64,000 nucleotides of DNA from Candidatus Woesearchaeota archaeon. GTDB taxonomy: Archaea > Nanobdellota > Nanobdellia > Woesearchaeales > DSVV01. The notes beneath the pieces were generated by a model, which ran no database searches, was not told the DNA's origin, and saw only the letters and a list, made by a program, of their open reading frames with translations. Location of the stretch: positions 5,418 through 69,417 of the forward strand of contig JACRPI010000013.1 of the NCBI GenBank assembly GCA_016214075.1. The letters are read 5' to 3'. Shown here piece by piece: positions 1-64,000 of the stretch; position 1 is the stretch's first letter, and every line of letters starts with the position of its first letter. Both the position numbers and the translations under genes were made by a program.

Positions 1-330
1 AAGTATATGCGTCGATTTGCAGAAGAATATGCAAACAAGGAAATTGTGCAAGAGGTTCTTGCACAATTGACATGGTATCACAATATTACGCTCCTTGAGA
101 AGATAAATAATTCTGTGGAACGACAATGGTATGCTCAAGAAGCAATCAAGCAGGGTTGGTCCAGAAATGTTTTGGTACATCATATTGAATCAAATTTGTA
201 TCTCAGACAAGGGAAAGTTACGCATAATTTTAGTACCCCATTACCCGCGCCACAGTCCGATTTAGCGCGGCAAACACTTAAAGATCCGTACATTTTTGAT
301 TTTCTTTCTTTGGGAGAAGAGGCTATCTAA
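1..330 (+). pseudogene. DUF1016/YhcG-family protein, N-terminal portion only. It runs off the 5' window edge and stops before the PD-(D/E)XK nuclease domain.
   Basis: Motifs LTWYHNITLLEK, QWYAQEAIKQGWSRNVLVHHIESNLYLRQG and DPYIFDFLSL are typical of the DUF1016 (YhcG) N-terminal region. The stop at 330 falls where the nuclease domain normally begins. The reading frame is open to position 1. Confidence 0.45.
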
Positions 331-333
331 AAG

Positions 334-1350
334 ATGAACAAAATGACAACAAAGACAACAGGCATCCACGAAGATGAATTGAACGCAAAGCTTGAACCAT
401 TCCACAACAAAGACAAAGTGGAGTTCAAACCAAAGTTCATCGAACATTACAGTAAACTCACTGATTTCGAAGTATTCAAAAAATATTCTCTCGCATTTCT
501 CAGAAGATCCATACGAGTCAACACGTTAAAGACAACAGTTGAAGAAATGAAAGCTGCTCTAAACAAAGACTGGCATCTCACCCCAATTCCGTGGTGCAAA
601 GAAGGATTCTGGATAGAGCATAAAGGCATTGGTGAAGAAAAAAGAAGAGACGTGGGAAACCTCATCGAACACGCGTTGGGATATATCTATGTGCAGGAAG
701 CGGCGTCGATGATCCCGCCTGTTGTCCTTAATCCACAGCCAGGAGAAATAATTCTTGATATGTGCGCGGCGCCAGGAAGCAAAACAACACAAATCGCGCA
801 ATACATGCAAAACAAAGGTCTATTAATCGCGAATGATTTCACCTATCAACGCTTGCAAGCGTTAGGATTAAATGTCCAGCGTTGTGGAATCACAAATATT
901 GTGCTAACAGAAATGCGTGGTCATACATTCAAGGATTTTCAGTTTGACAGAATTTTAATTGACGCGCCGTGTTCAGGAACAGGAACAATTAGAAAATCAC
1001 TGAAAACATTGTTGATGTGGAACATGGCGGGAATAAGACAACTCGCAGGTCAGCAACGGCAATTAATAGAAGTCGCGTTCAACAATCTCAAGCCAGAGGG
1101 AACAATGGTATACTCAACCTGTTCTAATGAGCCAGATGAAGATGAAGCAGTGGTCAGCTTCTTGCTCGAAAAATATCCAAACGCAGTCTGCGAAGAAATC
1201 AAACTCAATATCAAGCATGGTCCACCAATCATGGAGTTTGAAGGAAGAAAATACCATGAAGGCGTTAAACATACGTTACGATTATGGCCGCAGGATAATG
1301 ATACTGAAGGCTTTTTTATTGCGAAGATTCGGAAGAAAGAGTTTAAATAA
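334..1350 (+). CDS. NOL1/NOP2/Sun-family RNA (cytosine-C5)-methyltransferase
   Basis: SAM motif DMCAAPGSKT and the catalytic motifs DAPCSGTG and TCS are all present. Confidence 0.85.
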   Translation: MNKMTTKTTGIHEDELNAKLEPFHNKDKVEFKPKFIEHYSKLTDFEVFKKYSLAFLRRSIRVNTLKTTVEEMKAALNKDWHLTPIPWCKEGFWIEHKGIGEEKRRDVGNLIEHALGYIYVQEAASMIPPVVLNPQPGEIILDMCAAPGSKTTQIAQYMQNKGLLIANDFTYQRLQALGLNVQRCGITNIVLTEMRGHTFKDFQFDRILIDAPCSGTGTIRKSLKTLLMWNMAGIRQLAGQQRQLIEVAFNNLKPEGTMVYSTCSNEPDEDEAVVSFLLEKYPNAVCEEIKLNIKHGPPIMEFEGRKYHEGVKHTLRLWPQDNDTEGFFIAKIRKKEFK

Positions 1351-1351
1351 G

Positions 1352-2032
1352 TTACGAAAATGCAACAAGTTTCTCCAAAGTACGTTTATCTTCTTCACAA
1401 AAATGGAATGATGCTTGAGAATAATTATCTGCGTTCATGATACACTCCCCTTCCTTTAAATGATCCTGTGCTGGAAGATGATGCCCATATCCAAATATTC
1501 CATGACCTATCTCATGCGCGAGAAGTGAAGGATATGTTCTTGGTAAAACAATAGTCTCAGCGTGCATATCGATAAGTCCGCGTGCATGGTAGCGACCACT
1601 TGGTCCAACAGTAACTGGACCAAAAAGAGTATTATCTTCTCCTCTATAAGGCTGATAAAAAGGAATAATCCGAACAGTAAACCCTACGGGAGAATGGTGT
1701 TCGTCAGTTGCAATGGAATCAAGAGGCATGTATTCTGGAAAATTTTCTTCATCGTAGTACGCAAGACCGCGGAGTTGAAATTGAAGTTTTCCATGCGTCG
1801 GTTCTCCATATTGTTTGTTCAAATTGTGAAGAAGCGTATCAATTCTTTGTACTGAAATCACTTCTTCGGGAGATCCTTCTAACGGAAGTGGATATTTTGG
1901 AGAACTAATGACTGCAATATCAACAGGAACAGGGAGTTTTCGATGAACAAGATCCATAACGACATGAAACATATCCCCACGAGTGTCGTGCCAATATTGC
2001 GCTTGGTATTTTGCTGTTATGAGTTGTCGCAT
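1352..2032 (-). CDS. Zinc metalloprotease, metzincin-like (HEXXHXXGXXH)
   Basis: LLAHEIGHGIFGYGHH carries the extended zinc-binding motif with a third His. Downstream Cys residues (ECIM...FHFCEED) are reminiscent of archaemetzincins. Confidence 0.5.
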   Translation of the reverse strand: MRQLITAKYQAQYWHDTRGDMFHVVMDLVHRKLPVPVDIAVISSPKYPLPLEGSPEEVISVQRIDTLLHNLNKQYGEPTHGKLQFQLRGLAYYDEENFPEYMPLDSIATDEHHSPVGFTVRIIPFYQPYRGEDNTLFGPVTVGPSGRYHARGLIDMHAETIVLPRTYPSLLAHEIGHGIFGYGHHLPAQDHLKEGECIMNADNYSQASFHFCEEDKRTLEKLVAFS

Positions 2033-2044
2033 GAAATCACTTCT

Positions 2045-2788
2045 TTACTGAATCACGTCATCATACGGTTTTGTCGCGGCGATTTTCTTTGAACTAAAAT
2101 GCCACCATTCTGCGGTATTTTCTCTTGATGAAGAGTATGGAGTAAAAGAGGTACTCATCACTGTTCGGAGAAGCTCTCGCAAATCCAATATACTCTTTGT
2201 TGGATGTACAAAGTATCCTCTTTGCGCGAAAGCCATTGTATCCTCTTCTGTTTTTTTGTCTCGCGCATTATAAAATTCAGAATAAAGCGAAAATTCATCA
2301 AATTGCGAACCCATCCAAACTTCTTGACCATTCAGTGTTGCAAGGGTCACATCAAGTGTTCTTCCATAATTGTGCCCTGAATATTTCCCTTCTGTTCTGT
2401 TAATATAAGCAACCCATTTACCTACATGTTTTCCTTTTCCTGCTTGTTCTTGTTCTCTGCCCCACTGCATCATTGCTTCTGATGCTTGTATAGGTCTGTA
2501 CGCGTCTTTGACAAGAAGTTGGAGCCCATATTGTTTGAGTGTAGCATTTGCTTGAATGAGATCCTCAACAATTTCTGGATATGTCCATGCTTTTGCTGCT
2601 TCGTAGCCAGGCAATACTTTTCCCATAAAATTTCTTGTTGTCGCGTAGACAGGATCAACGAGAACAGAGGCGTTTCTGTTTGCGGAATATCGTTCAATAC
2701 TTACAAATGGATTTGCTGCTGCGAAAGCAGTGTTCGGTACAAGAAGACGAGCAATAATCATTTCTAGAAAATTTCTTCTGGTTGTCAT
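2045..2788 (-). CDS. D-Ala-D-Ala dipeptidase (VanX/DdpX, peptidase M15D) with a twin-arginine (Tat) signal peptide
   Basis: N-terminal MTTRRNFLEMI matches a Tat motif (RRxFL). VanX signatures are present: YATTRNFMG, YSGHNYGRTLDVTL (SxHxxGxAxD) and EWWHF. Confidence 0.8.
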   Translation of the reverse strand: MTTRRNFLEMIIARLLVPNTAFAAANPFVSIERYSANRNASVLVDPVYATTRNFMGKVLPGYEAAKAWTYPEIVEDLIQANATLKQYGLQLLVKDAYRPIQASEAMMQWGREQEQAGKGKHVGKWVAYINRTEGKYSGHNYGRTLDVTLATLNGQEVWMGSQFDEFSLYSEFYNARDKKTEEDTMAFAQRGYFVHPTKSILDLRELLRTVMSTSFTPYSSSRENTAEWWHFSSKKIAATKPYDDVIQ

Positions 2789-2790
2789 CG

Positions 2791-3369
2791 TTATTTTCCC
2801 TCATGCAATTCTGGAAACAGAATTCTATCATCTAAAGGTGTTCGATAATCTTTGAAGCGAATAGGCACTGATTCTGCGGGGGTTCTTTTACAGACAACAA
2901 GATGAAGATGTGGACCTGTGGAAAGTCCAGTATTCCCGCTCCATCCAATCGGTTGTCCTTGTTCTACTCTTGTCATTTTTCCTGTCTTTTTCCAACGTTC
3001 TTTTAATTCATAATCAACGCCTTGGAAGTAAAGGTGCGCGTAAATAGCGAATGTCCCATCATTATGACGGATGGTCACATAATTTGTTTCTTTTGTTGCT
3101 TTTCTTCGTAACAGAGGGTCTGCGTCTTCATCCAGAAAATGTGTATAATTAAATCTTCCAGAGTCTCGCCAGTCCGCAAGAAAGCCTGCTCGTGCGGCGC
3201 GAAGTTGCGTTCCTTCTTCTAATCCAAAGTCTATTGCGTATGTGCTATCATGGAAAGCTCTTGATTTTTTATGTGTTCCAGGAGCTCGTTTTCTATACCC
3301 TCCAAAGAAACCTTGAGTGATTTCTGGAACTGTTGAAAAAGGAAGAATGTAGGTCATTAAACTTGCCAC
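2791..3369 (-). CDS. M23-family (LytM/lysostaphin-like) metallopeptidase
   Basis: FAIYAHL and GQPIGWSGNTGLSTGPHLHLVV match the M23 HxH/GxxG-TGPHLH region. An upstream FHDSTYAIDF is H...D-like. The ORF overlaps the next gene by 13 nt, which suggests an operon. Confidence 0.75.
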   Translation of the reverse strand: MASLMTYILPFSTVPEITQGFFGGYRKRAPGTHKKSRAFHDSTYAIDFGLEEGTQLRAARAGFLADWRDSGRFNYTHFLDEDADPLLRRKATKETNYVTIRHNDGTFAIYAHLYFQGVDYELKERWKKTGKMTRVEQGQPIGWSGNTGLSTGPHLHLVVCKRTPAESVPIRFKDYRTPLDDRILFPELHEGK

Positions 3370-4487
3370 CCATATCTCTGAGCAATTCTATTAAAGAAAG
3401 GGTGAACTAAAATGGGAATTCCTGTTTGCTGATATGCTTGTTCGTAGAATGCTCTTGGAACAACTTGTGTTTGAGGAACTTCCACACGTTCACAGCCCAC
3501 AATCTTTGACCATGCGTATGGCTGTTCTCGTTTTGCTTTATAGATTATTCGTAAGGGATGATTTTTATCTTGAGCAACGTCAACGAGCGTATCAAAAACA
3601 GGATGTGCTGCTCCATTGAGAAATGCAGTAATTCCAGAATCTTTTCCAGGAGGAGTGTTTACAAAAATATCCCAATACTCTAAGACCAGTTCTGCCACAA
3701 CCCCTCGTAGTCTGGAAATTTCAGAAGAACTGGTTAAGGATCTATCAACAGCATATCCTATTGCCTCTTCTCCTTTTCGTTGAAGCGCAACTCTATACAC
3801 TTTTTGGTGAAGTCGCTTTATTGTTTTTCCAATCTTAACAGGAGCGTATGCGTAATCATCTTCGTCATCAAGAGTTACTCCAATTTCTCTGCAGAATTGT
3901 CTTGTCCCTTTAACTCTTAATGCTCTGAAACTCAATCCAGAATATTTTGCAGCTTCTTTTGTATCTCCTGCGTCTGCTGCTTTCATTGCTTTTTCTATAA
4001 AATGAGCAGAAGGTGTTTTTTCCACTGCTTTGTTTACGATCTCCTCAAGCTTTCCGTTTTCAATAGCAGGTTCTAAAGTAACTTCAGAAAAATCAATTCG
4101 TACAGTATAACTACTACACGCATTTTTGATGTGCGTATCTGTTTCTTCAAAATCTCCTTGCCCTGCAAAAATATCCGCAACCTGTTGTTGTGTCGTTCCG
4201 TAAAGAGCAAATGCTTCTCGTAAAACTCGTGTCGCTTCTCCATGTACTGATGGACTTCTTTTGAGAATAGCGGAGTAGACATCAAGAACTCTTCTGAAAT
4301 CATCTTCTTCAACTGCTACTCTTTTCATTCGTTGATACTCTGCTTCTTCAGAACGAGGGAGAGGAGCATTGTAGCGAGGAGTAGGAAAATTACTCTCCTT
4401 TAAAGGAGAGTTCTCATTCAATAAAAATTTATCACTTAAATTACCCCATAACGGAGTAATTATTTTTTGGTCATCAAATTTAGCCAT
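3357..4487 (-). CDS. Hypothetical protein (376 aa), co-oriented with the peptidase genes
   Basis: Long ORF with no motif recognisable by eye. Overlaps the M23 gene. Confidence 0.5.
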   Translation of the reverse strand: MAKFDDQKIITPLWGNLSDKFLLNENSPLKESNFPTPRYNAPLPRSEEAEYQRMKRVAVEEDDFRRVLDVYSAILKRSPSVHGEATRVLREAFALYGTTQQQVADIFAGQGDFEETDTHIKNACSSYTVRIDFSEVTLEPAIENGKLEEIVNKAVEKTPSAHFIEKAMKAADAGDTKEAAKYSGLSFRALRVKGTRQFCREIGVTLDDEDDYAYAPVKIGKTIKRLHQKVYRVALQRKGEEAIGYAVDRSLTSSSEISRLRGVVAELVLEYWDIFVNTPPGKDSGITAFLNGAAHPVFDTLVDVAQDKNHPLRIIYKAKREQPYAWSKIVGCERVEVPQTQVVPRAFYEQAYQQTGIPILVHPFFNRIAQRYGWQV

Positions 4488-4535
4488 GTTATCATTACCT
4501 TGTTTTCATTATTCATTCATAAATATTTTTGTGCT

Positions 4536-5420
4536 TTATGGGCATGCAATAATCCTCACTTTTCGTTCTATTCCCTGCACAGTATCTATCATTTTATATG
4601 AAACTCCTTGAATTTGTATAGTTTTTTCATCTTTTTGTGGTTCTGCCTGACCGTACAACGCGTCAAAGACTTCCCAGGGAAAATGTGCTTTATCAGAAAA
4701 TAATGTGTCTGTCAATCGAGAAACCAAATCCCAATCACCTGCTCGAACAGAGCGTGAAACAACGATCAACGGAGTTTCAGGATCAGATGTTACCGTTGTT
4801 TCATCACCATAATCTCCAACCATAACAGTCCGCAGTGTTTCATATCCAACTGGCGCGATCAATCTTCGCGCGAGATAAAGGTCTTTTCCATGCGACACTG
4901 GTGTTTTTGTGTGTGGATTAACGTATCGTGTAGTTTCATCAAATGGTTCTCGCGTTTGTTTATGAACGACAGAAAATAAATGAATTGTTTCTTGACGTCT
5001 TTCTTGCTGAAGGCGCTGATATTCTTCACTTTGGTCTTGACCCGTTTCAAGAAGTTCTTCTATTCTTGCGCTTCTCTCTTGGGCTCGATGTCTTCCTGTA
5101 CTAGTTTCTTCATCACTAAGAAAAGCAATTCTTGCTTGATAATCGTCATCCACCTTTCTAAATGTTCCATCTGGCAGCACATACAGTTCTCCTCTTTTTT
5201 CTCCAATGCTTTCTCTTCCAAAATATCCATCAAGGAGGGTATTAACTGAAGCAAGGCATTCTTCTCTGTGATTCAGCGCGGTTGTTGCGATGTACAGTCT
5301 TCGTCCTTTCTCTTTCTGGTTCTTTAAAAAATCTGAAACACCAGGATAGAGCCCCAACCATTCTTCTCTCCAATTTCCAAGCGTCTCGTCTTTATCCAAA
5401 AAAAGAATGTCAAGCGTCAT
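4536..5420 (-). CDS. HAD-superfamily hydrolase-like protein
   Basis: N-terminal LFLDKDETLG resembles HAD motif I (DxDxT). MVGDYGDE resembles motif IV. A long insertion sits between them. Confidence 0.4.
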   Translation of the reverse strand: MTLDILFLDKDETLGNWREEWLGLYPGVSDFLKNQKEKGRRLYIATTALNHREECLASVNTLLDGYFGRESIGEKRGELYVLPDGTFRKVDDDYQARIAFLSDEETSTGRHRAQERSARIEELLETGQDQSEEYQRLQQERRQETIHLFSVVHKQTREPFDETTRYVNPHTKTPVSHGKDLYLARRLIAPVGYETLRTVMVGDYGDETTVTSDPETPLIVVSRSVRAGDWDLVSRLTDTLFSDKAHFPWEVFDALYGQAEPQKDEKTIQIQGVSYKMIDTVQGIERKVRIIACP

Positions 5421-5423
5421 TTC

Positions 5424-6203
5424 TTACACCCCAACATACGAAGGAATTGCAGTACCAACCTTTTGAAATCCCTTAACCTCAATTCCCGCTTTTTGTATTC
5501 TTCTTTCAGTCTCCACATCAAGAAGTACTACTCCTTCTGTGCTCAGAACTCCTCTCAAATTGTACATCACTTTCTCTATATTTTGATCAGGAAAGTATTT
5601 TAAGATGTTTCTACAGGTAATAACATCAAAAGGAAGATCTGCTATTGTAGTAAGAGCGTCAGTATCAAGAACACTGCATTCCTCAAATCGTACTGCGTCT
5701 CGTAGTTCTGGAGCGACAGTGTATATTTCTCCGCTTTGGGGAAGATATTTTTCTTGCATCGCTATTGGCAGTATCTCATCTGTAATATTCAGGCTGTAAT
5801 ATGCTCCTTTTCTTGCGATGCGAAGTGCTGCAGGATTGACGTCAATGCCAACGATTGTTGTTTCAGCGAGTCTTCCCCCTTCTGCAAAATACATTGCGAT
5901 AGAATATGCTTCAGCGCCTGTTGAACAACCTGCGGACAAAACTCGAGGTGCTCTATTTCTCTGGCATAATGCATACACAATTTCTCCTATCATATTTCTA
6001 TTAAAAAATGTTGTCGAAGGACAAATAGAGGCAAGATTTGTTTCTCGCGATTCAGGATTTTCTGCTATTTGTTCTAATGTTGTACAGATGCTTGTAACAC
6101 AAGCAGAATCAGAAAGATCAAAGAGAATTGCTGCATCCATGCCTGTAAATCTCGAGACGAGTTCAATGGTTCGAGAACGAGTGTCTTCGTGTTGTTTTGT
6201 CAT
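5424..6203 (-). CDS. CheR-type SAM-dependent methyltransferase domain protein
   Basis: RVLSAGCSTGAEAYSIAMYF and FDVITCRNILKYF match CheR signature regions. No other chemotaxis genes occur in the window. Confidence 0.65.
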   Translation of the reverse strand: MTKQHEDTRSRTIELVSRFTGMDAAILFDLSDSACVTSICTTLEQIAENPESRETNLASICPSTTFFNRNMIGEIVYALCQRNRAPRVLSAGCSTGAEAYSIAMYFAEGGRLAETTIVGIDVNPAALRIARKGAYYSLNITDEILPIAMQEKYLPQSGEIYTVAPELRDAVRFEECSVLDTDALTTIADLPFDVITCRNILKYFPDQNIEKVMYNLRGVLSTEGVVLLDVETERRIQKAGIEVKGFQKVGTAIPSYVGV

Positions 6204-6242
6204 CGCTGTTACCTTGTTCCTTTTATTTCTAAATAGTTTTAT

Positions 6243-6827
6243 TTATTCACTCACATACCCATACCCTTCATAATAACTTTCATCAACTAAACGAATGTCA
6301 AAATCTTTTTCTGCGACAACAACATTCCACGAATCACAGCCGTATTTCTTTCCCCAGGAAATTTCTTTAGCAGGATCATAGTCATAATCATCGCAGGTAA
6401 TAGTAACAAGGTGACATTCCCATTCTGTTTCGCAGGTATATTCAAAATCATAACATGCTTCAAAGCCATAGTCTGAACAATATTCCTCAATACGATCTTC
6501 TTCAGATTCCGCGAATGTCTGATCATCATCGCTAGATGCAATATCACGCGCTTCGTCATATTCCGCTTCAAAAGTCTTTAACTCATTATATTCCTCAAAG
6601 ATCGCCTGCTTTTCTTCGTCAGTTAAACCATAATCTGTGCTTTCGTATTGTGCGCCTTCATAGCCTTTCACCACATGCTCAATTTCATACGAAGTATAAG
6701 TTCCTTCAGAAGGATACGTATATGCAATTTCTTGAGAAGTCTCAGTACCATCCATAAACAAGAGTACAGTAAGTGCAAAGAATGCGAGTACTCCAATGCC
6801 GAAAATAAATTGTAGTGTTTTTTTCAT
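6243..6827 (-). CDS. Secreted/membrane-anchored acidic Cys-containing protein (hypothetical)
   Basis: Start moved to the internal MKKTLQFIFGIGVLAFFALTVLLF (signal peptide/TM). The mature part is highly acidic with several Cys. Confidence 0.45.
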   Translation of the reverse strand: MKKTLQFIFGIGVLAFFALTVLLFMDGTETSQEIAYTYPSEGTYTSYEIEHVVKGYEGAQYESTDYGLTDEEKQAIFEEYNELKTFEAEYDEARDIASSDDDQTFAESEEDRIEEYCSDYGFEACYDFEYTCETEWECHLVTITCDDYDYDPAKEISWGKKYGCDSWNVVVAEKDFDIRLVDESYYEGYGYVSE

Positions 6828-7098
6828 TTTTTCCTTCTTCTCTCTTTTTTTCAATAGACAAACACATTCCACAAATCGCCTTGCAAGTCCTTGAACACAA
6901 TTCATCCTTTTATTATTTTATTAAATAAAAATAATACTGAATATGATCAAGCGACTCTAGTACGCGGTAAATGGAACTATACGACAATAAAAAGAAAGGA
7001 GCCAGCATTCCAAAGGAATGCCCCCAACCTTTCCAAAACACCTAAGAAACCCGCTTATATTTAAAGGTTTCGCTATTTTATCACTATTGAGTGGTTAA

Positions 7099-7701
7099 TT
7101 AATGAAGAGAAAAGACTTTCCCCATCAATCTGCCTGTGCCATCTCTGTATGTCTCAACATGGAAGAGCTCGCTATGAGCTGCAACTCCATCACTTTGCAT
7201 AAGAAGCATATATGTTCCTTGCCTTGTGTGCTGTCTCATAAATCGCGCGACTGCAAGCTCATTATCTCCTCCATTAAAGACCGTGTCAATTATGGAAGGG
7301 CGTAATCGAAGTTGAACATACGTTCTCATGTCAAGGAAATCTCCATACGCAAGAATAGGATATGGTGATTCGTTCACAACAGGTAAAAGTCCTTCTTCTC
7401 GAAGTTTTCCAATTCGTTTTTCAGCAAGTGCATGAATGCGTCTGTCTCCTTCTACGGAGTACGTTCGCATATTATATGCTGCGCCGAGTGCTGCGACACG
7501 GCCATCGCCGCCTCCTGCGTCAAGAAACACATCCCCATACTGTAAAAATCCTTCTTCTGATAAGACATGGAAAAGATCCTTCAAATAATCAATTCTCGTT
7601 GGTCGATAGCAGCCAATCGAAGTTGCTCTGTGCCGTCTTTCTTCATCGGAAAATCTATTATAAAATCGAACAATGTCATCGATACGTCGTTGATCTATCA
7701 T
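7099..7701 (-). CDS. Hypothetical protein with a Rossmann/SAM-MTase-like glycine motif
   Basis: VFLDAGGGDGRVAALGA resembles SAM-binding motif I. Confidence 0.35.
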   Translation of the reverse strand: MIDQRRIDDIVRFYNRFSDEERRHRATSIGCYRPTRIDYLKDLFHVLSEEGFLQYGDVFLDAGGGDGRVAALGAAYNMRTYSVEGDRRIHALAEKRIGKLREEGLLPVVNESPYPILAYGDFLDMRTYVQLRLRPSIIDTVFNGGDNELAVARFMRQHTRQGTYMLLMQSDGVAAHSELFHVETYRDGTGRLMGKVFSLH

Positions 7702-7734
7702 AGAAGAAAGAATCGTATTTGAAAATATAAAGGT

Positions 7735-8385
7735 TTATAGCGATGCAAACGGGTTATACCGCGGATCGAGGAACTGCGGAAACGAACTCTTTCTCAATGC
7801 TTCTTCATGCATCTGTATAAGTGCGGGTAAAGGACATGCTTCTCTGAACGCGGTAAGATAGATTTCAGCTCGTCGAGCGCGCTCAGGATTCGTGTATGGT
7901 TCGCAGGGTGTTGGATCAATAATTCGTCCGATACATCCTCCTAAAGCAAAGAACAATTCATTGCAAATCCCTCTGTCTCTTTGTCGTTCATCCTCAATCT
8001 TTTGTCCAAAATATTTCTCCAAATATGCGTCATCCACGAGGATAAATTCATCAGGTACTGCAAGAACAGGTTCTTCTCCCTCAAAAGCAAAATAAGGTCC
8101 ATCCATTTTTCTTTTAATGGAATCATAAGGCCATTGTTCTTGTAATCTTCTGAGAACAACGCCGTGCGCGTGCGTCTTGCCAATCAATCGAATCACTGCG
8201 TCTCCTGCTGCTGTTGGTTCCGATGTAGGATAAAAAGAAGTTGCGGTCTCTCTTTGTTCAGTCGACAGATATGGAATTCCTGCAAGAGTAAGATATGCAA
8301 GAAATGGGTTTTCTTGTTTCAAAGTTTCTGTTCGAGAATAAGATCCCCCTGCAACACGTTCCAAAATATACGCATCAAGGGTCAT
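7735..8385 (-). CDS. Hypothetical protein
   Basis: 216-aa ORF with compact spacing and no recognisable motif. Confidence 0.4.
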   Translation of the reverse strand: MTLDAYILERVAGGSYSRTETLKQENPFLAYLTLAGIPYLSTEQRETATSFYPTSEPTAAGDAVIRLIGKTHAHGVVLRRLQEQWPYDSIKRKMDGPYFAFEGEEPVLAVPDEFILVDDAYLEKYFGQKIEDERQRDRGICNELFFALGGCIGRIIDPTPCEPYTNPERARRAEIYLTAFREACPLPALIQMHEEALRKSSFPQFLDPRYNPFASL

Positions 8386-8451
8386 TAAAAATGATTTTCT
8401 GTATCTCCTTCTTTTTATAGTTTTTTATTTTAATCTAAATCACTACTTTCA

Positions 8452-8655
8452 AGAGTTCCATAGGAAATGAAGGGGTTCCTACAGTAGTATACACATCAGT
8501 ATACTTAAACATTGTAATCACCACGACCAAAGAGTTCCATAGGAAATGAAGGGGTTGCCATAGCAGTATACAAAAGGCTATACTCAGCTTTACCGAGAAT
8601 AAGTGACAGTGATTGTGTGTTACTATAAAGGAGTTCCACAGGAAACAGGGGGGTT
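8452..8655. repeat. Three degenerate direct repeats: two identical 26-bp cores AGAGTTCCATAGGAAATGAAGGGGTT plus a diverged third, extending into a roughly 40-bp unit. They lie upstream of vapBC.
   Basis: Copies at 8452-8477 and 8531-8556 are identical. The diverged copy is at 8631-8655. Similarity continues 3' of each core (cctacagtagtataca vs gccatagcagtataca). Confidence 0.7.
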
Positions 8656-8714
8656 GTTACGGAGTTGGGGTAAAAGAGAAAGTATTAAATACATGTACAT
8701 ACATTTACTTTGCT

Positions 8715-8951
8715 ATGGCAACAAAATGTATTACTATAACTGTTGAAGCGTATGGGAGACTTGCATCACAGAAGCAGGAAAGAGAAAGTTTTAGTGATGT
8801 GATTAATAGGATAACTCCAAGAAAAAGTTCTTTATTGGATTTGGTAGGTTTACTTTCATCAAAAGAAGCTGAGGATATGAAGAAGCATATAGCTGAGGGA
8901 CGTAAAAGAACAGAAGAAAGAATGAATAAAATTGCGGAGTTGATGAGATGA
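8715..8951 (+). CDS. vapB: VapB-type antitoxin (archaeal MATKxITITxEAYxRL family)
   Basis: MATKCITITVEAYGRLASQKQERESFSDVI matches the common archaeal antitoxin N-terminus. It overlaps vapC by 4 nt. Confidence 0.7.
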   Translation: MATKCITITVEAYGRLASQKQERESFSDVINRITPRKSSLLDLVGLLSSKEAEDMKKHIAEGRKRTEERMNKIAELMR

Positions 8952-9340
8952 TATTCGATACAACATTCCTTATTGATGTTATGCAAAAAGATGAAAAAGC
9001 CTTATCTCTATTGCATCTATTTGGAGAGAAGAGCGAATATGGTCTTGTATCTGCGGTTTCTATTTTTGAATTACATAGTGGGCTTGCACATTCTGGAAAA
9101 TCTCTCTCCGAACAAAATAAAGTGAAAGAAGTTTTGGATAAACAGCGCATTATTCCAATAGATGCTCTTCTTGCAGAGAATGCAGGAGATATTCATGGAA
9201 CGCTTATAACGCGAGGTCAGATGATTGGTTCTATGGATTGTCTTATTGCGGCAACAGCACTTCGTTTTGGAGAAACTGTTTTGACAAGAAATGTGAAAGA
9301 TTTTCAAAGAATTTCTGGATTAAAAGTAGAGACGTACTAA
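8948..9340 (+). CDS. vapC: PIN-domain VapC toxin
   Basis: N-terminal MIFDTTFLID carries the PIN Asp. Conserved acidic residues follow. The 4-nt overlap with the upstream antitoxin is typical. Confidence 0.8.
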   Translation: MIFDTTFLIDVMQKDEKALSLLHLFGEKSEYGLVSAVSIFELHSGLAHSGKSLSEQNKVKEVLDKQRIIPIDALLAENAGDIHGTLITRGQMIGSMDCLIAATALRFGETVLTRNVKDFQRISGLKVETY

Positions 9341-9396
9341 GGCTTCGCTGCCTTCCACGCTTTCTCAAAATAATCTCTGTAATGTTGTCGCTTAAA

Positions 9397-10047
9397 TTAT
9401 AATTTAACCCCAATCGTGCTTGGTCCTCTTCTCCACAGTTGCGGACCATCAATCACAGTAAAACCTACTGCTTTCAAATTATCACGAACAACTCGCGCGC
9501 AGCTGTACGTTGCGAGTCTGCCATTCTGCACGAGTCGTTTGTAGATTTCTGCAAAAAATGGCGCTGTCCAGAGTTGCGGACATTTTTTCGGAGAAAAAGG
9601 ATCTAAAAAAACAACATCAAACTCTTGATGTATTGTCTTGATAGTCTCTGTTGCGTCGCCCAAAATAATTTTGATCTTCACATTTCCTTTCTCATAAGTG
9701 TAGTGATTCTTCACTGCTTCCTGCATCATAAAAAAGTTTGTAAACGGCGCTTCAATTTCAGTAATTGCCTGTAAAATGTCAGGATCTATTTCCAAACCAA
9801 CTGCCTCAATCGCGCAATCTGGATTTTCCTCGAGCGCGGCGTCAATTGCTGCGACAGTGTTGTAGCTTAATCCAAAACAGACATCGAGAATTCGTACTTT
9901 TCCTTTTTTCGCGAGTTCTTTGATTTTACATGGCTCGACGAATTTCTTCACTGCTTCTTCTTTTGCGCCAGATCGTGAGTGATAGGATTCATCAAACTGC
10001 TCGTTGTGAAAAGTAATTGAGCCGTCTGGGGTGATAATCTTCTTCAT
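9397..10047 (-). CDS. SAM-dependent methyltransferase, MnmC C-terminal-domain-like (DUF752)
   Basis: FDVVFLDPFSPKKCPQLWT matches the DUF752/MnmC methyltransferase motif (D.F.P..NP.LW). Start trimmed to MKKIIT. Confidence 0.55.
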   Translation of the reverse strand: MKKIITPDGSITFHNEQFDESYHSRSGAKEEAVKKFVEPCKIKELAKKGKVRILDVCFGLSYNTVAAIDAALEENPDCAIEAVGLEIDPDILQAITEIEAPFTNFFMMQEAVKNHYTYEKGNVKIKIILGDATETIKTIHQEFDVVFLDPFSPKKCPQLWTAPFFAEIYKRLVQNGRLATYSCARVVRDNLKAVGFTVIDGPQLWRRGPSTIGVKL

Positions 10048-10103
10048 AATAGAAAAAAACAAGAAGTACTTTATAAGAATTTAGTACAAAAAAGAGAGAG
10101 CGC

Positions 10104-10535
10104 CTAGTCATCATCAGCAACATCATCTTCAGCGCTGCCTTTTTTCTTTTTCTTCTCTTTCATTTTCTTAGTTACGTCAATGTTTGCTTTGCATTTGCTG
10201 CATGGAAATCTAAACGTCAGTGCGCCTTCAATATTTTTTCGCTTGAACAAACCAGTATATTCTCCTTTTGCAGAACAAGCAGGACAAGTATAAATTGCGC
10301 ATGCGGTTAATCCTTCCTCATACGCGGTCTTCTCAACGGTATATTTGCATGCTGGGCAGACGTATTCTTTTGCGCGGATTTTAACGTGACCATCTTCAGC
10401 GGGTTTTCCCATTAATGCTTTTTTGCATTTTGGGCACGGTTGTTTTGAAACCCAGACAATAGCTTTGCCGACGCCAATTGTTCTATTCGTAAAATAAAGA
10501 AGATTGTCCATTGATTCAGGAAGTTCTAATGCCAT
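10104..10535 (-). CDS. Zinc-ribbon protein with four CxxC pairs and a Lys/Asp-rich tail
   Basis: CPKC, CPAC, CPAC and CSKC pairs are present. Confidence 0.45.
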   Translation of the reverse strand: MALELPESMDNLLYFTNRTIGVGKAIVWVSKQPCPKCKKALMGKPAEDGHVKIRAKEYVCPACKYTVEKTAYEEGLTACAIYTCPACSAKGEYTGLFKRKNIEGALTFRFPCSKCKANIDVTKKMKEKKKKKGSAEDDVADDD

Positions 10536-10673
10536 AAAATATCACCAAGAATTTTGAGTTTGAGGAGATTTATAAAATTTTGGTTCAGCACCCTGTTTCC
10601 CTACTCCTACAGAAAATAGATGCATAAAATATATAAATTATATAAAATTAATAGTTCTGCTTGAATTAAAGGT

Positions 10674-11414
10674 TTGAAAATGGTAAAAAGTTGTATAGGG
10701 GTAAAGAAAGCGGAATACATTGGTAATGGTTTGCCAGAATCAGTAAATGATTTAGTTGGGGTAATTACTCAGTTGAATCATAATCAAGTGGCTGTTCGGC
10801 AGCGGATGGTAAGAGATGTAACCAAAATGGATTTTTATTTCTCTTTAAATCCTGTAACAGTTCCAGTTAATTGTGTAAAATTTGGAAAAGTACAGCTTGG
10901 TTCTCGCGGTTGCACTTATGAAGGCTTATTTCCAATTCCTGCAGTAGAAAATCATTTTTATCGCGTTAGAATCTATTTTGATAATCAAGGAAGAAGAGAG
11001 TCATCTGCAGTTTTCACAGATTTTGAAGAGGACTTAGATGCGCTCGTTAAATACGATACGCGAATTACTGACGATCTTAAAAAAAGCCTTAACGGAACCT
11101 TTCATGCTCTTTCTGTAAAATATCATGGACAGCAGACCAAATATATGGGGCCAGTAGATAAACTTGGTCTGTACGCAAGCGGAATTCAAATTGGTCATTT
11201 GTATGTTGGAGAACAGCGTTCTGTAGGAAGTTATGTGGGAATTACATGGCAACCACGATGCCTGATGACCGACGCAAGCAAGCCTGCAGATGTCCAGGGT
11301 AATGATCGTTTCAGAGTTACAGCGGAAGCAGAGAAATTTAGGTTGCATCAAGCGGGATTTGGAGAATATCTCGTTCCTGAGAGAAAAGGACTTGCATATA
11401 GGGGGTTGGTTTGA
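10674..11414 (+). CDS. Hypothetical protein
   Basis: 246-aa ORF with no recognisable motif. Confidence 0.4.
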   Translation: MKMVKSCIGVKKAEYIGNGLPESVNDLVGVITQLNHNQVAVRQRMVRDVTKMDFYFSLNPVTVPVNCVKFGKVQLGSRGCTYEGLFPIPAVENHFYRVRIYFDNQGRRESSAVFTDFEEDLDALVKYDTRITDDLKKSLNGTFHALSVKYHGQQTKYMGPVDKLGLYASGIQIGHLYVGEQRSVGSYVGITWQPRCLMTDASKPADVQGNDRFRVTAEAEKFRLHQAGFGEYLVPERKGLAYRGLV

Positions 11415-11441
11415 ATCCTATTCAATAATTCTTTCTTAGAA

Positions 11442-11699
11442 TTACATCATCTCAAGCGCGCTAACGACATTCCAGATTTGTGTTCGTGTGTACGCCTGTA
11501 AATTAGTATCTTCAACAACTTCATCAAGTTCGCTTAATGCTTTATCTTTTCGTAAGAGAAAATCTTCTTTTTCTTGTTTGAGCACTTCAACTATTTTTGT
11601 TAATTTTTCTTTGACATTTCGAGGAACAGTATTGTCTACTGCAATCTCCTCTAAAGCTTCTACAATGCTCACTATTCGTTGATCTTCCATGGTCGTCAC
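11442..11699 (-). CDS. UPF0147-family archaeal protein
   Basis: VPRNVKEKL...RTQIWNVVSALE matches the UPF0147 pattern. Adjacent to prefoldin beta as in many archaea. Confidence 0.6.
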   Translation of the reverse strand: MTTMEDQRIVSIVEALEEIAVDNTVPRNVKEKLTKIVEVLKQEKEDFLLRKDKALSELDEVVEDTNLQAYTRTQIWNVVSALEMM

Positions 11700-11705
11700 T
11701 TCTAT

Positions 11706-12038
11706 TTATTTTGCTGCCTGCATTGCTTTCATGATTTCTTCGCGCAGTGCTTTTGCCTGATCTTTCAATAAGGTTTCTTGTTTTTCAAAACTTTTTACTC
11801 TGATTCCAATACGATCTTTTTTTTCTGTCAATTCTTTTTCAAGATCTGATTTTTCAGAAGCAACCATGATGTTGCCAATAATTCTGTACGCTTTATCTGT
11901 TTTTTTTAATTCTTCAAGTGCGGATTCGACTTCAAGAAGTTGCATCTGAAATTGTTGTCGCTGTTTGAGAAGATGTTGCATATTTTGTTCAATTGCCTGA
12001 AGCTGCTGGATTTTTTCTTGTGTTTGTGTGTTTGTCAT
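11706..12038 (-). CDS. pfdB: Prefoldin beta subunit
   Basis: 110-aa coiled-coil protein with a central IGNIMV beta-hairpin region. Conserved position next to the RpoP/L37ae cluster. Confidence 0.7.
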   Translation of the reverse strand: MTNTQTQEKIQQLQAIEQNMQHLLKQRQQFQMQLLEVESALEELKKTDKAYRIIGNIMVASEKSDLEKELTEKKDRIGIRVKSFEKQETLLKDQAKALREEIMKAMQAAK

Positions 12039-12271
12039 GGTGTTTCCTCTGCGGCTTTTTCAAAAACGCTGAGCAATTTAGTGATCGTGTTTAATGTTGC
12101 GCGCAACGCGGTTGCGTCTGTCGCGGTGATCGCGAATTGCATGTTTTCTTTTGTCGTGTGAATAGCCACAGTGCTTCGTGGTGTTTGCATGCTTGCGAGT
12201 TCTGCGTCAAAGCAGTGCCGTAATGCAGAAACACGAGGAGATGTGACGATGATTTCAGCAGTGAGTTTCAT
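12035..12271 (-). CDS. Pcc1-like (KEOPS subunit) small protein
   Basis: 78 aa. The size and position between rpoP and pfdB match the conserved archaeal arrangement. Sequence similarity is judged by eye only. Confidence 0.4.
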   Translation of the reverse strand: MKLTAEIIVTSPRVSALRHCFDAELASMQTPRSTVAIHTTKENMQFAITATDATALRATLNTITKLLSVFEKAAEETP

Positions 12272-12405
12272 CGTGCTTTTACTTTTGTCACAGTAGCGCG
12301 TGCTTTATAGAGCATTTTAGAGCCACAGTATGGGCACCGCACTTTTTTTCGTAAAAATTCTACGCCAACAACTTTGTTGCAATCAAAACATTTGTATTCA
12401 ACCAT
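12268..12405 (-). CDS. rpoP: DNA-directed RNA polymerase subunit P (RpoP/Rpb12), a 45-aa zinc ribbon not present in the ORF track
   Basis: Translation MVEYKCFDCNKVVGVEFLRKKVRCPYCGSKMLYKARATVTKVKAR has the CxxC...CxxC ribbon. It lies immediately downstream of rpl37ae, the conserved archaeal order. Confidence 0.75.
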   Translation of the reverse strand: MVEYKCFDCNKVVGVEFLRKKVRCPYCGSKMLYKARATVTKVKAR

Positions 12406-12446
12406 TTTGAACCTCAGCTCTTAAAATATTTGTAAAAATAAAAAAA

Positions 12447-12788
12447 TTAAGCAGATTGTTGTTCATCTGCTTGGACTTCTTCTTGTTCTTCCTCGAGGAA
12501 TTCTTCTCCTTCTTCAGGAGTTTCAAGAGTAAGTTCTTGTTTTGTTTCCGCTTCAACACTCGCTTTCTTTGGAAGAGTGTATGCCTTTCCTGTGAAAACA
12601 GCGGCGCATTTTGGGCATTGCCAAATTCCGACTGCCATTCGCTTGACTGCGTTTTTGTGGCAGAATGGGCATTGATAGTTTGTTTTCTGCATTGCTTCAA
12701 CAGTTTCTACTTTCTGTCGAAGTCGTCGTCCGTATCGTGGACCATATCGTTTTGAAGCTCCTTGTCTTTTTGTTTTCATGTATAACAC
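12447..12788 (-). CDS. rpl37ae: Ribosomal protein L37ae (eL43) with an unusual acidic C-terminal extension
   Basis: KRYGPRYGRRLRQK...YQCPFCHKNAVKRMAVGIWQCPKCAAVFTGKAY matches the eL43 zinc-ribbon core. The last ~35 aa are Glu-rich. Confidence 0.85.
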   Translation of the reverse strand: MLYMKTKRQGASKRYGPRYGRRLRQKVETVEAMQKTNYQCPFCHKNAVKRMAVGIWQCPKCAAVFTGKAYTLPKKASVEAETKQELTLETPEEGEEFLEEEQEEVQADEQQSA

Positions 12789-12906
12789 CTTAATTTTGAT
12801 TTTTCTTTGAAAAATGGTGGGGCTACCCAGATTCGACCGAACGCAGTGAGCGTCGCACCAAAAATCCGCGAGGATTTTTGTGTGTGTTCAAATCTGGTTA
12901 ATAAAA

Positions 12907-12980
12907 TGGGGCTACCCAGATTTGAACTGGGGTCTTCCGGCCCCAAACCGGAAAGGATAGCCAAACTACCCCATAGCCCC
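12907..12980 (-). tRNA. tRNA-Pro (anticodon UGG), no encoded CCA
   Basis: Manually folded. 7-bp acceptor stem GGGGCUA/UAGCCCC, T-arm CCCAG-UUCAAAU-CUGGG, anticodon arm UCCGG-UUUGGGG-CCGGA, discriminator A. Confidence 0.7.
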
Positions 12981-13071
12981 GTCTGAGCGTGAGTCTATTT
13001 TGTTTGACAAGTGAAGTTATTTTTAAATGTTTGCAAAAAATATAAAAAAGAACCTTATTTATGGGATTTAA

Positions 13072-13314
13072 ATGAAGAAAGAACAAAAAATGGTTATTTC
13101 TGAAACCATCTTAACAATGCTTGCGTCAGAAGATGTTCTAAAAAAAGATTGGGATAAGAAAGCTGATGAAAAGTGGAATAACAAAGGTAAGAATGATAAA
13201 ATGAAGGAAGAAATACAAGAAAGATATGCGAAGAAAGTATGCATTCTTGAAAAACAAGAAGGAAAGCAATTCAAAAACATCATGGAGCTTAGAAAAATAA
13301 TTAAAAATCACTAA
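13072..13314 (+). CDS. Small Lys-rich hypothetical protein
   Basis: 80-aa ORF between divergent genes with no motif. Could be spurious. Confidence 0.25.
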   Translation: MKKEQKMVISETILTMLASEDVLKKDWDKKADEKWNNKGKNDKMKEEIQERYAKKVCILEKQEGKQFKNIMELRKIIKNH

Positions 13315-14117
13315 CCCCCAAGCAATCGTCTAATTTCCAGACTAAGATACTTTCCCCTTTGTTCGAGTATCGCTTGTTTCCAGTAGTCGGGGATGAGGCT
13401 TGGTTTATAGAGCAGCATGACTGTATAACCAGCGTCGCTCTGATATTCACTAACGACTGCTTTTCCAATGGTCGCGCTTATTGATCCCATGCCGCGATCA
13501 AGCGGTTGGTGTGAAGAATCGGACGTATACTTTCCCCTCTCTTGTGTAAAATCAATTAAAGAACCAGTAGGATGTCTTAATTTTCGTCCTGCTCGTTCTA
13601 AGCGACCAAGAATTTGCTCGTACGATAAAGGAGCGGTTATTCTTCCTCTTCCAGGATCTGTTATTTCCATGAGCGCGCCCTCTGTTCCTCCGCGAAATCG
13701 CGCGATGACTGGACCACGCGCTCCATATTTCGCGCCATGTTCAAGCGCGTTGTATACCATTTCATGATGCGTGTGATCTTCTGAAAATCCAAGAAGTACC
13801 AAATTTTGTTCCTGTTCCCATGTAAAAAATTCCTGAAGAATTCCAATCCCTCCTAAGCAGGAAACTGCTCTCCCTGCTTTTGTTGTTTCCTCAGCGGCAA
13901 AACCGTATGTCAGTTGCGCAAGACGCCATTCTCTTAGTTTTTGCGTTATCGTACACTCTTCAGAAATAGTCCATGAAGCGTCCATGACTCCCTCAACAAC
14001 TCGTTTTTCAAGACCAGGACGAGGTTTAAATTTACCCCATTCAGGAACTTCATACGGCAATAAATCTCCAATCTCAGCCAACGCTTGTTCTCTGGTTAGT
14101 GTTAAATCAATGCTCAT
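13311..14117 (-). CDS. Hypothetical protein with a GHKL/HATPase_c-like ATP-binding motif
   Basis: HEMVYNALEHGAKYG...ALMEITDPGRG resembles the N-box and G1-box of histidine-kinase-like ATPases and anti-sigma-factor kinases. Confidence 0.35.
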   Translation of the reverse strand: MSIDLTLTREQALAEIGDLLPYEVPEWGKFKPRPGLEKRVVEGVMDASWTISEECTITQKLREWRLAQLTYGFAAEETTKAGRAVSCLGGIGILQEFFTWEQEQNLVLLGFSEDHTHHEMVYNALEHGAKYGARGPVIARFRGGTEGALMEITDPGRGRITAPLSYEQILGRLERAGRKLRHPTGSLIDFTQERGKYTSDSSHQPLDRGMGSISATIGKAVVSEYQSDAGYTVMLLYKPSLIPDYWKQAILEQRGKYLSLEIRRLLGG

Positions 14118-14461
14118 AACGAAGGGAAATCAGACAAAATTTATAAAGTTATCTCTTGTTAGTGGTTAATTAGGGTAAATCTTCCGCATTTTCTTTTTCC
14201 ATCCCCAAGCAGTAACAAAAACCTTCTAAAGTAGTATACAAATCTCTACACTAATCGCTAAAAGAGTAATATTTAAATAGAAGTATTCCTAGAAAACAGA
14301 GCAGTTATGATTATTATAGTGAATTGCTTTAATAATTGGATGTTATCCAATTGAAAAGCAATTCACTTATTATGGGAAAACTGATGGAAATTAAGTTTGG
14401 AAGTTCCGAAAATTAATGTTTTCCCATATAAGAGCATCATAATCAAAAAAAGAGGTGAACA

Positions 14462-15541
14462 GTGATGGAATTTCTTGTAAAAGACGCGTTAGGACAGCAG
14501 TCCGACATGACGAAAGGTTTTGCTGGAGCGGCAGTTGGTCATGCGATGATTAAAGTCATTGGTTGTGGAGGAGCAGGCAACAATATGGTAAGCTGGCTCT
14601 ACAAAAAAGGAATCAAAGGAGCAGAAATTTTTGCGTGCAACACAGACACGCAGCATTTGGAAATTACTCATGCTGATAAAAAATTCTTGATGGGAAAAGA
14701 AGTAACGCGCGGTCTTGGCTGCGGTGGCTTTCCGCAGAAAGGAGCGGAATCTGCGCAGGAATCTATTCAGGAAATTAAAGACGCGGTCAAAGGAGCGGAC
14801 ATGGTGTTTGTGTGCGCGGGAATGGGCGGAGGAACAGGAACAGGTTCAGCGCCAGTCATTGCGCGGGCGGCAAAAGATGTTGGCTCCATCGTCATCGGCA
14901 CAGTAACAATGCCATTCAAAATCGAGCGAGCGCGAGTGGATAAAGCGGAATTCGGATTGCAGCAGCTTCGCGAAGTTTCTGACACAGTTATTGTGATTGA
15001 CAACAATCGACTTGTTCAGATTGCGGGAAACTTGCCAGTACAACAAGCGTTTGCGGTCGCGAACGAATTAATCGCGACAATGATTAAAGGAATTGTTGAA
15101 ACAATTTCAGTTCCATCATTAGTCAATCTTGACTTTGCGGACGTCAAAGCAATTATGACCAATGGCGGCGTCGCGGCGATTGGCGTTGGTTCTTCTGATA
15201 CAAACAGTAGAGTGGAAGAAGCGGTCAAAGGCGCATTAAGCAATCCATTGCTTGAAATCAGCTACGAAGGAGCGACAGGCGCGTTAATTCACGTGCATGG
15301 TGGTCCAGACATGACGCTTGAAGAAGTCGAGCGCATTGGTGAGCTCGTCACAGAAAGCATGGATGAAGACGCGAACTGTATCTGGGGAGCACGAGTCACA
15401 GAAGAAATGAAAGGCAAGATTACAGTCATGACTATTATGACTGGCGTCAAGTCTCCATGGATTCTTGGAAAACAAGATGCGAGATCAAAAGTCAAAGAAC
15501 AGAAATTAAAAAGCGATGAACTCGGCATCCGATTCATTTAG
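14462..15541 (+). CDS. ftsZ: Cell division GTPase FtsZ
   Basis: GCGGAGNNMV and the tubulin signature GGGTGTGSAPVIA are present. Confidence 0.9.
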   Translation: MMEFLVKDALGQQSDMTKGFAGAAVGHAMIKVIGCGGAGNNMVSWLYKKGIKGAEIFACNTDTQHLEITHADKKFLMGKEVTRGLGCGGFPQKGAESAQESIQEIKDAVKGADMVFVCAGMGGGTGTGSAPVIARAAKDVGSIVIGTVTMPFKIERARVDKAEFGLQQLREVSDTVIVIDNNRLVQIAGNLPVQQAFAVANELIATMIKGIVETISVPSLVNLDFADVKAIMTNGGVAAIGVGSSDTNSRVEEAVKGALSNPLLEISYEGATGALIHVHGGPDMTLEEVERIGELVTESMDEDANCIWGARVTEEMKGKITVMTIMTGVKSPWILGKQDARSKVKEQKLKSDELGIRFI

Positions 15542-15643
15542 TTTTTTTAATTTTTTATTTTTTCATATTCACAAAGTTCACAAGTATCATTCATTTCATA
15601 TTTGAAAAATATAAATAATTTAAACTAAAATTTAAATAAAATA

Positions 15644-15695
15644 AAACACGCACCAAGAAAAGACCTATTACACAATTTAACCTTTTATTGAAAAG
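15644..15695 (+). promoter_or_regulatory. Conserved promoter-like element (copy A): AAACACGCACCAAGAAAAGACCTATTACACAATTTAACCTTTTATTGAAAAG
   Basis: Near-identical ~50-bp elements at 25774-25826 and 56153-56203. All are in + orientation, 60-95 bp upstream of + strand start codons, and end in a TATA-like TTTATT. Confidence 0.55.
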
Positions 15696-15762
15696 TAAAT
15701 TATTTAACAAATAAAAATCAGCGATGAAGCCAATAAAGTGATAAAATCAAAACGGTGATCTC

Positions 15763-16092
15763 ATGGCAGTAACCTATCCGTGCAAACGATGTAAGGCGCA
15801 AGTTGCGTTCAAGGATGTCCATTATTCGAATAATGGAAAAGACATGTTGTGTACGATGTGTTATGAAGTGACTATCAAAAAGCAGACAGTCAAAGAAAGG
15901 CCAGTCGAAGTGCAGAAAACTATTTCTGGGAAGAATATGAAAGAAAAATATCTCTGTGTCAAGTGCAGATATAATTTCACCTATCAACCATCAGAAGCAG
16001 CGCTGCGCTGTCCACTTTGCGGAAACGCAGAAGTGCTCAAGGATGATTATAACGCGGATAAACTGTTGAAAGAAGCGGTTGATGTACGGTAG
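15763..16092 (+). CDS. Zinc-ribbon protein (four CxxC pairs), hypothetical
   Basis: CKRCK, CTMCY, CVKCR and CPLCG pairs are present. Preceded by a conserved promoter-like element. Confidence 0.45.
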   Translation: MAVTYPCKRCKAQVAFKDVHYSNNGKDMLCTMCYEVTIKKQTVKERPVEVQKTISGKNMKEKYLCVKCRYNFTYQPSEAALRCPLCGNAEVLKDDYNADKLLKEAVDVR

Positions 16093-16096
16093 TTGA

Positions 16097-17152
16097 TTAT
16101 CCATATCTATCCGCAAACTGTTCGTTATTTACTTTCTTCCAGTGTTTATGAAATAATGGGTTGTGTTGTTTTTTTTGTTCTTCAACTAATCCTTGAAGAC
16201 GCTTCATTTCTTCTGTATCTTTTATTTCTACATGGTCCGGTTTCTTCACATGCTTCTGCAAGGCGTACAACCAACTTACTGCGTCATCATACCTCTTCAT
16301 TGATTCTAAATATGCTGCAAGTTCTTCTACCCTTGCCTTGAATTCTTCATAAAATGGATCAGGAGAAACATCAGAAAATCCATACTTCGCTCGCGTTTCT
16401 TTAATAAGCTCATCTAACACAGCAATAACTCTTTCTTCCATAAACCTGTGTTTATCGCCTTTATCTTTTGCTTCTAGTGCTTTTAACTCAGTATAAGAGG
16501 AACTAGGTAAACCAGTAAGCCTTTTCATCCTTGAAGCATAAGAAAGCAAAGTATCAAATGAAACAGTCTCAACAGATATTTGTTTTATTTCCAATAACTC
16601 TTCTTCTCTTTCAAGAATATACTCCATTATGTGCGCTCTTCCTCCTAACTCTCCTGCTCTTCTTTCTGTTGCTCTGATTTGATCCAAAAAAGAAAAATAT
16701 GCATCAAGGTTAAAAAAACTGTCTGGAAGAACTGCAACCTGAGTAATAAGTGCATCCTCAAGAGTATGAAGCGCTTCATTATTTGAGTCTATCTTAATAA
16801 TTGTTTTTTCGGTAATAAGTAAAGTATCCTGAACCTGTTCCATGGCTTCTCCAAAGGCAATCTCGCTTTGATAGAGCATTCGTTTATACGCTTCTAATGC
16901 AGCGGTCGTATTTCCTCTTTGGTACTCTTCCTGCGCAACTCGGCGATGTATTTCAGAAAGCGCAAGGAATGACCCTCCTTTTGGATCATCATAGACGTGA
17001 ACTGCTTCTCGAAGTTCATCAACAATAAGAAATCGATATCCAAGAATGCGAGGCATAAGGTCATACACCAAAGCGTCAGCACGCGCAATCGGTTGTCCCG
17101 TTCCTCTTGAGATAACTTCAGTTGGAAGCTTCACTGTATAAAGCGGTCCCAT
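16097..17152 (-). CDS. Hypothetical protein
   Basis: 351-aa ORF, no motif recognised. Confidence 0.4.
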   Translation of the reverse strand: MGPLYTVKLPTEVISRGTGQPIARADALVYDLMPRILGYRFLIVDELREAVHVYDDPKGGSFLALSEIHRRVAQEEYQRGNTTAALEAYKRMLYQSEIAFGEAMEQVQDTLLITEKTIIKIDSNNEALHTLEDALITQVAVLPDSFFNLDAYFSFLDQIRATERRAGELGGRAHIMEYILEREEELLEIKQISVETVSFDTLLSYASRMKRLTGLPSSSYTELKALEAKDKGDKHRFMEERVIAVLDELIKETRAKYGFSDVSPDPFYEEFKARVEELAAYLESMKRYDDAVSWLYALQKHVKKPDHVEIKDTEEMKRLQGLVEEQKKQHNPLFHKHWKKVNNEQFADRYG

Positions 17153-17232
17153 AACAGAGGAATAGCAAATATATTTAAAAAATGATCGTTCTGTTTGCTT
17201 AGTATTTTATACCTCTTCTGTTTTCCATCAAT

Positions 17233-18271
17233 AATGCGCCTCAAAACCACTCCTCAAGACTTCATTGTTGAAGAAATAAACACGTTAAACTTCGACAAAG
17301 AAGGAAAATACAGTTATTACAAACTAAAGAAAACCAATCTTGAAACACAATCAGCGATCCAGAAAATCAGTGATATCTGGAAGCTCAACGAAAAGTACAT
17401 TAACACAGCAGGCACAAAAGACAAAATCGGGATCACAACGCAGTTCATCTCAATTTCTCAAGGTCCTGAAAAAGATATCGAAACAGAAAATCTTGAACTC
17501 ACCTATCTCGGCAAAGGAAGAGAGCGACTGAATCTTGGTTCTTTGGAAGGAAATAAATTCATTATTACTGTTAGAGAAATAACAGAAGAAGAAAAAAAGA
17601 AGTTTGAAGAAAATACTGAAGGAGATAAATCAAAATTGCAATTCATGAACTATTACGACGACCAGCGTTTTGGAATAAAGAAAGACAATCATGTCATCGG
17701 AAAACTCTTCATAAAAAAGCAATTTAAGGAAGCAGCAAGACTATTTATTACGCGAGAGCATTATCCTTACACAAAAGCAAAAAAGTATCTGGAAACACAT
17801 CTAAATGATTATATCGGCACATTACGCATCCTCCCAAGGAAACTCTTGTTGATGTTCGTCCATGCCTATCAAAGTTGGTTGTGGAATGAAACAGCAAAGA
17901 TATTCCTAGAAAAGAAACTCAAGAACGTCAAAACAATCGAATACAGTGCAGGAACATTGTATTTTCCAACGCAAAAAGAAAATTCCTCCTTGAAAAACAT
18001 TGAGATCCCCATCATCGGATTCGACATAGAAGAAAACAATGAAGAAGTCGAAGAGATTCTCAGAGATTTGATGAAGAAAGAAAATATCACAGAAAGAGAT
18101 TTCCTCATCAAACAAATGCCTGAAATAACTGCAGCAGGTGGAAGAAGAAATCTTCTCACGGATTGCAAAGAGTTAATTATAACGGAAGTAGACAAAGAAA
18201 CAGTTGAACTTTCTTTTACATTAGGAAAAGGAAGTTACGCGACGATGATTGTGAAGCAATTATTCTCGTAA
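17233..18271 (+). CDS. truD: tRNA pseudouridine synthase TruD (Pus7 family)
   Basis: TPQDFIVEEI and AGTKDKIGITTQ are TruD family signatures. Start trimmed to MRLK. Confidence 0.7.
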
Positions 18272-18273
18272 AG

Positions 18274-19518
18274 TTAACGTCCTCTGCCCCTAAATCCACC
18301 AGAACTTCCTCTGTTTCCAAAGCCGCCGCGTGAACCGCCTCCACGTCCTCCTCCACCGCCGCGAAATCCGCCACGATGTTGTGGTCTGCCGCTGCTCATT
18401 TCAAAAGGAATCCGTTCGAATGCAGGAATTTCCATTCGTTGCATGAGAAGTGATCTGTCTTGAAGAACATTTCTGAAATTATCATGGTCTTGCGCTGCAA
18501 GAAGGGAAATAACTTTTCCTTCGCATCCCGCACGTGCGGTTCGCCCAATTCTGTGAACGTAATCTTCAGATGTTTTTGGAATGTCATAATTAATGACATT
18601 GGAAACATTTTTGATGTCAAGCCCACGCGCGGCAACATCTGTTGCGATTAATGCGTCGAGTTTGTGTGCGTGAAATGCGTCCATAACATGTTTTCTCATG
18701 TTTTGCGATAAACCACCATGAAGGGCTTCAGCTTTAACGCCATGCTTTGACAAGTTAGAATTCAAAACATCAACCATTCGTCGTGTTGCGCAAAAAATAA
18801 TTGCGAGTCCCTCTTTATTCTCTTTCAGGACATGAACAAGAAGAGAAAATTTATCGCGCGCGTTAATATCGTAATAGTGTTGGGTTAATTTGCTTTTATC
18901 AACGTAGGACTGCAACTTGATTTTCACGGGGTTGCGCATGTATTGATGAACAATCTCACTCACGCCATGCCCCATTGTCGCGGAAAAGAGCAAATTCTGT
19001 CGATCTTTTGGTGTCTGAGAGATAATTCTTTTGACATCGTCAATAAACCCCATCTCAAACATCTTGTCTGCTTCGTCGAGAACAAGCACTTTGACTTTAG
19101 ATAAATTAATCGTTCTCCGTTCCATGTGATCCAGCATTCGTCCAGGAGTGCTGACAACAACATCTGCGTGTTGAAGCATCTGAATTTGCGGACTGATAGA
19201 AACGCCACCATAGGTTTCCACAATGCGAAGCGGTTTGTATTTCGCGAATTTGAAGATTTCTTTTGCGACTTGGTTGCAAAGTTCGCGTGTTGGAACAAGA
19301 ACGAGGAGTTGAATTCCTTGTCCTTTAGTGACTTTCTCAAGAGAGGGAAAGCCAAATGCTGCTGTCTTTCCCGACCCGGTGTGGGAAAGTCCGATGACAT
19401 CATGTCCTTGTTGGATTAAGGGAATAACTTTTTCCTGAATTTCAGTGAATTCTGAGAACCCGAGATCCATAACCGCTTTTTCAAGCTCTGGTTGTAATTT
19501 AATTTGTTTTATATCCAT
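18274..19518 (-). CDS. DEAD-box ATP-dependent RNA helicase with a Gly/Arg-rich (RGG) C-terminal tail
   Basis: Motif I SHTGSGKT, VLDEAD, SAT and HRIGRTAR are present. The C-terminus is GGFRGGGGGRGGGSRGGFGNRGSSGGFRGRGR. Confidence 0.9.
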   Translation of the reverse strand: MDIKQIKLQPELEKAVMDLGFSEFTEIQEKVIPLIQQGHDVIGLSHTGSGKTAAFGFPSLEKVTKGQGIQLLVLVPTRELCNQVAKEIFKFAKYKPLRIVETYGGVSISPQIQMLQHADVVVSTPGRMLDHMERRTINLSKVKVLVLDEADKMFEMGFIDDVKRIISQTPKDRQNLLFSATMGHGVSEIVHQYMRNPVKIKLQSYVDKSKLTQHYYDINARDKFSLLVHVLKENKEGLAIIFCATRRMVDVLNSNLSKHGVKAEALHGGLSQNMRKHVMDAFHAHKLDALIATDVAARGLDIKNVSNVINYDIPKTSEDYVHRIGRTARAGCEGKVISLLAAQDHDNFRNVLQDRSLLMQRMEIPAFERIPFEMSSGRPQHRGGFRGGGGGRGGGSRGGFGNRGSSGGFRGRGR

Positions 19519-19636
19519 GACAGTAACTTTCGAGAGGATGCTTTTAAATGTTCGCTTTTTTCGTCACTGCGGACTGTCGAGCAAATGGGCGCCTAATTCA
19601 AAAAACATAAAAAGCAGCGCTTTTCTTGCATTAGTT

Positions 19637-20107
19637 ATGGGCAAACCTGGAACAAGCTGTGAGATGTGTGGAAAGCAAGATTTTCTTATGAAAGCGCTTG
19701 TTGAAGGAGTAGAGATGAGCGTTTGCAAAGGATGCGCGTCATTTGGAAGAATCCTTCAAGCGCCAAGAATGCCAAGCAAAACACAAGGTCATTCATTTTC
19801 AAGACCAAAAGAGCCACAAATTGTTGAGTCTATTGTAGAAGAGTATGCGCAAAAAATCAAGCAGGCGCGAGAGAAACGAAATCTCAATCAGGAAGAGTTC
19901 GCGAAGATGGTCAATGAGCATGCGTCATTGTTGAAACATATTGAAGCGGGAAAGCAGCGACCGACGTTTGATCTCGCGAAAAAGTTAGAAAAAATGCTGA
20001 ACATCGTTCTCATAGAAAAATCAACAACAGAAGACGAGCCAAAAGAAGAAAAGCGAAGTCCAAAAGGGCCATTAACAATTGGCGATATATTGAGTATGAA
20101 AAAATAA
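19637..20107 (+). CDS. Archaeal multiprotein-bridging-factor-1-like protein (aMBF1): zinc ribbon plus XRE-type HTH
   Basis: CEMCGK...CKGCASFG zinc ribbon is followed by the HTH QEEFAKMVNEHASLLKHIEAGKQRPTFDLAKKLEKML. Start trimmed from 19445 to MGKPG at 19637. Confidence 0.65.
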   Translation: MGKPGTSCEMCGKQDFLMKALVEGVEMSVCKGCASFGRILQAPRMPSKTQGHSFSRPKEPQIVESIVEEYAQKIKQAREKRNLNQEEFAKMVNEHASLLKHIEAGKQRPTFDLAKKLEKMLNIVLIEKSTTEDEPKEEKRSPKGPLTIGDILSMKK

Positions 20108-20467
20108 TCAGTATTTCTTTTCTTTGAATTCATACCAAACAGCAGAACCAACAAGGACTGTTAATATCCAGAGGGTATAAAAAAATAATTTGTATTGGAC
20201 AAGATTTGGGCTTTGGCGGATCGCGGTGACGAACCCAACAATGTCTGATCCTTCTGTATTTATTTCATGGACAGCTTCAGCATCGCTCAGATACAGTGCG
20301 AAACCAGTAATTTGGTTCAAATTCATTGCGGTTCCTTGATATGTGACAATAGTTCCAAAGAAAATTAAACATACTAACGCAAGAGAATAGGTCAGTTGTC
20401 TCGAGTACTGTTTTGCTTTTTCTCGTTTGCTGGTATGAACATGCACCAGATGATCCAATGACATCAA
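20108..20467 (-). CDS. Small membrane protein (two predicted TM helices), hypothetical
   Basis: Hydrophobic segments LALVCLIFFGTIVTY and LWILTVLVGSAVWY. Confidence 0.4.
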   Translation of the reverse strand: MMSLDHLVHVHTSKREKAKQYSRQLTYSLALVCLIFFGTIVTYQGTAMNLNQITGFALYLSDAEAVHEINTEGSDIVGFVTAIRQSPNLVQYKLFFYTLWILTVLVGSAVWYEFKEKKY

Positions 20468-20499
20468 TCCACCTCTTAAGGAAGTTTAGAAGAAAACTT

Positions 20500-20904
20500 C
20501 TATTTAAGTGTTTGGGATTTGCGTCGCTGTGCTTCTTCTTTCTCAATTTTTTTCGCTTCTTTCCAGAGTCGGACTGCTTCTTCTTTTGTAAGCGGTTTGT
20601 GTTCTTCATCTAAGACATAAGGACATCGTCGCTTCATTTTTTCGTTTGCTGTTTGGAAAACATCTCGTAATGTAAAGAGTCCTTGTTCTTCAGCAAGTTT
20701 GCAGGCATGTGCACAGTTCATGATGATGTCGCCAAGTTCTTCTTTTATGTGTTCCGTGTCATTTGCTTTTGTAGCATCGAGGAGTTCTTTCGCTTCAAGA
20801 GCGATGTGCTCAGAAAATCCAGAAATATTTGCGTCACGAACCCAAGGATCTCGTGCAAGGCGTTTTTCTACGATGGCGATAAATTCTTCAAAGGTTTGTT
20901 TCAT
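20500..20904 (-). CDS. MazG-like nucleoside triphosphate pyrophosphohydrolase
   Basis: EELGDIIMNCAHACKLAE matches the MazG EExGDxL helix. Confidence 0.55.
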   Translation of the reverse strand: MKQTFEEFIAIVEKRLARDPWVRDANISGFSEHIALEAKELLDATKANDTEHIKEELGDIIMNCAHACKLAEEQGLFTLRDVFQTANEKMKRRCPYVLDEEHKPLTKEEAVRLWKEAKKIEKEEAQRRKSQTLK

Positions 20905-21045
20905 AAGAAGCTGAGTGAAGTTGCAGTATTAATAGTTATGGAAAAATGGGTTAAATCCTTAATTTTTCCGATTCAATCAATAAAAAAGTATGGGGATTCT
21001 CAAGGACAGTAAGGCGATTCTTTTTTGTTGTAAGGCAACTAACAC

Positions 21046-21130
21046 GCACTTTACTTATATTACTATTTGCCCAGCAAAACTCAAAATGTCAGGGGGACCC
21101 ATTGCCGCGGCAATGGGGTTTTATTGAAGT
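21046..21130 (+). repeat. About 85-bp repeated element (copy 1) with the AACACGCAC box and a 20-bp perfect palindrome CCCATTGCCGCGGCAATGGG
   Basis: It shares CAAAATGTCAGGGGGACCCATTGCCGCRGCAATGGGGTT plus flanks with the copy at 35653-35736. Confidence 0.6.
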
Positions 21131-21464
21131 ATAAAATAAATTAAAATGTAGGAACAAACAATGCATGAAGAAATAATTTGACTAAATCTTTATATGCCAT
21201 CAATGAATTCCTGTATAAATGACCCAAACTATTGACGACAAATTAAAAGAACAGGGATACAGAATCATCGCAACGCTTCATAGAACAGAACTGATTGATC
21301 GTGCAAAATATGAAATATTTGGTCTTTCTGAAATGGAGTATTACATTGTTCCTGTAGATATCGCGCTTAACGAAGTTTCCGCAGATAACATAAGTAAAGG
21401 ATTACATTATATTTATGTTAAAGAAGGATAAGAATAAAACATAACAAAAAATAAAAAACAACAA

Positions 21465-21983
21465 CTAAACAGTTGCTTTCAATCCTTTAATCTGTTCTCT
21501 CAAAAATTCAATAGTTCGTGTGTTGTCCTGTTGGGTCAATAGAGATCCACATTCGGGGCATTTGAATTCATGCATAGTTCCTTGTTCAAAGTCAAGGCGT
21601 ACGCACGTGTTAGAACACAAAAAGAAGCATCCTGCGTTCTTTTCTTCTCGTTCAAGGCGATCCTGCAGTTTGTGTAATTTTCCAACTTGCAATCTTCGAG
21701 AACAATCTTTCAATGATTTTTGATTATATGTCCAATAACTGATGTAATATCCTTTTTTAGAATCCTTTTTACGTTTATATTCCACCAGATTTGCGTTGTG
21801 AAGGCGGTATAATATGTTTCGCACAATATGAATTTCAGTCTTTGTTTTTTCAGAGATAATAAACTCTGAAATGTTTTTCTTTCCTTTAAGGAAGTCTACA
21901 ATTGGGAGTGCGTCTGCGCCTACTCCTTCTTCGATAATCTCATTTGCTTTTTTTGCTGTAACTCTCATTGTATTGACCCCCAA
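21465..21983 (-). CDS. tfe: Transcription factor E (TFE/TFIIE-alpha homolog)
   Basis: Winged-helix region IVRNILYRLHNANLVEYKRKKDSKKGYYISYW plus C-terminal zinc ribbon CSNTC...CPECG. Confidence 0.65.
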   Translation of the reverse strand: MGVNTMRVTAKKANEIIEEGVGADALPIVDFLKGKKNISEFIISEKTKTEIHIVRNILYRLHNANLVEYKRKKDSKKGYYISYWTYNQKSLKDCSRRLQVGKLHKLQDRLEREEKNAGCFFLCSNTCVRLDFEQGTMHEFKCPECGSLLTQQDNTRTIEFLREQIKGLKATV

Positions 21984-22692
21984 TATAACGAATGTGAATG
22001 AAATATCTATCCTGTTCCCCCGAACAAAAATAAGACAACTATCTTTTTTCGGGTAGGTTATATATAAACTTTGTGGTTTTATTATAGTGAACGCGCCAAA
22101 TTATCGTAATAAAAATAGTGCGTTCACTATTCCACAGACGCAAATAAGTTACGATAATTTATTGCGTCTGCTATATCTCTATTGTTTCTTTGCTCGTAGG
22201 CCGTGGCTAAACGCAGTTCGCTTGCGCAGCCGCGTTACAGTCAATTTTGCGATATCGAATAGGTGGAGCTTCAGCAAGAGGTATAAATGCAGCGGAGATA
22301 TAAACAGTCATGTCCTGTTGAAGATAATGCATTCCCTTAACTTGCAGAGGATAAAAAGCGCTTGGAAACGCGCGAGTGAGTGTCTTATCAATAAAACTTC
22401 TCCATGATGCGTTATCCGCGTCATCCGATGCTTCAATTTCGTTTTGGAAAAAGGATAAAACAGAAAACTTTACCTCTTCTGTACCTATCTCACACAGCAA
22501 TTTGTCAAGACTTCTTTGCGCTAAACTTTTGGAGAAGGAGCTGGTTCTTGGAACACATGTCGGATCATACAAGAAAATGCCATCTACAGCAGAAGACATT
22601 CCTCCTTCCCTATCATATTTTCCAGGCATTTCACTACTAAATAGTAGCTTATTTATATATTTTCCCCTCCATTTCACCCGGATTGTGTCATA

Positions 22693-23601
22693 ATGGTTAT
22701 AAAGAAAATTATCCACGCAAAGAGGATGCTTTTTTCCCCTCCTCTTGAAGATATTCTTGAAGAAATAGCGTTGCAAAAGCAGCAGTTTAGTGGCGCAATT
22801 GTTGCTCCGATACATCCGCAGTACAGAACAATGGTGGGAATTGGCGTGGGTTTTCGGACATTGAATGTTGATGAAGACGTCCGCAAATACCTTGCGACGG
22901 AGATGGGAGACGACGTCAACGCGGATGTGCCTTTAGCAGGAGATGTAACTTTTCCATATCTTACTCTTGTGGTTCAGGTTCCTATCGGTGAAAAATCACC
23001 TTTTCTGAGGCATCACGCATTTGTGGAGTTGGAAGGACAGTGGATGTCTTCTGCTCTCATTGAAGATCAAACAGGGAGTGAAAAAGTTCCAGTCAGTTAT
23101 AAAGATGCGGAAATTGGCGACGCGACAACAGGATGGAAGTTTTATTTTGGGGAGTATTATTCGTTTGGAACGCGGCTGGTTTATATTCCGACAGAACTAA
23201 GAACAGGTTCATTTGTCATAAAACCGCGGGTAACAGGCGCTGTTGGCTTTTCTTATCTTCATAATAACGTGGATTTATCAATGGATATCAGTGAAGCGAA
23301 GCTTATAGAATTTGTGGGTGAAGAGACGCTTGAAGATGAATACGGTGTTTATGCGACAAGTCAAACATTTTTGGAACTTCAGGGGATTGGAACGTGCGTT
23401 GCGCCTGCGGTAGGAGTAATGATAAGTCGTGGTAGGTTTACTGCGTCAATGAATTTTGGATATCGCGCGGAAACAATTCCTATCGCTATAACAGAAAGAA
23501 CAATCTATGGCGATGGAGAAGAAGTGACAAAAGAGAAACATAAAGTAGAGATGAATACAAGTGGCATGGAAGGGAATGCAACCCTCTCCTATTCATTTTA
23601 G
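22693..23601 (+). CDS. Hypothetical beta-rich protein
   Basis: 302-aa ORF with no motif. Ends with an aromatic SYSF. Confidence 0.4.
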   Translation: MVIKKIIHAKRMLFSPPLEDILEEIALQKQQFSGAIVAPIHPQYRTMVGIGVGFRTLNVDEDVRKYLATEMGDDVNADVPLAGDVTFPYLTLVVQVPIGEKSPFLRHHAFVELEGQWMSSALIEDQTGSEKVPVSYKDAEIGDATTGWKFYFGEYYSFGTRLVYIPTELRTGSFVIKPRVTGAVGFSYLHNNVDLSMDISEAKLIEFVGEETLEDEYGVYATSQTFLELQGIGTCVAPAVGVMISRGRFTASMNFGYRAETIPIAITERTIYGDGEEVTKEKHKVEMNTSGMEGNATLSYSF

Positions 23602-23640
23602 AAAATACTTCTTAAACTAGAGAATCAAGAAAATCAGTAA

Positions 23641-24087
23641 TTAACATTCTGGAACGTTTTCAATTTCGAGAGATTTATCAGCTGGGCAAATAGTTTCTTC
23701 GTTATCTTCAAGGGTGACAGGAACTATTTTCAGTTTCTGGAGTTGCCCGAGATAAATATATTTGTAATCAATACTGACTTTCTTCGCTTCTGATTGAGGA
23801 AATGACTGATCAACGTCAATGTTGTCCACGTTCAATGCGCCAGTGAGGGTGAGTTTCAAGTATTCAATATCTTCATGCCCACTGTTTTCAAGCGTAAAAT
23901 CAAGTTTGTTGGTGTTGGTGTTGTAGCAGATTTGCGGATTTTCGTTGAGTTCAGCGATTTTTATGGAAACACCGCCGCATTCTCCAAGAGACGACATGTA
24001 CGTCAGTAAAACAGCGCCAAGAGAAACAGCGAACGCGATAAGAAGAACAGTTGCGATGAGTGGAGAAACTGCTTTTTTATTGAACAT
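23641..24087 (-). CDS. Archaeal type-IV-pilin-like protein with a class III signal peptide (DUF361-like)
   Basis: MFNKKAVSPLIATVLLIAFAVSLGAVLL matches the K-K-A-V-S-P-L-I-A-T-V-L-L prepilin-peptidase substrate consensus. Start trimmed from 24369 to 24087. Confidence 0.7.
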   Translation of the reverse strand: MFNKKAVSPLIATVLLIAFAVSLGAVLLTYMSSLGECGGVSIKIAELNENPQICYNTNTNKLDFTLENSGHEDIEYLKLTLTGALNVDNIDVDQSFPQSEAKKVSIDYKYIYLGQLQKLKIVPVTLEDNEETICPADKSLEIENVPEC

Positions 24088-24171
24088 ATGGTGTTTTTGG
24101 TTTTGGTTGTATTTATACTTAACGATTGACATACACAAAACTTTATATAACCGCAAACAACTGTTTCTGCA

Positions 24172-25080
24172 ATGAGCGAACAATCTCTTGCAATCGGCGG
24201 TCAGGCAGTGATCGAAGGCGTTCTCATGCGCAATAAAGAGCAGATTGCGATCGCGGTGCGAAATGAAAAAGGAAAAATAATTCTCAAAACAGAAACAATT
24301 GAATCCGTGACAAAAAAATATCCCTTTCTCGGCTGGCCGTTCCTGCGAGGAATCATCGCGTTTTTTCAAATGCTTATTATTGGTATAAAAGCGTTAACCT
24401 ATTCCACAAACATTGCGATGGGAGAAAAAGAAGAACAGCTCAACGCGTGGGAAATCGCGGGGCTCATTGGAACATCGCTCATCTTCAGCATTGCGATCTT
24501 TGTTCTTGCGCCATACATCATGACGCATTTTGCCGGGTTTGACGAACGAACCTCACCTGTTTTTTTCAATCTCATTGATGGCGCGATTAAAATGCTCCTT
24601 TTCGTGATCTATGTCGCGGTTATTGGATACATGGAAGATATAAGACGAGTTTTTCAATATCATGGAGCGGAGCATAAAGCAGTCAACTGTTATGAAGCAG
24701 GAAAAGAATTAACAATCAGGAATGTGAAAAAGTTTTCTACTATTCATCCACGCTGTGGAACAAGCTTCATTATGTTTGTGATGATTGTGGGAATTTTTAT
24801 TTTATCGCTTATTGCGCCGCTGACCACTGCGGTGATTCCCGCGTTTAGTGGCTTTCCATTTTTTGCGCAGAAAACAATCCTCTTTTTGTTGCGAATAGTC
24901 TTTTTGCTTCCAATCGCTTCAGTGAGTTATGAAGTGCTGAAGTTGGCAGGAAAATATAGAACAAATAAACTCTTGCAGCTCGTCAATAGCCCGGGAATGT
25001 TGATCCAGAAATTGACTACAAAAGAACCAGACGAAAAAATGATAGAAGTCGCGATCAAAAGTTTGAAGGCGGTTGTTTAA
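24172..25080 (+). CDS. DUF1385-family membrane protein
   Basis: N-terminal IGGQAVIEGVLMR is the DUF1385 hallmark. Multiple TM segments. Confidence 0.65.
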   Translation: MSEQSLAIGGQAVIEGVLMRNKEQIAIAVRNEKGKIILKTETIESVTKKYPFLGWPFLRGIIAFFQMLIIGIKALTYSTNIAMGEKEEQLNAWEIAGLIGTSLIFSIAIFVLAPYIMTHFAGFDERTSPVFFNLIDGAIKMLLFVIYVAVIGYMEDIRRVFQYHGAEHKAVNCYEAGKELTIRNVKKFSTIHPRCGTSFIMFVMIVGIFILSLIAPLTTAVIPAFSGFPFFAQKTILFLLRIVFLLPIASVSYEVLKLAGKYRTNKLLQLVNSPGMLIQKLTTKEPDEKMIEVAIKSLKAVV

Positions 25081-25739
25081 TTCTCCACAAACACAAACTT
25101 CTTCTGCTCAAAATCAGCGACTAATTTCTTTGGCGCTTTTCCTAAATAATTCACGCGAGCGACAATTTCTTGTCCGAGATAACAGCCTTTGGTAAATGAA
25201 ACAAAAGAAGGGGAAACATTCAAAATCATGTCGTTGGTGTAATCAACTCCGTGCAAAGGAATGTTATTTTCCAGTCGAAAGAGAAGAGAATCCTCATCAG
25301 AAATAGTGCTCTCGATTTTCTTTTCTGTCAAAACAAGTTGTCCTTTTGTTTGAGAAATACAATATTCATTATTCCTTATGTCATTTTTCGCTGTTTGATA
25401 TGCGGTATCCAAATCAAAGTACACAGAATATTTTGTCGCGTGTATTTTTGTGCCAGAGAGTTGAAGATATGGTTTAAGATGCGTGTAGAGCTGTTGCAAA
25501 CAAGACGATGAAACAACAAGAAGTAAGGAATCTTCACTAATCCTCGCTTGGTCAACAGTCGCGATAATCTTACCAAACTTGTCAAGAAACGCATTCTTTG
25601 AAGCGTCAAGGGTGTTTGACGTAATGCCGTTGAGCAGTTTGTCTGGATTATTTGTCACAAGCAAAACACTTTTGTCCATGAATTTGTAGATCCGCATAAG
25701 GGAAGAAAGAGTAAATCCGTTTATATATTTCACTAACAA
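25077..25739 (-). CDS. YgfZ/GcvT-like folate-binding protein
   Basis: C-terminal KGCYLGQEIVARV matches the YgfZ KGCYxGQE signature. Confidence 0.65.
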   Translation of the reverse strand: MLVKYINGFTLSSLMRIYKFMDKSVLLVTNNPDKLLNGITSNTLDASKNAFLDKFGKIIATVDQARISEDSLLLVVSSSCLQQLYTHLKPYLQLSGTKIHATKYSVYFDLDTAYQTAKNDIRNNEYCISQTKGQLVLTEKKIESTISDEDSLLFRLENNIPLHGVDYTNDMILNVSPSFVSFTKGCYLGQEIVARVNYLGKAPKKLVADFEQKKFVFVEN

Positions 25740-25773
25740 AATACCCCTCGGGAAAAATATACACTTACAAAAA

Positions 25774-25826
25774 AAACACGTACCAAGAAAAGACCTAAAT
25801 CACAATTCATCCCTTTATTAAAAAAT
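25774..25826 (+). promoter_or_regulatory. Conserved promoter-like element (copy B)
   Basis: AAACACGTACCAAGAAAAGACCTAAATCACAATTCATCCCTTTATTAAAAAAT, upstream of the ORF at 25912. Confidence 0.55.
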
Positions 25827-25911
25827 AAATAACACAGAGATAAATTGTGATTAAGCAGCGAAGCGATTAGAATAAACCTTTATAAGACGAGAAGCATTAG
25901 TTTCAGGTAGA

Positions 25912-26922
25912 ATGACGCAAATAGAGCAGATATATGTCGAACAAAAACCAGAAGACATTCTTTTTCAGCTTGAAACAAATCTGCGTGATGCGAGAGAAAT
26001 AAGACCCGCGCAAGAAGCAGCGAAACAATGGAAAGAGCGAGTAACAAATAGAGGTTTCTCCTCACTTATAGCAATAATAAACAGAGAAATGAGTCATCTC
26101 CTCTCAGAAGAATTGACAAGTGATGATTTCAGAGATGCAGAAGTATATCCTGGCGAAGAAAAAATGATGGAGCATGAGCTCAAGCATGGGCTTCCTGCGC
26201 TTTCCTTTGGAGTAGCCATTCCTTCTAATGCATGGCCATCAATCCAGCGAAAGTTTAGAATGCGAGAGACAAGTGAAGGGATTAGTTTAAGCGACTATGG
26301 CTTCTCTGCGCAATCATTAGGATTAGATGTAACTGGACTTACGATGCATAGAGCAAGTGAAGAAAAAGAGTACGAAGAATTTCAGCAATTATATGAAGAT
26401 CACGCAGCGTATTCAAAATCATTTGGAGACCTTGCGCTTCTAGCACTTGAAAAAATACGCTCTCCTTGGGAGTTAAGTATGGCGCTTCTTTGTCGAACAA
26501 AGAGGGATCTTTGTGCAGGAAGATATGAAGAAGGAAGAGAAAAGAAAGCAGAGGCATTGATAAGAAGCCTCGATGCGTATGGGAAAGCATACGAGGATGA
26601 AGTGAGACGCCACGTTGATGATGTTCGAAGGGTAATGGCATACCAAGCGATTTATGCAGAAGTAGTTTCTGAAATAGTTCCAGACATATATCTTGCAATT
26701 GAAGCAACCTATACGCTTGAAGAACAAATAGGCGCGGGGATTGTAACGCCGCTGTTATTTGCACTTGGAACAACAGAAGTAAGTAGCAAGAGAACACATT
26801 TTCGTTCTCCATTAAAAGGCATTATCAAAGCGAGAGAATATATTGATTCAGGGGAAATAAGAGTAGAAGATATTACACAAGTTCTCGGAAGAAAAGGATA
26901 CAAACAGATAGCAGTTGCCTGA
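25912..26922 (+). CDS. Hypothetical protein
   Basis: 336-aa ORF preceded by a conserved promoter-like element. Confidence 0.45.
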   Translation: MTQIEQIYVEQKPEDILFQLETNLRDAREIRPAQEAAKQWKERVTNRGFSSLIAIINREMSHLLSEELTSDDFRDAEVYPGEEKMMEHELKHGLPALSFGVAIPSNAWPSIQRKFRMRETSEGISLSDYGFSAQSLGLDVTGLTMHRASEEKEYEEFQQLYEDHAAYSKSFGDLALLALEKIRSPWELSMALLCRTKRDLCAGRYEEGREKKAEALIRSLDAYGKAYEDEVRRHVDDVRRVMAYQAIYAEVVSEIVPDIYLAIEATYTLEEQIGAGIVTPLLFALGTTEVSSKRTHFRSPLKGIIKAREYIDSGEIRVEDITQVLGRKGYKQIAVA

Positions 26923-28308
26923 TTATAATCCCAACTCTTTTCTCCAAAGCGCGCAAACTTCTTCAGTCTTCTCAACAGATTTTCCAATATATTGGGAAGG
27001 ATTTTCTAAAATATTCTTCTGTTCAGCAGTAAATTTCTCTAAATACGGAAACAATTCAACATCAGCATACACTAACTCCAACACCGACTTGTTCTCAGCA
27101 AGCGCTTGCTTAGAAATCTGTCGTAATTTTTCATGCGCGTTATCATAACCATAAAGCGCAAGCAAAACATACAATGGTTCAGCGATGACCGCGTCTTTGC
27201 TCATCGCGAAATTTTTCTGCATTGCCTCAGTATCAACGACAAGCCGTTGCATTGTTTTCGCGAGTCTGTATGTCGCGAGATAAAATCCTGCGATAATTTC
27301 AACAGTAAATCTACTGCTCGCGGAATTCGTTAAATCCCGTTGATGTTCGCTGATTTGATTTAAATACAGCGTAATCATGCGAGGCATCATAGTTTTATAC
27401 AAACTCTTCACATGCTCAAAATGCATGGGATTTTTTTTGTGCGGCATTGTGGAGCTTCCTACTTGTTCACTGCTAAAATGTTCACCTACTTCCCCGATTT
27501 CTGTGCGCTGAAGTTGTCGCATGTCATCCGCAAGATTTGCGAGCACACCAAAACACGAAATAAGACTGTGAATATAATCCGCCATAAATTCTGGAATCAC
27601 TATCTGCGTGCTGTGAGTCGCGGGTCGCAACCCTAATTTTTCCAGCACTTTTTTCTCAAAAGCGATAGGATCTTTGACGACAAGCGATTGCGCGTTATAG
27701 GCGCCGACCGCGCCGCTGAGCTGTCCGCGCAAGTGAACTGCTTTTTCCGTAATCTCATGAATGCGTTCACCAACACGTGCGACATATTCAGACATCGCGA
27801 AACCAAATGTAATTGGAACAGCGTGTTGTCCGTGCGTTCTGCCTATCTGCAGTGTTGTTTTTTCTCGTTCAGCGATGTGAAGCAGCGTCTTCTCCAATTC
27901 GAGAAGTTGCGGAAGTAAAACCTTTTGCGTAAATTCTTGATAGCGTAATGCTTCTGCGGTGCAGATAATATCGTGGCTTGTTGCGGTGAGATGGATGAAT
28001 CGTTTTGCTTCAGGAGAAATGTGCTTGCCGAAGCAATTCACGAGCGCGCGAACAAGATGTTTGATGCGTTTTTCTTCAGCGTAGACATCTTCTGCGGTAA
28101 TGAGTGGCGCGGCGTATTTTATTTCCTGAAAAATTTCCTGAGAGCAGAGTCCTTCTTCCGCGAAGCCAGCGACAAGCGCGACTTCAACCATGAGCATATA
28201 TTCGATGAGCGCGTTTTCAGAAAGATACGGCTGCAGTTTTTGAAAATGCGCGGGAGTAGTTCCGTAATAACGATAATCTATTGGGGAGATGGAATCAAAC
28301 TCTTGCAT
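26923..28308 (-). CDS. purB: Adenylosuccinate lyase
   Basis: Fumarate-lyase signature GSSTMPHKKNP. N-terminal SPIDYRYYG. Confidence 0.85.
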   Translation of the reverse strand: MQEFDSISPIDYRYYGTTPAHFQKLQPYLSENALIEYMLMVEVALVAGFAEEGLCSQEIFQEIKYAAPLITAEDVYAEEKRIKHLVRALVNCFGKHISPEAKRFIHLTATSHDIICTAEALRYQEFTQKVLLPQLLELEKTLLHIAEREKTTLQIGRTHGQHAVPITFGFAMSEYVARVGERIHEITEKAVHLRGQLSGAVGAYNAQSLVVKDPIAFEKKVLEKLGLRPATHSTQIVIPEFMADYIHSLISCFGVLANLADDMRQLQRTEIGEVGEHFSSEQVGSSTMPHKKNPMHFEHVKSLYKTMMPRMITLYLNQISEHQRDLTNSASSRFTVEIIAGFYLATYRLAKTMQRLVVDTEAMQKNFAMSKDAVIAEPLYVLLALYGYDNAHEKLRQISKQALAENKSVLELVYADVELFPYLEKFTAEQKNILENPSQYIGKSVEKTEEVCALWRKELGL

Positions 28309-28418
28309 ACTAAAGTGAGAATTCTGGGAATTAAAAAGGTATTGGTTTGGAATGGCTTTGGTTGGAAAAACAATCAGGGTTTAATCTCACAAAACAGGTT
28401 GTAAGCAATTTAACTAAA

Positions 28419-29351
28419 TCATAATATTATCTTCTCCATCTCCTTCAAGACATCCCCTTTTTCCAGAGCAATCTTTCTTCCAATTAATTTTTCCCCTAAC
28501 GCAACATATTCCTTCGCAGCAGCAAAACGAATCTCGTCTGGCATTGGCGGCGCAGGACCGTTTCCTTCAAAACCAACAGCGTGCATCCAGTCATTAATGA
28601 CTGTTTGCGTAAATTCTTTTTGTGGAGCATTTTCTGCAAATAAACGATCATAGGTGTCAGCGTACCAATACGTTGTTGTTTCTGGAATGTGAAATCCTGT
28701 CAAAAGAACAAGCTGATTCTCCACAATCCCAAATTGATATTTCGCAGACGCAAGAATCAATCCTGATTTCGCGGCATGCGCAGTTCCCTGTGCAAAGAGT
28801 TTCATGCAGATTTCCTCTGCTTCTTCAAAAAGCGCTTCATCAACAAGTCCTTCTGCGAAAATAGTTTCTCTTGTCGTCGCGTTTTTATTGACAATCGGAA
28901 TAATAATTGGCTGTTCCAGTTTCTGGTTTTCTTTCAGTCCCGCGGGAAGAATATTTCCAAAATAATTTTTCACGCCATTTTTGTACTGCTCCCACATGTT
29001 TGGCTTCCTTCTGTTTTCATTGTTTATGTAGCCATGCACGCGAAAGGAAACAGGAAATGCTGCGCTATTTTTTATGTGAAGAACACGGGGATGCGGGTGC
29101 GTGATGAAATCAGTCTGGCAAATGTCCGCAGCACGTTCTGCGAAAAACGCGGTTGCTTCAGCAATAACATATCCTTTGAGAGGAACAGTGCCAATCAAAC
29201 GCGAAAATGCGCTCACGCGATCTGTCGCGATGCAAACAGAAGTACCATTTTTCTTGTAAATATCCCATTGTTCTGTCTGTTCGCGTTGTCCAACAGAGAA
29301 TGCGGTCTTTTCAATAATCTGGCAAGTTTTCAATGTTTTTTCGTCTATCAT
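28419..29351 (-). CDS. purC: SAICAR synthetase (long form)
   Basis: ATDRVSAFSRLIG matches the PurC TDRxSAFD motif. Adjacent to purB. Confidence 0.75.
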   Translation of the reverse strand: MIDEKTLKTCQIIEKTAFSVGQREQTEQWDIYKKNGTSVCIATDRVSAFSRLIGTVPLKGYVIAEATAFFAERAADICQTDFITHPHPRVLHIKNSAAFPVSFRVHGYINNENRRKPNMWEQYKNGVKNYFGNILPAGLKENQKLEQPIIIPIVNKNATTRETIFAEGLVDEALFEEAEEICMKLFAQGTAHAAKSGLILASAKYQFGIVENQLVLLTGFHIPETTTYWYADTYDRLFAENAPQKEFTQTVINDWMHAVGFEGNGPAPPMPDEIRFAAAKEYVALGEKLIGRKIALEKGDVLKEMEKIIL

Positions 29352-29527
29352 TATCTTTTTCCTATGATCTTGTTTGTTATATTTTAAAATCTAGAATCAA
29401 AATCAAGAGTTTTGCGCAAAGAATGGTTTTTGCCTGTTGATTTTCTTTTCAAGAACAACTCTTTAGTATTTGATTGCTAAGAATAAAGAGGATAATGGGC
29501 AGGTTGTTTATATAGTTTGCGAATGAA

Positions 29528-30592
29528 ATGAACGAACTATGTCCTCACCCCTATTTCTGCGAAATATTTAAAAGAATTCGTCGCTTTCTTCCTAAAATGA
29601 CGACACTGGATATGGAAGCGTTGACCGCGTATGTGCAGAACCCAACGCCTTTTGTGGGGCTTCGATTGCTGAAAGTTATTGGTATACACGCGCATTGCGA
29701 GACGCCATCTCCAAACCTTCAGATCACGGCGAATGATAGGAATGTGATTATTCGAACAGGCAAGTATAAGGTGTCTCTTTTTGATAATTTAGGGAATTAT
29801 CAGACATCTGTCAGGCTTCGATCAGATACAGATTTGGAAGGTCTTGCCGCTGACGATTATAGTGTTTTTCTTTATACAGGCAATGAGCTCCACAAATATA
29901 GCATTTTTGATGGCCACAGAACAGACATGATGCGGGTGTATAGCAATCCTATTCGTTTTATAACGCGAACAAAGGATATTGTTCATTGTGTTGTGGAGGA
30001 TTCACAAACTGATATTCTTTGTTCGTATCGCACTAACGACATCTATTTGCATGACTTTCGCACGGTTCGCATTGGAACAACTCCTGATCAAACAGCAATT
30101 TCCATTGGAAGAAACGCGGTATGGTCAGTAAGCGCCGATCAAAAAATGCTTCGAAAACATGCGCACACGAACACAGGCAGCGCGCCTGACGAGACCCTTC
30201 GTGTAAACAATCCAGTAAGTTCGCTGTACGCGTCTGACGATAAACTCTTCTTTCAGTTTGTGGGAGTGAAAAGATCAGGAGAATATCGATTTGTTGACCT
30301 TGCCGCTCCAAATAAAAGATATGCTGTCTCTCTTCCTGAAGCGCCGCTGGCGTGTCTTGATATTGAAGGTTTTATGTATTTTGTTGGCAGCGCGCGGCAT
30401 ATGGCGTTCGCGTATGTTCCTGAAACAGTAAATCCAATGGAGGTCACGCCTGTTGTCACGCAGCGCTTTGGTACAAACACCTATGGAAGAGTTGTCTCTG
30501 CGTTTGACACAGTGTATCGTCTTATTCCGGAAAACCAAACACTTGAGCTGTATGAAATTGTGCGGCATCCACAGCCAAGATTCAAAGAATGA
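29528..30592 (+). CDS. Hypothetical protein
   Basis: 354-aa ORF, no motif. Confidence 0.4.
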   Translation: MNELCPHPYFCEIFKRIRRFLPKMTTLDMEALTAYVQNPTPFVGLRLLKVIGIHAHCETPSPNLQITANDRNVIIRTGKYKVSLFDNLGNYQTSVRLRSDTDLEGLAADDYSVFLYTGNELHKYSIFDGHRTDMMRVYSNPIRFITRTKDIVHCVVEDSQTDILCSYRTNDIYLHDFRTVRIGTTPDQTAISIGRNAVWSVSADQKMLRKHAHTNTGSAPDETLRVNNPVSSLYASDDKLFFQFVGVKRSGEYRFVDLAAPNKRYAVSLPEAPLACLDIEGFMYFVGSARHMAFAYVPETVNPMEVTPVVTQRFGTNTYGRVVSAFDTVYRLIPENQTLELYEIVRHPQPRFKE

Positions 30593-30699
30593 AATGTTTT
30601 CTACAGTTATTAGAACAGAATGTGTTCAGAACAATATCGGATAGCTTAAAATCCAACCTATCCGATACTATTAAATAACACCTCATTCTTATCCAAAGC

Positions 30700-31626
30700 A
30701 TGCTCATCAATGAAGAACTTTACAGGAGAATAAAGCAAAAGAAAAAACAGCTGGACAATCTCCGTCCATTTCCAAAAACAGCGTTAGAACGACTCAAAGA
30801 CCGTTTGCGATTGCTGTTTACGTACAATTCTAATGCAATAGAAGGAAATACACTGACATTAAGCGAAACAAAGCTTGTTGTGCAGGAAGGAATAACTATT
30901 GGTGGAAAATCATTGCGGGAACATAATGAAGCGATCAATCATCAAAAAGCAATTGAGTTTATAGAACAAGCAGTCACTGAAAAAAAACAGATTACAGAAG
31001 AACTTCTTTGTGAACTTCATGGAATCATCCTTGGTAATATCGAGGAAGAAGAAAAAGGAATGTACAGAAAAAGAAAAGTATGGATTGAAGGAGCGTCGTT
31101 TGTTCCCGCAAAGCCAGATCTAGTTCCAAAGCTGATGAAAGACTTTTTTGTCTGGCTCAACACAAATCCTGAAAAGTTAAATGAGATAGAACTGGCAGCT
31201 ATTGCGCATGAAAAGTTTGTATTTATTCATCCTTTTATTGATGGGAATGGAAGGGTTGGACGCTTGCTGACCTCGCTTATGCTTATGCAGAAAGGATTTC
31301 CTCCTTTGATTGTCCTCAAAACAGAACGACAGAAATATATTCGTGTGTTAGAGGCAGCGCACAATGAAAAATACGAATCTCTCGTCAACTTTATGGGAAG
31401 ATGTTTAGAACGGTCTTTGGTTATGTATCTTGAAGCATTAGAAACAAAAATAAAAGAGAATAAGGAGTATATTTCATTGCAAGAAGCGACAAAATATTGC
31501 GATTATAGTCAAGAATATTTGAGTTTATTAGCGAGAAGAGGACTTCTTGAAGCAGTAAAATTTCAACGAGATTGGATGACAACCAGAGAAGCGATTAAAG
31601 AATATAATTCGCGAAACAAGAAATAA
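30700..31626 (+). CDS. Fic/DOC-family protein (AMPylation-type)
   Basis: Canonical Fic motif IHPFIDGNGRVGRLL. Confidence 0.85.
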   Translation: MLINEELYRRIKQKKKQLDNLRPFPKTALERLKDRLRLLFTYNSNAIEGNTLTLSETKLVVQEGITIGGKSLREHNEAINHQKAIEFIEQAVTEKKQITEELLCELHGIILGNIEEEEKGMYRKRKVWIEGASFVPAKPDLVPKLMKDFFVWLNTNPEKLNEIELAAIAHEKFVFIHPFIDGNGRVGRLLTSLMLMQKGFPPLIVLKTERQKYIRVLEAAHNEKYESLVNFMGRCLERSLVMYLEALETKIKENKEYISLQEATKYCDYSQEYLSLLARRGLLEAVKFQRDWMTTREAIKEYNSRNKK

Positions 31627-31650
31627 TAATAATTTCATAAAATCATTAGT

Positions 31651-32898
31651 TCAAAACAATTGATACATTGTCATTCCCACCATTACCATAGTCACAAAAA
31701 TCAACAAGAAAGCGGCGATCCAGCAGATCACGTTATATGCCGGTTTATTGACGTATTCTCCCATGACTCTCTCATTATTAACAAGATGTAAAATAACAAG
31801 GAGTAAGACAGGAAGCAGCACTCCATTAATGACTTGTGACAGCAACATTAATGGAACAAGCGGAATGCTTGGAATAAGAACAACAAGCGCGGAAGGCAAC
31901 ACAAGCAATCCAATGACGGTGTAAAATTCTCGCGCTTCATGAAATTTTTTGTTCACGCCAGATTCCCAGCCAAACGCTTCGCAGACATAATACGCAGTAG
32001 ACAGCGGCAAAATAAACGCGCCAAAAAACGCGGCGGCAAACAAGCCAAGACCGAAAAGAACTTCTGCGAAATGTCCTGCAATAGGTTCAAGCGCGGCAGC
32101 GGCTTCCGCGGCGTTTTCAATCGTGATTCCTTGTGGATATAAAATTGCGGCAGCGGCGAGAAGAATGAAAAACGAAATAGTCGTCGCGAGAATCGCTGCA
32201 ATAATCAATTCCCAACGAGCATACCTGTATTCAGAAAGTTTTAACCCTTTCTCAACAATCGAAGACTGCAGATAAAACTGCATCCATGGTGTAATGGAAG
32301 TACCAAGGAGTCCAACAAGAATCACGAGATATTGGGTGTCGAGAGAAAAGGTAGGAGTGACAAGCGCGTGACCAACCGCGTTCCAGTCAGGATGCGCGAG
32401 AATTCCAGAAATAATGTAGGTCACATAAAACAAACACATAAACAAAAAAACTTTCTCCAGCAGTTTGTAATTCACTCGAATAGTCAAAATCAAAATCAAA
32501 AACCCCGCGAAAATAACAGTGAGATATCTGTTTAGTCCAAATAATTCTGATGCTGCGGCTATTCCCGCGAATTCTGAAATAGTAGTCGCGAAGTTCGCGA
32601 AAAAAAGGCCAACCATAAACACGACAGTCATCTTAAGTCCAAAATTTTCGCGGATCAGATCAGCAAGTCCTTTGCCTGTCACAACACCCATGCGTGCGCA
32701 CATTTCCTGAACAATAATAAGGAGTAAAATAAGTGGAATCATAGTCCAAAAAAGCGTGTAGCCAAACCGTGCGCCAGCGACAGAGAACGTCGTAATTCCT
32801 CCTGCGTCATTGCCCGCGATTGCGCTGATAAGACCAGGACCAATAATAGAAAAAAAGAAGAGCAGATGATGAAACGGAAGATTGAAGAATTTTCGCAT
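31651..32898 (-). CDS. mntH: NRAMP-family divalent metal (Mn2+/Fe2+) transporter
   Basis: GPGLISAIAGNDAGGI matches the Nramp consensus region. About 11 TM helices. Confidence 0.8.
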   Translation of the reverse strand: MRKFFNLPFHHLLFFFSIIGPGLISAIAGNDAGGITTFSVAGARFGYTLFWTMIPLILLLIIVQEMCARMGVVTGKGLADLIRENFGLKMTVVFMVGLFFANFATTISEFAGIAAASELFGLNRYLTVIFAGFLILILTIRVNYKLLEKVFLFMCLFYVTYIISGILAHPDWNAVGHALVTPTFSLDTQYLVILVGLLGTSITPWMQFYLQSSIVEKGLKLSEYRYARWELIIAAILATTISFFILLAAAAILYPQGITIENAAEAAAALEPIAGHFAEVLFGLGLFAAAFFGAFILPLSTAYYVCEAFGWESGVNKKFHEAREFYTVIGLLVLPSALVVLIPSIPLVPLMLLSQVINGVLLPVLLLVILHLVNNERVMGEYVNKPAYNVICWIAAFLLIFVTMVMVGMTMYQLF

Positions 32899-34250
32899 TA
32901 GGATCCCCGAGATTTCTCAGAAGTTGCGTTCCCATTCACAGAATCATTATTATTAGTTGGTTTATGCTTTTTCTTCGCGCGTTTTGCGACGAATTTTCTT
33001 CTGATCCAGGATTGTGGAATAATTTCAGACAGCACTTCGTCCGCGGTGATCATTCCTTTGAGTTTTCCATGTTCATCAACAACAGGAACAACGAAGAAGT
33101 TATATTTCTCAAGAACAGTCGCGATATCTTCTTTGGACGTTTGCAAGTGAACAACAAACGGGCGCTTCTTCATGAAATCTTTAATCTTTTGACGAGCGGA
33201 AGCGTTAAGCAAAGAACGCAGAGAAAGCGTTCCCACAAGCTGGTGTTCTTTGTCAGTCACAAAAAGAATGTGCGTTTTGTCTGCGGATGGCTGTAATTTT
33301 CGAATGGTCGAGAGCGCGGAAGTAGCGGTTTGGTCATCTTGTAAAGTAAAAACGTCCGTGCGCATCAGCGCGCCTGCGGTATTTTCCTGATATTGAAGAA
33401 GCTCGCTGATTTCTTTTGCTTTTTCTGGTTTCATATGCTGTAAAATAAGTTTCACTTTTTCGTCAGACGCAAGAGCAAGTAAATCAGCGGCGCGATACGG
33501 CGCGATGCTTTCAAGGAGTTCCACAATTTTCGGAAGTTTAAGTCCGCGAAAAAAAGATTCCTGCACTTCTGGCTGCGCTTCAACAAGTGTTTTTGCGGCA
33601 GTTTGTCTGTCCAGTTTATTGAAGACCAGCATTTGTTCTTTGGGAGAAAGTTCTTCCATGAGATCCGCGATGTCTCCAGGATGTAGTTCCGCGATTTTAT
33701 TCTTTGATTCCTTCAAAAGAAGATGTTTGCTGGTTTCCAAAGGTTCAACAGATTTCCATGGAATAATTTTTTCCGCGGTAAAGCGATAAACAAGTTTTCC
33801 AATCCCTTGTTGCGTAATGCCAAGACGCCTGAAGAAACTCGTTGTGCCGACGCAAACGCCAGTAATGCAGAGGGTCTCTCCAACTTTATTGAGCAGAATA
33901 TCATTGACGCGAACAACTTTTACACCGCCCACATCAATAATTTGTTTATCGAGAAGCTCACTAGTCAGCAAATCATTTTCGTGAATAAAAGAAGGTTCAA
34001 GCTCTTTGAGAGAAACATTGAGGAGAAGAGAAACTGAAACAGCGTTGCTTTTTTCAGAAGCGCTTTGTTTAATTCCTTCAACATAGGTCCAGGAAAGTCT
34101 GCGTTTGTATTTGTCTTTGCCCAAATAAACAATATGAATAATGGGAGCGGATTCAGCGCCATCTTTGAAAACAAAATCAGTGAGATGGCCTGCGATCTTG
34201 CCTTCTATATCAATAACAGGTTTGCCTAAAAGCTCTGTGTAAAAGACCAT
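32898..34250 (-). CDS. Soluble MgtE-N-domain/CBS-pair protein with an N-terminal PRC-barrel-like region and no transmembrane domain
   Basis: Domain order resembles the MgtE cytosolic part (MgtE_N-like helices plus two CBS-like segments). The C-terminus is a basic tail rather than TM helices. The stop overlaps the Nramp start. Confidence 0.5.
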   Translation of the reverse strand: MVFYTELLGKPVIDIEGKIAGHLTDFVFKDGAESAPIIHIVYLGKDKYKRRLSWTYVEGIKQSASEKSNAVSVSLLLNVSLKELEPSFIHENDLLTSELLDKQIIDVGGVKVVRVNDILLNKVGETLCITGVCVGTTSFFRRLGITQQGIGKLVYRFTAEKIIPWKSVEPLETSKHLLLKESKNKIAELHPGDIADLMEELSPKEQMLVFNKLDRQTAAKTLVEAQPEVQESFFRGLKLPKIVELLESIAPYRAADLLALASDEKVKLILQHMKPEKAKEISELLQYQENTAGALMRTDVFTLQDDQTATSALSTIRKLQPSADKTHILFVTDKEHQLVGTLSLRSLLNASARQKIKDFMKKRPFVVHLQTSKEDIATVLEKYNFFVVPVVDEHGKLKGMITADEVLSEIIPQSWIRRKFVAKRAKKKHKPTNNNDSVNGNATSEKSRGS

Positions 34251-34441
34251 GGAACACCCCTATACCAAAAAAAATGCTCTCATTCATGATGAGAAGCATA
34301 TAAAAAGCTTGTCAAACGTAATCCTTTAAGAATTTTGCTACTGACAAAGTATAACTCTGTAAACGTACTCCCCTCGGATTTTCAATAGATTTATATATCT
34401 CTTTTTGATAAAAGAGGAGTAACGAAAGAACTCCGTGTTCT

Positions 34442-35125
34442 TTGAGGTGGATCCTAATGGCAAAAAAAGCACAGGCAAAAGCAGTGAAAAAGCCAGTCAA
34501 GAAAGCAGCTGTAAAAGTTGCGAAGACAAAACCTGCTGTTGAAGAAATGAATAGTGCGTCTAATGTCCCTGTACAAAATGTGCAGGCGGAATCAGTTGCT
34601 GTAACTGCTCCAAGCAGTGCAGAAGTTCAGGCAGAGCCTGTACAGGAAGTCAGCGTCAAAGCTGAGGAAAAGAAGGAGGAGAGTAAAATGGCAGATAGTG
34701 ATAAGGGAATAGGTAAAGCCTATAATCCAGCGGAATTTTCACAACCAGCAGCAGAATCAGCGAGCGGAGGAAGTTCAAAAATATTCCTTTACGCGGGCAT
34801 TGGTGTTGGAGTATTGGCAGTTATTGTCGTAGGATTATTTTTCCTTGGCGGCTTTGGAAGCACAGGAGAAAACAACGCGACAGGAGCGACAGTGATTACA
34901 GCGCGTTGCAGTGATACAGATGGTGGCTATAATCGCTTTACAAAAGGAGTTGCGGAAGGAACGTATTATCTTGACTACAGCGAAGGCACCTATATGGATG
35001 AATGTTCATCTAGTGAAGAGAATAAGTTAACAGAATACTATTGTAAAGGAGATCTTGTGGTGTATGCGACAGAACCATGCGCAGAAGGAATGGCCTGTCA
35101 GGATGGCGTGTGTGTGACGCAATAA
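34442..35125 (+). CDS. Membrane-anchored protein with a Lys-rich N-terminus and a C-terminal Cys-rich extracellular domain
   Basis: TM segment IFLYAGIGVGVLAVIVVGLFFLGG. The C-terminal 90 aa contain 8 Cys. Confidence 0.45.
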   Translation: MRWILMAKKAQAKAVKKPVKKAAVKVAKTKPAVEEMNSASNVPVQNVQAESVAVTAPSSAEVQAEPVQEVSVKAEEKKEESKMADSDKGIGKAYNPAEFSQPAAESASGGSSKIFLYAGIGVGVLAVIVVGLFFLGGFGSTGENNATGATVITARCSDTDGGYNRFTKGVAEGTYYLDYSEGTYMDECSSSEENKLTEYYCKGDLVVYATEPCAEGMACQDGVCVTQ

Positions 35126-35195
35126 GGTAATTTTCTTTATTTTTTTTCTTTTTCTCGTGACGTTCTATATAATCTCTATAAACAGGATTATATAA

Positions 35196-35615
35196 ATGTG
35201 CTATATTTCTCTTTCAATGAATGAACTCAGCGAAAAGAAGAGAGTATTGATCGTTGATGATGATGTGGCGATTGTTTCTTTGATAAAAGACACGCTGGCG
35301 AATAGTTTGTATGAGCTTGTGGGCGCGCATTCAGGATTTGAAGCGTTGCAAACATTACATACGCAGCGAGTGGATATGGTTATCGCGGACATTATGTTGA
35401 CAGAGCACATGAATGGCTATGAATTGTGCAAACAGATTAAGGGGAAGAAAGAAACAGCGCATATCCCTGTGTTGATGCTTTCTGCGAAGAAAGAGATGGA
35501 TGATAAATTGCATGCGGTTTATGCAGGCGCGGATGATTACATGAGCAAGCCATTTTCTACAGAAGAACTCGCGAAAAGAGTGCGGTTGAATTTACATTTA
35601 GTGAAGACAGAGTAA
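35196..35615 (+). CDS. Stand-alone response regulator receiver (CheY-like) domain protein
   Basis: VLIVDDDVAIV carries the phosphoacceptor Asp. ...MVIADIMLT and PVLMLSAK follow. No cognate histidine kinase gene is adjacent. Confidence 0.75.
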   Translation: MCYISLSMNELSEKKRVLIVDDDVAIVSLIKDTLANSLYELVGAHSGFEALQTLHTQRVDMVIADIMLTEHMNGYELCKQIKGKKETAHIPVLMLSAKKEMDDKLHAVYAGADDYMSKPFSTEELAKRVRLNLHLVKTE

Positions 35616-35652
35616 GGGTTCTTTCTTAATCACAGTAAATACTTTATAAGAA

Positions 35653-35736
35653 ACACGCACCAATTTCTCGTCTATTCGCTCAGCACCCCAAAATGTCAGG
35701 GGGACCCATTGCCGCAGCAATGGGGTTATTGTGAGT
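35653..35736 (+). repeat. About 85-bp repeated element (copy 2) with the AACACGCACC box and palindrome CCCATTGCCGCAGCAATGGG
   Basis: See copy 1. Located between the response-regulator gene and the 3' end of parA. Confidence 0.6.
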
Positions 35737-35786
35737 TAATTAAAAAAAATAGAACTAAACTAAAGACAAGAAAATAAAAAAGTAAC

Positions 35787-36539
35787 TCAAGCGTATTCTT
35801 CCGCTTCCATGACCAATTGCGCGAGTTTCTTGTAATCCATTGCGCCAGGAGATCGTTTTGCGTATTCGAAGATATCCTTCCCCTGACTTGGCGCTTCGCG
35901 AAGTTTGGAGTTCATTCTGATTGGATTTGCGACAAGTTCTTCATATCCGCGTTTAATCTCTTTGAGCGTTGAAACGCATGCTTTGCTTCGTCGGTCATAT
36001 AACGTTGGAATAACGAGCGTAATTTTGATGTCGTGATCAAAAAGTTCATTGATCTCAGAGACCGTTTGTGACATCTTTTTGAGCGCGTCAAGCGCAAGGA
36101 AGTCTGTGGAAACAGGAACAAACGCTTCGTTTGCGTACAGAAGCGCGTTGACGTTCAATAAACTTAACGATGGCGGACAATCAATAAGAATGTAATCATA
36201 ATTAAAAATTGGTTCCAACTTTCGCGCGAGAATTGTTTCTCTGCTTGTCTGACCACTCATAATAAGTTCCGCTTTCGCGAGCGAACTATCGCTGGTGATA
36301 ATGTCAAGACCAGGAGCAACGTTGACGATGCAATCATAAGGATCTGCGTCATTAATCATAAGATCGTAGGTTGTTTTTTCGTTTTGCACGCAAAGACTTG
36401 TTCCTACATTTCCCTGCGGATCAAGATCAATGACAAGAACTCGTTTTTCGTTTGCCGCGAGCGCGGTCGCGAGATTGATGGTTGTTGTTGTTTTCGCAAC
36501 ACCGCCTTTTTGATTAATAATACAAATTTTCCTCATCAA
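35787..36539 (-). CDS. ParA/MinD-family ATPase
   Basis: Deviant Walker A ICIINQKGGVAKTTTTINLA. Confidence 0.85.
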   Translation of the reverse strand: MMRKICIINQKGGVAKTTTTINLATALAANEKRVLVIDLDPQGNVGTSLCVQNEKTTYDLMINDADPYDCIVNVAPGLDIITSDSSLAKAELIMSGQTSRETILARKLEPIFNYDYILIDCPPSLSLLNVNALLYANEAFVPVSTDFLALDALKKMSQTVSEINELFDHDIKITLVIPTLYDRRSKACVSTLKEIKRGYEELVANPIRMNSKLREAPSQGKDIFEYAKRSPGAMDYKKLAQLVMEAEEYA

Positions 36540-36700
36540 ACATCACCCTCTTTTTGAAATGTTCTATATCCTGTATCACTGTCATCCGTATGGATGTGAG
36601 ATGTATGGAATTTGCAACACGGGCAAAGTATATAAAGTTTTTTGTTTGACGACGGGGAATTTTCTCCAAAAAATTTATATTGTTCAAGAGAATAATAAAC

Positions 36701-36813
36701 GGTGAGGCGGGGACTTGAACCCCGATACGCCCGCTAAGACGAAATGGCTCTCTGAAGCCCATCTTATCGATGGGTTTCATCAGGCCATCGCAATACCTTT
36801 ATGCGACCTCACC
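36701..36813 (-). tRNA. Intron-containing tRNA (about 113 nt), identity uncertain. A canonical bulge-helix-bulge model gives a 28-nt intron (36750-36777) at 37/38 and anticodon GAU (Ile). A long variable region, G73 and G30:C40 would instead fit a class-II (Ser-like) tRNA.
   Basis: Manually folded. Acceptor stem GGUGAGG/CCUCACC, perfect T-arm CGGGG-UUCAAGU-CCCCG, D-arm with GG. The putative BHB has central helix CUGA/UCAG flanked by 3-nt bulges UGA and AGA. 19 nt lie between the anticodon stem and T-stem. Confidence 0.6.
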
Positions 36814-36859
36814 AATATTCTTGACAATTTTTAAGACTGGACTAGTTAAATAATTCTTC

Positions 36860-36966
36860 GTCGAGTTTTCCGAAAATCTTACGGATATTCCGGAGAATTT
36901 TCGGATAAAGCGAATATGTTTCGGCATTTTATTTTTTTCTGCTATTTTTTTCGGATAATCCGAAAG
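36860..36966. promoter_or_regulatory. Cluster of TTTCGGATA / TCCGAAA motifs, including the inverted repeat TTCGGATAATCCGAA, upstream of gltX
   Basis: Motif occurrences at 36865-36876, 36881-36896, 36897-36909 and 36947-36966. Related inverted repeats ATCGGATAG...CTATCCGAT at 30641-30676 and TTTTCGGATAT at 45584-45594. Confidence 0.45.
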
Positions 36967-37037
36967 GATAATATATGATGAAATACTTTTTAAACAACCT
37001 CAATTAACAAAAATAGAGTAAACTAGGTGTAGTATCC

Positions 37038-38741
37038 ATGGAAAAAGAAGTAAAACAAATCGCGAAAAAGTACGCGTTGCAAAACGCGGTGAAATTCAAC
37101 GGCACAGCGACAATGGGCAATGTCATTGGCAAAGTGCTCGCTGAAAAGCCAGAATACAAAAAAGAAATTCAGCTCGTCCAAACGATTATCGCGGCAGTGA
37201 TCAAAGAAGTAAACGCGCTCACGCAAGATGAACAAAAAATACAATTCGCGCTCTTTGCGGAAGAACTGGAAAAACCAAAAGAAGAAAAGCACGGATTGAA
37301 AGAACTTCCAACGCATCCTTCTGGAGAAAAAGTAACATTCCGTTTTGCTCCATCCCCGTCAGGCCCACTCCATATCGGTCACGCGTATATTATCTCCTTA
37401 AATTCTCTGTACGCGAAAAAATACAAGGGAAAAATGATTCTGCGAATTGAAGACACCAATCCAGACAATATTTATCCTGACGCGTACAATCTCATTCCAG
37501 AAGACGCGAATTGGCTCACCAAAAATAATGTCGCGGAAGTGCTTGTCCAATCAGATCGAATGGAATTATATTATTCCTACGCTGTACGTTTACTAGAAGA
37601 AAACTTTGCGTATGTTTGTCTTTGTGACGCGGAAGAATTTAGAAAAATGAACCAGCAAATGCAGGCGTGCCCGTGCAGAGATAATACTGCTGAAGAAAAT
37701 CTCAAGCGCTGGAATTCTATGATCACCACATACAAGCAAGGAGAAGCGGTTGTGAGATTCAAAACAGACATCCAACATAAAAATCCAGCGATGCGCGATT
37801 TCCCTATTCTCAGAATAAATGAATCGCCGCATCCAAGACAAGGAGAAAAATACAAAATCTGGCCATTAATGAATTTCGCGGTGGCGATTGATGATATGGA
37901 CACAGGAGTCACGCACACCTTGCGAGGAAAAGATCACGCGGATAACGCGAAGCGGCAGGAATTTATTCATGCGGCGTTGAAAGTAGACACGCCTGTTTCT
38001 ATTTCTGTAGGAAGAATTAATTTTACAGGAACAGAAGTGGAAGTGTCCTGCTCTAAAACAAGAGCGATGATTGAGGGTGGTCAGTTTGAAGGATGGCAGG
38101 ATATTAGAATTCCATTTATTGGCGCGTTAAAGCGCAGAGGATATCAGCCAGAAGCGTTCCAGAAATTCGCGACAGAAATAGGGATTTCCCTCGCAGATAA
38201 AACAGTGGACATGGCAGAATTTTTCAAATCTTTGAACGCGTTCAACAAAGAAGTGATTGACGCCGCGGCAAACAGATATTTCTTTATCAAAGATCCAGTT
38301 GAAGTACAAATAAAAAATAGTCCAAAAAAACATATTGCGTTGGATTTGCATCCTGAAACAAGAAAAGGAGGCAGAACATTCGAAGCAAACGAAACCTTTT
38401 ATCTCGCGAAAGAAGACGTCGAGCAAATAGGAGAAAATGAGCTCACTCGATTAATGGATTGCGTGAATTTCACGAAAAAAGAAAAGGACTACATTTTTGT
38501 GAGTGAAGATTATGAATCCTACAAAGCGCATGGCAAGCGCATCATTCATTGGCTACCAAAGCAAGATGAGCACGTGGTGGTCGAAGTCCGCATGCCAGAC
38601 AATACGCTTGTCAAAGGTCTTGGAGAAAAAGCGATTGCGGAGTTAGAAGTTGGCGCGATTGTGCAATTTGAGCGATTTGGCTTTTGCAGAGTAGATGAAG
38701 TAGAAGGAAATACCTACAAGTTCTGGTATGGGCATAGGTAA
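37038..38741 (+). CDS. gltX: Glutamyl-tRNA synthetase, archaeal/eukaryotic type
   Basis: RFAPSPSGPLHIGHA (class I HIGH) plus an archaeal-type catalytic-core arrangement. Confidence 0.85.
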   Translation: MEKEVKQIAKKYALQNAVKFNGTATMGNVIGKVLAEKPEYKKEIQLVQTIIAAVIKEVNALTQDEQKIQFALFAEELEKPKEEKHGLKELPTHPSGEKVTFRFAPSPSGPLHIGHAYIISLNSLYAKKYKGKMILRIEDTNPDNIYPDAYNLIPEDANWLTKNNVAEVLVQSDRMELYYSYAVRLLEENFAYVCLCDAEEFRKMNQQMQACPCRDNTAEENLKRWNSMITTYKQGEAVVRFKTDIQHKNPAMRDFPILRINESPHPRQGEKYKIWPLMNFAVAIDDMDTGVTHTLRGKDHADNAKRQEFIHAALKVDTPVSISVGRINFTGTEVEVSCSKTRAMIEGGQFEGWQDIRIPFIGALKRRGYQPEAFQKFATEIGISLADKTVDMAEFFKSLNAFNKEVIDAAANRYFFIKDPVEVQIKNSPKKHIALDLHPETRKGGRTFEANETFYLAKEDVEQIGENELTRLMDCVNFTKKEKDYIFVSEDYESYKAHGKRIIHWLPKQDEHVVVEVRMPDNTLVKGLGEKAIAELEVGAIVQFERFGFCRVDEVEGNTYKFWYGHR

Positions 38742-38745
38742 GTTT

Positions 38746-39528
38746 TTACAAACATCCCCTATATTTTGCGACAGTGCGACGCGCAACAGATAGCTGGTAG
38801 AGTTCGTGAAGCGTTTCTGCGAGTTCTCTATCAGAAACAAGCCATTTTTTCCCATCAAATAAAGTGGGATCTCTTTGCAATTGTTGCAAAGCATACGTCC
38901 CTTGAAGAGCGAGAAGTTTTGCTCCAGGAATAAGCTCAGTAACAAAGCGATTTTTTTCGTATATATGGACAGTAAGAGTTCTGGTAAGACGGGATATGGC
39001 TGACTCGTCGCATCCAATGGAGTTTGCGACATCTTGCTGCGTGCGATGCTGCATGTTAAGAGGATTTTCTGTTTGAAGATATCTGTATTGAATCGGGCAG
39101 AGATATGCAATAATTTCTTTTTGTTTTTCCACAACCCAAGCTCTGTTTTTTTGAAGCGTAGTGTAAAACTCTCCATTTGCCCGCAGCGCTGCAAATCGCT
39201 CACTAAGACGTTGTTCCCAAAAGGGATTATACTCTACTTCCCATGTATATCGGCCATTCCAAGTATCAGTAAGGTGAATAGAAGCATAAAACTGCGGTAT
39301 TTCAAGAAGGTCTTGTCGTGAAATGCTCCTTGTTACTTTGTCCAGAGCTCTATTTACTGCGTAAAAAAACGTCGTCTTTGTCTCTTTTTCAGGAAGATTT
39401 TCTCTAAGAAACAGTTCTAATTCTAACGGAGAGAGTTCCATCATTACAGCTGCCAGAGGGTCGACACCAGAACGCACTTTGAATTCAAGTCTTAGATGTA
39501 AATCATCACTCATAATCATGCACTTCAT
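38746..39528 (-). CDS. Protein with a C-terminal sigma-54 (RpoN) DNA-binding-domain-like region; the N-terminal ~130 aa are unknown
   Basis: C-terminus LSVARRTVAKYRG matches the RpoN box ARRTVAKYRE. Upstream KKWLVSDRELAETLHEL resembles sigma-54 kPLSDqeIaelL. The HTH TQQDVANSIGCDESAISRLTRTL resembles the sigma-54 HTH (dvAeelg.heSTvSRa). It overlaps the upstream gene by 4 nt. Confidence 0.6.
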   Translation of the reverse strand: MKCMIMSDDLHLRLEFKVRSGVDPLAAVMMELSPLELELFLRENLPEKETKTTFFYAVNRALDKVTRSISRQDLLEIPQFYASIHLTDTWNGRYTWEVEYNPFWEQRLSERFAALRANGEFYTTLQKNRAWVVEKQKEIIAYLCPIQYRYLQTENPLNMQHRTQQDVANSIGCDESAISRLTRTLTVHIYEKNRFVTELIPGAKLLALQGTYALQQLQRDPTLFDGKKWLVSDRELAETLHELYQLSVARRTVAKYRGCL

Positions 39529-40916
39529 TCATTTCTAAATATTGATGTTTCTGGCAGACAAACATTGCCCGTCATCTCATCATATTCTCGTTGGGATTCC
39601 AAGGTGAGCCATTCTAGCAGGGAGAATATTTCTTCGTCGCCATGCAAAAAAGTCGAACCTTTTTTGCAGGCTGTGGGGATTGTGTCTTGTTCATGTGTAT
39701 CGTGTTCATTAATGTCGTCTTCATCAACGCAAATTTGCAATGCGTTATACTGCCAATAGACCTCGCTTTTTTTTGCTCTGCATGCTCTGTCCATTTTTGG
39801 CAGAAACTCTCCAGAAGGATAATTATGCAATATATCTATGCACTGTTCTAACGCGTCTTCCATCTCTCTATGCCCTGCGATGTATCCTTGGTTTTCCCAA
39901 AACGCTCTTTGAATTCTTGCAATTTTTGTTGGAGATGCCTTCTGTTGCGCGCCATACATCTCTTCCCATCCAAGTTGATATTCTAATTCAGAAACAACCT
40001 TGTATGGTTTTGACGCAATAATCTGCGGAAGAATCTCTTCTGTGTATCCTGCTATGATCTCTTCATCGCTCATGTGTCTTGGAATAGGATCCCACAAAAA
40101 AAGCAGAGGTGTGGTAACATAATCCCAGCCGCGGACATTTTCTTTTTTTGTCATGACTTCTGTTCCAAGCTGTTTATTTCCCTCCACTGTTATTGCTGCG
40201 TTGGCAATAACGTCACGATAATATTTTTCCATGATCGCGTCGATTTTTACGGAGTCCGCGTCTTCTACTATTGTTCCTTCACGAATAATAATGAATACCT
40301 TTCCTTTAGATCTATGCTCTGGCGTTCCAATAATCATTCTCACTACTTCTGGAACAGCGGTTTGCATCTCCCATTGATAAGGCCAAATAGTACCTAATGA
40401 AATCTCAGGATACGTAAGGGTTTGCCTTCCTATTCCGCAGGTGTGCCTGACAAATAACCCTTCTTTAGGAGGGTAGTCAATTTTTTTTGGAATACCATCT
40501 TTATCATGTCCAAACAATAAGTTATGCGGATGCGCGATGATGCGGGCTCCTGGCGCGCTCCATTGATCCCATGATCCATGTCCCGCGATGACAACATCGC
40601 TTATAGATGTATCTTCCAATACTTCTACGACATCGCCATTTTTAACAGGATCATAAACAATTGCGTGTTTTCCAAACGCGGTTTCGACGCGATGAACGTA
40701 CAAATCAGTTGCGCCAGGGAAATAGCGCAAATAATCAAACCAGTGTACTGGTTTTGTGATCATAATCGCAAGTTTGTCTGTATTGGGATTAGGAAGTTTA
40801 GATGCTTCATGGGAGAAATAACCACATAAACTTGCGTATGTTGCAAGCCCTGCTGTTGCCAGAGCCGCGGTTACTTTGTTTATTGCTTTGAAATATTTTG
40901 GTGAACGCATAGTCAC
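39525..40916 (-). CDS. Secreted hypothetical protein (signal peptide), in an operon with the sigma-54-DBD-like gene
   Basis: N-terminal MTMRSPKYFKAINKVTAALATAGLATYASLCGYF is signal-peptide-like. 463 aa, no motif. Confidence 0.45.
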   Translation of the reverse strand: MTMRSPKYFKAINKVTAALATAGLATYASLCGYFSHEASKLPNPNTDKLAIMITKPVHWFDYLRYFPGATDLYVHRVETAFGKHAIVYDPVKNGDVVEVLEDTSISDVVIAGHGSWDQWSAPGARIIAHPHNLLFGHDKDGIPKKIDYPPKEGLFVRHTCGIGRQTLTYPEISLGTIWPYQWEMQTAVPEVVRMIIGTPEHRSKGKVFIIIREGTIVEDADSVKIDAIMEKYYRDVIANAAITVEGNKQLGTEVMTKKENVRGWDYVTTPLLFLWDPIPRHMSDEEIIAGYTEEILPQIIASKPYKVVSELEYQLGWEEMYGAQQKASPTKIARIQRAFWENQGYIAGHREMEDALEQCIDILHNYPSGEFLPKMDRACRAKKSEVYWQYNALQICVDEDDINEHDTHEQDTIPTACKKGSTFLHGDEEIFSLLEWLTLESQREYDEMTGNVCLPETSIFRNE

Positions 40917-41169
40917 TACCCCCTACGTTTCCGTAGATGGTAGTTTTTAGAACTCAAATCTGTTCATGGTTGTTATCTCCAACCCAAGTCTCTTCACGGT
41001 TGTTAACATTGAGCTCGAAGAGATCAATGTTGCCACAAAGCTTTGCTTTGTAAGCATCTCCAACCCACGTTCCCATGAAGAAGGAATTAATGGAAAGTAA
41101 TGCTCCATAATTTATAAATATTATCACTATTTAGAAGTTAAAATATTGAAGTTTTTTCACATTGATAAC

Positions 41170-42927
41170 CTATTCAACCTTCGTAATCAGAAGCTGCTGC
41201 GCAACGCGCTCATAGGTTGCATCTTTATTCACGACAGTATTAGTCATAGGATCTTTGTTATAAGGATAATTATCTTCAACAGTTATCGTGACGGAAAAAG
41301 GAGACATGGTATCAATGGTAAAATCCGTAGAGGCGAACGATTCCGTACTTGCGATGAGTTTTCTTCCTGGAGCGCATGTCGAGACGTAGTTTGCGAAGTT
41401 ATCAGCTCCCGCTCCTCCTGACGCGGTAGAACAGCTGAAAAGAAAGATAACAGCGTCAGAGGGAAGATACGTTAATGCTTGACAAAAGGAAGCGTCAGAC
41501 TTATCAAGGTAATATGATTCATCTGTTCCATAACCTAATTGAGAGCCATCAGGATTTCCATGCGCGGCAAGAGTGAAAAGATGCGTATCTTTAAATGCGT
41601 CAGGAACTCTATCAAAAAGGGTATCATCTTCAAGAAAGCCGACAGTGACATCATAGGTATTTCTCGCTTCTGCGAGCTTCTTTTTAATGTCAGTATTTTG
41701 AAATGCTCCATTCCAGTCATTTTGAGAGAAAAGAAGAAGCATATTTGGTTTTGATGACCTTGGTTCGTTAAAGAGAGTATCTGCGTTATACCCTAATGCC
41801 GCATAGCGAACAACTTGATAGGGTTTTAACAATGGTTTATTATCCGCGTCAATAAGATCCGCGAGACTTTTTACGTCAGCGGGATTTCCTTGCATTTGAG
41901 CAAACGGAGCAACATAACTTCCATTTGAAAATATTTGCTCTCCTGCGGAATTTCTAATTCCAAGAAGCTCTCGCAAATAGGCATCATCTTGTCCAGCGCG
42001 TGCATATAAGACTGCGTCAGATCCTCTTGTAAAAAGAGGATCTCCTTTTCTGTTCTTGAGTTTTGCAAGAGCAATGAGTTGATCTTTTGTGACCACATTA
42101 TACGCGGCGCGAGAATAATCTTCGTCAGTTTTGAACAAAGGTCTGCCATCTGGTGTTTTTATTTCACTGAACGAAATAAATGTGTCAAGTGTTGTTGATT
42201 GTTGGAGAACTCCTCCAAGAACAGGAAGAAGGTCTCGCGCGGTGGTAAAGACCTCTTTTCCTGATTCATTTTTGATTGCGTGTAATTTTCTTATTGCGTC
42301 TGTTGAGATATTTTTATCTTTTCGCATGAGTGCAGCAGATGCGTAATCCTGTGGTGTAGTAAAGAGAGGAATTCCATCTTCATTAACTATTGTAGCCAAT
42401 TCCTGAGCAAAAGGGATGTCTCCACCTGACGCTTTGTAAAGGACAACATCTTCCCATGTTTTAAAGATAGAATCCGTTTGGCTTGTATTATCTTCAGTGA
42501 TCTTCAAGAGGGCAATAACATCCTCTATTCTGCCATCATTTACTCTGTATAATGCGAAGCCAGGCTTGTCACAAACACGATGAAGTGAATTGCTGAGAGA
42601 AGTAAGAACAAGCGCGGCGGCTTGCGCTTCTTCAAGAGTCCCTCCTTTTTCTTGAAATTGCGCAACTTCCTGCGCAGTGCAAAAAAGCTGCGCTCCATCA
42701 ACAGACTGTAAAGCCATAAAATCCTGCGTTGGCAGTGTGTACCATATGGAAACAGCGTCAGGGTCTTCTGGAAGCTCAACAAGAGAAGGAGGAGTATTGT
42801 GGTGAGGAGGAGTTTCAATGCTCTGCGCATGGGGTGTGTAAATAGATACTGCATTCGTTTCTTCAGGAGTAGGACTAGAAGAAAGGAGAGTCATCAGTGC
42901 GTAGAGGGGCAGTTTTGTTCCTTTCAT
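41170..42927 (-). CDS. Secreted repeat-containing protein with a C-terminal caspase/CHAT-like (clan CD) peptidase-like domain
   Basis: N-terminal signal MKGTKLPLYALMTLLSSS. Internal repeats (DGIPLFTT / DGRPLFKT / GDPLFTR / GEQIFSN). C-terminal LAAHGNPDGS...VIFLFSCSTASGG resembles the His-Gly...Cys catalytic dyad arrangement of caspase-fold proteases. Confidence 0.4.
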   Translation of the reverse strand: MKGTKLPLYALMTLLSSSPTPEETNAVSIYTPHAQSIETPPHHNTPPSLVELPEDPDAVSIWYTLPTQDFMALQSVDGAQLFCTAQEVAQFQEKGGTLEEAQAAALVLTSLSNSLHRVCDKPGFALYRVNDGRIEDVIALLKITEDNTSQTDSIFKTWEDVVLYKASGGDIPFAQELATIVNEDGIPLFTTPQDYASAALMRKDKNISTDAIRKLHAIKNESGKEVFTTARDLLPVLGGVLQQSTTLDTFISFSEIKTPDGRPLFKTDEDYSRAAYNVVTKDQLIALAKLKNRKGDPLFTRGSDAVLYARAGQDDAYLRELLGIRNSAGEQIFSNGSYVAPFAQMQGNPADVKSLADLIDADNKPLLKPYQVVRYAALGYNADTLFNEPRSSKPNMLLLFSQNDWNGAFQNTDIKKKLAEARNTYDVTVGFLEDDTLFDRVPDAFKDTHLFTLAAHGNPDGSQLGYGTDESYYLDKSDASFCQALTYLPSDAVIFLFSCSTASGGAGADNFANYVSTCAPGRKLIASTESFASTDFTIDTMSPFSVTITVEDNYPYNKDPMTNTVVNKDATYERVAQQLLITKVE

Positions 42928-43775
42928 GGAGTAGAGAGATGCTTTTTGATGGATAATAGTAGGTATTTTTTCTTTTTAAACGTTGTGACATAAAGATTAG
43001 ATATATTGGTAGAGAAGTAGAAAAACTATAAAAAAGAGTATCATCTGTAAGCCAATGATTCCATAGAATTCAACGGGATCTTTTTTCCGTTCGGCATAGA
43101 GTCCAAGTCTGAAAAATGAAGCCTTACCCGTATACAAGTCTAAAAATAATACGAGAAGCCATAAAAAAGTAAAAAAGTAGATTATGTTAACCATCTGTTA
43201 GAAGTAAATACCATAATTTATATAATTATTGCAAAGTTTTTTATTGAAGTAAAACTTAAAATGAGTATGATTAAAAAATATTTGTTAATGTTTCATAAAA
43301 AAGTGTTATCTTACTTAGTAGTTTCTCAATCATCTTCTTTGGCAAAAGATCTTAAGAAAAGAAAAAATTTCACTATCACTAAAGAATATTTGAATAATTT
43401 TTCTCAGTATTATATTGCTTTAGTTATATTTTTTTTTTATAGGGTTTATTTTCCTACTCAGTTTTTCTTTTTCAACGTTTGATAATCCTATATATGGTTA
43501 TTCCGCATCCTCAGCTCCGTGGGGTGCTAAAATAGCTAAGTTGCTTCCAGCATTGATACTGTGGTCTCTAGCTTATCTTATAAAAAAGTATGAAAATATT
43601 TTGCTTTTAATTTTCTCATCGATTGTTACTATCTCTTTGATTATTAGTTTTTTTGTAGAAATGGTTCTAAAATCATTTCATGTTTATCCAGATGTCATTT
43701 TTGGTTTGATATTTTATGGTTTTCTCGTATATCTCATTATAAACGGATGTTTTGCACTAAAAAGAGTCAAAGAGT

Positions 43776-44420
43776 ATGAGAAGAAGAGTCGATATATTTT
43801 CAGACGAGTTTGGAAACCTATTTAAATCAGAAAAAAAGAGAAATTTTATGAGCCTCACGTTTCTCAAACAATCGTTGACAGAACCAAAAAAGATTGGCGC
43901 GATTACAGAATCTTCTGAAGAGCTTGCAGAAAAGATAATCTCCATTGCAGAATTAGAAAACGTAGATACGATTGTCGAATTAGGGCCAGGAACAGGTATT
44001 TTTACAGAGAAAATAGCGGAAAGCATAAGCCCAAGCACGTTATTCTTCGCGCTCGAAGTAAATGAAGCCTTTGTTGAAAAAACAAAAGAGCGATGCCCAA
44101 ATACAATCATTTACAACGCAGGAGCAGAAGAGATTTGTACGTACCTTTCATTGCATAACAAAAACAGCTGTGATTGCATCATCTCAAGCCTTCCATTTGC
44201 GAGCTTTGACGAAGAAACACAAGATGCCATATTCAAAGCCATAGACAATGCGCTTGCGCCAAACGGACAATTCATTACCTTTTCGTATTTCTACACTGCG
44301 TTGCTTGAAGAAGGAAAGCATTTCAGAAAACTCCTGCGCAGAAACTTCTCAACTGTCGAAAAATCAGACATAGTCTGGCTGAATGTTCCTCCCGCGTTTG
44401 TGTATTCGTGCAGGAAGTAA
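43776..44420 (+). CDS. Class I SAM-dependent methyltransferase (RrnaAD/PmtA-like). The start may be the internal Met at 43848.
   Basis: VELGPGTGIFTEKI is SAM motif I. Confidence 0.55.
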   Translation: MRRRVDIFSDEFGNLFKSEKKRNFMSLTFLKQSLTEPKKIGAITESSEELAEKIISIAELENVDTIVELGPGTGIFTEKIAESISPSTLFFALEVNEAFVEKTKERCPNTIIYNAGAEEICTYLSLHNKNSCDCIISSLPFASFDEETQDAIFKAIDNALAPNGQFITFSYFYTALLEEGKHFRKLLRRNFSTVEKSDIVWLNVPPAFVYSCRK

Positions 44421-44457
44421 GGAAGAATAGAAAACAGGCAAAAAAAGAGAAGCAAAC

Positions 44458-45453
44458 TCAAAACAACATTCTTTTTCTCGACGGCAATTGTTCTTGCGGC
44501 TGCGCTCCGCTAAATGGAGGCAATGGCGCGCCAAACTGAGGAATAGGTTGCATTTGTTCTGAAGCGCCCTGTTCGCCAGGTTGTTGTTCAGGTCCTGGAT
44601 ATTGGAATCGTCCTAAATCAGCAGGAAGTTGCGGAGCCTGTTGTATATCAGACATTTGTGGTCGAACTTGCATCGGTTGTGGTCCTTGTCGTTGCATGTA
44701 TGGATTAAAATCTTTAATCTGCGCTTTTGGGGTTTGCTGTTCTTTGACAAGATCCGCGATCGCGAGCATTCCTTCTGCGATCTTTTCGTTTTGTTCCATA
44801 ATGGAATCAAGTTTTGCGAACAATGGACCTTCTTCTTTGCTCATTTTATCGTTAAAGAGCACAAGAAGCTGTTTGACCACTGCGCTCAACTTGTTCATGG
44901 ATTCGATCATCAACTGTGTCTCTAAAGTTAACTTAGGAATGTGCGCGTAATGTGCTTTTGTTTCCAGAACCTCGTGTTTTGTCTGGCTAAGTTGTTGTTC
45001 AACATCCTGAACAGCTTGCGTATGGACACCAAGTTGTTTTTGCATTGCAGTGTGCCGCTTCATAAGCGCTTTTTCGCGTTTTCTGACATCAGAAGCAAGC
45101 GATTTGACGTGTTTCTTTAAATCCTTGACATGTTTCAGAGAACCATCTTTTAGAGCAGATTTTGCTGGTTTGACTTTCATATGTTTAATGACAGTGGTTT
45201 TTTTAACAACTGTTTTAGTTTTTCCAGTTTTTTTCTTTTTCGCAGATTTTTTCCCAGAACTTTTTTCTACAGTAATAGTTTTAACAGTAACAGAACCCTT
45301 ATTCCTGGATTTTGGTGGTTGAGCGGCCTTTTTTTTCTTTTGTTGTTTTGGCTGTATTTTTACCTGGGTAATCTCAACGTTCTGATGAGGCTGATTTTTA
45401 TTGATGATATCAAGAATATTTTTGTCTACAACAGGATTGCCCATATCTACCAT
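44458..45453 (-). CDS. Lys-rich, low-complexity coiled-coil hypothetical protein
   Basis: N-terminal KKKK-rich region, central coiled-coil, C-terminal Gln/Pro-rich region. Confidence 0.4.
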   Translation of the reverse strand: MVDMGNPVVDKNILDIINKNQPHQNVEITQVKIQPKQQKKKKAAQPPKSRNKGSVTVKTITVEKSSGKKSAKKKKTGKTKTVVKKTTVIKHMKVKPAKSALKDGSLKHVKDLKKHVKSLASDVRKREKALMKRHTAMQKQLGVHTQAVQDVEQQLSQTKHEVLETKAHYAHIPKLTLETQLMIESMNKLSAVVKQLLVLFNDKMSKEEGPLFAKLDSIMEQNEKIAEGMLAIADLVKEQQTPKAQIKDFNPYMQRQGPQPMQVRPQMSDIQQAPQLPADLGRFQYPGPEQQPGEQGASEQMQPIPQFGAPLPPFSGAQPQEQLPSRKRMLF

Positions 45454-46002
45454 ATAACACCCCTAGGCATTTTTTTAGTGACGAGGGTATAAATACTTTT
45501 CGGAAAATAGTGCATGAACAAAGTATGAATGCCATTTAGGGAAGCGTTTAATAGAAAAATGAACTATAGTAAATAACATTAATTTTCGGATATATAACTA
45601 GAGAGTGTAATGTTATTTCCTAATAAGTGAATCACTTTTTGCTAGGAACTAAGTTCCGATTATTAAAGTGATTCACTATAAAAGAGACGCTCGACAAATG
45701 CTCGCGTCTTAACGCACAAGGTCTCACAGCAACGTTCGACCTTGTGCGTTTTGTTCAGTAAGCAAAAACAACACGGCCAGACGGAGCAAAATTTGCAAGA
45801 ACCAAACCGTTTGTCAAATAGGTTTGAAGCAAATTTTGTGGAGTAGGACAAGCTTTTTGGCTTTTCTCTCTTCAAGAAGCCAAAAAGTTGACCGTCTGTG
45901 CCTGTGTTGTTGTTTTTGCCTTGGTAAGATAAAAACAGACAGAATTTAGATCATTCCCTTAAGCGTTATGTTTATATATTCCTAAAGAGAGAAAACAAGA
46001 CA

Positions 46003-47274
46003 ATGGTAGATGCACGACTATTTTCGTATGTCCAAGAGCAACTCAGAGCAGGATATGACGCGAATACAATCAGAAATTATCTCCTGCAAAATCGCTATCC
46101 GCAGAATGAAGTAGACGCGGTTTTTCAGGCAATACAGCAAGGACAAAGGCCAACGTCTCCTCAACCAATACGAGCACAGCAACAACCGCAGCAAGAAGGA
46201 CAAATAGCAACGCTCACCAATTATTTCAAGCAATATACGCGGCAAGGCTATTCCGCAGAACAGGTGCAAACATTTCTCCTTCAAAATGGCTATCCGCAAA
46301 ATGTTGTCGCGGCTGCAAAAGAAAAGGCAACAAAAAAACCATTCCAACTGCCACAAATTGCGCTTCCTTCAAAGAAAACATTCCTCATCCTTCTTCTCCT
46401 CCTCCTCATCGCAGGAGCACTCGCTGCAACAGCGTGGTTTTTTATGAACTTAGAAACAGAAGAAGAGCAAGAAATTGATTTTGACGTGAGTATCGCAGTA
46501 GACGTCGTGGCGCCAGGAGAAACATTATACATCAATAATGATTTCATCAATTTCCCTGAAAAGCGGCCATATAGCATCACCATTTATTACACAATCAATG
46601 ATAAACAAACATTAACAAGGGTTGATAGTTGGCAAATTTCAATAGACAGTACAGATTCCATTCTTGAGGCAAAAAGTGTCAAGCGCACAATTCCTCGAAC
46701 AACAGAGCCAGGAGAGTATGAGCTAAACGTCAAACTCAGTTATGGCACGACAACAAAGCAGTTGTATGAGTATTTCACCGTGAGCACAAGCGAAGAAGAG
46801 ATTGCGCAAGCAGAAGAAGTCGCTGCAGAGGAAGAAGTAAAACAAGAAGAAACAGTGATTGAAGAGAGTGAAGTTGATACAGAAGAAACAACAGGAGAAG
46901 CAATAACTGAAGAAGAACCAGAAGAAGTTGTTGAAACAGTTTCAGAAACAGGAATTCCAAGTAGTAATGATTATGTCAATCTCGCGACCGCGAAAGAAGT
47001 TGCGAAAACAGACGCGGCGGCAGCGGCTGAATATTGTGCGGCAATTAGCACATTAAGTCAGCAGGATGATTGTTATTGGAATGTCGCGAAAAATAGTGGA
47101 GATAAATCCTACTGCGAAGACGTTGTCGCGGATCACACGAGAGATGCGTGTTGGGTAGGATTTGCCTTCGACAAAGCGGATTATACTGTGTGCGATAATA
47201 TTTCTAATCCGTTCATTAAGCAAAGTTGTGAGCAGTTGGAAAAGGTAGCGGAGTTGCAGGCGATGCAGGGATAA
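46003..47274 (+). CDS. Membrane protein with two N-terminal tandem repeats of about 45 aa (...IRNYLLQNRYPQNEV / ...VQTFLLQNGYPQNVV), one TM helix, an acidic linker and a Cys-rich C-terminal domain
   Basis: Repeat pair visible in the first 100 aa. TM segment LILLLLLLIAGALAATAWFF. Confidence 0.5.
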   Translation: MVDARLFSYVQEQLRAGYDANTIRNYLLQNRYPQNEVDAVFQAIQQGQRPTSPQPIRAQQQPQQEGQIATLTNYFKQYTRQGYSAEQVQTFLLQNGYPQNVVAAAKEKATKKPFQLPQIALPSKKTFLILLLLLLIAGALAATAWFFMNLETEEEQEIDFDVSIAVDVVAPGETLYINNDFINFPEKRPYSITIYYTINDKQTLTRVDSWQISIDSTDSILEAKSVKRTIPRTTEPGEYELNVKLSYGTTTKQLYEYFTVSTSEEEIAQAEEVAAEEEVKQEETVIEESEVDTEETTGEAITEEEPEEVVETVSETGIPSSNDYVNLATAKEVAKTDAAAAAEYCAAISTLSQQDDCYWNVAKNSGDKSYCEDVVADHTRDACWVGFAFDKADYTVCDNISNPFIKQSCEQLEKVAELQAMQG

Positions 47275-47311
47275 GCAGAACAAGAGCATAACATGAGATT
47301 GACAAAATTGC

Positions 47312-47623
47312 TCAAAAAAACACTTGCTTCATTTGTAATCGTCCTGGAACTTCTTTCGGATTCTTTAAAAAACTAATAACTGCGTGAACATCATCTTCAG
47401 TATTCACTTGTCTGAACCAATACGTTTTTCCAAGGACAATTGCTTTCACGACATTTGCCATACGACAAGGGCCAAGGCAGTATGGAACTTCAAACTGGAC
47501 ACTCTCATCAAGTCCTTCTTGAGCGAGCAGAGAACGAAACAACTCATGCTTTACAACAGGATTTCTTTTTTCTGGATGACCACAACAGCAGCCATTACAG
47601 ACATACAATTTTTTACTTTCCAT
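47312..47623 (-). CDS. Putative thioredoxin-like [2Fe-2S] ferredoxin-family protein
   Basis: Cys pattern CNGCCCG...CLGPC in a ~100-aa protein. Weak. Confidence 0.3.
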   Translation of the reverse strand: MESKKLYVCNGCCCGHPEKRNPVVKHELFRSLLAQEGLDESVQFEVPYCLGPCRMANVVKAIVLGKTYWFRQVNTEDDVHAVISFLKNPKEVPGRLQMKQVFF

Positions 47624-47672
47624 ACTCTCCTAGAGAAAGAAACAGTTAATAAATCTTCTTGTGTCGCTTATT

Positions 47673-47939
47673 TTATCCTTGGTACTTGTGGTCGAGTACT
47701 ATCTTCTCCAGGTATAACTCTTGTTTTTGAATATCGTACGAATATATGATGCGGAGTTTACCAACCCATAAACGACAGCTTCCTTTAAGGTCATAATGGA
47801 GATGCTTGTATCGAAAAGGATTCTCTGCTACTTCTTCAATTTTGTCTTTAATTCTTTTTTGAAGTTGATTATCTACTTTCTTAAAATCTTTAGAAAATTC
47901 TTTTGTTGGAAGTATCTTATAGAGCATTCCAATCATCAA
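47673..47939 (-). CDS. relE: RelE/ParE-family type II toxin
   Basis: 88 aa. ...CRLWVGKLRIIYSYDIQKQELYLEKIVLDHKYQ matches the RelE/ParE C-terminal pattern (RvGdYRiiY...hRk.Y). Confidence 0.6.
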   Translation of the reverse strand: MMIGMLYKILPTKEFSKDFKKVDNQLQKRIKDKIEEVAENPFRYKHLHYDLKGSCRLWVGKLRIIYSYDIQKQELYLEKIVLDHKYQG

Positions 47940-48099
47940 AGTCTCTTTTCTCTATTTGTTGTTTTGCTTTTTTATATGAATCCATAAAACTCTTGTCCAT
48001 CATTAACTCAAGAGATTCTACAATAGTATCAAACTCATCTTTTACTTTTACAAGATCCATAATGGCTTCTTTGTTTATTGTCACTGTTGAACTTACCAT
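47917..48099 (-). CDS. Putative antitoxin partner of the RelE-like toxin
   Basis: 60-aa ORF immediately upstream of the toxin and overlapping it by 23 nt. Confidence 0.4.
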   Translation of the reverse strand: MVSSTVTINKEAIMDLVKVKDEFDTIVESLELMMDKSFMDSYKKAKQQIEKRDFDDWNAL

Positions 48100-48196
48100 A
48101 AAGAAGAAAATGGAAGAGGTTCTTAATAAATATTGTGCCCCTAATGAAGTATTAAAAACACATTAGAAAAAAGAGATAAATTTTAGGAATGGATGC

Positions 48197-48502
48197 TCAC
48201 TTTCCATCTAATTCCCTCAGAATGATTTCTTTAATCTCTTGAGGAGATTGTATCTTAATAAATCTTCCTGAAGGATAAACGCAAACAACGCCAGCTTCAG
48301 GATTACAAAATCCAAGACAAGTACAAGACGTGCAAAGCACTTTTCCAGTCCAGCCTTGTTGCCTGATCCAAAGTTTTATTTCTTTGACATCTTCTTTTCG
48401 AATGCGAGGTCCACAACTTGGCATTGGATTCTCCTGAGAAGAGCGATCATTGACGCAGACAAAAACATGAACAAGGGGTTTTGGAAAAGAGATAATTTCC
48501 AT
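48197..48502 (-). CDS. Thioredoxin-like [2Fe-2S] ferredoxin (NuoE/HoxF-N-like)
   Basis: VHVFVCVNDRS...PSCGPR...VLCTSCTCLGFCNPEAGVVCVYPSG matches the C...C...CxGxC Trx-like ferredoxin pattern. Start trimmed to MEIIS. Confidence 0.55.
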   Translation of the reverse strand: MEIISFPKPLVHVFVCVNDRSSQENPMPSCGPRIRKEDVKEIKLWIRQQGWTGKVLCTSCTCLGFCNPEAGVVCVYPSGRFIKIQSPQEIKEIILRELDGK

Positions 48503-48506
48503 AGTC

Positions 48507-50339
48507 TCACTTCCTGCAGAAAGCAAGTAGTGCTTTCTCATCTTTAAATCGTTGACACATTCCTTTATAACAATCTTCAAACGCGTTACCTTTGAGCACG
48601 AATGCGTTGACTGGAAGTAATCTCAGATCAAGAGAAGAAGGAACATGAAGTATATGGAAATATCCCTCGCTATAGAATGCAAACAAGTTATGAAAATCAC
48701 GACTAAACGCGGATCCATACCCTACAGAAGAATGTTCCATCCCTAAAATAATTCGCGAACGAAATAGAGTAAATTCCGCGACAGCAACACTAGAGGGAGT
48801 AGGATGATCATAAGTTTGCGCAGGAATCGTAATAAAATCAGCGTTCCTACTTTCAATCCATTGTTTTTTGTCAGAATCATAAAAAGACTCCAACCTCAGA
48901 AAAAGTTCATGGATTATTTTCTTAACCTCTTCATCATGTTTTATCTCATAAAAATAGGTTGCGAATAAAAGAAGTGCTGCGTAATCTTCAAGAAACTCTT
49001 GGCTTTGAACGCTGTTTCCTAAAGAACTATGCGCAAGTTTTTTAGAAGAATCTTTATGTTCGTAATGTTTTTTCAAAAGGGTATCAAAGAGCATCTCCGC
49101 TTTTTTGTATCCTTCAGAAGAACAACCGCAGCGTTCTGCCATGACAAACGCAATGCCAAGAAGCGAATTCCAACTTGTTATAATCTTTTTATCAACAAAC
49201 GGTTGTTTACGTTTTTTTCGACGCAGTAAAAGTTTTTTTTCAAGAGTAGGGACTGTCTCTAGTTTTTTCTTTAATAAATGAATGTTTCCTTCAAAATTTT
49301 CATCCAAGATATACAAAGAAGCAAAAGCAGTATACTCTGCTGGCGACAAAAACTTTTCCAACTCCTCTTTTGTCCAAAGATAAGTAGTTCCTTCTTCATG
49401 ATCTGTGTCTGCGTCATGACCAGAATAATACAATCCATCTTCTTCAAATGTCTCTTCAAGACAAGAAATAATTTTTTCTGCGACTTCTTTGTACGCGTCC
49501 TTCTTCAAGATTTTGTAAGCAACGCTAAAAACCCAAAGAAGCAGTGCTTGGTCATACAGCATTTTTTCAAAATGCGGAATTGTCCATTGTTGATCAACAC
49601 AATATCGATAAAATCCTCCCTGGAGGTGATCGTGAAGACCGCGCGTCGCAAGAGTATCAAGAATTTTCTCAATAACATTTTTCACTGCGTCCTCTTTTGT
49701 CTCTTCATAATACGCAAGCAGAAAAAGCAGGGTGTTGTGTGGCGGAAATTGTGGACCGTGGTGAAAGCTTGCAGTGTGGCTATCAAAAGAACGAAGCATG
49801 GTTTCAATAACCTCCACTTGAGCAACAGAAGTGATCGTGCTCTCAGAAAAATATTCAGGAACAAATTGTTCAAGAGAAGTAGGGTTTTTTTCGTACAAGG
49901 AAACTGCGTGTTCTAGAATTTGAAAGAAACCAGGCATCCCATATTTTGGGGTGACAGGAACATACGTCATTGCGAGCATAGGTATTTGGTCTGGAGTGAG
50001 AATCACATTGAGTGGCCAGCCACCATGTCCTTGCTGCTCAATCAAAAACGCCATCATGTATTGGTCAATATCTAGGCGTTGTTCTCGGTCAACTTTGATC
50101 GCGACAAAATGTTCGTTAAGAAATTGCGCGATCTCAGGATTCGAAAACGCTTCAGAAGCCATGACGTGGCACCAATGACAGGTCGCGTAACCCACAGAAA
50201 CAAAAAGAAGTTTATTTTGTTTTTGTGCGTGCTCGAGAACCTCAAGAGACCATTCTTGCCAATAGATGGGATTATCTTTGTGTTGCTGGAGATATGGAGA
50301 TGATGATGTTGCTAAAGTATTCTTTGTAAAATCCATCAT
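48507..50339 (-). CDS. YyaL/DUF255 thioredoxin-domain protein (thioredoxin fold fused to a six-hairpin glycosidase-like domain)
   Basis: GYATCHWCHVM thioredoxin-like CxxC in the DUF255 context. 610 aa. Confidence 0.7.
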   Translation of the reverse strand: MMDFTKNTLATSSSPYLQQHKDNPIYWQEWSLEVLEHAQKQNKLLFVSVGYATCHWCHVMASEAFSNPEIAQFLNEHFVAIKVDREQRLDIDQYMMAFLIEQQGHGGWPLNVILTPDQIPMLAMTYVPVTPKYGMPGFFQILEHAVSLYEKNPTSLEQFVPEYFSESTITSVAQVEVIETMLRSFDSHTASFHHGPQFPPHNTLLFLLAYYEETKEDAVKNVIEKILDTLATRGLHDHLQGGFYRYCVDQQWTIPHFEKMLYDQALLLWVFSVAYKILKKDAYKEVAEKIISCLEETFEEDGLYYSGHDADTDHEEGTTYLWTKEELEKFLSPAEYTAFASLYILDENFEGNIHLLKKKLETVPTLEKKLLLRRKKRKQPFVDKKIITSWNSLLGIAFVMAERCGCSSEGYKKAEMLFDTLLKKHYEHKDSSKKLAHSSLGNSVQSQEFLEDYAALLLFATYFYEIKHDEEVKKIIHELFLRLESFYDSDKKQWIESRNADFITIPAQTYDHPTPSSVAVAEFTLFRSRIILGMEHSSVGYGSAFSRDFHNLFAFYSEGYFHILHVPSSLDLRLLPVNAFVLKGNAFEDCYKGMCQRFKDEKALLAFCRK

Positions 50340-50383
50340 AAACAGATGAATGAAAGCGCGTTTATAAAATTTTAGAGGTCAAA

Positions 50384-51295
50384 CTACTTCTTCATCTCTT
50401 TCTTCGACTTCCAGAAAAAGAATCCTACTGCCGCGAAGGTAATTGTTGGACTAGCCCACTGTGGAATGTGAAATCCAAAACTATCCAACAACATGAATGA
50501 ACCTAAAAACAAAATAGAGTACATCGCGCCATTTTTCAAGTATTTATATTTCTTGATGCGTTCAACATTGCTCACGGTGACTTGTCGTAAAACAATCGCG
50601 CCAAGACCATTCCCCAATAAAATCAGCGGAACAGAAAGCGTGAACGCGAACGCGCCTAAAACACCATCAATCGAGAATGTCGCGTCAATAACTTCAAGAT
50701 AGAATATCTTGCTGAGATCTGTTTTTTTCTTGTCCAAAAGATGTTTTTCCTGCTCAGCCGCGTTTTCCTTAAATCCATGCGTAATGAAAAAGGCGGTAGA
50801 ACCAACAACTGCGCTGAACGCCATGAATGGATTTTCCTTGAGCGCGAACCAGACAATGAGGGAAAGTAAAACAGAAACAACTGCGAAAAACCAGACTCCT
50901 TTGGATTGAATATATTCTTCACCATATAATCCATAGTGTTTTGGCTCTAAAAATATCCAGTGGAAAAAGAGGAAGATGAGGAATACGCCGCCACCAACTA
51001 ACAGAAGAGGAGCGGATGTTTCTACAGCTTCAATAACAGAAGGATCATTGCTGAATGTCGCGAACAATGCTTCAATCGGACCAAGTGTTGGGTTCACTGC
51101 CCAGACAATGCCCCAAGGCAATAATCCACGGACAACAAAGACTGCGAAAAGAATCCCCCAGAGCAAGAACCATCGCCGAGCTTTTTCTCCCATGGTGGAG
51201 AGAACTTCCGCGTTGATGATCGCGTTATCGATGCTGCTGATAGCTTCAAATAAACAAAGACCCGCAACGATGAGAATGATGCTAAATATCTCCAT
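50384..51295 (-). CDS. DUF475/TerC-like integral membrane protein
   Basis: SSIDNAIINA (the SIDNA motif) and multiple TM helices. Confidence 0.6.
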   Translation of the reverse strand: MEIFSIILIVAGLCLFEAISSIDNAIINAEVLSTMGEKARRWFLLWGILFAVFVVRGLLPWGIVWAVNPTLGPIEALFATFSNDPSVIEAVETSAPLLLVGGGVFLIFLFFHWIFLEPKHYGLYGEEYIQSKGVWFFAVVSVLLSLIVWFALKENPFMAFSAVVGSTAFFITHGFKENAAEQEKHLLDKKKTDLSKIFYLEVIDATFSIDGVLGAFAFTLSVPLILLGNGLGAIVLRQVTVSNVERIKKYKYLKNGAMYSILFLGSFMLLDSFGFHIPQWASPTITFAAVGFFFWKSKKEMKK

Positions 51296-51410
51296 ACAAA
51301 TCTCAATGTGATGATAAGTTAATAAAGATTTCTTTTCAAAAGGAGAAGGAATACTTTTTTAAAGTTGAGCTCTTTGTCCTTTTTTAAAAAGGCGGAGAAG
51401 GTGATTTCAT

Positions 51411-52646
51411 ATGAAAGAAAAAGTAGTGCTTGCGTATTCTGGTGGTTTAGACACCTCTGTTATTCTTAAATGGCTCGTCAATAAAGGGTATGATGTGGTC
51501 GCTTTTCTCGCGGATATTGGACAGGATGAAGATTTTGAGGCGGCGAAGAAAAAAGCAACCTTGCTTGGCGCTTCTGCAGTCTACATAGAAGATCTCAAAC
51601 ACGAATTTGTCGAAGAATATATTTTCGCGGCGTTAAAAGGAAACGCGGTCTATGAAGGAAGATATCTTTTAGGCACATCGATCGCGCGCCCATTAATCGC
51701 GAGAACGCAGATAGAGATTGCGCAGAGAGAACATGCGCAGTACGTTTCTCATGGCGCGACAGGAAAAGGAAACGATCAGGTGCGCTTTGAATTAACGTAT
51801 TACGCGTTAAACCCAAAAATTAAAATAATCGCGCCGTGGAAAGAAAAAGAGTTTCTCGGCCAGTTTAAAGGAAGATCAGACATGATTCAGTACGCGAGGG
51901 AAAATAATATTCCCATCACCGCGACAATAGAAAAACCGTATAGCACAGACGAGAATCTGATGCATATCAGTTATGAATCAGGAATTCTGGAAGATCCAAA
52001 GCACGCTCCTGATAAAGAAATGTTTAAAAAAACAACTTCTCCGCAGGATGCGCCAGATAAAGAAACACATCTTATGGTGGAATTTAAAGATGGCACACCG
52101 GTAAAAGTGACAAATCTTGATGATAACACCACAAAAACAGACGCGTTAGAGCTCTTCCTGTATCTGAACAAAATTGGCTCGCAAAATGGCATTGGAAGAA
52201 TAGATATTGTTGAAAACAGGTATGTAGGGATCAAAAGCAGAGGAGTGTATGAATCTCCTGCGGCGACAATTCTTTGGAAAGCGCATCAGGACATTGAAGG
52301 AATCGCGATGGACAGAGAGGTGTATCGCTTAAAAGAAATTCTTTCTCCAAGATTTGCGGAACTCATTTACAATGGGTATTGGTTTTCACCTGAAATGGAT
52401 TTTTTGATGGCGGCGTTCAACAAAAGCCAGGAACTTATTGATGGAAAAGTGTATCTCACGTTGTATAAAGGAAACGTCATGATTACAGGAAGAGAATCAC
52501 CAAGCTCTTTGTATAATAAAGATCTTTCAAGCATGGATGTCGAAGGTGGCTTTAATCAGCAAGATTCCCGTGGTTTTATCAACATCAACGCGATCCGCTT
52601 GAAGGCGCACAGCGTTATCTTAAAGAATAGGATGAAAAAAACATGA
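51411..52646 (+). CDS. argG: Argininosuccinate synthase
   Basis: N-terminal [13 protein letters not shown]-loop and the conserved ArgG core. Confidence 0.9.
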
Positions 52647-53824
52647 AGCTTTGGCAGAAAGGGCACGATCTTGACAAGGAAATTGAGCGGTTTACTGTCG
52701 GCAACGATTATCTGTTAGACAAAAAACTACTCAAGTATGACGCGCGAGCAAGTAGCGCGCATGCCGCGATGCTTCATAAGATTGGAATTCTAACAAAAGA
52801 AGAATTTGAAAAAATAAAAAAATGCTTGGAAGAGATTGAAGCCCTCGCTGCAACGGGCGCGTTTGAGATAAAACAGCAAGATGAAGATTGCCATACCGCC
52901 ATTGAGAATTATCTTGTAGAAAAACTAGGAGAAGCAGGAAAAAAAGTGCATACTGCTCGCTCTAGAAATGACCAGGTTCTTGCAGCGCTGCGCCTCTACG
53001 CACGAGAAGAAGCAGCAAAAATAAAGGAAAAAGGAAACGCAGTTATTGCAGCACTTTGTCTGTGCAAAGCAAAATACGGCGCAGTAAAAATCCCAGGCTA
53101 TACGCACATGCAGCGCGCGATGCCTGCAACATGTGGATTATGGATTGGCGCGTTTGAAGAAGCGCTTCAGGATGATCTGCTTGTGCTTGAGCATGCAGTA
53201 AAGATCATGAATCAATCTCCTTTGGGCGCGGCTGCTGGCTATGGCGTTCCTGGATTAGCGATTGATAGGGTCTTTGTCGCGGAAACACTTGGATTTGAAA
53301 AAGTGCAGAATAATACACTTTATGTGCAGAATAGTAGGGGGAAGTTTGACCTGCTTCTATTGCAGGCGTTGCAGCAAGTCATGCTCACATTAAACAAGCT
53401 CGCTACAGACGTTATGCTTTTCACAACAGCAGAGTACAATTTTCTCAAGTTGCCTGTAGAATTTTGCACAGGAAGCAGTATTATGCCTCAGAAAAAAAAT
53501 CCGGATGTCATAGAATTACTTCGCGCGAAAACAGCGATGTTTTGTAGTTATCCGCAACAAATAACCGCAATCATAACAAATCTTCCTTCAGGATATAACA
53601 GAGATTTTCAATTAACCAAACAACCCTTTATGGAAGCGATTGAGTTGACAAAAAATTGTTTGCAAATAAGTGCGCATGTTCTTAGTATGTTGGAAGTAAA
53701 TAAAGAGAGCTGCGAAGCTGCTGCAAGCAGTAAAGAATTGTATGCGACAGAAGAAGCGTATAAGCTCGTCAAAAAAGGAATGTCATTTAGGGAAGCGTAT
53801 AAAGAAGTAGGAAAGAAATTCTAA
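52643..53824 (+). CDS. argH: Argininosuccinate lyase (short form, 393 aa)
   Basis: [12 protein letters not shown] lyase signature. Overlaps argG by 4 nt. About 60 aa shorter at the C-terminus than typical ArgH. Confidence 0.8.
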
Positions 53825-53849
53825 TCAAAATTGCCCTATTTTAAAAAAT

Positions 53850-55190
53850 TTAATACAAATATCCCCACGTATGCAATCTATCTGAATCATTGACCCATTT
53901 CGCGCCAATATCCACGCGATAAAACATGTTCTGCAGCATAATATTTTTCACGCGGTTATACGCCTGTTTTCTCGCGTCGTCAACAGTAGTTCCTGAGCCA
54001 GTAATGACAAGCGCGTAGCCCGATTCTCCCGCAAGTCGAAGATCGTCTTCCACCATCTTAACATCGCCAAGGTGAACTCCTTCCCAACTCGGTTTCCTAA
54101 AGAGAACTGAAGAATCTTTGTAGACAGCGAATGTTTTCGCGTCATCAAACGGAAACGGAGGAACAGCGACAACAACGCCTACTTGGAATCCTTTTTTTGT
54201 CTTAAGATCAAATTGCTCTCCTTTCGCGAGCTGATACATCAAATCTCCCCACGGATTCAAAATTCCTTCCATTTGAATGCTGATAGTAGGATACCCAAAG
54301 CGACAAGTAAATTCAAGAGGATGAATGCCATACCGATCTGCGATGCAATTAATATCAACGTAACCAACATAATTGGATTCCTCAAGAAGGGGCTGCATTT
54401 TCTCCAATGTTTGTTTGTAAATCTCACAACTTGGCGCGAAAAACATAAGCGTCCCCATTTCACCAGTAAACGGCCCAATATCCCCCGGAAACATTCTTTT
54501 GTGTTCAAAATTCACACAAACAGGAGTGATGAAATCCTTGCCATTGAAAAAAGCGCCAATAGCGACTTCAACGCCCGTAACATATTTTTGGAGCTGAAAG
54601 TGTTTTGCTTTTTTGCTCCACGCTTTTCTGTTGTGCATCATGACTTCAAGAAGATCTTTACCATCTTCTTCTTCTGCGATAAACAAAAGTGCTTTTTGAT
54701 CAGATCCAATAAATCCGCTCGGTTTAAGCACATATCGTCCAGGATTTTTCTGTAAAAAGTCAATTGCCTCATCCATATTTGTAAAATTCCAGCGAGGAAG
54801 AACGTTGACGCCGACGCGTTTGAGTTCTGACTGGCCAAATTCTCTGTCTTCTTCAAGGCGGTCACTGTATGCTGTTCCACCGACAACTAATTTCCCTTCT
54901 TTGCGAAGTTTGTCTGCGATTTCTCCGAACCCTGTATCGTCGAAAACAATAACATCTGCCCATTCGACTTCTTCACGCCAGTTGGAAACTTTTTCAAGAA
55001 TACCGTCGTAAACATCTTGATCAGTGCCGCTTTTGATATAACAACGAACTTTGTGTCCTTCTTTCTGAATTTGCCAAGCAAGATCGCCGCTGAGGCTTTC
55101 GTTGGAAACAAAGAGAAATTTTTTATGCCCGTTTTTGTGTTCTGGCTTTACTTCAGTTTTCGTCTCAGATTTTATTTCTTTTCCATCCAT
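53850..55190 (-). CDS. purD: ATP-grasp enzyme, PurD-like (phosphoribosylamine-glycine ligase). Assignment within the ATP-grasp superfamily is uncertain.
   Basis: KFLFVSNESLSGDLAWQI N-terminal, FPGDIGPFTGEMG (cf. PurD DhGPNTGGMG), FGYPTISIQ (cf. FGDPETQ). Confidence 0.5.
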   Translation of the reverse strand: MDGKEIKSETKTEVKPEHKNGHKKFLFVSNESLSGDLAWQIQKEGHKVRCYIKSGTDQDVYDGILEKVSNWREEVEWADVIVFDDTGFGEIADKLRKEGKLVVGGTAYSDRLEEDREFGQSELKRVGVNVLPRWNFTNMDEAIDFLQKNPGRYVLKPSGFIGSDQKALLFIAEEEDGKDLLEVMMHNRKAWSKKAKHFQLQKYVTGVEVAIGAFFNGKDFITPVCVNFEHKRMFPGDIGPFTGEMGTLMFFAPSCEIYKQTLEKMQPLLEESNYVGYVDINCIADRYGIHPLEFTCRFGYPTISIQMEGILNPWGDLMYQLAKGEQFDLKTKKGFQVGVVVAVPPFPFDDAKTFAVYKDSSVLFRKPSWEGVHLGDVKMVEDDLRLAGESGYALVITGSGTTVDDARKQAYNRVKNIMLQNMFYRVDIGAKWVNDSDRLHTWGYLY

Positions 55191-55238
55191 ACCTTTTTTC
55201 TGATAAAAGTGGTATTTATAATTTTGTATTTTGAAAAA

Positions 55239-56042
55239 TCACAACAACAAAATAAAAACAACAATCGCAAGAATAATTCTATAATATCCAAACAATTTGA
55301 AATCATGGTTGGAAATATATCTCATGAGCCACGCAATCGCGAGCCAGGCAGTGATAAAAGAAACAACAAATCCAAGTGCAAGAGTAGAAAGCTGAAGAGA
55401 AGTAATATTATTCCCCTCTGTAAAATACACAAAAAGCGAATATCCTGACGCAGCAAGCAGCGTAGGAATTGCAAGAAAAAAAGAATATTCTGTGGCGGTT
55501 TTTCTGTTCAAGCCAAGGAGCATTGCGCCAATAATAGTTGCGGCTGCTCGAGAAATACCAGGAATCAACGCAAAACATTGAATCAAGCCAATAAAGAAAG
55601 CAGTCGCGTATCCAACTTGCACAATATCTGCCATCTTCTGTTTTTTTTCTGTAAACTGCTCTATGAAGAGAAGAAATAGCCCGCCAACAAGCAATGCAAT
55701 CGCAACAACCAACGGAGTAAAGAGTGTTTTCTGGATCCATGTACCAAATAAACCTCCGAGAAGGAGTGCAGGAAGAACACTAAGCAGTATTCTCTTCCAA
55801 ATTTCAAGAGTGTTTTGTCGTTCTTGAGTATTTTTTTGCACAGGAATAATTTTCTTTCGAAAATAAAGAAGCACAGCAAGAATTGCGCCAGATTGGATCA
55901 CGATATCAAAGAGTGTTGGAAACGCACCTGTAAATGAAATAATGTTGTTCACAAGAATCAAGTGTCCTGTGGAGGAGATGGGCAAAAATTCAGTAATGCC
56001 TTCAACAATACCAAGGAGCAGTGCGATAATGAGGTCGTTCAT
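55239..56042 (-). CDS. uppP: Undecaprenyl/dolichyl-diphosphatase UppP (BacA)
   Basis: GIVEGITEFLPISSTGHLIL signature. Start trimmed to MNDLII. Confidence 0.8.
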   Translation of the reverse strand: MNDLIIALLLGIVEGITEFLPISSTGHLILVNNIISFTGAFPTLFDIVIQSGAILAVLLYFRKKIIPVQKNTQERQNTLEIWKRILLSVLPALLLGGLFGTWIQKTLFTPLVVAIALLVGGLFLLFIEQFTEKKQKMADIVQVGYATAFFIGLIQCFALIPGISRAAATIIGAMLLGLNRKTATEYSFFLAIPTLLAASGYSLFVYFTEGNNITSLQLSTLALGFVVSFITAWLAIAWLMRYISNHDFKLFGYYRIILAIVVFILLL

Positions 56043-56152
56043 TCTCTGGAATAATGCGTTTTGGTATAAATTGCTTGTTGTTTTTTTTGACATACATAAG
56101 ATTTCAGCGTATAAAACGCATGCTAACAAAATTATAAACGCATAGCAACCTA

Positions 56153-56203
56153 AAACACGCACCAGCAAAACCAAATACACAATTCATCCTTTTATTATTC
56201 ATT
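56153..56203 (+). promoter_or_regulatory. Conserved promoter-like element (copy C)
   Basis: AAACACGCACCAGCAAAACCAAATACACAATTCATCCTTTTATTATTCATT, upstream of the YbjQ-family gene at 56257. Confidence 0.55.
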
Positions 56204-56256
56204 TAGACTAATAATCCTAAACAAAATATATAAACAAACAGAAGATATCTTTTCGT

Positions 56257-56571
56257 ATGGAATACACTACAACAGAACAAATAGCAGGAAAGAAGATTAC
56301 AAAAACACTCGGTTTAGTCGCGGGAAACACTGTCCGAGCGCGCTGGGTTGGCGCAGACTTCATTGCAGGTCTTCGCAATCTCATTGGCGGAGAAGTCGTG
56401 GAGTATACACGTTTAATGGCAGATACAAGAGAACAATCTGTTCAGCGTATGCTTGAAGAAGCAAAGAAGCGTGGCGCGAACGCGGTTGTTTCTGTTCGCT
56501 TTCAAACATCAACAATCGCGCAAGCAGGAGAAGAGATTCTCGTGTATGGGACTGCTGTTGTGGTGAAGTGA
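56257..56571 (+). CDS. YbjQ/UPF0145 (DUF74) family protein
   Basis: 104-aa protein with the UPF0145 pattern GADFIAGLRNLIGGEV...ANAVV. Confidence 0.6.
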   Translation: MEYTTTEQIAGKKITKTLGLVAGNTVRARWVGADFIAGLRNLIGGEVVEYTRLMADTREQSVQRMLEEAKKRGANAVVSVRFQTSTIAQAGEEILVYGTAVVVK

Positions 56572-57453
56572 TTACCAATTTTTTGCTTGTTCTTGCAGCT
56601 CAAACAGGAGATATTTGAGCATGGGAAGAATATTTCCATCATCTGCTTTTTTTAACGCTGTATAATATCTTCTTTTGTTTTTGTTTTGAACAATAAGAAG
56701 AGGATATTTGTTTTTAAGAAGAATGTAATTAAGCAGCAACCTTCCTACCCTTCCGTTTCCATCAAAGAAAGGGTGTAATCGCTCAAAAACGCTATGAAAC
56801 TCGCTTGCTGTTTCCAGAGGGTGGAGATTATTTTTGTTATTATGATACCAGTCTAAAAGGTTATCAAGTTCAGTCTCAAGCAATTTGGCAGAGATAGGAA
56901 TAAGCGTGCCAACACGAACTTGTCCTGTTCTAAATTTTCCAGCATCTTCTGTAACTGTGTTTTTAAGTAATCGATGAAGTTCAAGAATGAACTCTTTTGA
57001 AATGTCTCCTTTAAGCTGTTGTTTCATGTAGAGAAACGCTTGCTTGTGATTCTCAGCTTCTTTAATGTCCCTAATTGGTTTTTCTTTAGGACTAATCCCT
57101 TCTTCAAGAAGCATCTTTGTGTCTTTATAGCTCAGTGTAGAGCCTTCTATTCGGTTCGTGTCATAAGTAAATTGAGTAATAATCTCATTTTCTAATTGAT
57201 ACAGTTCATCTGTTGCTGCCTGTTTAATCTTGTTTTGGTATTTTGTTTGTATCTCATCCAGTGTTTTGTTGTTCTGGGCAAAAAAAAGCGCGACTTTGTT
57301 AAATTCTTTTCCAAAAGCAGTTACATCTTTCGCAGAAGGAGGGTTGAGACCAATGTATCTTTCTATTTTTTTCCATTTATTGTCTGCGATTCGTGTTGAT
57401 TCTACAAGATAATAGTATTCTCTTCCGTTGACGTTCTTTTTTCTGACAAACAT
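56572..57453 (-). CDS. Fic/DOC-family protein (second paralog)
   Basis: Fic motif HPFFDGNGRVGRLL. Overall similarity to the Fic gene at 30700-31626. Confidence 0.85.
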   Translation of the reverse strand: MFVRKKNVNGREYYYLVESTRIADNKWKKIERYIGLNPPSAKDVTAFGKEFNKVALFFAQNNKTLDEIQTKYQNKIKQAATDELYQLENEIITQFTYDTNRIEGSTLSYKDTKMLLEEGISPKEKPIRDIKEAENHKQAFLYMKQQLKGDISKEFILELHRLLKNTVTEDAGKFRTGQVRVGTLIPISAKLLETELDNLLDWYHNNKNNLHPLETASEFHSVFERLHPFFDGNGRVGRLLLNYILLKNKYPLLIVQNKNKRRYYTALKKADDGNILPMLKYLLFELQEQAKNW

Positions 57454-57544
57454 ATAGGCACCACAAATGACAGAAATTCGCTTATTTTTAAATTTTTAGT
57501 CACCACGGGGGTTTTGGGCAGGATTGTGGTGATTCTGAAATAGT

Positions 57545-58072
57545 TTAATCTTTTGAGGTTTGATTAAAAAGATCATAGCGCATACTCACGTGGTGATCTT
57601 TTTTGATGTATCTATTATCTAAATTAGAAACAAAACCAAACTGTTCATACCATTTTACTTTATTTGGATACGCGTCCACAGTTACAAACCTGACTGCTGT
57701 CATTTCAGAACACTTTAAGATATACCCCACTGCCCATTTCAAAATATCTTCTCCAACTTTTTGACCTTTATATTTTGTATCCCTTCCTATTCGAGATATT
57801 TTTATAGCTGGAAACTCTGCAATAGGTTTTTTCTCAATATCATGACTTTCTTTTTCAGTTAGCTTCAATTTAAGTGAATCTGCCGCGGTTGAGAAAAAAC
57901 CAATAACTTCATCATTACAAGTAAAAATAGTTGTCGTCGCAAGTTTTTTATCCTGATAAATCAAAGCATCTTCTTTCAGAAATTCATTAATGTCCTTATC
58001 TCCACAGTCAAATGCTGTTAAATCATATATTTTAGAGAGGCGTAATGCTTTAACATGAGAAAAATCTATCAC
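57545..58072 (-). CDS. GNAT-family acetyltransferase, candidate toxin of a GNAT/antitoxin pair
   Basis: Acetyl-CoA-binding-like region YKGQKVGEDILKWAVGY. A small ORF lies 5 nt upstream. Confidence 0.5.
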   Translation of the reverse strand: MIDFSHVKALRLSKIYDLTAFDCGDKDINEFLKEDALIYQDKKLATTTIFTCNDEVIGFFSTAADSLKLKLTEKESHDIEKKPIAEFPAIKISRIGRDTKYKGQKVGEDILKWAVGYILKCSEMTAVRFVTVDAYPNKVKWYEQFGFVSNLDNRYIKKDHHVSMRYDLFNQTSKD

Positions 58073-58077
58073 TCACA

Positions 58078-58224
58078 TCACTTCTTGGTTTGAGCATATA
58101 TCGCCATACACTCATCCAAAAATGTTTTCTTTTTCTGACTAAATGTAGCATTCGCTACTTCTTCAAGAAGTCTTTCTGCGTCTTTCCCTTCTAACACAGG
58201 GGTTGGTTCAATTGGTCTTGCCAT
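58078..58224 (-). CDS. Small (48-aa) protein upstream of the GNAT gene, candidate antitoxin, not in the ORF track
   Basis: Translation MARPIEPTPVLEGKDAERLLEEVANATFSQKKKTFLDECMAIYAQTKK. Position and size fit DUF1778/TacA-like partners of GNAT toxins. Confidence 0.35.
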   Translation of the reverse strand: MARPIEPTPVLEGKDAERLLEEVANATFSQKKKTFLDECMAIYAQTKK

Positions 58225-58247
58225 TTTGGATATTAGGAAATCATTAT

Positions 58248-58499
58248 TTATATGTTTTTTGTGGAAATCTGAGGTTTATATTCCATAAATCTCTTTGCAA
58301 CACCCTTATTTATGTTTGCCGCTAATTCGATAGCATCTTTCTCAGTAATCTTGCTTTTTGCAGCAAGTTTTTTCAAGAATTCTATTTGCGAAACTTTTTC
58401 TTCAAACGCTTTTCTTGCGATAGCTGACCAATTAATTTCTTCATGCGCAAGCATTTTGGTTCTTAACTCATCTGGAACTGATACTGATACTGTTGCCAT
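58248..58499 (-). CDS. Ribbon-helix-helix (CopG-like) domain protein
   Basis: N-terminal VSVSVPDELRTKM beta-strand followed by helices, typical of RHH proteins. Confidence 0.4.
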   Translation of the reverse strand: MATVSVSVPDELRTKMLAHEEINWSAIARKAFEEKVSQIEFLKKLAAKSKITEKDAIELAANINKGVAKRFMEYKPQISTKNI

Positions 58500-58691
58500 A
58501 GTCTCACCTTTGTTATTATTGTTATTTTTATTATTAATAACATAGGTAATATTTAAATATTTTGGTGTATGGGACTGCGGTAGTGGTGAAAGAGCAATAA
58601 CCTTTTTTTCTTGGTCAATTTTATAAATTAAGCCTCATTCTACTCGTTTTTATTATATAATCCTTATAATTAATATAAACTGTGAAAAAAA

Positions 58692-59708
58692 ATGAGAATA
58701 GGCGTACCTAAAGAAGTATATCCTCTCGAAAGGAGAGTTATGATGCTTCCTGAAGCGGTAAGATGTTTGACAGAAGCAGGGCATCAGGTTTTTGTTCAGT
58801 CAGAAGCAGGAGTAGGGGTAGGTGTCTTCGATATTGACTATACTCGTGCGGGAGCAGAAGTTATTGCTGATGTAGAAGCGCTGTATGAGATCGCAGATTT
58901 GGTCGTCAAATTAAAAGCGCCTTCAGAGGCAGAATTTTCTTTGATGCACAGAGATCGTATTTTGTTTAGCATGTTTCATAGCGCACAGAATCCAGCCCAT
59001 GTTTATCATGCAGGAAAACAAGGGTTAACAGTAGTAGAGATGGAATCAATTAGGGACACAAAGAAAAGGAGAATGGTCGATCAAACAGATATCACTGGAA
59101 AAGCTGGTGTGTATTATGCACTGCGTCACAGCCTAAAAATACCTGATGAAATGCAAGCAATAGTATTAGGATATGGGAGTGTATCGAGTGGTGCAATAGA
59201 TGCGTGCGCAAAGCTAGGGATGAAAGTAACGATTATCAGGAGAAAAGATTTTCCGTATATTTCTGAGCATCTAAAAGATGCAGATCTGTTGATTAATGGA
59301 ATTAGTTGGCCTCAAGAGTGCAGAGATGAAAAAAGGTATTTAGTAACACGGGAAGACGTCAGAAATGCAGCGCATGGAATGGTCGTTTTAGATCTTTCTG
59401 TAGATTTTCCTAATCCTATTGAAACAGTTCGTCCCACAACATATGCGCAGCCATACTATCTCGATGAAGGTCATGTGCATGTGAGTATTTATGGATATCC
59501 AGGATTAGTGCCAATAACATCAAGTCGTATCTATAGTCAGCAGGTAACACCATTAACATTGTTGATTGCAAATAATGGCGGGCTTGAAGGGATCGAAGAG
59601 CGCGGAGATATAGGAAAAGCTATTCAAAGAGCAATTATTGATCCAACCAAGTTAAGATGGGAAAGATATCGCCAAGAAAGTGTAAGTCCTGGAAGCAGAA
59701 TTGAATAA
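58692..59708 (+). CDS. Alanine dehydrogenase/PNT-family NAD(P)-dependent dehydrogenase
   Basis: N-terminal MRIGVPKEVYPLERRVMMLPEAV...GHQVFVQSEAGVGVGVFDIDY matches the AlaDH/PNT N-domain. GYGSVSSGA Rossmann motif. Confidence 0.6.
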   Translation: MRIGVPKEVYPLERRVMMLPEAVRCLTEAGHQVFVQSEAGVGVGVFDIDYTRAGAEVIADVEALYEIADLVVKLKAPSEAEFSLMHRDRILFSMFHSAQNPAHVYHAGKQGLTVVEMESIRDTKKRRMVDQTDITGKAGVYYALRHSLKIPDEMQAIVLGYGSVSSGAIDACAKLGMKVTIIRRKDFPYISEHLKDADLLINGISWPQECRDEKRYLVTREDVRNAAHGMVVLDLSVDFPNPIETVRPTTYAQPYYLDEGHVHVSIYGYPGLVPITSSRIYSQQVTPLTLLIANNGGLEGIEERGDIGKAIQRAIIDPTKLRWERYRQESVSPGSRIE

Positions 59709-60768
59709 TGCGTTGGTATTTATGGTTCAAAATGTATTGATTCTTGGAAAAGGAGACACAGAATATAGCGATCGTAACATCAAAAGAGTTTATGGTGCAG
59801 CACAACATGCAGGATTCCATGTACAGCGAATGGATTATGAAGAGTTAGAAACAGCAACTCCATTCCAAGGCGAAGCGCTTCATGTTATGTTCTTTTTTCC
59901 TTTTACCTTTTGGAATGCAAACTGTGAAGTACCACAGGATACAAAATTATATGGGACATCCAGAAGATCATATGATCTTTTTCAAAAGTTCTTTCTAGAA
60001 AGAGAGGAAGCATTACTCCAAAAATTTGGACATACGCAGAGAATCAATTATGTGATTGAACCCGCATTTGCAGCGCTGGATAGAGATAAAGTTGCGACAG
60101 TCAACCAACTGCGTTCATTCAATGTTCCAACAAGTGAGGTCATTGCGTCTCGAGATATTTCTGAAATTCTAGAATACATCACTCCTGAGCGCGGAGTTTT
60201 TATCAAGTGCGGATATGGTGCAGAAGGAAAAGGAATCAGTATTCTACAGCACGGAAGATGGAGAACAAATTACAAAGTAGAAGAGGGAAGATTAGATAAC
60301 TATGAAACATATGGAACATGGCAGTTTACAGACATCACAGGAAGAAGAGATTTGCTAGAGCAATTACTTGAGCATGAAGTTATAGTTGAACGTGAGGTTA
60401 TTGTGCCGAAAATATTTCCAAAAGAAAAGTTTGATGTTCGCGCGTATGTAGTCAATGGTCACGTCCCACATTTATTTGCGCGGGTAAATGGAATAGATCG
60501 TGTCGTGACAAATTACTCTCAAGGAGCGCGCGTGTTGCATCATCCTAATACAGGTCTAGATAAAGCATATTTAGAGGGAATTGAAACAGAAGCGAAAAAA
60601 GCAGCAACATCGTTCGCATCGAAATTTCTTGGTGTTGATATTATGTTTGATGGAAATTCAGAAAGGCCGCGAGTTATAGAAGTCCAGACATTTACAGACT
60701 TTCCTGACCCAACAAAATTTAATATGGCAGAGTATTTGGTAAGTAGAGATTGTGGGTTGTTTTGGTAA
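59701..60768 (+). CDS. ATP-grasp-fold protein (RimK/glutathione-synthetase-like), overlapping the upstream AlaDH-family gene
   Basis: Central ATP-grasp-like region GVFIKCGYGAEGKGISIL and C-terminal RVIEVQTF. Confidence 0.45.
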   Translation: MNNALVFMVQNVLILGKGDTEYSDRNIKRVYGAAQHAGFHVQRMDYEELETATPFQGEALHVMFFFPFTFWNANCEVPQDTKLYGTSRRSYDLFQKFFLEREEALLQKFGHTQRINYVIEPAFAALDRDKVATVNQLRSFNVPTSEVIASRDISEILEYITPERGVFIKCGYGAEGKGISILQHGRWRTNYKVEEGRLDNYETYGTWQFTDITGRRDLLEQLLEHEVIVEREVIVPKIFPKEKFDVRAYVVNGHVPHLFARVNGIDRVVTNYSQGARVLHHPNTGLDKAYLEGIETEAKKAATSFASKFLGVDIMFDGNSERPRVIEVQTFTDFPDPTKFNMAEYLVSRDCGLFW

Positions 60769-60781
60769 AATAAGGCAAAAC

Positions 60782-63070
60782 CTACTCCTCATTCCCACTT
60801 CCCGCGCTAACCTCAACCTTCACATCTTCCTCTTTCTTCTTCAGTTTCGGTCTCTCCCCTAATCGTTCAATATATCGACATTTTGGAAACGTCGAACAAC
60901 CCAAAAATGTCCCATACACAGATTTGCGTAAAATAAGTGGTGCTTTACACGTCGGACAATTCTTTGTTGTCTTTCCGCTTTCAATATCATGAATCTCTTT
61001 AGCAGACACTCCTTCATGTTTTGTAGGACAATTCGTGTTCAAACAAAACTGGACAGGTCGTCGCGCTTTCTTAATCACTTGAATAATCGGATGCTTGCAG
61101 ACATCACAGATTTTATCTGTTGGTTTAATCAATGAAGCAGCAGGAATCTTAAATGTTTTTTCACAGTCAGGATATTTGGAGCACGCGATAAATAAGCCAA
61201 ACTTCCCGCGCTTCAGCATAAGTGTCCCTTCATATTTACAATGCGGACATGGACCAATAGTTGAAGCAATTTGCTGCGCTTCACGATTCGCACCAATCAA
61301 CTCTGCGCCAATATGTTTCTCATGTTTCTTAAAGATACCAAGTATTTTCGTCAACACTTCTTTTGCTTCTTCCAACACTTGCGCGGGTTTTTTCTTATGC
61401 TGCTCAATCTCTTCCATTTCTTCTTCAAAATGTCGTGTTAATTGTTGATCAAGAATAGAAGGACAATATTTCTCGAGTGTTTCAACTGTTTGAATTCCTA
61501 ATTTCGTTGCGCCAAGCGTGGTCGGATCAGCGTATCCTCTGTTAAATAACGTTTCAATAATAGACGCGCGCGTTGCTTTTGTTCCAAGATTTTGTTTCTC
61601 AAGCTCTTTAATGATAGACGAGACAGTATATCGTTTTGGAGGCTGCGTCATCATATCATGTTTCACAATCTCCTTGACCTTCACGCTATCGCCTTTAGAG
61701 ACAAGAGGCATTTCTAATTCTTCAAGCTTCACATACGGCACATAAAATTCATGCCAGCCTAATTTAATAGTTCGAGTTCCTTTTGCGACAAAAATTTCTT
61801 TATTGACATCAATGTCCATGGAGTTTGTTTCACGTGTCGCGGGATCTGAAAATGTCGCGAGGAATCGTTTGACAATAAGATCATATAATCGCGCTTTTTG
61901 TCCATCAAGATGCGCTCGTTGGCCAGTCGGATAAATAGCAGGATGCGCGGGATCAGTTTTCTTTCCATTGTTTGGTTTCAAAACCCCTCGTCCAAGTAAT
62001 CGCCCAGCAAGTTCTTTGTATTCTGGATTTTTCTCAAGCGCTTGCAATAATTTCTTATACCCCAGTTGTTCAGGTAATTGTTGAGAGGAAGTACGAGGAT
62101 AAGAAATAAGCCCGCCTAAATACAACTCTTGTGCAATCTCAAGTGTTCTTTTTGGTTGATATTTCAGACATCTATACGATTCTGTTTGCAAAGTAGTCAA
62201 ATCAAACGGAGTAGGAGGAGCTTGTTCAAACTGCCTTTTAGAAATCTCTACAATCACTGCAGGTTTTCCTTTGGTGTGATGCATAATTTGCTCTGCTTTT
62301 TTCTTATCAAAGATACGATCTTCTTTGTGCCATGCGGAAAGCGCGACATCTTTTTTGTGTTCATTTTTGACAGAACCGATGAGTTCAATTTGCCAGAATG
62401 GTTCAGGTTTGAAAGCCATGATTTCCTTTTCTCTATCAACGACAATCTTGAGTGACGGACCTTGAACTCTTCCTGAACTGAGAATCTTAAAACTTCCTGC
62501 GGCTTTCACAGCCAAACTTAACGCTCGACTTAAATTAATCCCATAATACCAATCAAGTTCGTGTCGTGTCAGCCCTGCGTTAGTCTGCCCCCAGTTAATG
62601 GTTTTTTCAGGATGCGTGTACGATTCACGAAGTTCATCAGTCGTCAACGTCGAATATTTCATTCGTTTTGCGTCATGTTCTTTTTTGTTGCAGCAAAATT
62701 TAAGAATGTTAAACCCAATAACGTCTCCTTCAATATCGTAATCTGTCGCGAGAATAAAAGAAGTTGCTTTCTTTGATAATTTTTTTAATGTTTTGACAAA
62801 CGCGGCAGTGTGTTCCGCGCCTTTGTCCACTTCAGATGTTTCTACCCATTTGACATCAAAGACAGGATACGTCCATCCTTTTTTTTCAGATTCAGTAATG
62901 GTATACAAGTGACCTGCCGCTGGCGCGATAACAATATCTTGTTTGCCGTGGGTGAGTTCCCAATACGTGACTTTCCCATCTGTTTTTTTGATGGGCTTGC
63001 CATCTGCTAATGCTTCTGCGATCTTTTTCGCGGCGCTTGGCTTCTCGGTAATGATTAATTGATACGACAT
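60782..63070 (-). CDS. topA: Type IA DNA topoisomerase (TopA-like) with C-terminal zinc ribbons
   Basis: N-terminal TOPRIM LIITEKPSAAKKIA. The catalytic Tyr region is GYADPTTLGATKLGIQ-like. Several C-terminal CxxC...CxxC ribbons are present. Confidence 0.85.
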   Translation of the reverse strand: MSYQLIITEKPSAAKKIAEALADGKPIKKTDGKVTYWELTHGKQDIVIAPAAGHLYTITESEKKGWTYPVFDVKWVETSEVDKGAEHTAAFVKTLKKLSKKATSFILATDYDIEGDVIGFNILKFCCNKKEHDAKRMKYSTLTTDELRESYTHPEKTINWGQTNAGLTRHELDWYYGINLSRALSLAVKAAGSFKILSSGRVQGPSLKIVVDREKEIMAFKPEPFWQIELIGSVKNEHKKDVALSAWHKEDRIFDKKKAEQIMHHTKGKPAVIVEISKRQFEQAPPTPFDLTTLQTESYRCLKYQPKRTLEIAQELYLGGLISYPRTSSQQLPEQLGYKKLLQALEKNPEYKELAGRLLGRGVLKPNNGKKTDPAHPAIYPTGQRAHLDGQKARLYDLIVKRFLATFSDPATRETNSMDIDVNKEIFVAKGTRTIKLGWHEFYVPYVKLEELEMPLVSKGDSVKVKEIVKHDMMTQPPKRYTVSSIIKELEKQNLGTKATRASIIETLFNRGYADPTTLGATKLGIQTVETLEKYCPSILDQQLTRHFEEEMEEIEQHKKKPAQVLEEAKEVLTKILGIFKKHEKHIGAELIGANREAQQIASTIGPCPHCKYEGTLMLKRGKFGLFIACSKYPDCEKTFKIPAASLIKPTDKICDVCKHPIIQVIKKARRPVQFCLNTNCPTKHEGVSAKEIHDIESGKTTKNCPTCKAPLILRKSVYGTFLGCSTFPKCRYIERLGERPKLKKKEEDVKVEVSAGSGNEE

Positions 63071-63172
63071 TGTATTTTGTAGGAAAGTGGGTACTGATAT
63101 AAAAATGTAGGGGTCGAGTGTTTTTTCTTTTTAAAGAAAATATTGAAATGCTGGACGAGAAAAAGCAAGATC

Positions 63173-64000
63173 CTACCACAACAAAACTTGTTCTTTGAAA
63201 TAATTCAGAATTCGAGGTAATTTGTCAATGTTCTTAATGGTCTTCATGTATTTTCTGCGCATCGTTCGCGCGTCTTCCCGCTGCATGCCTGTTGTCGTGA
63301 TATAGGTAATACTTTTGTCAAGAACAGTCCTCTCTTTCTCCACAACTTCGGAAATGCCATACGCGTCAGGGTTCGCGTATACTTTCCCACCTTTCTGTAA
63401 TCCAAAAATACTCGTCGTGACAAGATCAATAACGTTTTGATTCTGTTTAAGGAAAGTGATCGTGTCAAGAAATTCTTCTTTTGTTTCTGTTGGAAATCCA
63501 AACATAATATAGGTCGCGTTTCGAATCCCCGCGTCGTGGCTTTTTTGAAGAACGTTTGCCGCAATCTCCACATGTGTTCCTTTTTTCATAAGATCGAGAA
63601 TACGTTGATTGCCGGATTCAACCCCCCAGGAGACAGTATGCAAACCAGACGCGTATAACTCAGGAAATACTTCGAGAAGATCTTTTGTCGGACGAAGTTG
63701 ACACCACCATTTTACCCCAAGCGGCTTGAGCATTGCCGCAAGTTCGAGCAATCTATTTTTCGCGATCATGTCATCGACGAAAAAAATATACTTCGCGCCG
63801 CTCTGAACAATAGTTTTGCGAATGTTATCCACATTATACTCTAAGTAAGGAACATCAGCGAAATGCGTGCAGAACGTGCATTGTTTGTAAAAACAAGTAC
63901 TGCAGGTTTTGATGGGAACCATTTTTTCCAGCAAGAAATATTCTTCAAGAAGATAATCAGAAAAATCAGGAATAGTGTCGCAATGATACGGATGTTCATT
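63173..64000 (-). CDS. Radical SAM-like protein, partial (N-terminus beyond the window end)
   Basis: Cys cluster CSTCFYKQCTFC followed by a core resembling radical-SAM/B12-binding-type enzymes (GVESGNQRILDLMKKGT). The frame is open to position 64000. Confidence 0.5.
   Translation of the reverse strand, partial: NEHPYHCDTIPDFSDYLLEEYFLLEKMVPIKTCSTCFYKQCTFCTHFADVPYLEYNVDNIRKTIVQSGAKYIFFVDDMIAKNRLLELAAMLKPLGVKWWCQLRPTKDLLEVFPELYASGLHTVSWGVESGNQRILDLMKKGTHVEIAANVLQKSHDAGIRNATYIMFGFPTETKEEFLDTITFLKQNQNVIDLVTTSIFGLQKGGKVYANPDAYGISEVVEKERTVLDKSITYITTTGMQREDARTMRRKYMKTIKNIDKLPRILNYFKEQVLLW

What the first reader, a model, noticed from the sequence alone, without database searches (positions are those of the whole stretch)
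36701..36813. Intron-containing tRNA with conflicting identity signals
A ~113-nt tRNA-like gene on the minus strand has a clean acceptor stem, T-arm and D-arm. A textbook bulge-helix-bulge motif is present: central helix CUGA/UCAG, bulges UGA and AGA, and an intron hairpin CCCAUC-GAUAA-GAUGGG. It predicts a 28-nt intron at 36750-36777 and anticodon GAU (Ile) with G37. However 19 nt lie between the anticodon stem and T-stem. They can fold as a variable-arm hairpin (CGUCU-UAGC-GGGCG). The discriminator is G and there is a G30:C40 pair; these are features of archaeal tRNA-Ser. Either a second non-canonical intron sits in the variable region, as known in DPANN and Thermoproteales, or the anticodon assignment is wrong. 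The intron also contains a C-box-like UGAUGA.
Basis: partly seen in the sequence, partly recalled or inferred. Interest (0 to 1): 0.55.

Follow-up and report, generated by a model that had tools for sequence, protein, structure and literature searches.

The report
Serine-type archaeal tRNA with isoleucine anticodon
This is a real, intron-containing archaeal tRNA gene built like the lineage's serine tRNA but carrying an isoleucine anticodon; it belongs to a small, fast-evolving gene family with its own upstream control element, so it may put serine at isoleucine codons or do something outside normal translation.

Summary
Window 36700-36813 (-) is a tRNA (Rfam 44.7 bits; ARAGORN with introns: GAU, 28-nt intron at 37/38). 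It has a strict bulge-helix-bulge motif, a 19-nt variable arm, G73, G37 and G30:C40.

Five further distinct homologues in related Woesearchaeota-like contigs keep the variable-arm helix through compensatory changes. None shares a splice motif there. Four of them keep the loop CUGAUGA. So the arm is structural and GAU is the real anticodon.

A canonical, intron-less tRNA-Ser(UGA) from a relative shares the D arm, G26, G37-A38, variable-arm flanks UU/UAU, T loop and G73. The family therefore derives from tRNA-Ser. One intact member (L013 c2) and one 5'-defective copy (L019) carry CAA (Leu).

AUU/AUC still encode Ile and UUG still encodes Leu, so there is no codon reassignment.

Every copy with readable upstream sequence has a conserved ~150-nt upstream array of TCCGAAA/TTTCGGA repeats. 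Copies sit at different loci in close relatives and diverge fast, whereas the canonical tRNA-Ser is invariant.

Best reading: an accessory, probably serylated, AUY-reading tRNA under dedicated control. Charging and biological role are inferred, not shown. I found no archaeal precedent in the paper library.

The parts
36700..36813 (-). Complete tRNA gene (114 nt pre-tRNA from G1 to discriminator G73; no encoded CCA)
   Evidence: Rfam RF00005 44.7 bits, model 1-71. ARAGORN -i calls tRNA-Ile(gat). Fold z = -5.3.
36778..36813 (-). 5' exon (positions 1-37): acceptor 5' strand, U8 C9, D arm GCAU/UUGC with a 7-nt loop, G26, anticodon-stem 5' strand AUGGC, then C32 U33 G34 A35 U36 G37
   Evidence: Sequence; segmentation; ARAGORN intron position 37/38.
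36779..36781 (-). Anticodon GAU (reads AUC/AUU), followed by G37 rather than the A37 usual for ANN-reading tRNAs
   Evidence: The loop CUGAUGA is identical in L002, L013 c1, L015/L016 and L018.
36750..36777 (-). 28-nt intron at the canonical 37/38 position, with inner hairpin CCCAUC-GAUAA-GAUGGG
   Evidence: ARAGORN; BHB scan. In homologues the hairpin sequence differs but the central helix is kept.
36744..36788 (-). Bulge-helix-bulge splice motif: outer helix AUGGC/GCCAU, central helix CUGA/UCAG, 3-nt bulges UGA and AGA, and an inner helix
   Evidence: Scan result: 4/4 central pairs, outer helix counted as 6, intron length 28. The same register is found in L013 c1, L015 and L018.
36725..36743 (-). 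Long variable arm (19 nt): UU + stem CGUCU/GGGCG + loop UAGC + UAU
   Evidence: Helix 4 is 100% paired, with 2 pairs changed on both sides. The canonical tRNA-Ser of a relative has the same UU...UAU flanks.
36700..36749 (-). 3' exon: A38, anticodon-stem 3' strand, variable arm, T arm CGGGG-UUCAAGU-CCCCG, acceptor 3' strand, discriminator G73 (at 36700)
36842..36853 (-). A+T-rich box TTATTTAACTAG, about 29-40 nt upstream of G1. It aligns with the conserved TTAATAAG of the other copies and is a likely archaeal TATA element (inferred).
   Evidence: Alignment A4. Function not tested.
36862..36876 (-). Conserved 15-mer TTTTCGGAAAACTCG, containing the 11-bp palindrome TTTTC-G-GAAAA
   Evidence: Exact in the window only here. 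Among all fetched loci it occurs once upstream of every family copy that has upstream sequence, and nowhere else.
36869..36905 (.). Inverted repeat TCCGAAAA-N21-TTTTCGGA
   Evidence: The only match in the window; 0 of 100 shuffles give one. Conserved in alignments A2 and A4.
36945..36962 (.). Distal palindrome TTTCGGA-TTA-TCCGAAA
   Evidence: The same dyad lies upstream of the copies in L001, L002, L013 (both copies) and L018.
36814..36990 (-). Whole upstream module holding 5 of the window's 18 CCGAAA/TTTCGG hexamers; a candidate operator array (inferred)
   Evidence: Cluster test: 0.05 expected in 177 nt, Poisson P about 2e-9. Conserved between copies at three different genomic sites.
36665..36699 (-). 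Conserved T-rich trailer (TTTATTATTCTCTTGAACAATATAAAT...); a likely transcription stop (inferred)
   Evidence: Conserved across copies in alignment A2.

Best explanation
The gene encodes a functional class II tRNA that arose from the lineage's tRNA-Ser. It now carries the isoleucine anticodon GAU.

Proposed mechanism:
1. The primary transcript is cut by the archaeal splicing endonuclease at a canonical bulge-helix-bulge motif. Ligation then gives an 86-nt tRNA with the loop CUGAUGA.
2. The tRNA keeps the features that seryl-tRNA synthetase uses and that the lineage's own tRNA-Ser has: G73, a long variable arm with the same flanks, G30:C40, and the same D arm.
3. It lacks the A73 and A37 of ordinary tRNA-Ile. 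It is therefore most likely charged with serine, whatever its anticodon.
4. Once charged, it would pair with AUC/AUU codons.
5. It is an accessory gene, not the housekeeping Ile decoder. It sits behind a dedicated array of TCCGAAA/TTTCGGA repeats that probably binds a regulator, so it would be made only under particular conditions.

Shown: the gene, the splice motif, the conserved class II architecture, the conserved anticodon, the descent from tRNA-Ser, the standard meaning of AUY and UUG, and the upstream module with its variable location.

Inferred: splicing in vivo, serylation, use on the ribosome, regulation by the array, and the biological purpose.
For: tRNA call and intron.

Family membership. 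Six distinct members share one body: window, L002, L013 c1 and c2, L015 (= L016) and L018.

Covariation on the spliced alignment:
- 99.3% of cells are paired.
- 11 of 25 pairs have changes on both sides.
- 0 of 500 shuffles reach this.
- Versions with the 3' partner slid by 1-3 columns give 42-51% pairing.

Strict hBHBh' at 37/38 is present in all GAU members despite different intron hairpins.

Invariant in all members: G73, G29-C41, G30-C40, C32, U33, A38, U8, G26.

Comparison with a canonical tRNA-Ser(UGA) from relatives L022 and L029:
- D arm GCAC-AAUCUGGUA-CUGC plus G26, against GCAU/GUAU-AAUCUGGU(U)A-UUGC plus G26 in L013 and L018; the window, L002 and L015 have shorter D loops (AAAGGUA, AAUGGUA).
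- Loop CUUGAGA (G37, A38).
- Variable-arm flanks UU...UAU.
- T loop UUCAAAU.
- G73.

Literature. G73, G30:C40 and the long arm are the archaeal Ser determinants. The anticodon plays no part in Ser identity. G73 blocks H. volcanii LeuRS. Strong tRNA-Ile determinants lie at the discriminator and anticodon positions, and Val identity shares A73 with Ile and Met. t6A37 contributes in some systems (PMC9976931).

Accessory nature:
- tRNA-Ser(UGA) is 84/84 identical between genomes whose GluRS is 94% identical.
- Family members are 59-81% identical between genomes whose proteins are 83-94% identical.
- Copies lie at three different sites. The matching sites are empty in close relatives.

Dedicated upstream array. 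It is absent upstream of the canonical tRNA-Ser.

A second subfamily with a CAA loop on the same body (L013 c2, L019) fits an anticodon-blind synthetase.
Against: - No aminoacylation or expression data exist.
- GAU is kept in five of the six distinct intact members. An anticodon-blind function does not obviously require that, and it could reflect recognition by IleRS.
- Ile-to-Ser substitution is harsh, so a ribosomal role needs tight control that I only infer.
- I could not survey a whole genome, so I have not shown that a canonical tRNA-Ile(GAU) coexists with this gene.
- The family has three unpaired bases 3' of the variable stem. The local tRNA-Ser has the same (UAU). Whether the local SerRS accepts the family's longer stem and shorter D loop is unknown.
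- L002 has A1 opposite C72, a weakened first pair.
Confidence: 0.45

Rival explanations
1. It is a genuine isoleucine tRNA that happens to have a class II shape. IleRS charges it through the GAU anticodon, SerRS is kept off by some feature not yet recognised, and it serves as the AUY decoder of these reduced genomes or as an extra one.
For: - GAU and the whole loop CUGAUGA are conserved in five distinct members while stems change.
- AUU/AUC are abundant and mean Ile.
- Each contig examined shows at most one GAU copy.
- No canonical tRNA-Ile was seen in about 400 kb of related contigs.
- IleRS relies strongly on the anticodon (PMC9976931).
Against: - The discriminator, where Ile identity has a strong determinant and where A73 is the expected base, is G in every member, and A37 is replaced by G37 (PMC9976931).
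- The body is that of the local tRNA-Ser.
- It evolves much faster than a housekeeping tRNA of the same clade.
- It changes locus between close relatives.
- It carries a special repeat array.
- A sister copy with CAA on the same body cannot be explained by IleRS.
Confidence: 0.18
2. The tRNA is serylated or simply folded, but it is not meant for bulk translation. It could be a seryl donor for a tRNA-dependent transferase. It could be a decoy or backup against tRNA-targeting nucleases. It could be a conditionally expressed toxic tRNA acting like a defence or addiction module.
For: - Accessory-gene behaviour: presence/absence at three loci and fast divergence.
- A dense operator-like array suggests tight control.
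- Three copies lie directly upstream of the undecaprenyl-diphosphatase gene BacA.
- Bro-N proteins lie near the copies in L013 and L018.
Against: - No transferase, nuclease or toxin partner is consistently linked. The neighbours differ at each site.
- An intact anticodon arm, U33 and all tertiary-interaction bases point to ribosome competence.
- No copy was found on viral contigs.
Confidence: 0.22
3. The 19 nt between the anticodon and T stems contain a second, non-canonical intron. The mature molecule is then an ordinary class I tRNA-Ile.
For: One member (L015) has an isolated 4/4 candidate that would leave 5 nt.
Against: - No candidate is shared in register among members. The window has none with 4/4 central pairs that leaves 4-5 nt.
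- The region is a plain hairpin kept by compensatory changes.
- The local intron-less tRNA-Ser has the same arm and flanks.
- G73 and G37 would remain un-Ile-like.
Confidence: 0.03
4. Splicing occurs elsewhere and yields a Ser or Leu anticodon, so the Ile call is an artefact.
For: The body is Ser-like. The sequence contains UGA and UCA triplets near the loop. ARAGORN and I disagree on the splice site of the relaxed-BHB copy L013 c2: cgt against CAA.
Against: - For the GAU members the BHB is strict and unambiguous: 4/4 central pairs, 3-nt bulges and a 5-bp outer helix. It is conserved in register.
- Alternative registers lack U33 or a 7-nt loop (my reading).
- Two programs agree on the exon boundaries.
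Confidence: 0.03
5. It is a decaying duplicate of tRNA-Ser with no function.
For: Fast divergence. A1 opposite C72 in L002. A 5'-defective CAA-type copy in L019.
Against: - 99.3% of stem cells are still paired, with 11 compensatory pairs.
- All tertiary bases, the BHB, the loop and the upstream array are conserved across copies.
Confidence: 0.05

Closest known systems
Canonical archaeal tRNA-Ser (here tRNA-Ser(UGA) of related Woesearchaeota-like contigs L022/L029)
   Same: Class II shape. Near-identical D arm, G26, C32-U33 and G37-A38, variable-arm flanks UU...UAU, T loop, G73, G30:C40.
   Different: The anticodon is GAU (or CAA), not a Ser anticodon. A BHB intron is present where the tRNA-Ser has none. 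It has a dedicated TCCGAAA/TTTCGGA upstream array, C9 instead of G9, a longer variable stem, fast evolution and a variable locus.
Bacterial allo-tRNAs (Mukai et al. 2017, PMC5389517; reviewed in PMC7609411)
   Same: Serine identity elements combined with non-serine anticodons, including Ile and Leu ones. Patchy, accessory distribution. Some insert Ser at Leu codons when expressed in E. coli.
   Different: Allo-tRNAs are bacterial and are defined by an 8/4 or 9/3 acceptor/T-stem geometry. This family is archaeal, has the canonical 7/5 geometry, carries a BHB intron and is nearly fixed on one anticodon.
Nematode nev-tRNAs (PMC3333845, PMC4300185)
   Same: Class II tRNAs whose anticodon belongs to a class I amino acid, including Ile. 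Conserved within one clade.
   Different: nev-tRNAs are eukaryotic, carry UAU or CCC anticodons and are charged with leucine in vitro. This family has the Ser-type discriminator G73 and a GAU anticodon.
Candida CUG-clade tRNA-Ser(CAG)
   Same: A tRNA-Ser derivative that reads a hydrophobic-residue codon and has G37 (my general knowledge).
   Different: In those yeasts the codon is actually reassigned. Here AUY and UUG keep their standard meaning.
Ordinary archaeal intron-containing tRNAs (canonical 37/38 BHB introns)
   Same: Position, motif geometry and intron size.
   Different: Nothing unusual about the intron itself. The unusual part is the tRNA that carries it.

Membership tests
tRNA (Rfam RF00005) | Cloverleaf covariance-model score above the curated threshold | tested here: met
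   44.7 bits against a gathering score of 29, full model 1-71. Homologues score 38.5-43.8 bits.
tRNA (Rfam RF00005) | Conserved tertiary-interaction bases (U8, A14, G18 G19, A21, R26, U54 U55 C56, A58) | tested here: met
   All are present in every member.
Archaeal BHB (hBHBh') tRNA intron | Two 3-nt bulges on opposite strands separated by a 4-bp helix and flanked by helices | tested here: met
   CUGA/UCAG with bulges UGA and AGA, outer helix AUGGC/GCCAU, and an inner hairpin. Same in L013 c1, L015 and L018. Relaxed (3/4 central pairs) in the CAA copies.
Archaeal BHB (hBHBh') tRNA intron | Cleavage by the splicing endonuclease and ligation in vivo | not testable with these tools
   Needs RNA data or an enzyme assay.
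Class II tRNA | Long variable arm forming a helix | tested here: met
   17-24 nt in all members. The helix is 100% paired, with 2 compensatory pairs.
tRNA-Ser (archaeal) | Discriminator G73 | tested here: met
   G in all members. Determinant status per PMC9976931.
tRNA-Ser (archaeal) | G30:C40 pair | tested here: met
   Invariant, together with G29-C41.
tRNA-Ser (archaeal) | Sequence kinship with the clade's own tRNA-Ser | tested here: met
   Shared D arm, G26, G37-A38, variable-arm flanks, T loop.
tRNA-Ser (archaeal) | Serine anticodon (NGA or GCU) | tested here: not met
   GAU, or CAA in the sister copies.
tRNA-Ser (archaeal) | Charged by SerRS | not testable with these tools
   Biochemical assay needed.
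tRNA-Ile | Anticodon GAU | tested here: met
tRNA-Ile | A73 discriminator and A37 (t6A site) | tested here: not met
   G73 and G37 in all GAU members. Ile identity has strong discriminator and anticodon determinants, A73 is shared with Val and Met, and t6A37 contributes in some systems (PMC9976931).
tRNA-Ile | Class I body (4-5 nt variable loop) | tested here: not met
   19-nt structured arm with no removable intron.
Bacterial allo-tRNA | 12-bp acceptor branch in 8/4 or 9/3 configuration | tested here: not met
   7-bp acceptor and 5-bp T stem, both covarying. ARAGORN's eighth pair (U.G) is not kept in L002.
Bacterial allo-tRNA | Ser identity elements with a non-Ser anticodon | tested here: met
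   See the tRNA-Ser rows above.
tRNA-Sec | 9/4 fold, long D stem, UCA anticodon | tested here: not met
   7/5 fold, 3-4 bp D stem, GAU.
Intron-encoded C/D-box guide RNA | C box plus D box, with guide sequence between them | tested here: not met
   UGAUGA is U33-G37 plus one intron base. There is no 3' CUGA partner in the 28-nt intron. No significant Rfam C/D-box match: the only snoRNA-family hit (snoMBII-202) is upstream of the tRNA at E = 0.12, 19.9 bits against a gathering score of 40.

The most novel reading that the evidence does not exclude
A lineage of Woesearchaeota-like archaea keeps a conditionally expressed family of serine-accepting tRNAs that read isoleucine (AUY) and, in a sister branch, leucine (UUG) codons. 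Each copy sits behind its own operator array. This would be deliberate, switchable mistranslation or a toxic-tRNA defence or stress device. I found no archaeal precedent in the paper library, and no natural example that combines a canonical 7/5 class II body with a BHB intron.
Probability: 0.3. Interest if true: 0.85.

Novelty: new variant of a known kind. Interest (0 to 1): 0.66.

Why it matters
Natural tRNAs whose charging identity contradicts their anticodon are rare. The known cases are bacterial (allo-tRNAs and the Streptomyces Pro/Ala-type tRNAs, the latter from my own knowledge), nematode (nev-tRNAs) and yeast. They bear on how genetic codes change and on whether cells use mistranslation on purpose.

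An archaeal family with three properties would give a tractable system for testing regulated mistranslation in a third domain:
- a clear evolutionary origin from tRNA-Ser;
- a nearly fixed Ile anticodon;
- a dedicated control region.

The finding also matters for annotation. Default tRNA finders miss the gene, and intron-aware ones label it plain 'tRNA-Ile'. That label would hide a possibly missing true Ile decoder and mis-state the tRNA complement of DPANN genomes.

Tried and rejected
- **Default tRNA tool and whole-window Rfam run at gathering threshold.** Both missed the gene. Only a local Rfam search and ARAGORN -i found it.
- **Metagenome pattern scan.** Four of the five hits were chance matches inside coding DNA. 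Only L013 was real.
- **Viral-contig scans with three family patterns.** Two gave nothing, and one gave four chance hits in a single phage gene.
- **Exact look-up of the window's topoisomerase**, to reach the sequence beyond the window end. It is not on record.
- **Codon reassignment (AUY = Ser or UUG = Ser).** Rejected. AUU/AUC align with I/V/L and UUG with L in distant GluRS and BacA homologues. The Ile of the GluRS HIGH motif is ATC.
- **Transposon-like insertion.** Comparing filled and empty sites showed replacement of spacer DNA without target duplications or terminal repeats. No att-like repeat of the tRNA 3' end occurs in the window.
- **tRNA-Sec or 8-bp acceptor reading.** The extra U.G pair drawn by ARAGORN is not conserved.
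- **An RNA-hairpin reading of the upstream inverted repeat.** One L015 change breaks a pair without compensation, so I prefer a DNA-binding site. This is untested.
- **Functional link to the adjacent GluRS.** Rejected, because relatives have the same GluRS/ParA spacer without the tRNA.
- **Initiator-like reading** (AUY and UUG are alternative start codons; G29-C41 and G30-C40 are conserved). Considered but dropped: the 31:39 pair varies and no other initiator mark is present.
Full report
**1. The observation**

The minus strand of window 36700-36813 reads:

GGUGAGG UC GCAU AAAGGUA UUGC G AUGGC CUGA UGA [A ACCCAUC GAUAA GAUGGG CU] UCAG AGA GCCAU UU-CGUCU-UAGC-GGGCG-UAU CGGGG UUCAAGU CCCCG CCUCACC G

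- The default tRNA tool and a whole-window Rfam run at gathering threshold both returned nothing here.
- A local Rfam search gives RF00005 at 44.7 bits (gathering score 29, E = 2e-8), with a 31-nt insertion in the anticodon loop and a long variable-region insertion.
- The pre-tRNA folds at -51.9 kcal/mol, z = -5.3 against shuffles.
The gene end is 36700 rather than 36701, because the discriminator G lies at 36700.

**2. Context and organism**

- The gene lies between a ParA/MinD-like ATPase (35787-36539, -) and a glutamyl-tRNA synthetase (37038-38741, +). The region is chromosomal and also encodes FtsZ, RsmB, ArgG/ArgH, PurD and topoisomerase I.
- The closest GluRS relatives carry the source names Candidatus Woesearchaeota or Nanoarchaeota.
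- One 96%-identical MAG (L002) is labelled Methanosarcinales. That is probably a mislabel.
- The adjacency to GluRS is incidental. Relatives with 80% and 91% identical GluRS have the same ParA/GluRS spacer without any tRNA.

**3. A family, not a one-off**

A gapped pattern scan of metagenomes and look-ups anchored on neighbouring proteins recovered further copies:

| Copy | Difference from the window, or key features |
|---|---|
| L002 | Identical except G1 to A |
| L013 c1 | GAU |
| L013 c2 | Same body; loop CUCAAAA |
| L015 = L016 | GAU |
| L018 | GAU |
| L019 | CAA-type copy, 5'-defective |

The bodies differ a great deal:

| Element | Window | L018 |
|---|---|---|
| Acceptor stem | GGUGAGG/CCUCACC | GCCCGGA/UCCGGGC |
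| Anticodon stem | AUGGC/GCCAU | GAGGA/UCCUC |
| T stem | CGGGG/CCCCG | GUGGG/CCCAC |

Yet on the spliced alignment:
- 99.3% of stem cells pair.
- 11 of 25 pairs show changes on both sides.
- No shuffle of 500 reaches this.
- Structures with the 3' partner slid by 1-3 columns pair at only 42-51%.
- The variable-arm helix is 100% paired, with two compensatory pairs.

All GAU members keep:
- the loop CUGAUGA;
- G73;
- G29-C41 and G30-C40;
- a strict hBHBh' motif in the same register, although the intron hairpins differ.

This rules out a pseudogene. It also shows that both the GAU anticodon and the long arm are under selection.

**4.

*A second intron in the variable region is not supported.*
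- No BHB-like candidate there is shared in register among members.
- In the window, none with four central pairs would leave a 4-5 nt loop.
- The helix covaries as a structural element.

*A different anticodon is not supported.*
- The BHB is unambiguous and conserved.
- Other splice registers do not give a 7-nt loop with U33.
- Only the relaxed-BHB copy L013 c2 is ambiguous. ARAGORN places its intron at 34/35 and reads CGU. The well-formed 3' bulge UAA next to the anticodon stem, together with the canonical spacing, gives CUCAAAA, that is CAA.

**5. Origin**

Contigs of a relative (GluRS 81% identical to the window's) carry an ordinary intron-less tRNA-Ser(UGA):

GCCAGCG UG GCAC AAUCUGGUA CUGC G CCAGC CUUGAGA GCUGG UU-CCC-GAAA-GGG-UAU CUCGG UUCAAAU CCGGG CGCUGGC G

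It shares the following with the family:
- the D arm, including a D loop identical to that of L018;
- G26;
- C32-U33 and G37-A38;
- the UU...UAU flanks of the variable arm;
- the T loop;
- G30:C40;
- G73.

The family is therefore a set of tRNA-Ser paralogues. The odd G37 next to U36 is a legacy of tRNA-Ser.

According to the identity review PMC9976931:
- G73, G30:C40 and the long arm are the archaeal Ser determinants.
- Ser identity is independent of the anticodon.
- G73 blocks Haloferax LeuRS.
- tRNA-Ile identity has strong determinants at the discriminator and the anticodon, and t6A37 contributes in some systems. Val identity shares the A73 discriminator with Ile and Met.

**6. The genetic code is standard**

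- In the window's GluRS, AUU/AUC codons align with I/V/L in Aenigmarchaeota homologues.
- In BacA they align with Ile in 57-60% of residues across 114 bacterial homologues. UUG aligns with Leu, and Ser is essentially absent.
- The Ile of the GluRS HIGH signature is encoded by ATC.

So AUY has not been reassigned. If the tRNA inserts Ser, it does so as mistranslation.

**7. Accessory behaviour and a dedicated control region**

*Rate of change.*
- The canonical tRNA-Ser(UGA) is 84/84 identical between two genomes whose GluRS is 94% identical.
- Family members are only 59-81% identical between genomes whose ArgG, GluRS or BacA are 83-94% identical.

*Location.* Copies occupy three different sites:

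| Site | Copy present | Empty |
|---|---|---|
| ParA/GluRS spacer | window, L002 | L003, L015 |
| Upstream of BacA | L013 c2, L015, L018 | window, L017 |
| Next to a 182-aa gene / radical-SAM gene | L013 c1 | L015, L019-L021 |

*Upstream module.* Each copy with upstream sequence brings about 150 nt of conserved upstream DNA and about 30 nt of trailer. The upstream part holds:
- a TTAATAAG-like box about 30-40 nt before G1;
- the 15-mer TTTTCGGAAAACTCG;
- an inverted repeat TCCGAAAA-N21-TTTTCGGA;
- in most copies, a distal dyad TTTCGGA-N3-TCCGAAA.

Supporting counts:
- Among all loci the 15-mer occurs only upstream of family copies.
- Five of the window's 18 CCGAAA/TTTCGG hexamers fall in these 177 nt (P about 2e-9).
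- The canonical tRNA-Ser has no such array.

I read the array as an operator for a DNA-binding regulator. This is an inference.

**8. How it most likely works**

1. Transcription starts from the A+T-rich box and is controlled by the repeat array (inferred).
2. The splicing endonuclease cuts at the BHB and the halves are ligated. The motif is shown; the processing is inferred.
3. The product is an L-shaped class II tRNA with all tertiary bases intact (shown).
4. SerRS charges it. This is inferred from the identity set and from kinship with the local tRNA-Ser.
5. The charged tRNA decodes AUC/AUU (inferred).

I put about 0.9 on a functional, structurally constrained tRNA family. I put about 0.75 on descent from tRNA-Ser with a retained Ser identity set. 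I put 0.45 on the whole best explanation (accessory, serylated, AUY-reading); my figure for the strictest version, actual ribosomal Ser insertion at Ile codons, is lower, about 0.35-0.4.

Rivals:
- a class II-shaped true tRNA-Ile (0.18);
- a non-ribosomal, decoy or toxin-like role (0.22);
- a decaying duplicate (0.05);
- a second intron (0.03);
- a wrong anticodon (0.03).

The near-fixation of GAU is the main observation that the Ser model does not explain.

**9. Comparison with known systems**

The closest functional analogues are these:
- Bacterial allo-tRNAs combine Ser identity with non-Ser anticodons, but they are defined by 8/4 or 9/3 geometry (PMC5389517, PMC7609411).
- Nematode nev-tRNAs are class II tRNAs with Ile or Gly anticodons, but they are charged with Leu (PMC3333845, PMC4300185).
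- The Candida tRNA-Ser(CAG) accompanies a true reassignment.

This family fails the defining geometry of allo-tRNAs. It is archaeal and intron-containing. Four literature searches found no archaeal precedent. I rate it a new variant of a known kind.

**10. Limits**

- Only six distinct intact sequences were available.
- No complete genome could be surveyed.
- There are no expression or charging data.

Noticed in passing
L013 7334-7453 (+); L019 about 30-152 (+): Sister copies of the same tRNA body carry the loop CUCAAAA (anticodon CAA, Leu UUG, with A37) and a relaxed BHB with 3/4 central pairs. ARAGORN calls the L013 copy tRNA-Thr(cgt) with an intron at 34/35. The L019 copy has no recognisable 5' acceptor strand within the 60 nt before the contig start.
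   Followed up: partly
L022 about 4700-4800 (-) and L029 about 410-556 (-), downstream of tRNA-Ser(UGA): The last 16 nt of tRNA-Ser(UGA) (AATCCGGGCGCTGGCG) are repeated about 95-130 nt downstream of the gene, with one mismatch in L029. A reverse-complement T-arm fragment lies in between. This looks like an att-site remnant of an integrated element or a broken tRNA copy.
   Followed up: no
window 45450-46003: A 550-nt gene-free stretch holds several long inverted repeats (for example AAGTGAATCACTTT...AAAGTGATTCACT, GCGCACAAGGTC...GACCTTGTGCG, and a roughly 30-bp imperfect hairpin around 45880) and two TTTTCGGA-like sites. A local Rfam search at E<=0.1 gave no match. It may be an undescribed structured RNA or a regulatory region.
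   Followed up: partly
window 1-64000: The whole-window Rfam run at gathering threshold reported no match at all. Yet the window holds a canonical tRNA-Pro(UGG) at 12907-12980 and the intron-containing tRNA, which scores 44.7 bits when searched locally. This is a sensitivity limit of the filtered run, worth remembering for other windows.
   Followed up: yes
window 55239-56180 (-), true start near 56042: The undecaprenyl-diphosphatase (BacA) of this archaeal clade has only six close relatives (73-91% identity). After that, the listed hits (best 120) fall to about 51-58% identity and are mostly bacterial where a source gives a name, although one is labelled Woesearchaeota (P0097, 55%). This suggests acquisition from bacteria. 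The ORF call is about 46 codons too long.
   Followed up: no
L002 (CAYLMH010000004.1): The MAG is titled 'uncultured Methanosarcinales archaeon', but its GluRS is 96% identical to the window's. All named relatives of that GluRS are Woesearchaeota or Nanoarchaeota. The taxonomic label is probably wrong.
   Followed up: partly
window 38746-39528 (-): A 260-aa protein matches the sigma-54 DNA-binding domain (PF04552, E = 5e-9) in an archaeal genome. It is conserved next to GluRS in the Logan contig L001 as well. This is unexpected for archaea.
   Followed up: no
window 36514-36780 (-): An 88-aa ORF in the mechanical list overlaps the tRNA 3' exon and intron on the same strand. It is almost certainly spurious.
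   Followed up: yes
window 50381-56072 and 60782-63997, against L013 1733-13167: There is conserved gene order (ArgG-ArgH-PurD-BacA ... topoisomerase I-radical SAM) at 82-86% nucleotide identity. By synteny, the site that holds the GAU copy in L013 lies just beyond the window's 3' end. The window's genome may therefore carry a second copy that I could not see.
   Followed up: partly

What the first reader, a model, noticed from the sequence alone, without database searches (positions are those of the whole stretch)
38746..39528. Sigma-54 (RpoN) DNA-binding-domain homolog in an archaeon
The C-terminal ~130 aa of this 260-aa protein carry an almost perfect RpoN box (ARRTVAKYR vs consensus ARRTVAKYRE, DNA at ~38758-38787). 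The preceding LVSDRELAETLHEL and an HTH (DVANSIGCDESAISRLTR) line up with the C-terminal DNA-binding domain of bacterial sigma-54. Every other informational gene in the window is archaeal (TFE, RpoP, eL43, aMBF1, archaeal GluRS). Archaea use TBP/TFB/TFE and have no sigma factors, so an isolated sigma-54 DBD fused to an unknown N-terminal domain is unexpected. It could be a horizontally acquired -24/-12-type DNA-binding module repurposed as a transcription regulator. It sits in an operon (4-nt overlap) with a secreted 463-aa protein and beside a secreted caspase-like repeat protein.
Basis: partly seen in the sequence, partly recalled or inferred. Interest (0 to 1): 0.85.

Follow-up and report, generated by a model that had tools for sequence, protein, structure and literature searches.

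The report
Archaeal sigma-54 lacking its polymerase-binding domain
A small archaeon of the DPANN group carries a cut-down copy of the bacterial sigma-54 factor that keeps the DNA-reading parts but lacks the part that grips bacterial RNA polymerase; it belongs to a previously undescribed family found mostly or only in such archaea and most likely acts as an ordinary DNA-binding regulator.

Summary
ORF 38746-39528 (-), 260 aa (255 aa from Met6, NCBI HZC31_02700, Ca. Woesearchaeota), passes Pfam Sigma54_DBD (36.5 bits, cutoff 22.8). Its RpoN box ARRTVAKYR is identical to E. coli's. The contig is archaeal: TFE, eL43, RpoP and Pcc1 lie in the same window.

The protein is not an orphan. An exhaustive search found about 70 clusters of 230-350 aa proteins with the same layout. 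Twelve of the 13 loci checked are archaeal by gene content or record title; one is unresolved.

No neighbour is conserved. I found no -24/-12 sites, no enhancer-binding ATPase signature and no viral relatives.

Best reading: a sigma-54 gene acquired from bacteria, stripped of its polymerase-binding domain, and kept as a stand-alone DNA-binding regulator with two reading heads. The target DNA is unknown.

This is a new variant of a known kind.

The parts
38746..39528 (-). Gene for the sigma-54-like protein. It is 260 aa from the first ATG. The more likely start is Met6 at 39513, giving 255 aa, which equals NCBI HZC31_02700.
   Evidence: P0001 matches residues 6-260; Pfam Sigma54_DBD
39391..39513 (-). 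Residues 6-46: N-terminal segment resembling sigma-54 Region I (LHLRLEFKV...MELSPLELELFLRENL).
   Evidence: hhalign places family columns 1-40 on sigma-54 profile columns 1-46 (E. coli residues 1-43): score 31.1, P 1e-4. 150 column shuffles gave mean 9.7 and maximum 16.1. An HMM of the family N-terminus places its best hit in the first 70 aa of 90 of 112 bacterial sigma-54s. Pfam Sigma54_AID itself is not hit.
39307..39390 (-). Residues 47-74: family-specific helical linker where sigma-54 has Region II and the core-binding domain.
   Evidence: No significant similarity to any part of sigma-54. No Sigma54_CBD hit is listed for the 51 members. Helices 51-68 and 71-76 in the model.
38749..39306 (-). 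Residues 75-260: region homologous to E. coli sigma-54 residues 271-470 (beta-hairpin, extra-long helix, HTH, RpoN domain).
39070..39168 (-). Residues 121-153: extra-long helix equivalent. Q147 corresponds to invariant Q351 of sigma-54. The sigma-54-invariant R336 is V132 here.
38983..39039 (-). Residues 164-182: helix-turn-helix. ESAISR (175-180) aligns with E. coli ESTISR (378-383), which is the -12-reading helix in sigma-54.
38758..38784 (-). Residues 249-257: RpoN box ARRTVAKYR, identical to E. coli residues 454-462.
39525..40910 (-). Upstream gene on the same strand, encoding 461 aa from the ATG at 40910 (P0002). Function unknown; it has an N-terminal hydrophobic segment. It is probably co-transcribed with the sigma-54-like gene, but this pairing is not conserved elsewhere.
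40911..41118 (-). TATA-like TTTATAAA (41111-41118) followed by a conserved structured leader ahead of the 461-aa gene. This is the likely promoter and 5' UTR of the transcription unit that ends with the sigma-54-like gene.

Best explanation
The gene encodes a sigma-54-derived protein that has lost Region II and the core-binding domain. It keeps a Region-I-like N-terminus, the extra-long helix with its HTH, and the RpoN domain.

It belongs to a conserved family of 230-350 aa proteins found in DPANN archaea (MAGs labelled Woesearchaeota, Pacearchaeota, Aenigmarchaeota and others). The family most likely stems from an old transfer of a bacterial rpoN gene.

The domain that anchors sigma-54 to bacterial RNA polymerase is gone, and the host uses an archaeal polymerase with TBP/TFB/TFE. 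The protein therefore most likely acts as a stand-alone, sequence-specific DNA-binding transcription regulator. The RpoN domain and the HTH would read two short elements about one helical turn apart. The Region-I-like helices would pack on the long helix, as they do in sigma-54.

Shown: the homology, the fold, the missing domain, the family, and the archaeal hosts.
Inferred: DNA binding, the two-part site, the regulatory role, and the bacterial origin.
For: - Pfam Sigma54_DBD is above its cutoff, and 47 of 51 family members hit it.
- The profile-profile alignment covers E. coli sigma-54 residues 271-470 with E 1.2e-23.
- The AlphaFold model built on the family alignment has pLDDT 91.2 and pTM 0.87.
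- DNA-contact motifs are kept: ESAISR against ESTISR, and an identical RpoN box. Within the family, R456 is kept in 88% of members and Y461 in 82%.
- The N-terminus resembles Region I.
- There is no core-binding-domain signal, and the TIGR02395 score is 38 bits against a cutoff of 277.
- The family has 74 hits at E<=1e-3 and 44 at E<=1e-10 among 1.84 billion representatives.
- Hosts are archaeal for the window and for L007/L008 (Cdc6-type AAA with Cdc6_lid), L013 (Pacearchaeota), L010/L012, L014 (ribosomal P0), L015 (deoxyhypusine synthase, ZPR1), L016 (PTH2, Dna2), L018 (PurP) and L019. L017 has only weak archaeal indicators.
- Family genes are preceded by TATA-like boxes.
Against: - No DNA target was found. 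Canonical TGGCAC-N5-TTGC sites are not enriched in the window (22 found, 32 expected), and none is intergenic.
- No conserved gene neighbour hints at a regulon.
- The Region I similarity is weak. Pfam Sigma54_AID is not hit, and the hhalign probability is only 56%.
- The sigma-54-invariant R336 is not kept, so behaviour at a -12-like element may differ.
- One distant member (P0056) lies on a 1.0-1.2 Mb scaffold whose domain I could not settle. It carries Mur ligases, FemAB and tRNAs with encoded CCA. The family may therefore not be purely archaeal.
Confidence: 0.6

Rival explanations
1. It still works as a promoter-specificity or initiation factor. It would dock on the archaeal RNA polymerase or pre-initiation complex through surfaces other than the lost core-binding domain, and it might be switched by an ATPase through its Region-I-like end.
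For: A Region-I-like N-terminus is retained; in sigma-54 its known role is control of polymerase isomerisation and contact with activators. The whole promoter-reading apparatus is conserved. Sigma-70-type genes have been reported in DPANN with unknown roles (PMC8204110).
Against: The core-binding domain is absent. R336, which is important for sigma-54 control at -12, is not conserved. No GAFTGA-type activator signature was found in the window or in the related loci held at that point (L001-L008, L010-L016), and a 2025 survey reports none in 380 archaeal proteomes (PMC12316311). No -24/-12 promoters were found in the window.
Confidence: 0.08
2. It binds DNA but its role is not transcription control, for example chromosome organisation, replication or partition, or defence.
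For: No regulon or conserved neighbour was found. A ParA-type ATPase gene lies about 2 kb away in the window.
Against: The ParA proximity is not seen at the other loci. The conserved residues are those used for sequence-specific promoter reading. The family gene occurs once per locus in housekeeping surroundings.
Confidence: 0.15
3. It is a decaying remnant of a transferred rpoN gene with no function.
For: Half of the ancestral protein is missing, and the word-index search found only the protein itself.
Against: About 70 diverged clusters keep the same length and layout. They share invariant or near-invariant positions (Q147, L199, W229, the RpoN box). The fold is predicted with high confidence.
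Confidence: 0.04
4. It is a bacterial gene on a chimeric or mis-binned contig.
For: Sigma-54 is otherwise bacterial, and the sequence comes from a metagenome-assembled genome.
Against: The gene sits 4 nt from an archaeal-type GluRS and in the same 64-kb window as TFE, eL43, RpoP and Pcc1. Composition is uniform. The same architecture recurs on many independent archaeal contigs. No bacterial sigma-54 with this short layout appeared among the hits listed.
Confidence: 0.02

Closest known systems
Bacterial sigma-54 (RpoN, sigma-N), e.g. E. coli RpoN and Aquifex aeolicus sigma-N (PDB 5UI5, 8RE4)
   Same: Homologous over E. coli residues 271-470: hairpin, extra-long helix, HTH with ES(T/A)ISR, and the RpoN domain with an identical RpoN box. 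The N-terminus resembles Region I. The predicted fold matches only sigma-54 strongly.
   Different: It lacks Region II and the core-binding domain, so it is about 260 aa rather than about 480. R336 is not conserved. It has family-specific motifs (W229, P201-G202, NLTIQLPD, W131). It is encoded in archaea that have no bacterial RNA polymerase. No enhancer-binding ATPase or -24/-12 promoters were detected.
Sigma-70-type genes reported in DPANN archaea (Castelle et al. 2021, PMC8204110)
   Same: These are also bacterial sigma-factor homologs in DPANN genomes, especially Woesearchaeota, with unknown roles and mis-binning ruled out by the authors.
   Different: They belong to a different, unrelated sigma family. 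That paper and its held supplements do not mention sigma-54. Here the polymerase-binding part is clearly missing.
Bacterial-type HTH transcription regulators of archaea (general class)
   Same: The likely mode of action is the same: a stand-alone DNA-binding protein of bacterial type modulating a TBP/TFB-driven promoter (established knowledge of archaeal regulation; inferred here).
   Different: Those regulators are usually dimeric winged-helix proteins such as the Lrp, MarR and ArsR types. This protein carries two different DNA-reading modules in one chain, derived from an initiation factor.

Membership tests
Sigma-54 (RpoN) sigma factor | C-terminal DNA-binding region (Pfam Sigma54_DBD) with an RpoN box | tested here: met
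   36.5 bits against a cutoff of 22.8. The RpoN box is identical to E. coli residues 454-462. hhalign E 1.2e-23.
Sigma-54 (RpoN) sigma factor | HTH that reads the -12 element (E. coli residues 367-386) | tested here: met
   ESAISR aligns with ESTISR, and helices 164-171 and 175-182 are present in the model. DNA binding itself was not tested.
Sigma-54 (RpoN) sigma factor | Core-binding domain (Pfam Sigma54_CBD) | tested here: not met
   Sigma54_CBD does not appear among the families listed for the 51 members (the first 25 of 75 are shown, down to 2 members each). Residues 44-80 have no significant similarity to sigma-54. The protein is about 220 aa shorter than sigma-54.
Sigma-54 (RpoN) sigma factor | Region I, the activator-interacting domain (Pfam Sigma54_AID) | tested here: inconclusive
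   No Pfam hit. However, hhalign places the N-terminus on sigma-54 residues 1-43 (score 31.1; shuffles reach at most 16.1), and positional concordance is 90 of 112.
Sigma-54 (RpoN) sigma factor | Full-length equivalog score (TIGR02395) | tested here: not met
   38 bits against a cutoff of 277.
Sigma-54 (RpoN) sigma factor | Partner enhancer-binding AAA+ activator (GAFTGA) in the genome | tested here: inconclusive
   No signature in the 64-kb window or in the related loci held at that point (L001-L008, L010-L016). The rest of the genome was not available. The literature reports none in 380 archaeal proteomes (PMC12316311).
Sigma-54 (RpoN) sigma factor | -24/-12 (GG-N10-GC) promoters in the genome | tested here: not met
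   22 matches against 32 expected at up to 2 mismatches. All 15 stricter matches lie in coding sequence. Only 7.5 kb of intergenic DNA was available.
Sigma-54 (RpoN) sigma factor | Works with the bacterial RNA polymerase core | not testable with these tools
   The window encodes archaeal RpoP and TFE. No bacterial polymerase gene was seen, but the whole genome was not examined.

The most novel reading that the evidence does not exclude
The retained Region-I-like segment, together with the full promoter-reading module, may mean the protein still takes part in transcription initiation in these archaea. It could, for example, occupy promoter DNA next to BRE/TATA and be released or remodelled by an ATPase. 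That would be sigma-54-style, enhancer-like control grafted onto an archaeal polymerase.
Probability: 0.08. Interest if true: 0.9.

Novelty: new variant of a known kind. Interest (0 to 1): 0.62.

Why it matters
Sigma factors are treated as a strictly bacterial invention. A 2025 survey of sigma-54 states that sigma factors are absent from archaea (PMC12316311). The only precedent I found is a brief report of sigma-70-type genes in DPANN (PMC8204110).

A conserved archaeal family that keeps exactly the promoter-reading half of sigma-54 and has dropped the polymerase-binding half is a natural experiment. It shows how an initiation factor can be turned into an ordinary regulator. It is also a further sign of gene flow from bacteria into DPANN archaea.

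The protein is small and predicted with high confidence, so it is easy to test. One binding-site selection experiment would show whether it still reads GG/GC-type sites.

Tried and rejected
- The single-sequence AlphaFold model was unusable (pLDDT 40). It was replaced by the model built on the family alignment.
- The word-index homolog search found only the protein itself. When given the family alignment, it was flooded by bacterial sigma-54.
I used a hand-made degenerate pattern, W-K-x-x17-ARRT-x-x-KY, instead. It gave three true hits, all in archaeal MAGs, and one chance hit in Rhodoferax.
- Conserved operon with the 463-aa protein: rejected. Its homologs have unrelated downstream genes, and the 465-aa gene near P0056 is unrelated.
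- Canonical -24/-12 sites: not enriched, and none intergenic. I saw no shared motif by eye in the upstream regions of eight family genes.
- Enhancer-binding ATPase signatures: none.
- Viral or mobile origin: no BFVD fold match, no phage tblastn hit, and no match in viral contigs.
- Core-binding-domain remnant in residues 44-80: none.
- PDB sequence searches for the two neighbouring proteins gave nothing significant.
- The afdb50 fold library was unavailable.
- Naming the host of P0056 through cluster names and contig walking failed.

Full report
**Observation.** The ORF at 38746-39528 (minus strand) encodes 260 aa. These include ARRTVAKYR at residues 249-257 (nt 38758-38784).

The similarity to sigma-54 is far beyond chance:
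- Pfam Sigma54_DBD matches residues 145-258 at 36.5 bits (cutoff 22.8, E 5e-9).
- NCBIfam rpoN models match only the C-terminal part, at 38 bits against a full-length cutoff of 277.
- Single-sequence comparison with solved sigma-54 chains is weak but collinear, query 85-259 against Klebsiella 276-464.

NCBI annotates the protein from Met6 as HZC31_02700, 255 aa, from Candidatus Woesearchaeota, on an 84-kb contig. With that start the claimed 4-nt overlap with the upstream gene becomes an 11-nt gap.

**The contig is archaeal.** The same window carries TFIIE-alpha/TFE (21465-21983), ribosomal L37ae (12447-12788), the 7-kDa RNA polymerase subunit RpoP (12268-12405), Pcc1, prefoldin beta and UPF0147. 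It also carries a class I Glu/Gln-type tRNA synthetase. That gene ends 4 nt from the stop codon of the sigma-54-like gene. GC content is flat at about 0.41 across 36-43 kb. Nothing indicates a chimera.

**A family, not an orphan.** The word-index search found only the protein itself. The exhaustive phmmer search of 1.84 billion cluster representatives found 74 proteins at E<=1e-3 and 44 at E<=1e-10, nearly all 230-350 aa long.

Their alignment (A1 and A2) shows a shared layout:
- an N-terminal M-x-LGL-x-L-x-L...GLSPLELELLLD segment;
- a short variable linker;
- LExPQ...YN;
- a long helix with an invariant Gln;
- an HTH with S-x-VSRL..NLT;
- L-x-PG;
- an invariant Trp (WKVSD);
- the RpoN box.

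Forty-seven of 51 members hit Sigma54_DBD. Neither Sigma54_AID nor Sigma54_CBD appears among the families listed.

**Extent of homology.**
- A profile of the family against a profile of 20 bacterial sigma-54s (E. coli RpoN first) gives probability 99.6 and E 1.2e-23. It aligns window residues 75-260 with E. coli residues 271-470.
- The N-terminal 74 residues alone align, end to end, with sigma-54 Region I. Window residues 1-46 match E. coli residues 1-43 with score 31.1 and P 1e-4. In 150 column shuffles the mean was 9.7, the sd 1.9 and the maximum 16.1.
- An HMM of the family N-terminus puts its best match within the first 70 residues of 90 of 112 full-length bacterial sigma-54s. Scores exceed those on reversed decoys.
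- Residues 44-80 show no similarity to the core-binding domain or to anything else in sigma-54.

The architecture is therefore: Region-I-like end, short linker, then the whole Sigma54_DBD region. Region II and the core-binding domain are missing.

**Structure.** With the family alignment, AlphaFold gives pLDDT 91.2 and pTM 0.87. The single-sequence model was useless.
- Foldseek against the PDB returns sigma-54 chains as the top 29 hits, and nothing else below E 0.2.

The superposition of 175 residues implies that the HTH and the RpoN domain are held at about the same distance as in sigma-54.

**Residues.**
- Q147 corresponds to invariant Q351.
- E175-S-A-I-S-R180 corresponds to E378-S-T-I-S-R383.
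- The RpoN box is identical to E. coli residues 454-462.
- Within the family, R456 is kept in 88% of members, T457 in 76% and Y461 in 82%.
- The sigma-54-invariant R336 and T339 are not kept. This fits the loss of the polymerase-linked function.

**Hosts.** Every locus that could be judged is archaeal:

| Locus | Family member | Evidence for an archaeal host |
|---|---|---|
| L007/L008 | P0083 | Aenigmarchaeota MAG; Cdc6-type AAA with Cdc6_lid; TRM5/TYW2-type methyltransferase |
| L013 | 275-aa ORF | Pacearchaeota RIFCSPHIGHO2_02_FULL_33_14 |
| L010, L012 | L012 = P0009 | MAGs labelled as uncultured Methanosarcinales archaeon |
| L014 | P0018 | ribosomal L1 and L10/P0 insert |
| L015 | P0026 | deoxyhypusine synthase, ZPR1, OapB/C |
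| L016 | P0017 | PTH2, Dna2, Lhr |
| L018 | P0044 | PurP |
| L019 | P0021 | DRG-type GTPase |
| L017 | P0038 | only DUF8128 (weak indicator) |

The one Rhodoferax match to my search pattern is a chance hit with no family ORF.

One distant member, P0056, lies on 1.0-1.2 Mb scaffolds with GC 0.476. These carry Mur ligases, MurL, FemAB and tRNAs with encoded CCA. I could not decide whether that organism is archaeal or bacterial. Its nearest relatives in the family include P0044, which has an archaeal context.

Family genes are mostly preceded by TATA-like boxes. There are no viral relatives.

**Context and targets.**
- No neighbour is conserved among the loci.
- Homologs of the 463-aa upstream protein exist, but their downstream genes are unrelated to sigma-54.
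- The canonical sigma-54 promoter consensus is not enriched in the window (22 matches against 32 expected).
- All 15 stricter GG-N10-GC matches lie in coding sequence.
- No GAFTGA, ESELFGH or Walker-A signatures of enhancer-binding ATPases occur in the window or in the related loci held at that point (L001-L008, L010-L016).

**Mechanism.** It is established knowledge that sigma-54, unlike sigma-70, can bind some promoters without core polymerase, and that its C-terminal part carries that activity (from my own knowledge, not checked against a paper here). A protein that keeps this part intact has no core-binding domain and lives in a cell with an archaeal polymerase. It is most simply a stand-alone, probably monomeric, DNA-binding regulator that reads a two-part site. 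The Region-I-like helices (residues 21-43, pLDDT 87-96) probably pack on the long helix as in sigma-54. They may gate the HTH.

I put the identity (a sigma-54 derivative without the core-binding domain, forming a DPANN family) at about 0.9. I put the regulator mechanism at about 0.6.

Rivals:
- a residual initiation-factor role, 0.08;
- a DNA-binding role outside transcription, 0.15;
- a decaying remnant, 0.04;
- contamination, 0.02.

**Literature.**
- No paper in the library combines sigma-54 with DPANN.
- The one paper that mentions RpoN together with Woesearchaeota uses the name for the archaeal polymerase subunit N.
- A 2025 sigma-54 survey states that sigma factors are absent from archaea. 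It found no sigma-54 activators in 380 archaeal proteomes (PMC12316311).
- Castelle et al. 2021 report sigma-70-type genes in DPANN but not sigma-54 (PMC8204110).

I therefore rate this a new variant of a known kind: clearly of sigma-54 descent, but failing the membership test for a sigma factor.

**Side finding.** The 253-nt region upstream of the 461-aa gene holds a TATA-like box and a conserved leader of about 170-190 nt.
- The leader recurs upstream of the homologous operons in L001/L022 and L003, and upstream of a further operon of unexamined genes in L021.
- RNAalifold predicts 45 pairs, 9 of them with compensatory double changes among only four sequences.
- The last helix covers a GGGGGU Shine-Dalgarno-like run just before the start codon.
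- The window copy folds with z -3.9.
- It has no Rfam match, even at E<=1.

It looks like an undescribed cis-regulatory RNA. It belongs to the 463-aa gene family, not to the sigma-54-like gene.

Noticed in passing
window 40911-41118 (- strand); also L001 5225-5437 (= L022 8245-8450), L003 655-787, L021 2375-2583: A conserved structured leader RNA follows a TATA-like box, upstream of the 461-aa gene and its homologs in L001/L022 and L003 (and of a further operon in L021 whose genes were not compared). It has four to five helices, and 9 of 45 predicted pairs show compensatory changes among four sequences. The last helix sequesters a GGGGGU Shine-Dalgarno-like run next to the ATG. There is no Rfam match. 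It is a candidate new cis-regulatory RNA (riboswitch-like) of DPANN archaea.
   Followed up: partly
window 39525-40916 and 41170-42927 (- strand): Two large proteins have hydrophobic N-termini and no Pfam, NCBIfam or PDB sequence match. The 585-aa one has only a sub-threshold DUF4347 hit. By eye, both contain an HG...C arrangement (AGHGSW / HTCGIG; AAHGNPDG / FSCSTASGG) reminiscent of a His-Cys peptidase dyad. The 463-aa family has paralogs in the same MAG (HZC31_05265) and two copies on one contig elsewhere.
   Followed up: partly
window 2045-2788 and 2791-3369 (- strand): Adjacent genes encode a D-Ala-D-Ala dipeptidase (Peptidase_M15) and an M23 peptidase. These are bacterial cell-wall hydrolase types in an archaeon. 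A LysM-M23 protein, a MurG-like glycosyltransferase and BacA also lie near a family member in L018.
   Followed up: no
window 30700-31626 (+) and 56572-57453 (-): The window has two Fic/DOC-domain proteins. Fic genes also flank the homologous 469-aa gene locus in L001.
   Followed up: no
window 35196-35615 (+), 5424-6203 (-): The window encodes a stand-alone response-regulator receiver protein and a CheR-type methyltransferase, with no other chemotaxis genes seen. A receiver-only gene also lies immediately next to the family member P0044 in L018.
   Followed up: no
L004/L005/L020 (GROS21 scaffolds, 1.0-1.2 Mb): A near genome-sized scaffold carries the distant family member P0056 next to a tRNA-Met. 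It also has MurL, two Mur ligases, FemAB, a polysaccharide deacetylase and a cupredoxin/COX2-like protein. Both tRNAs have encoded CCA ends. Whether the organism is archaeal or bacterial is unresolved.
   Followed up: partly
family members P0036, P0044, P0050, P0059: A subgroup of the family replaces the RpoN box ARRTVxKY with a different C-terminal motif (G-x-I-I-P-K-Q-W-I..L-K-Y) and carries a C-terminal extension. This suggests changed DNA specificity.
   Followed up: no
window 12907-12980 (-): ARAGORN finds a tRNA-Pro(TGG), yet the Rfam search at gathering threshold reported no match at all in the window, not even to the tRNA family.
   Followed up: no
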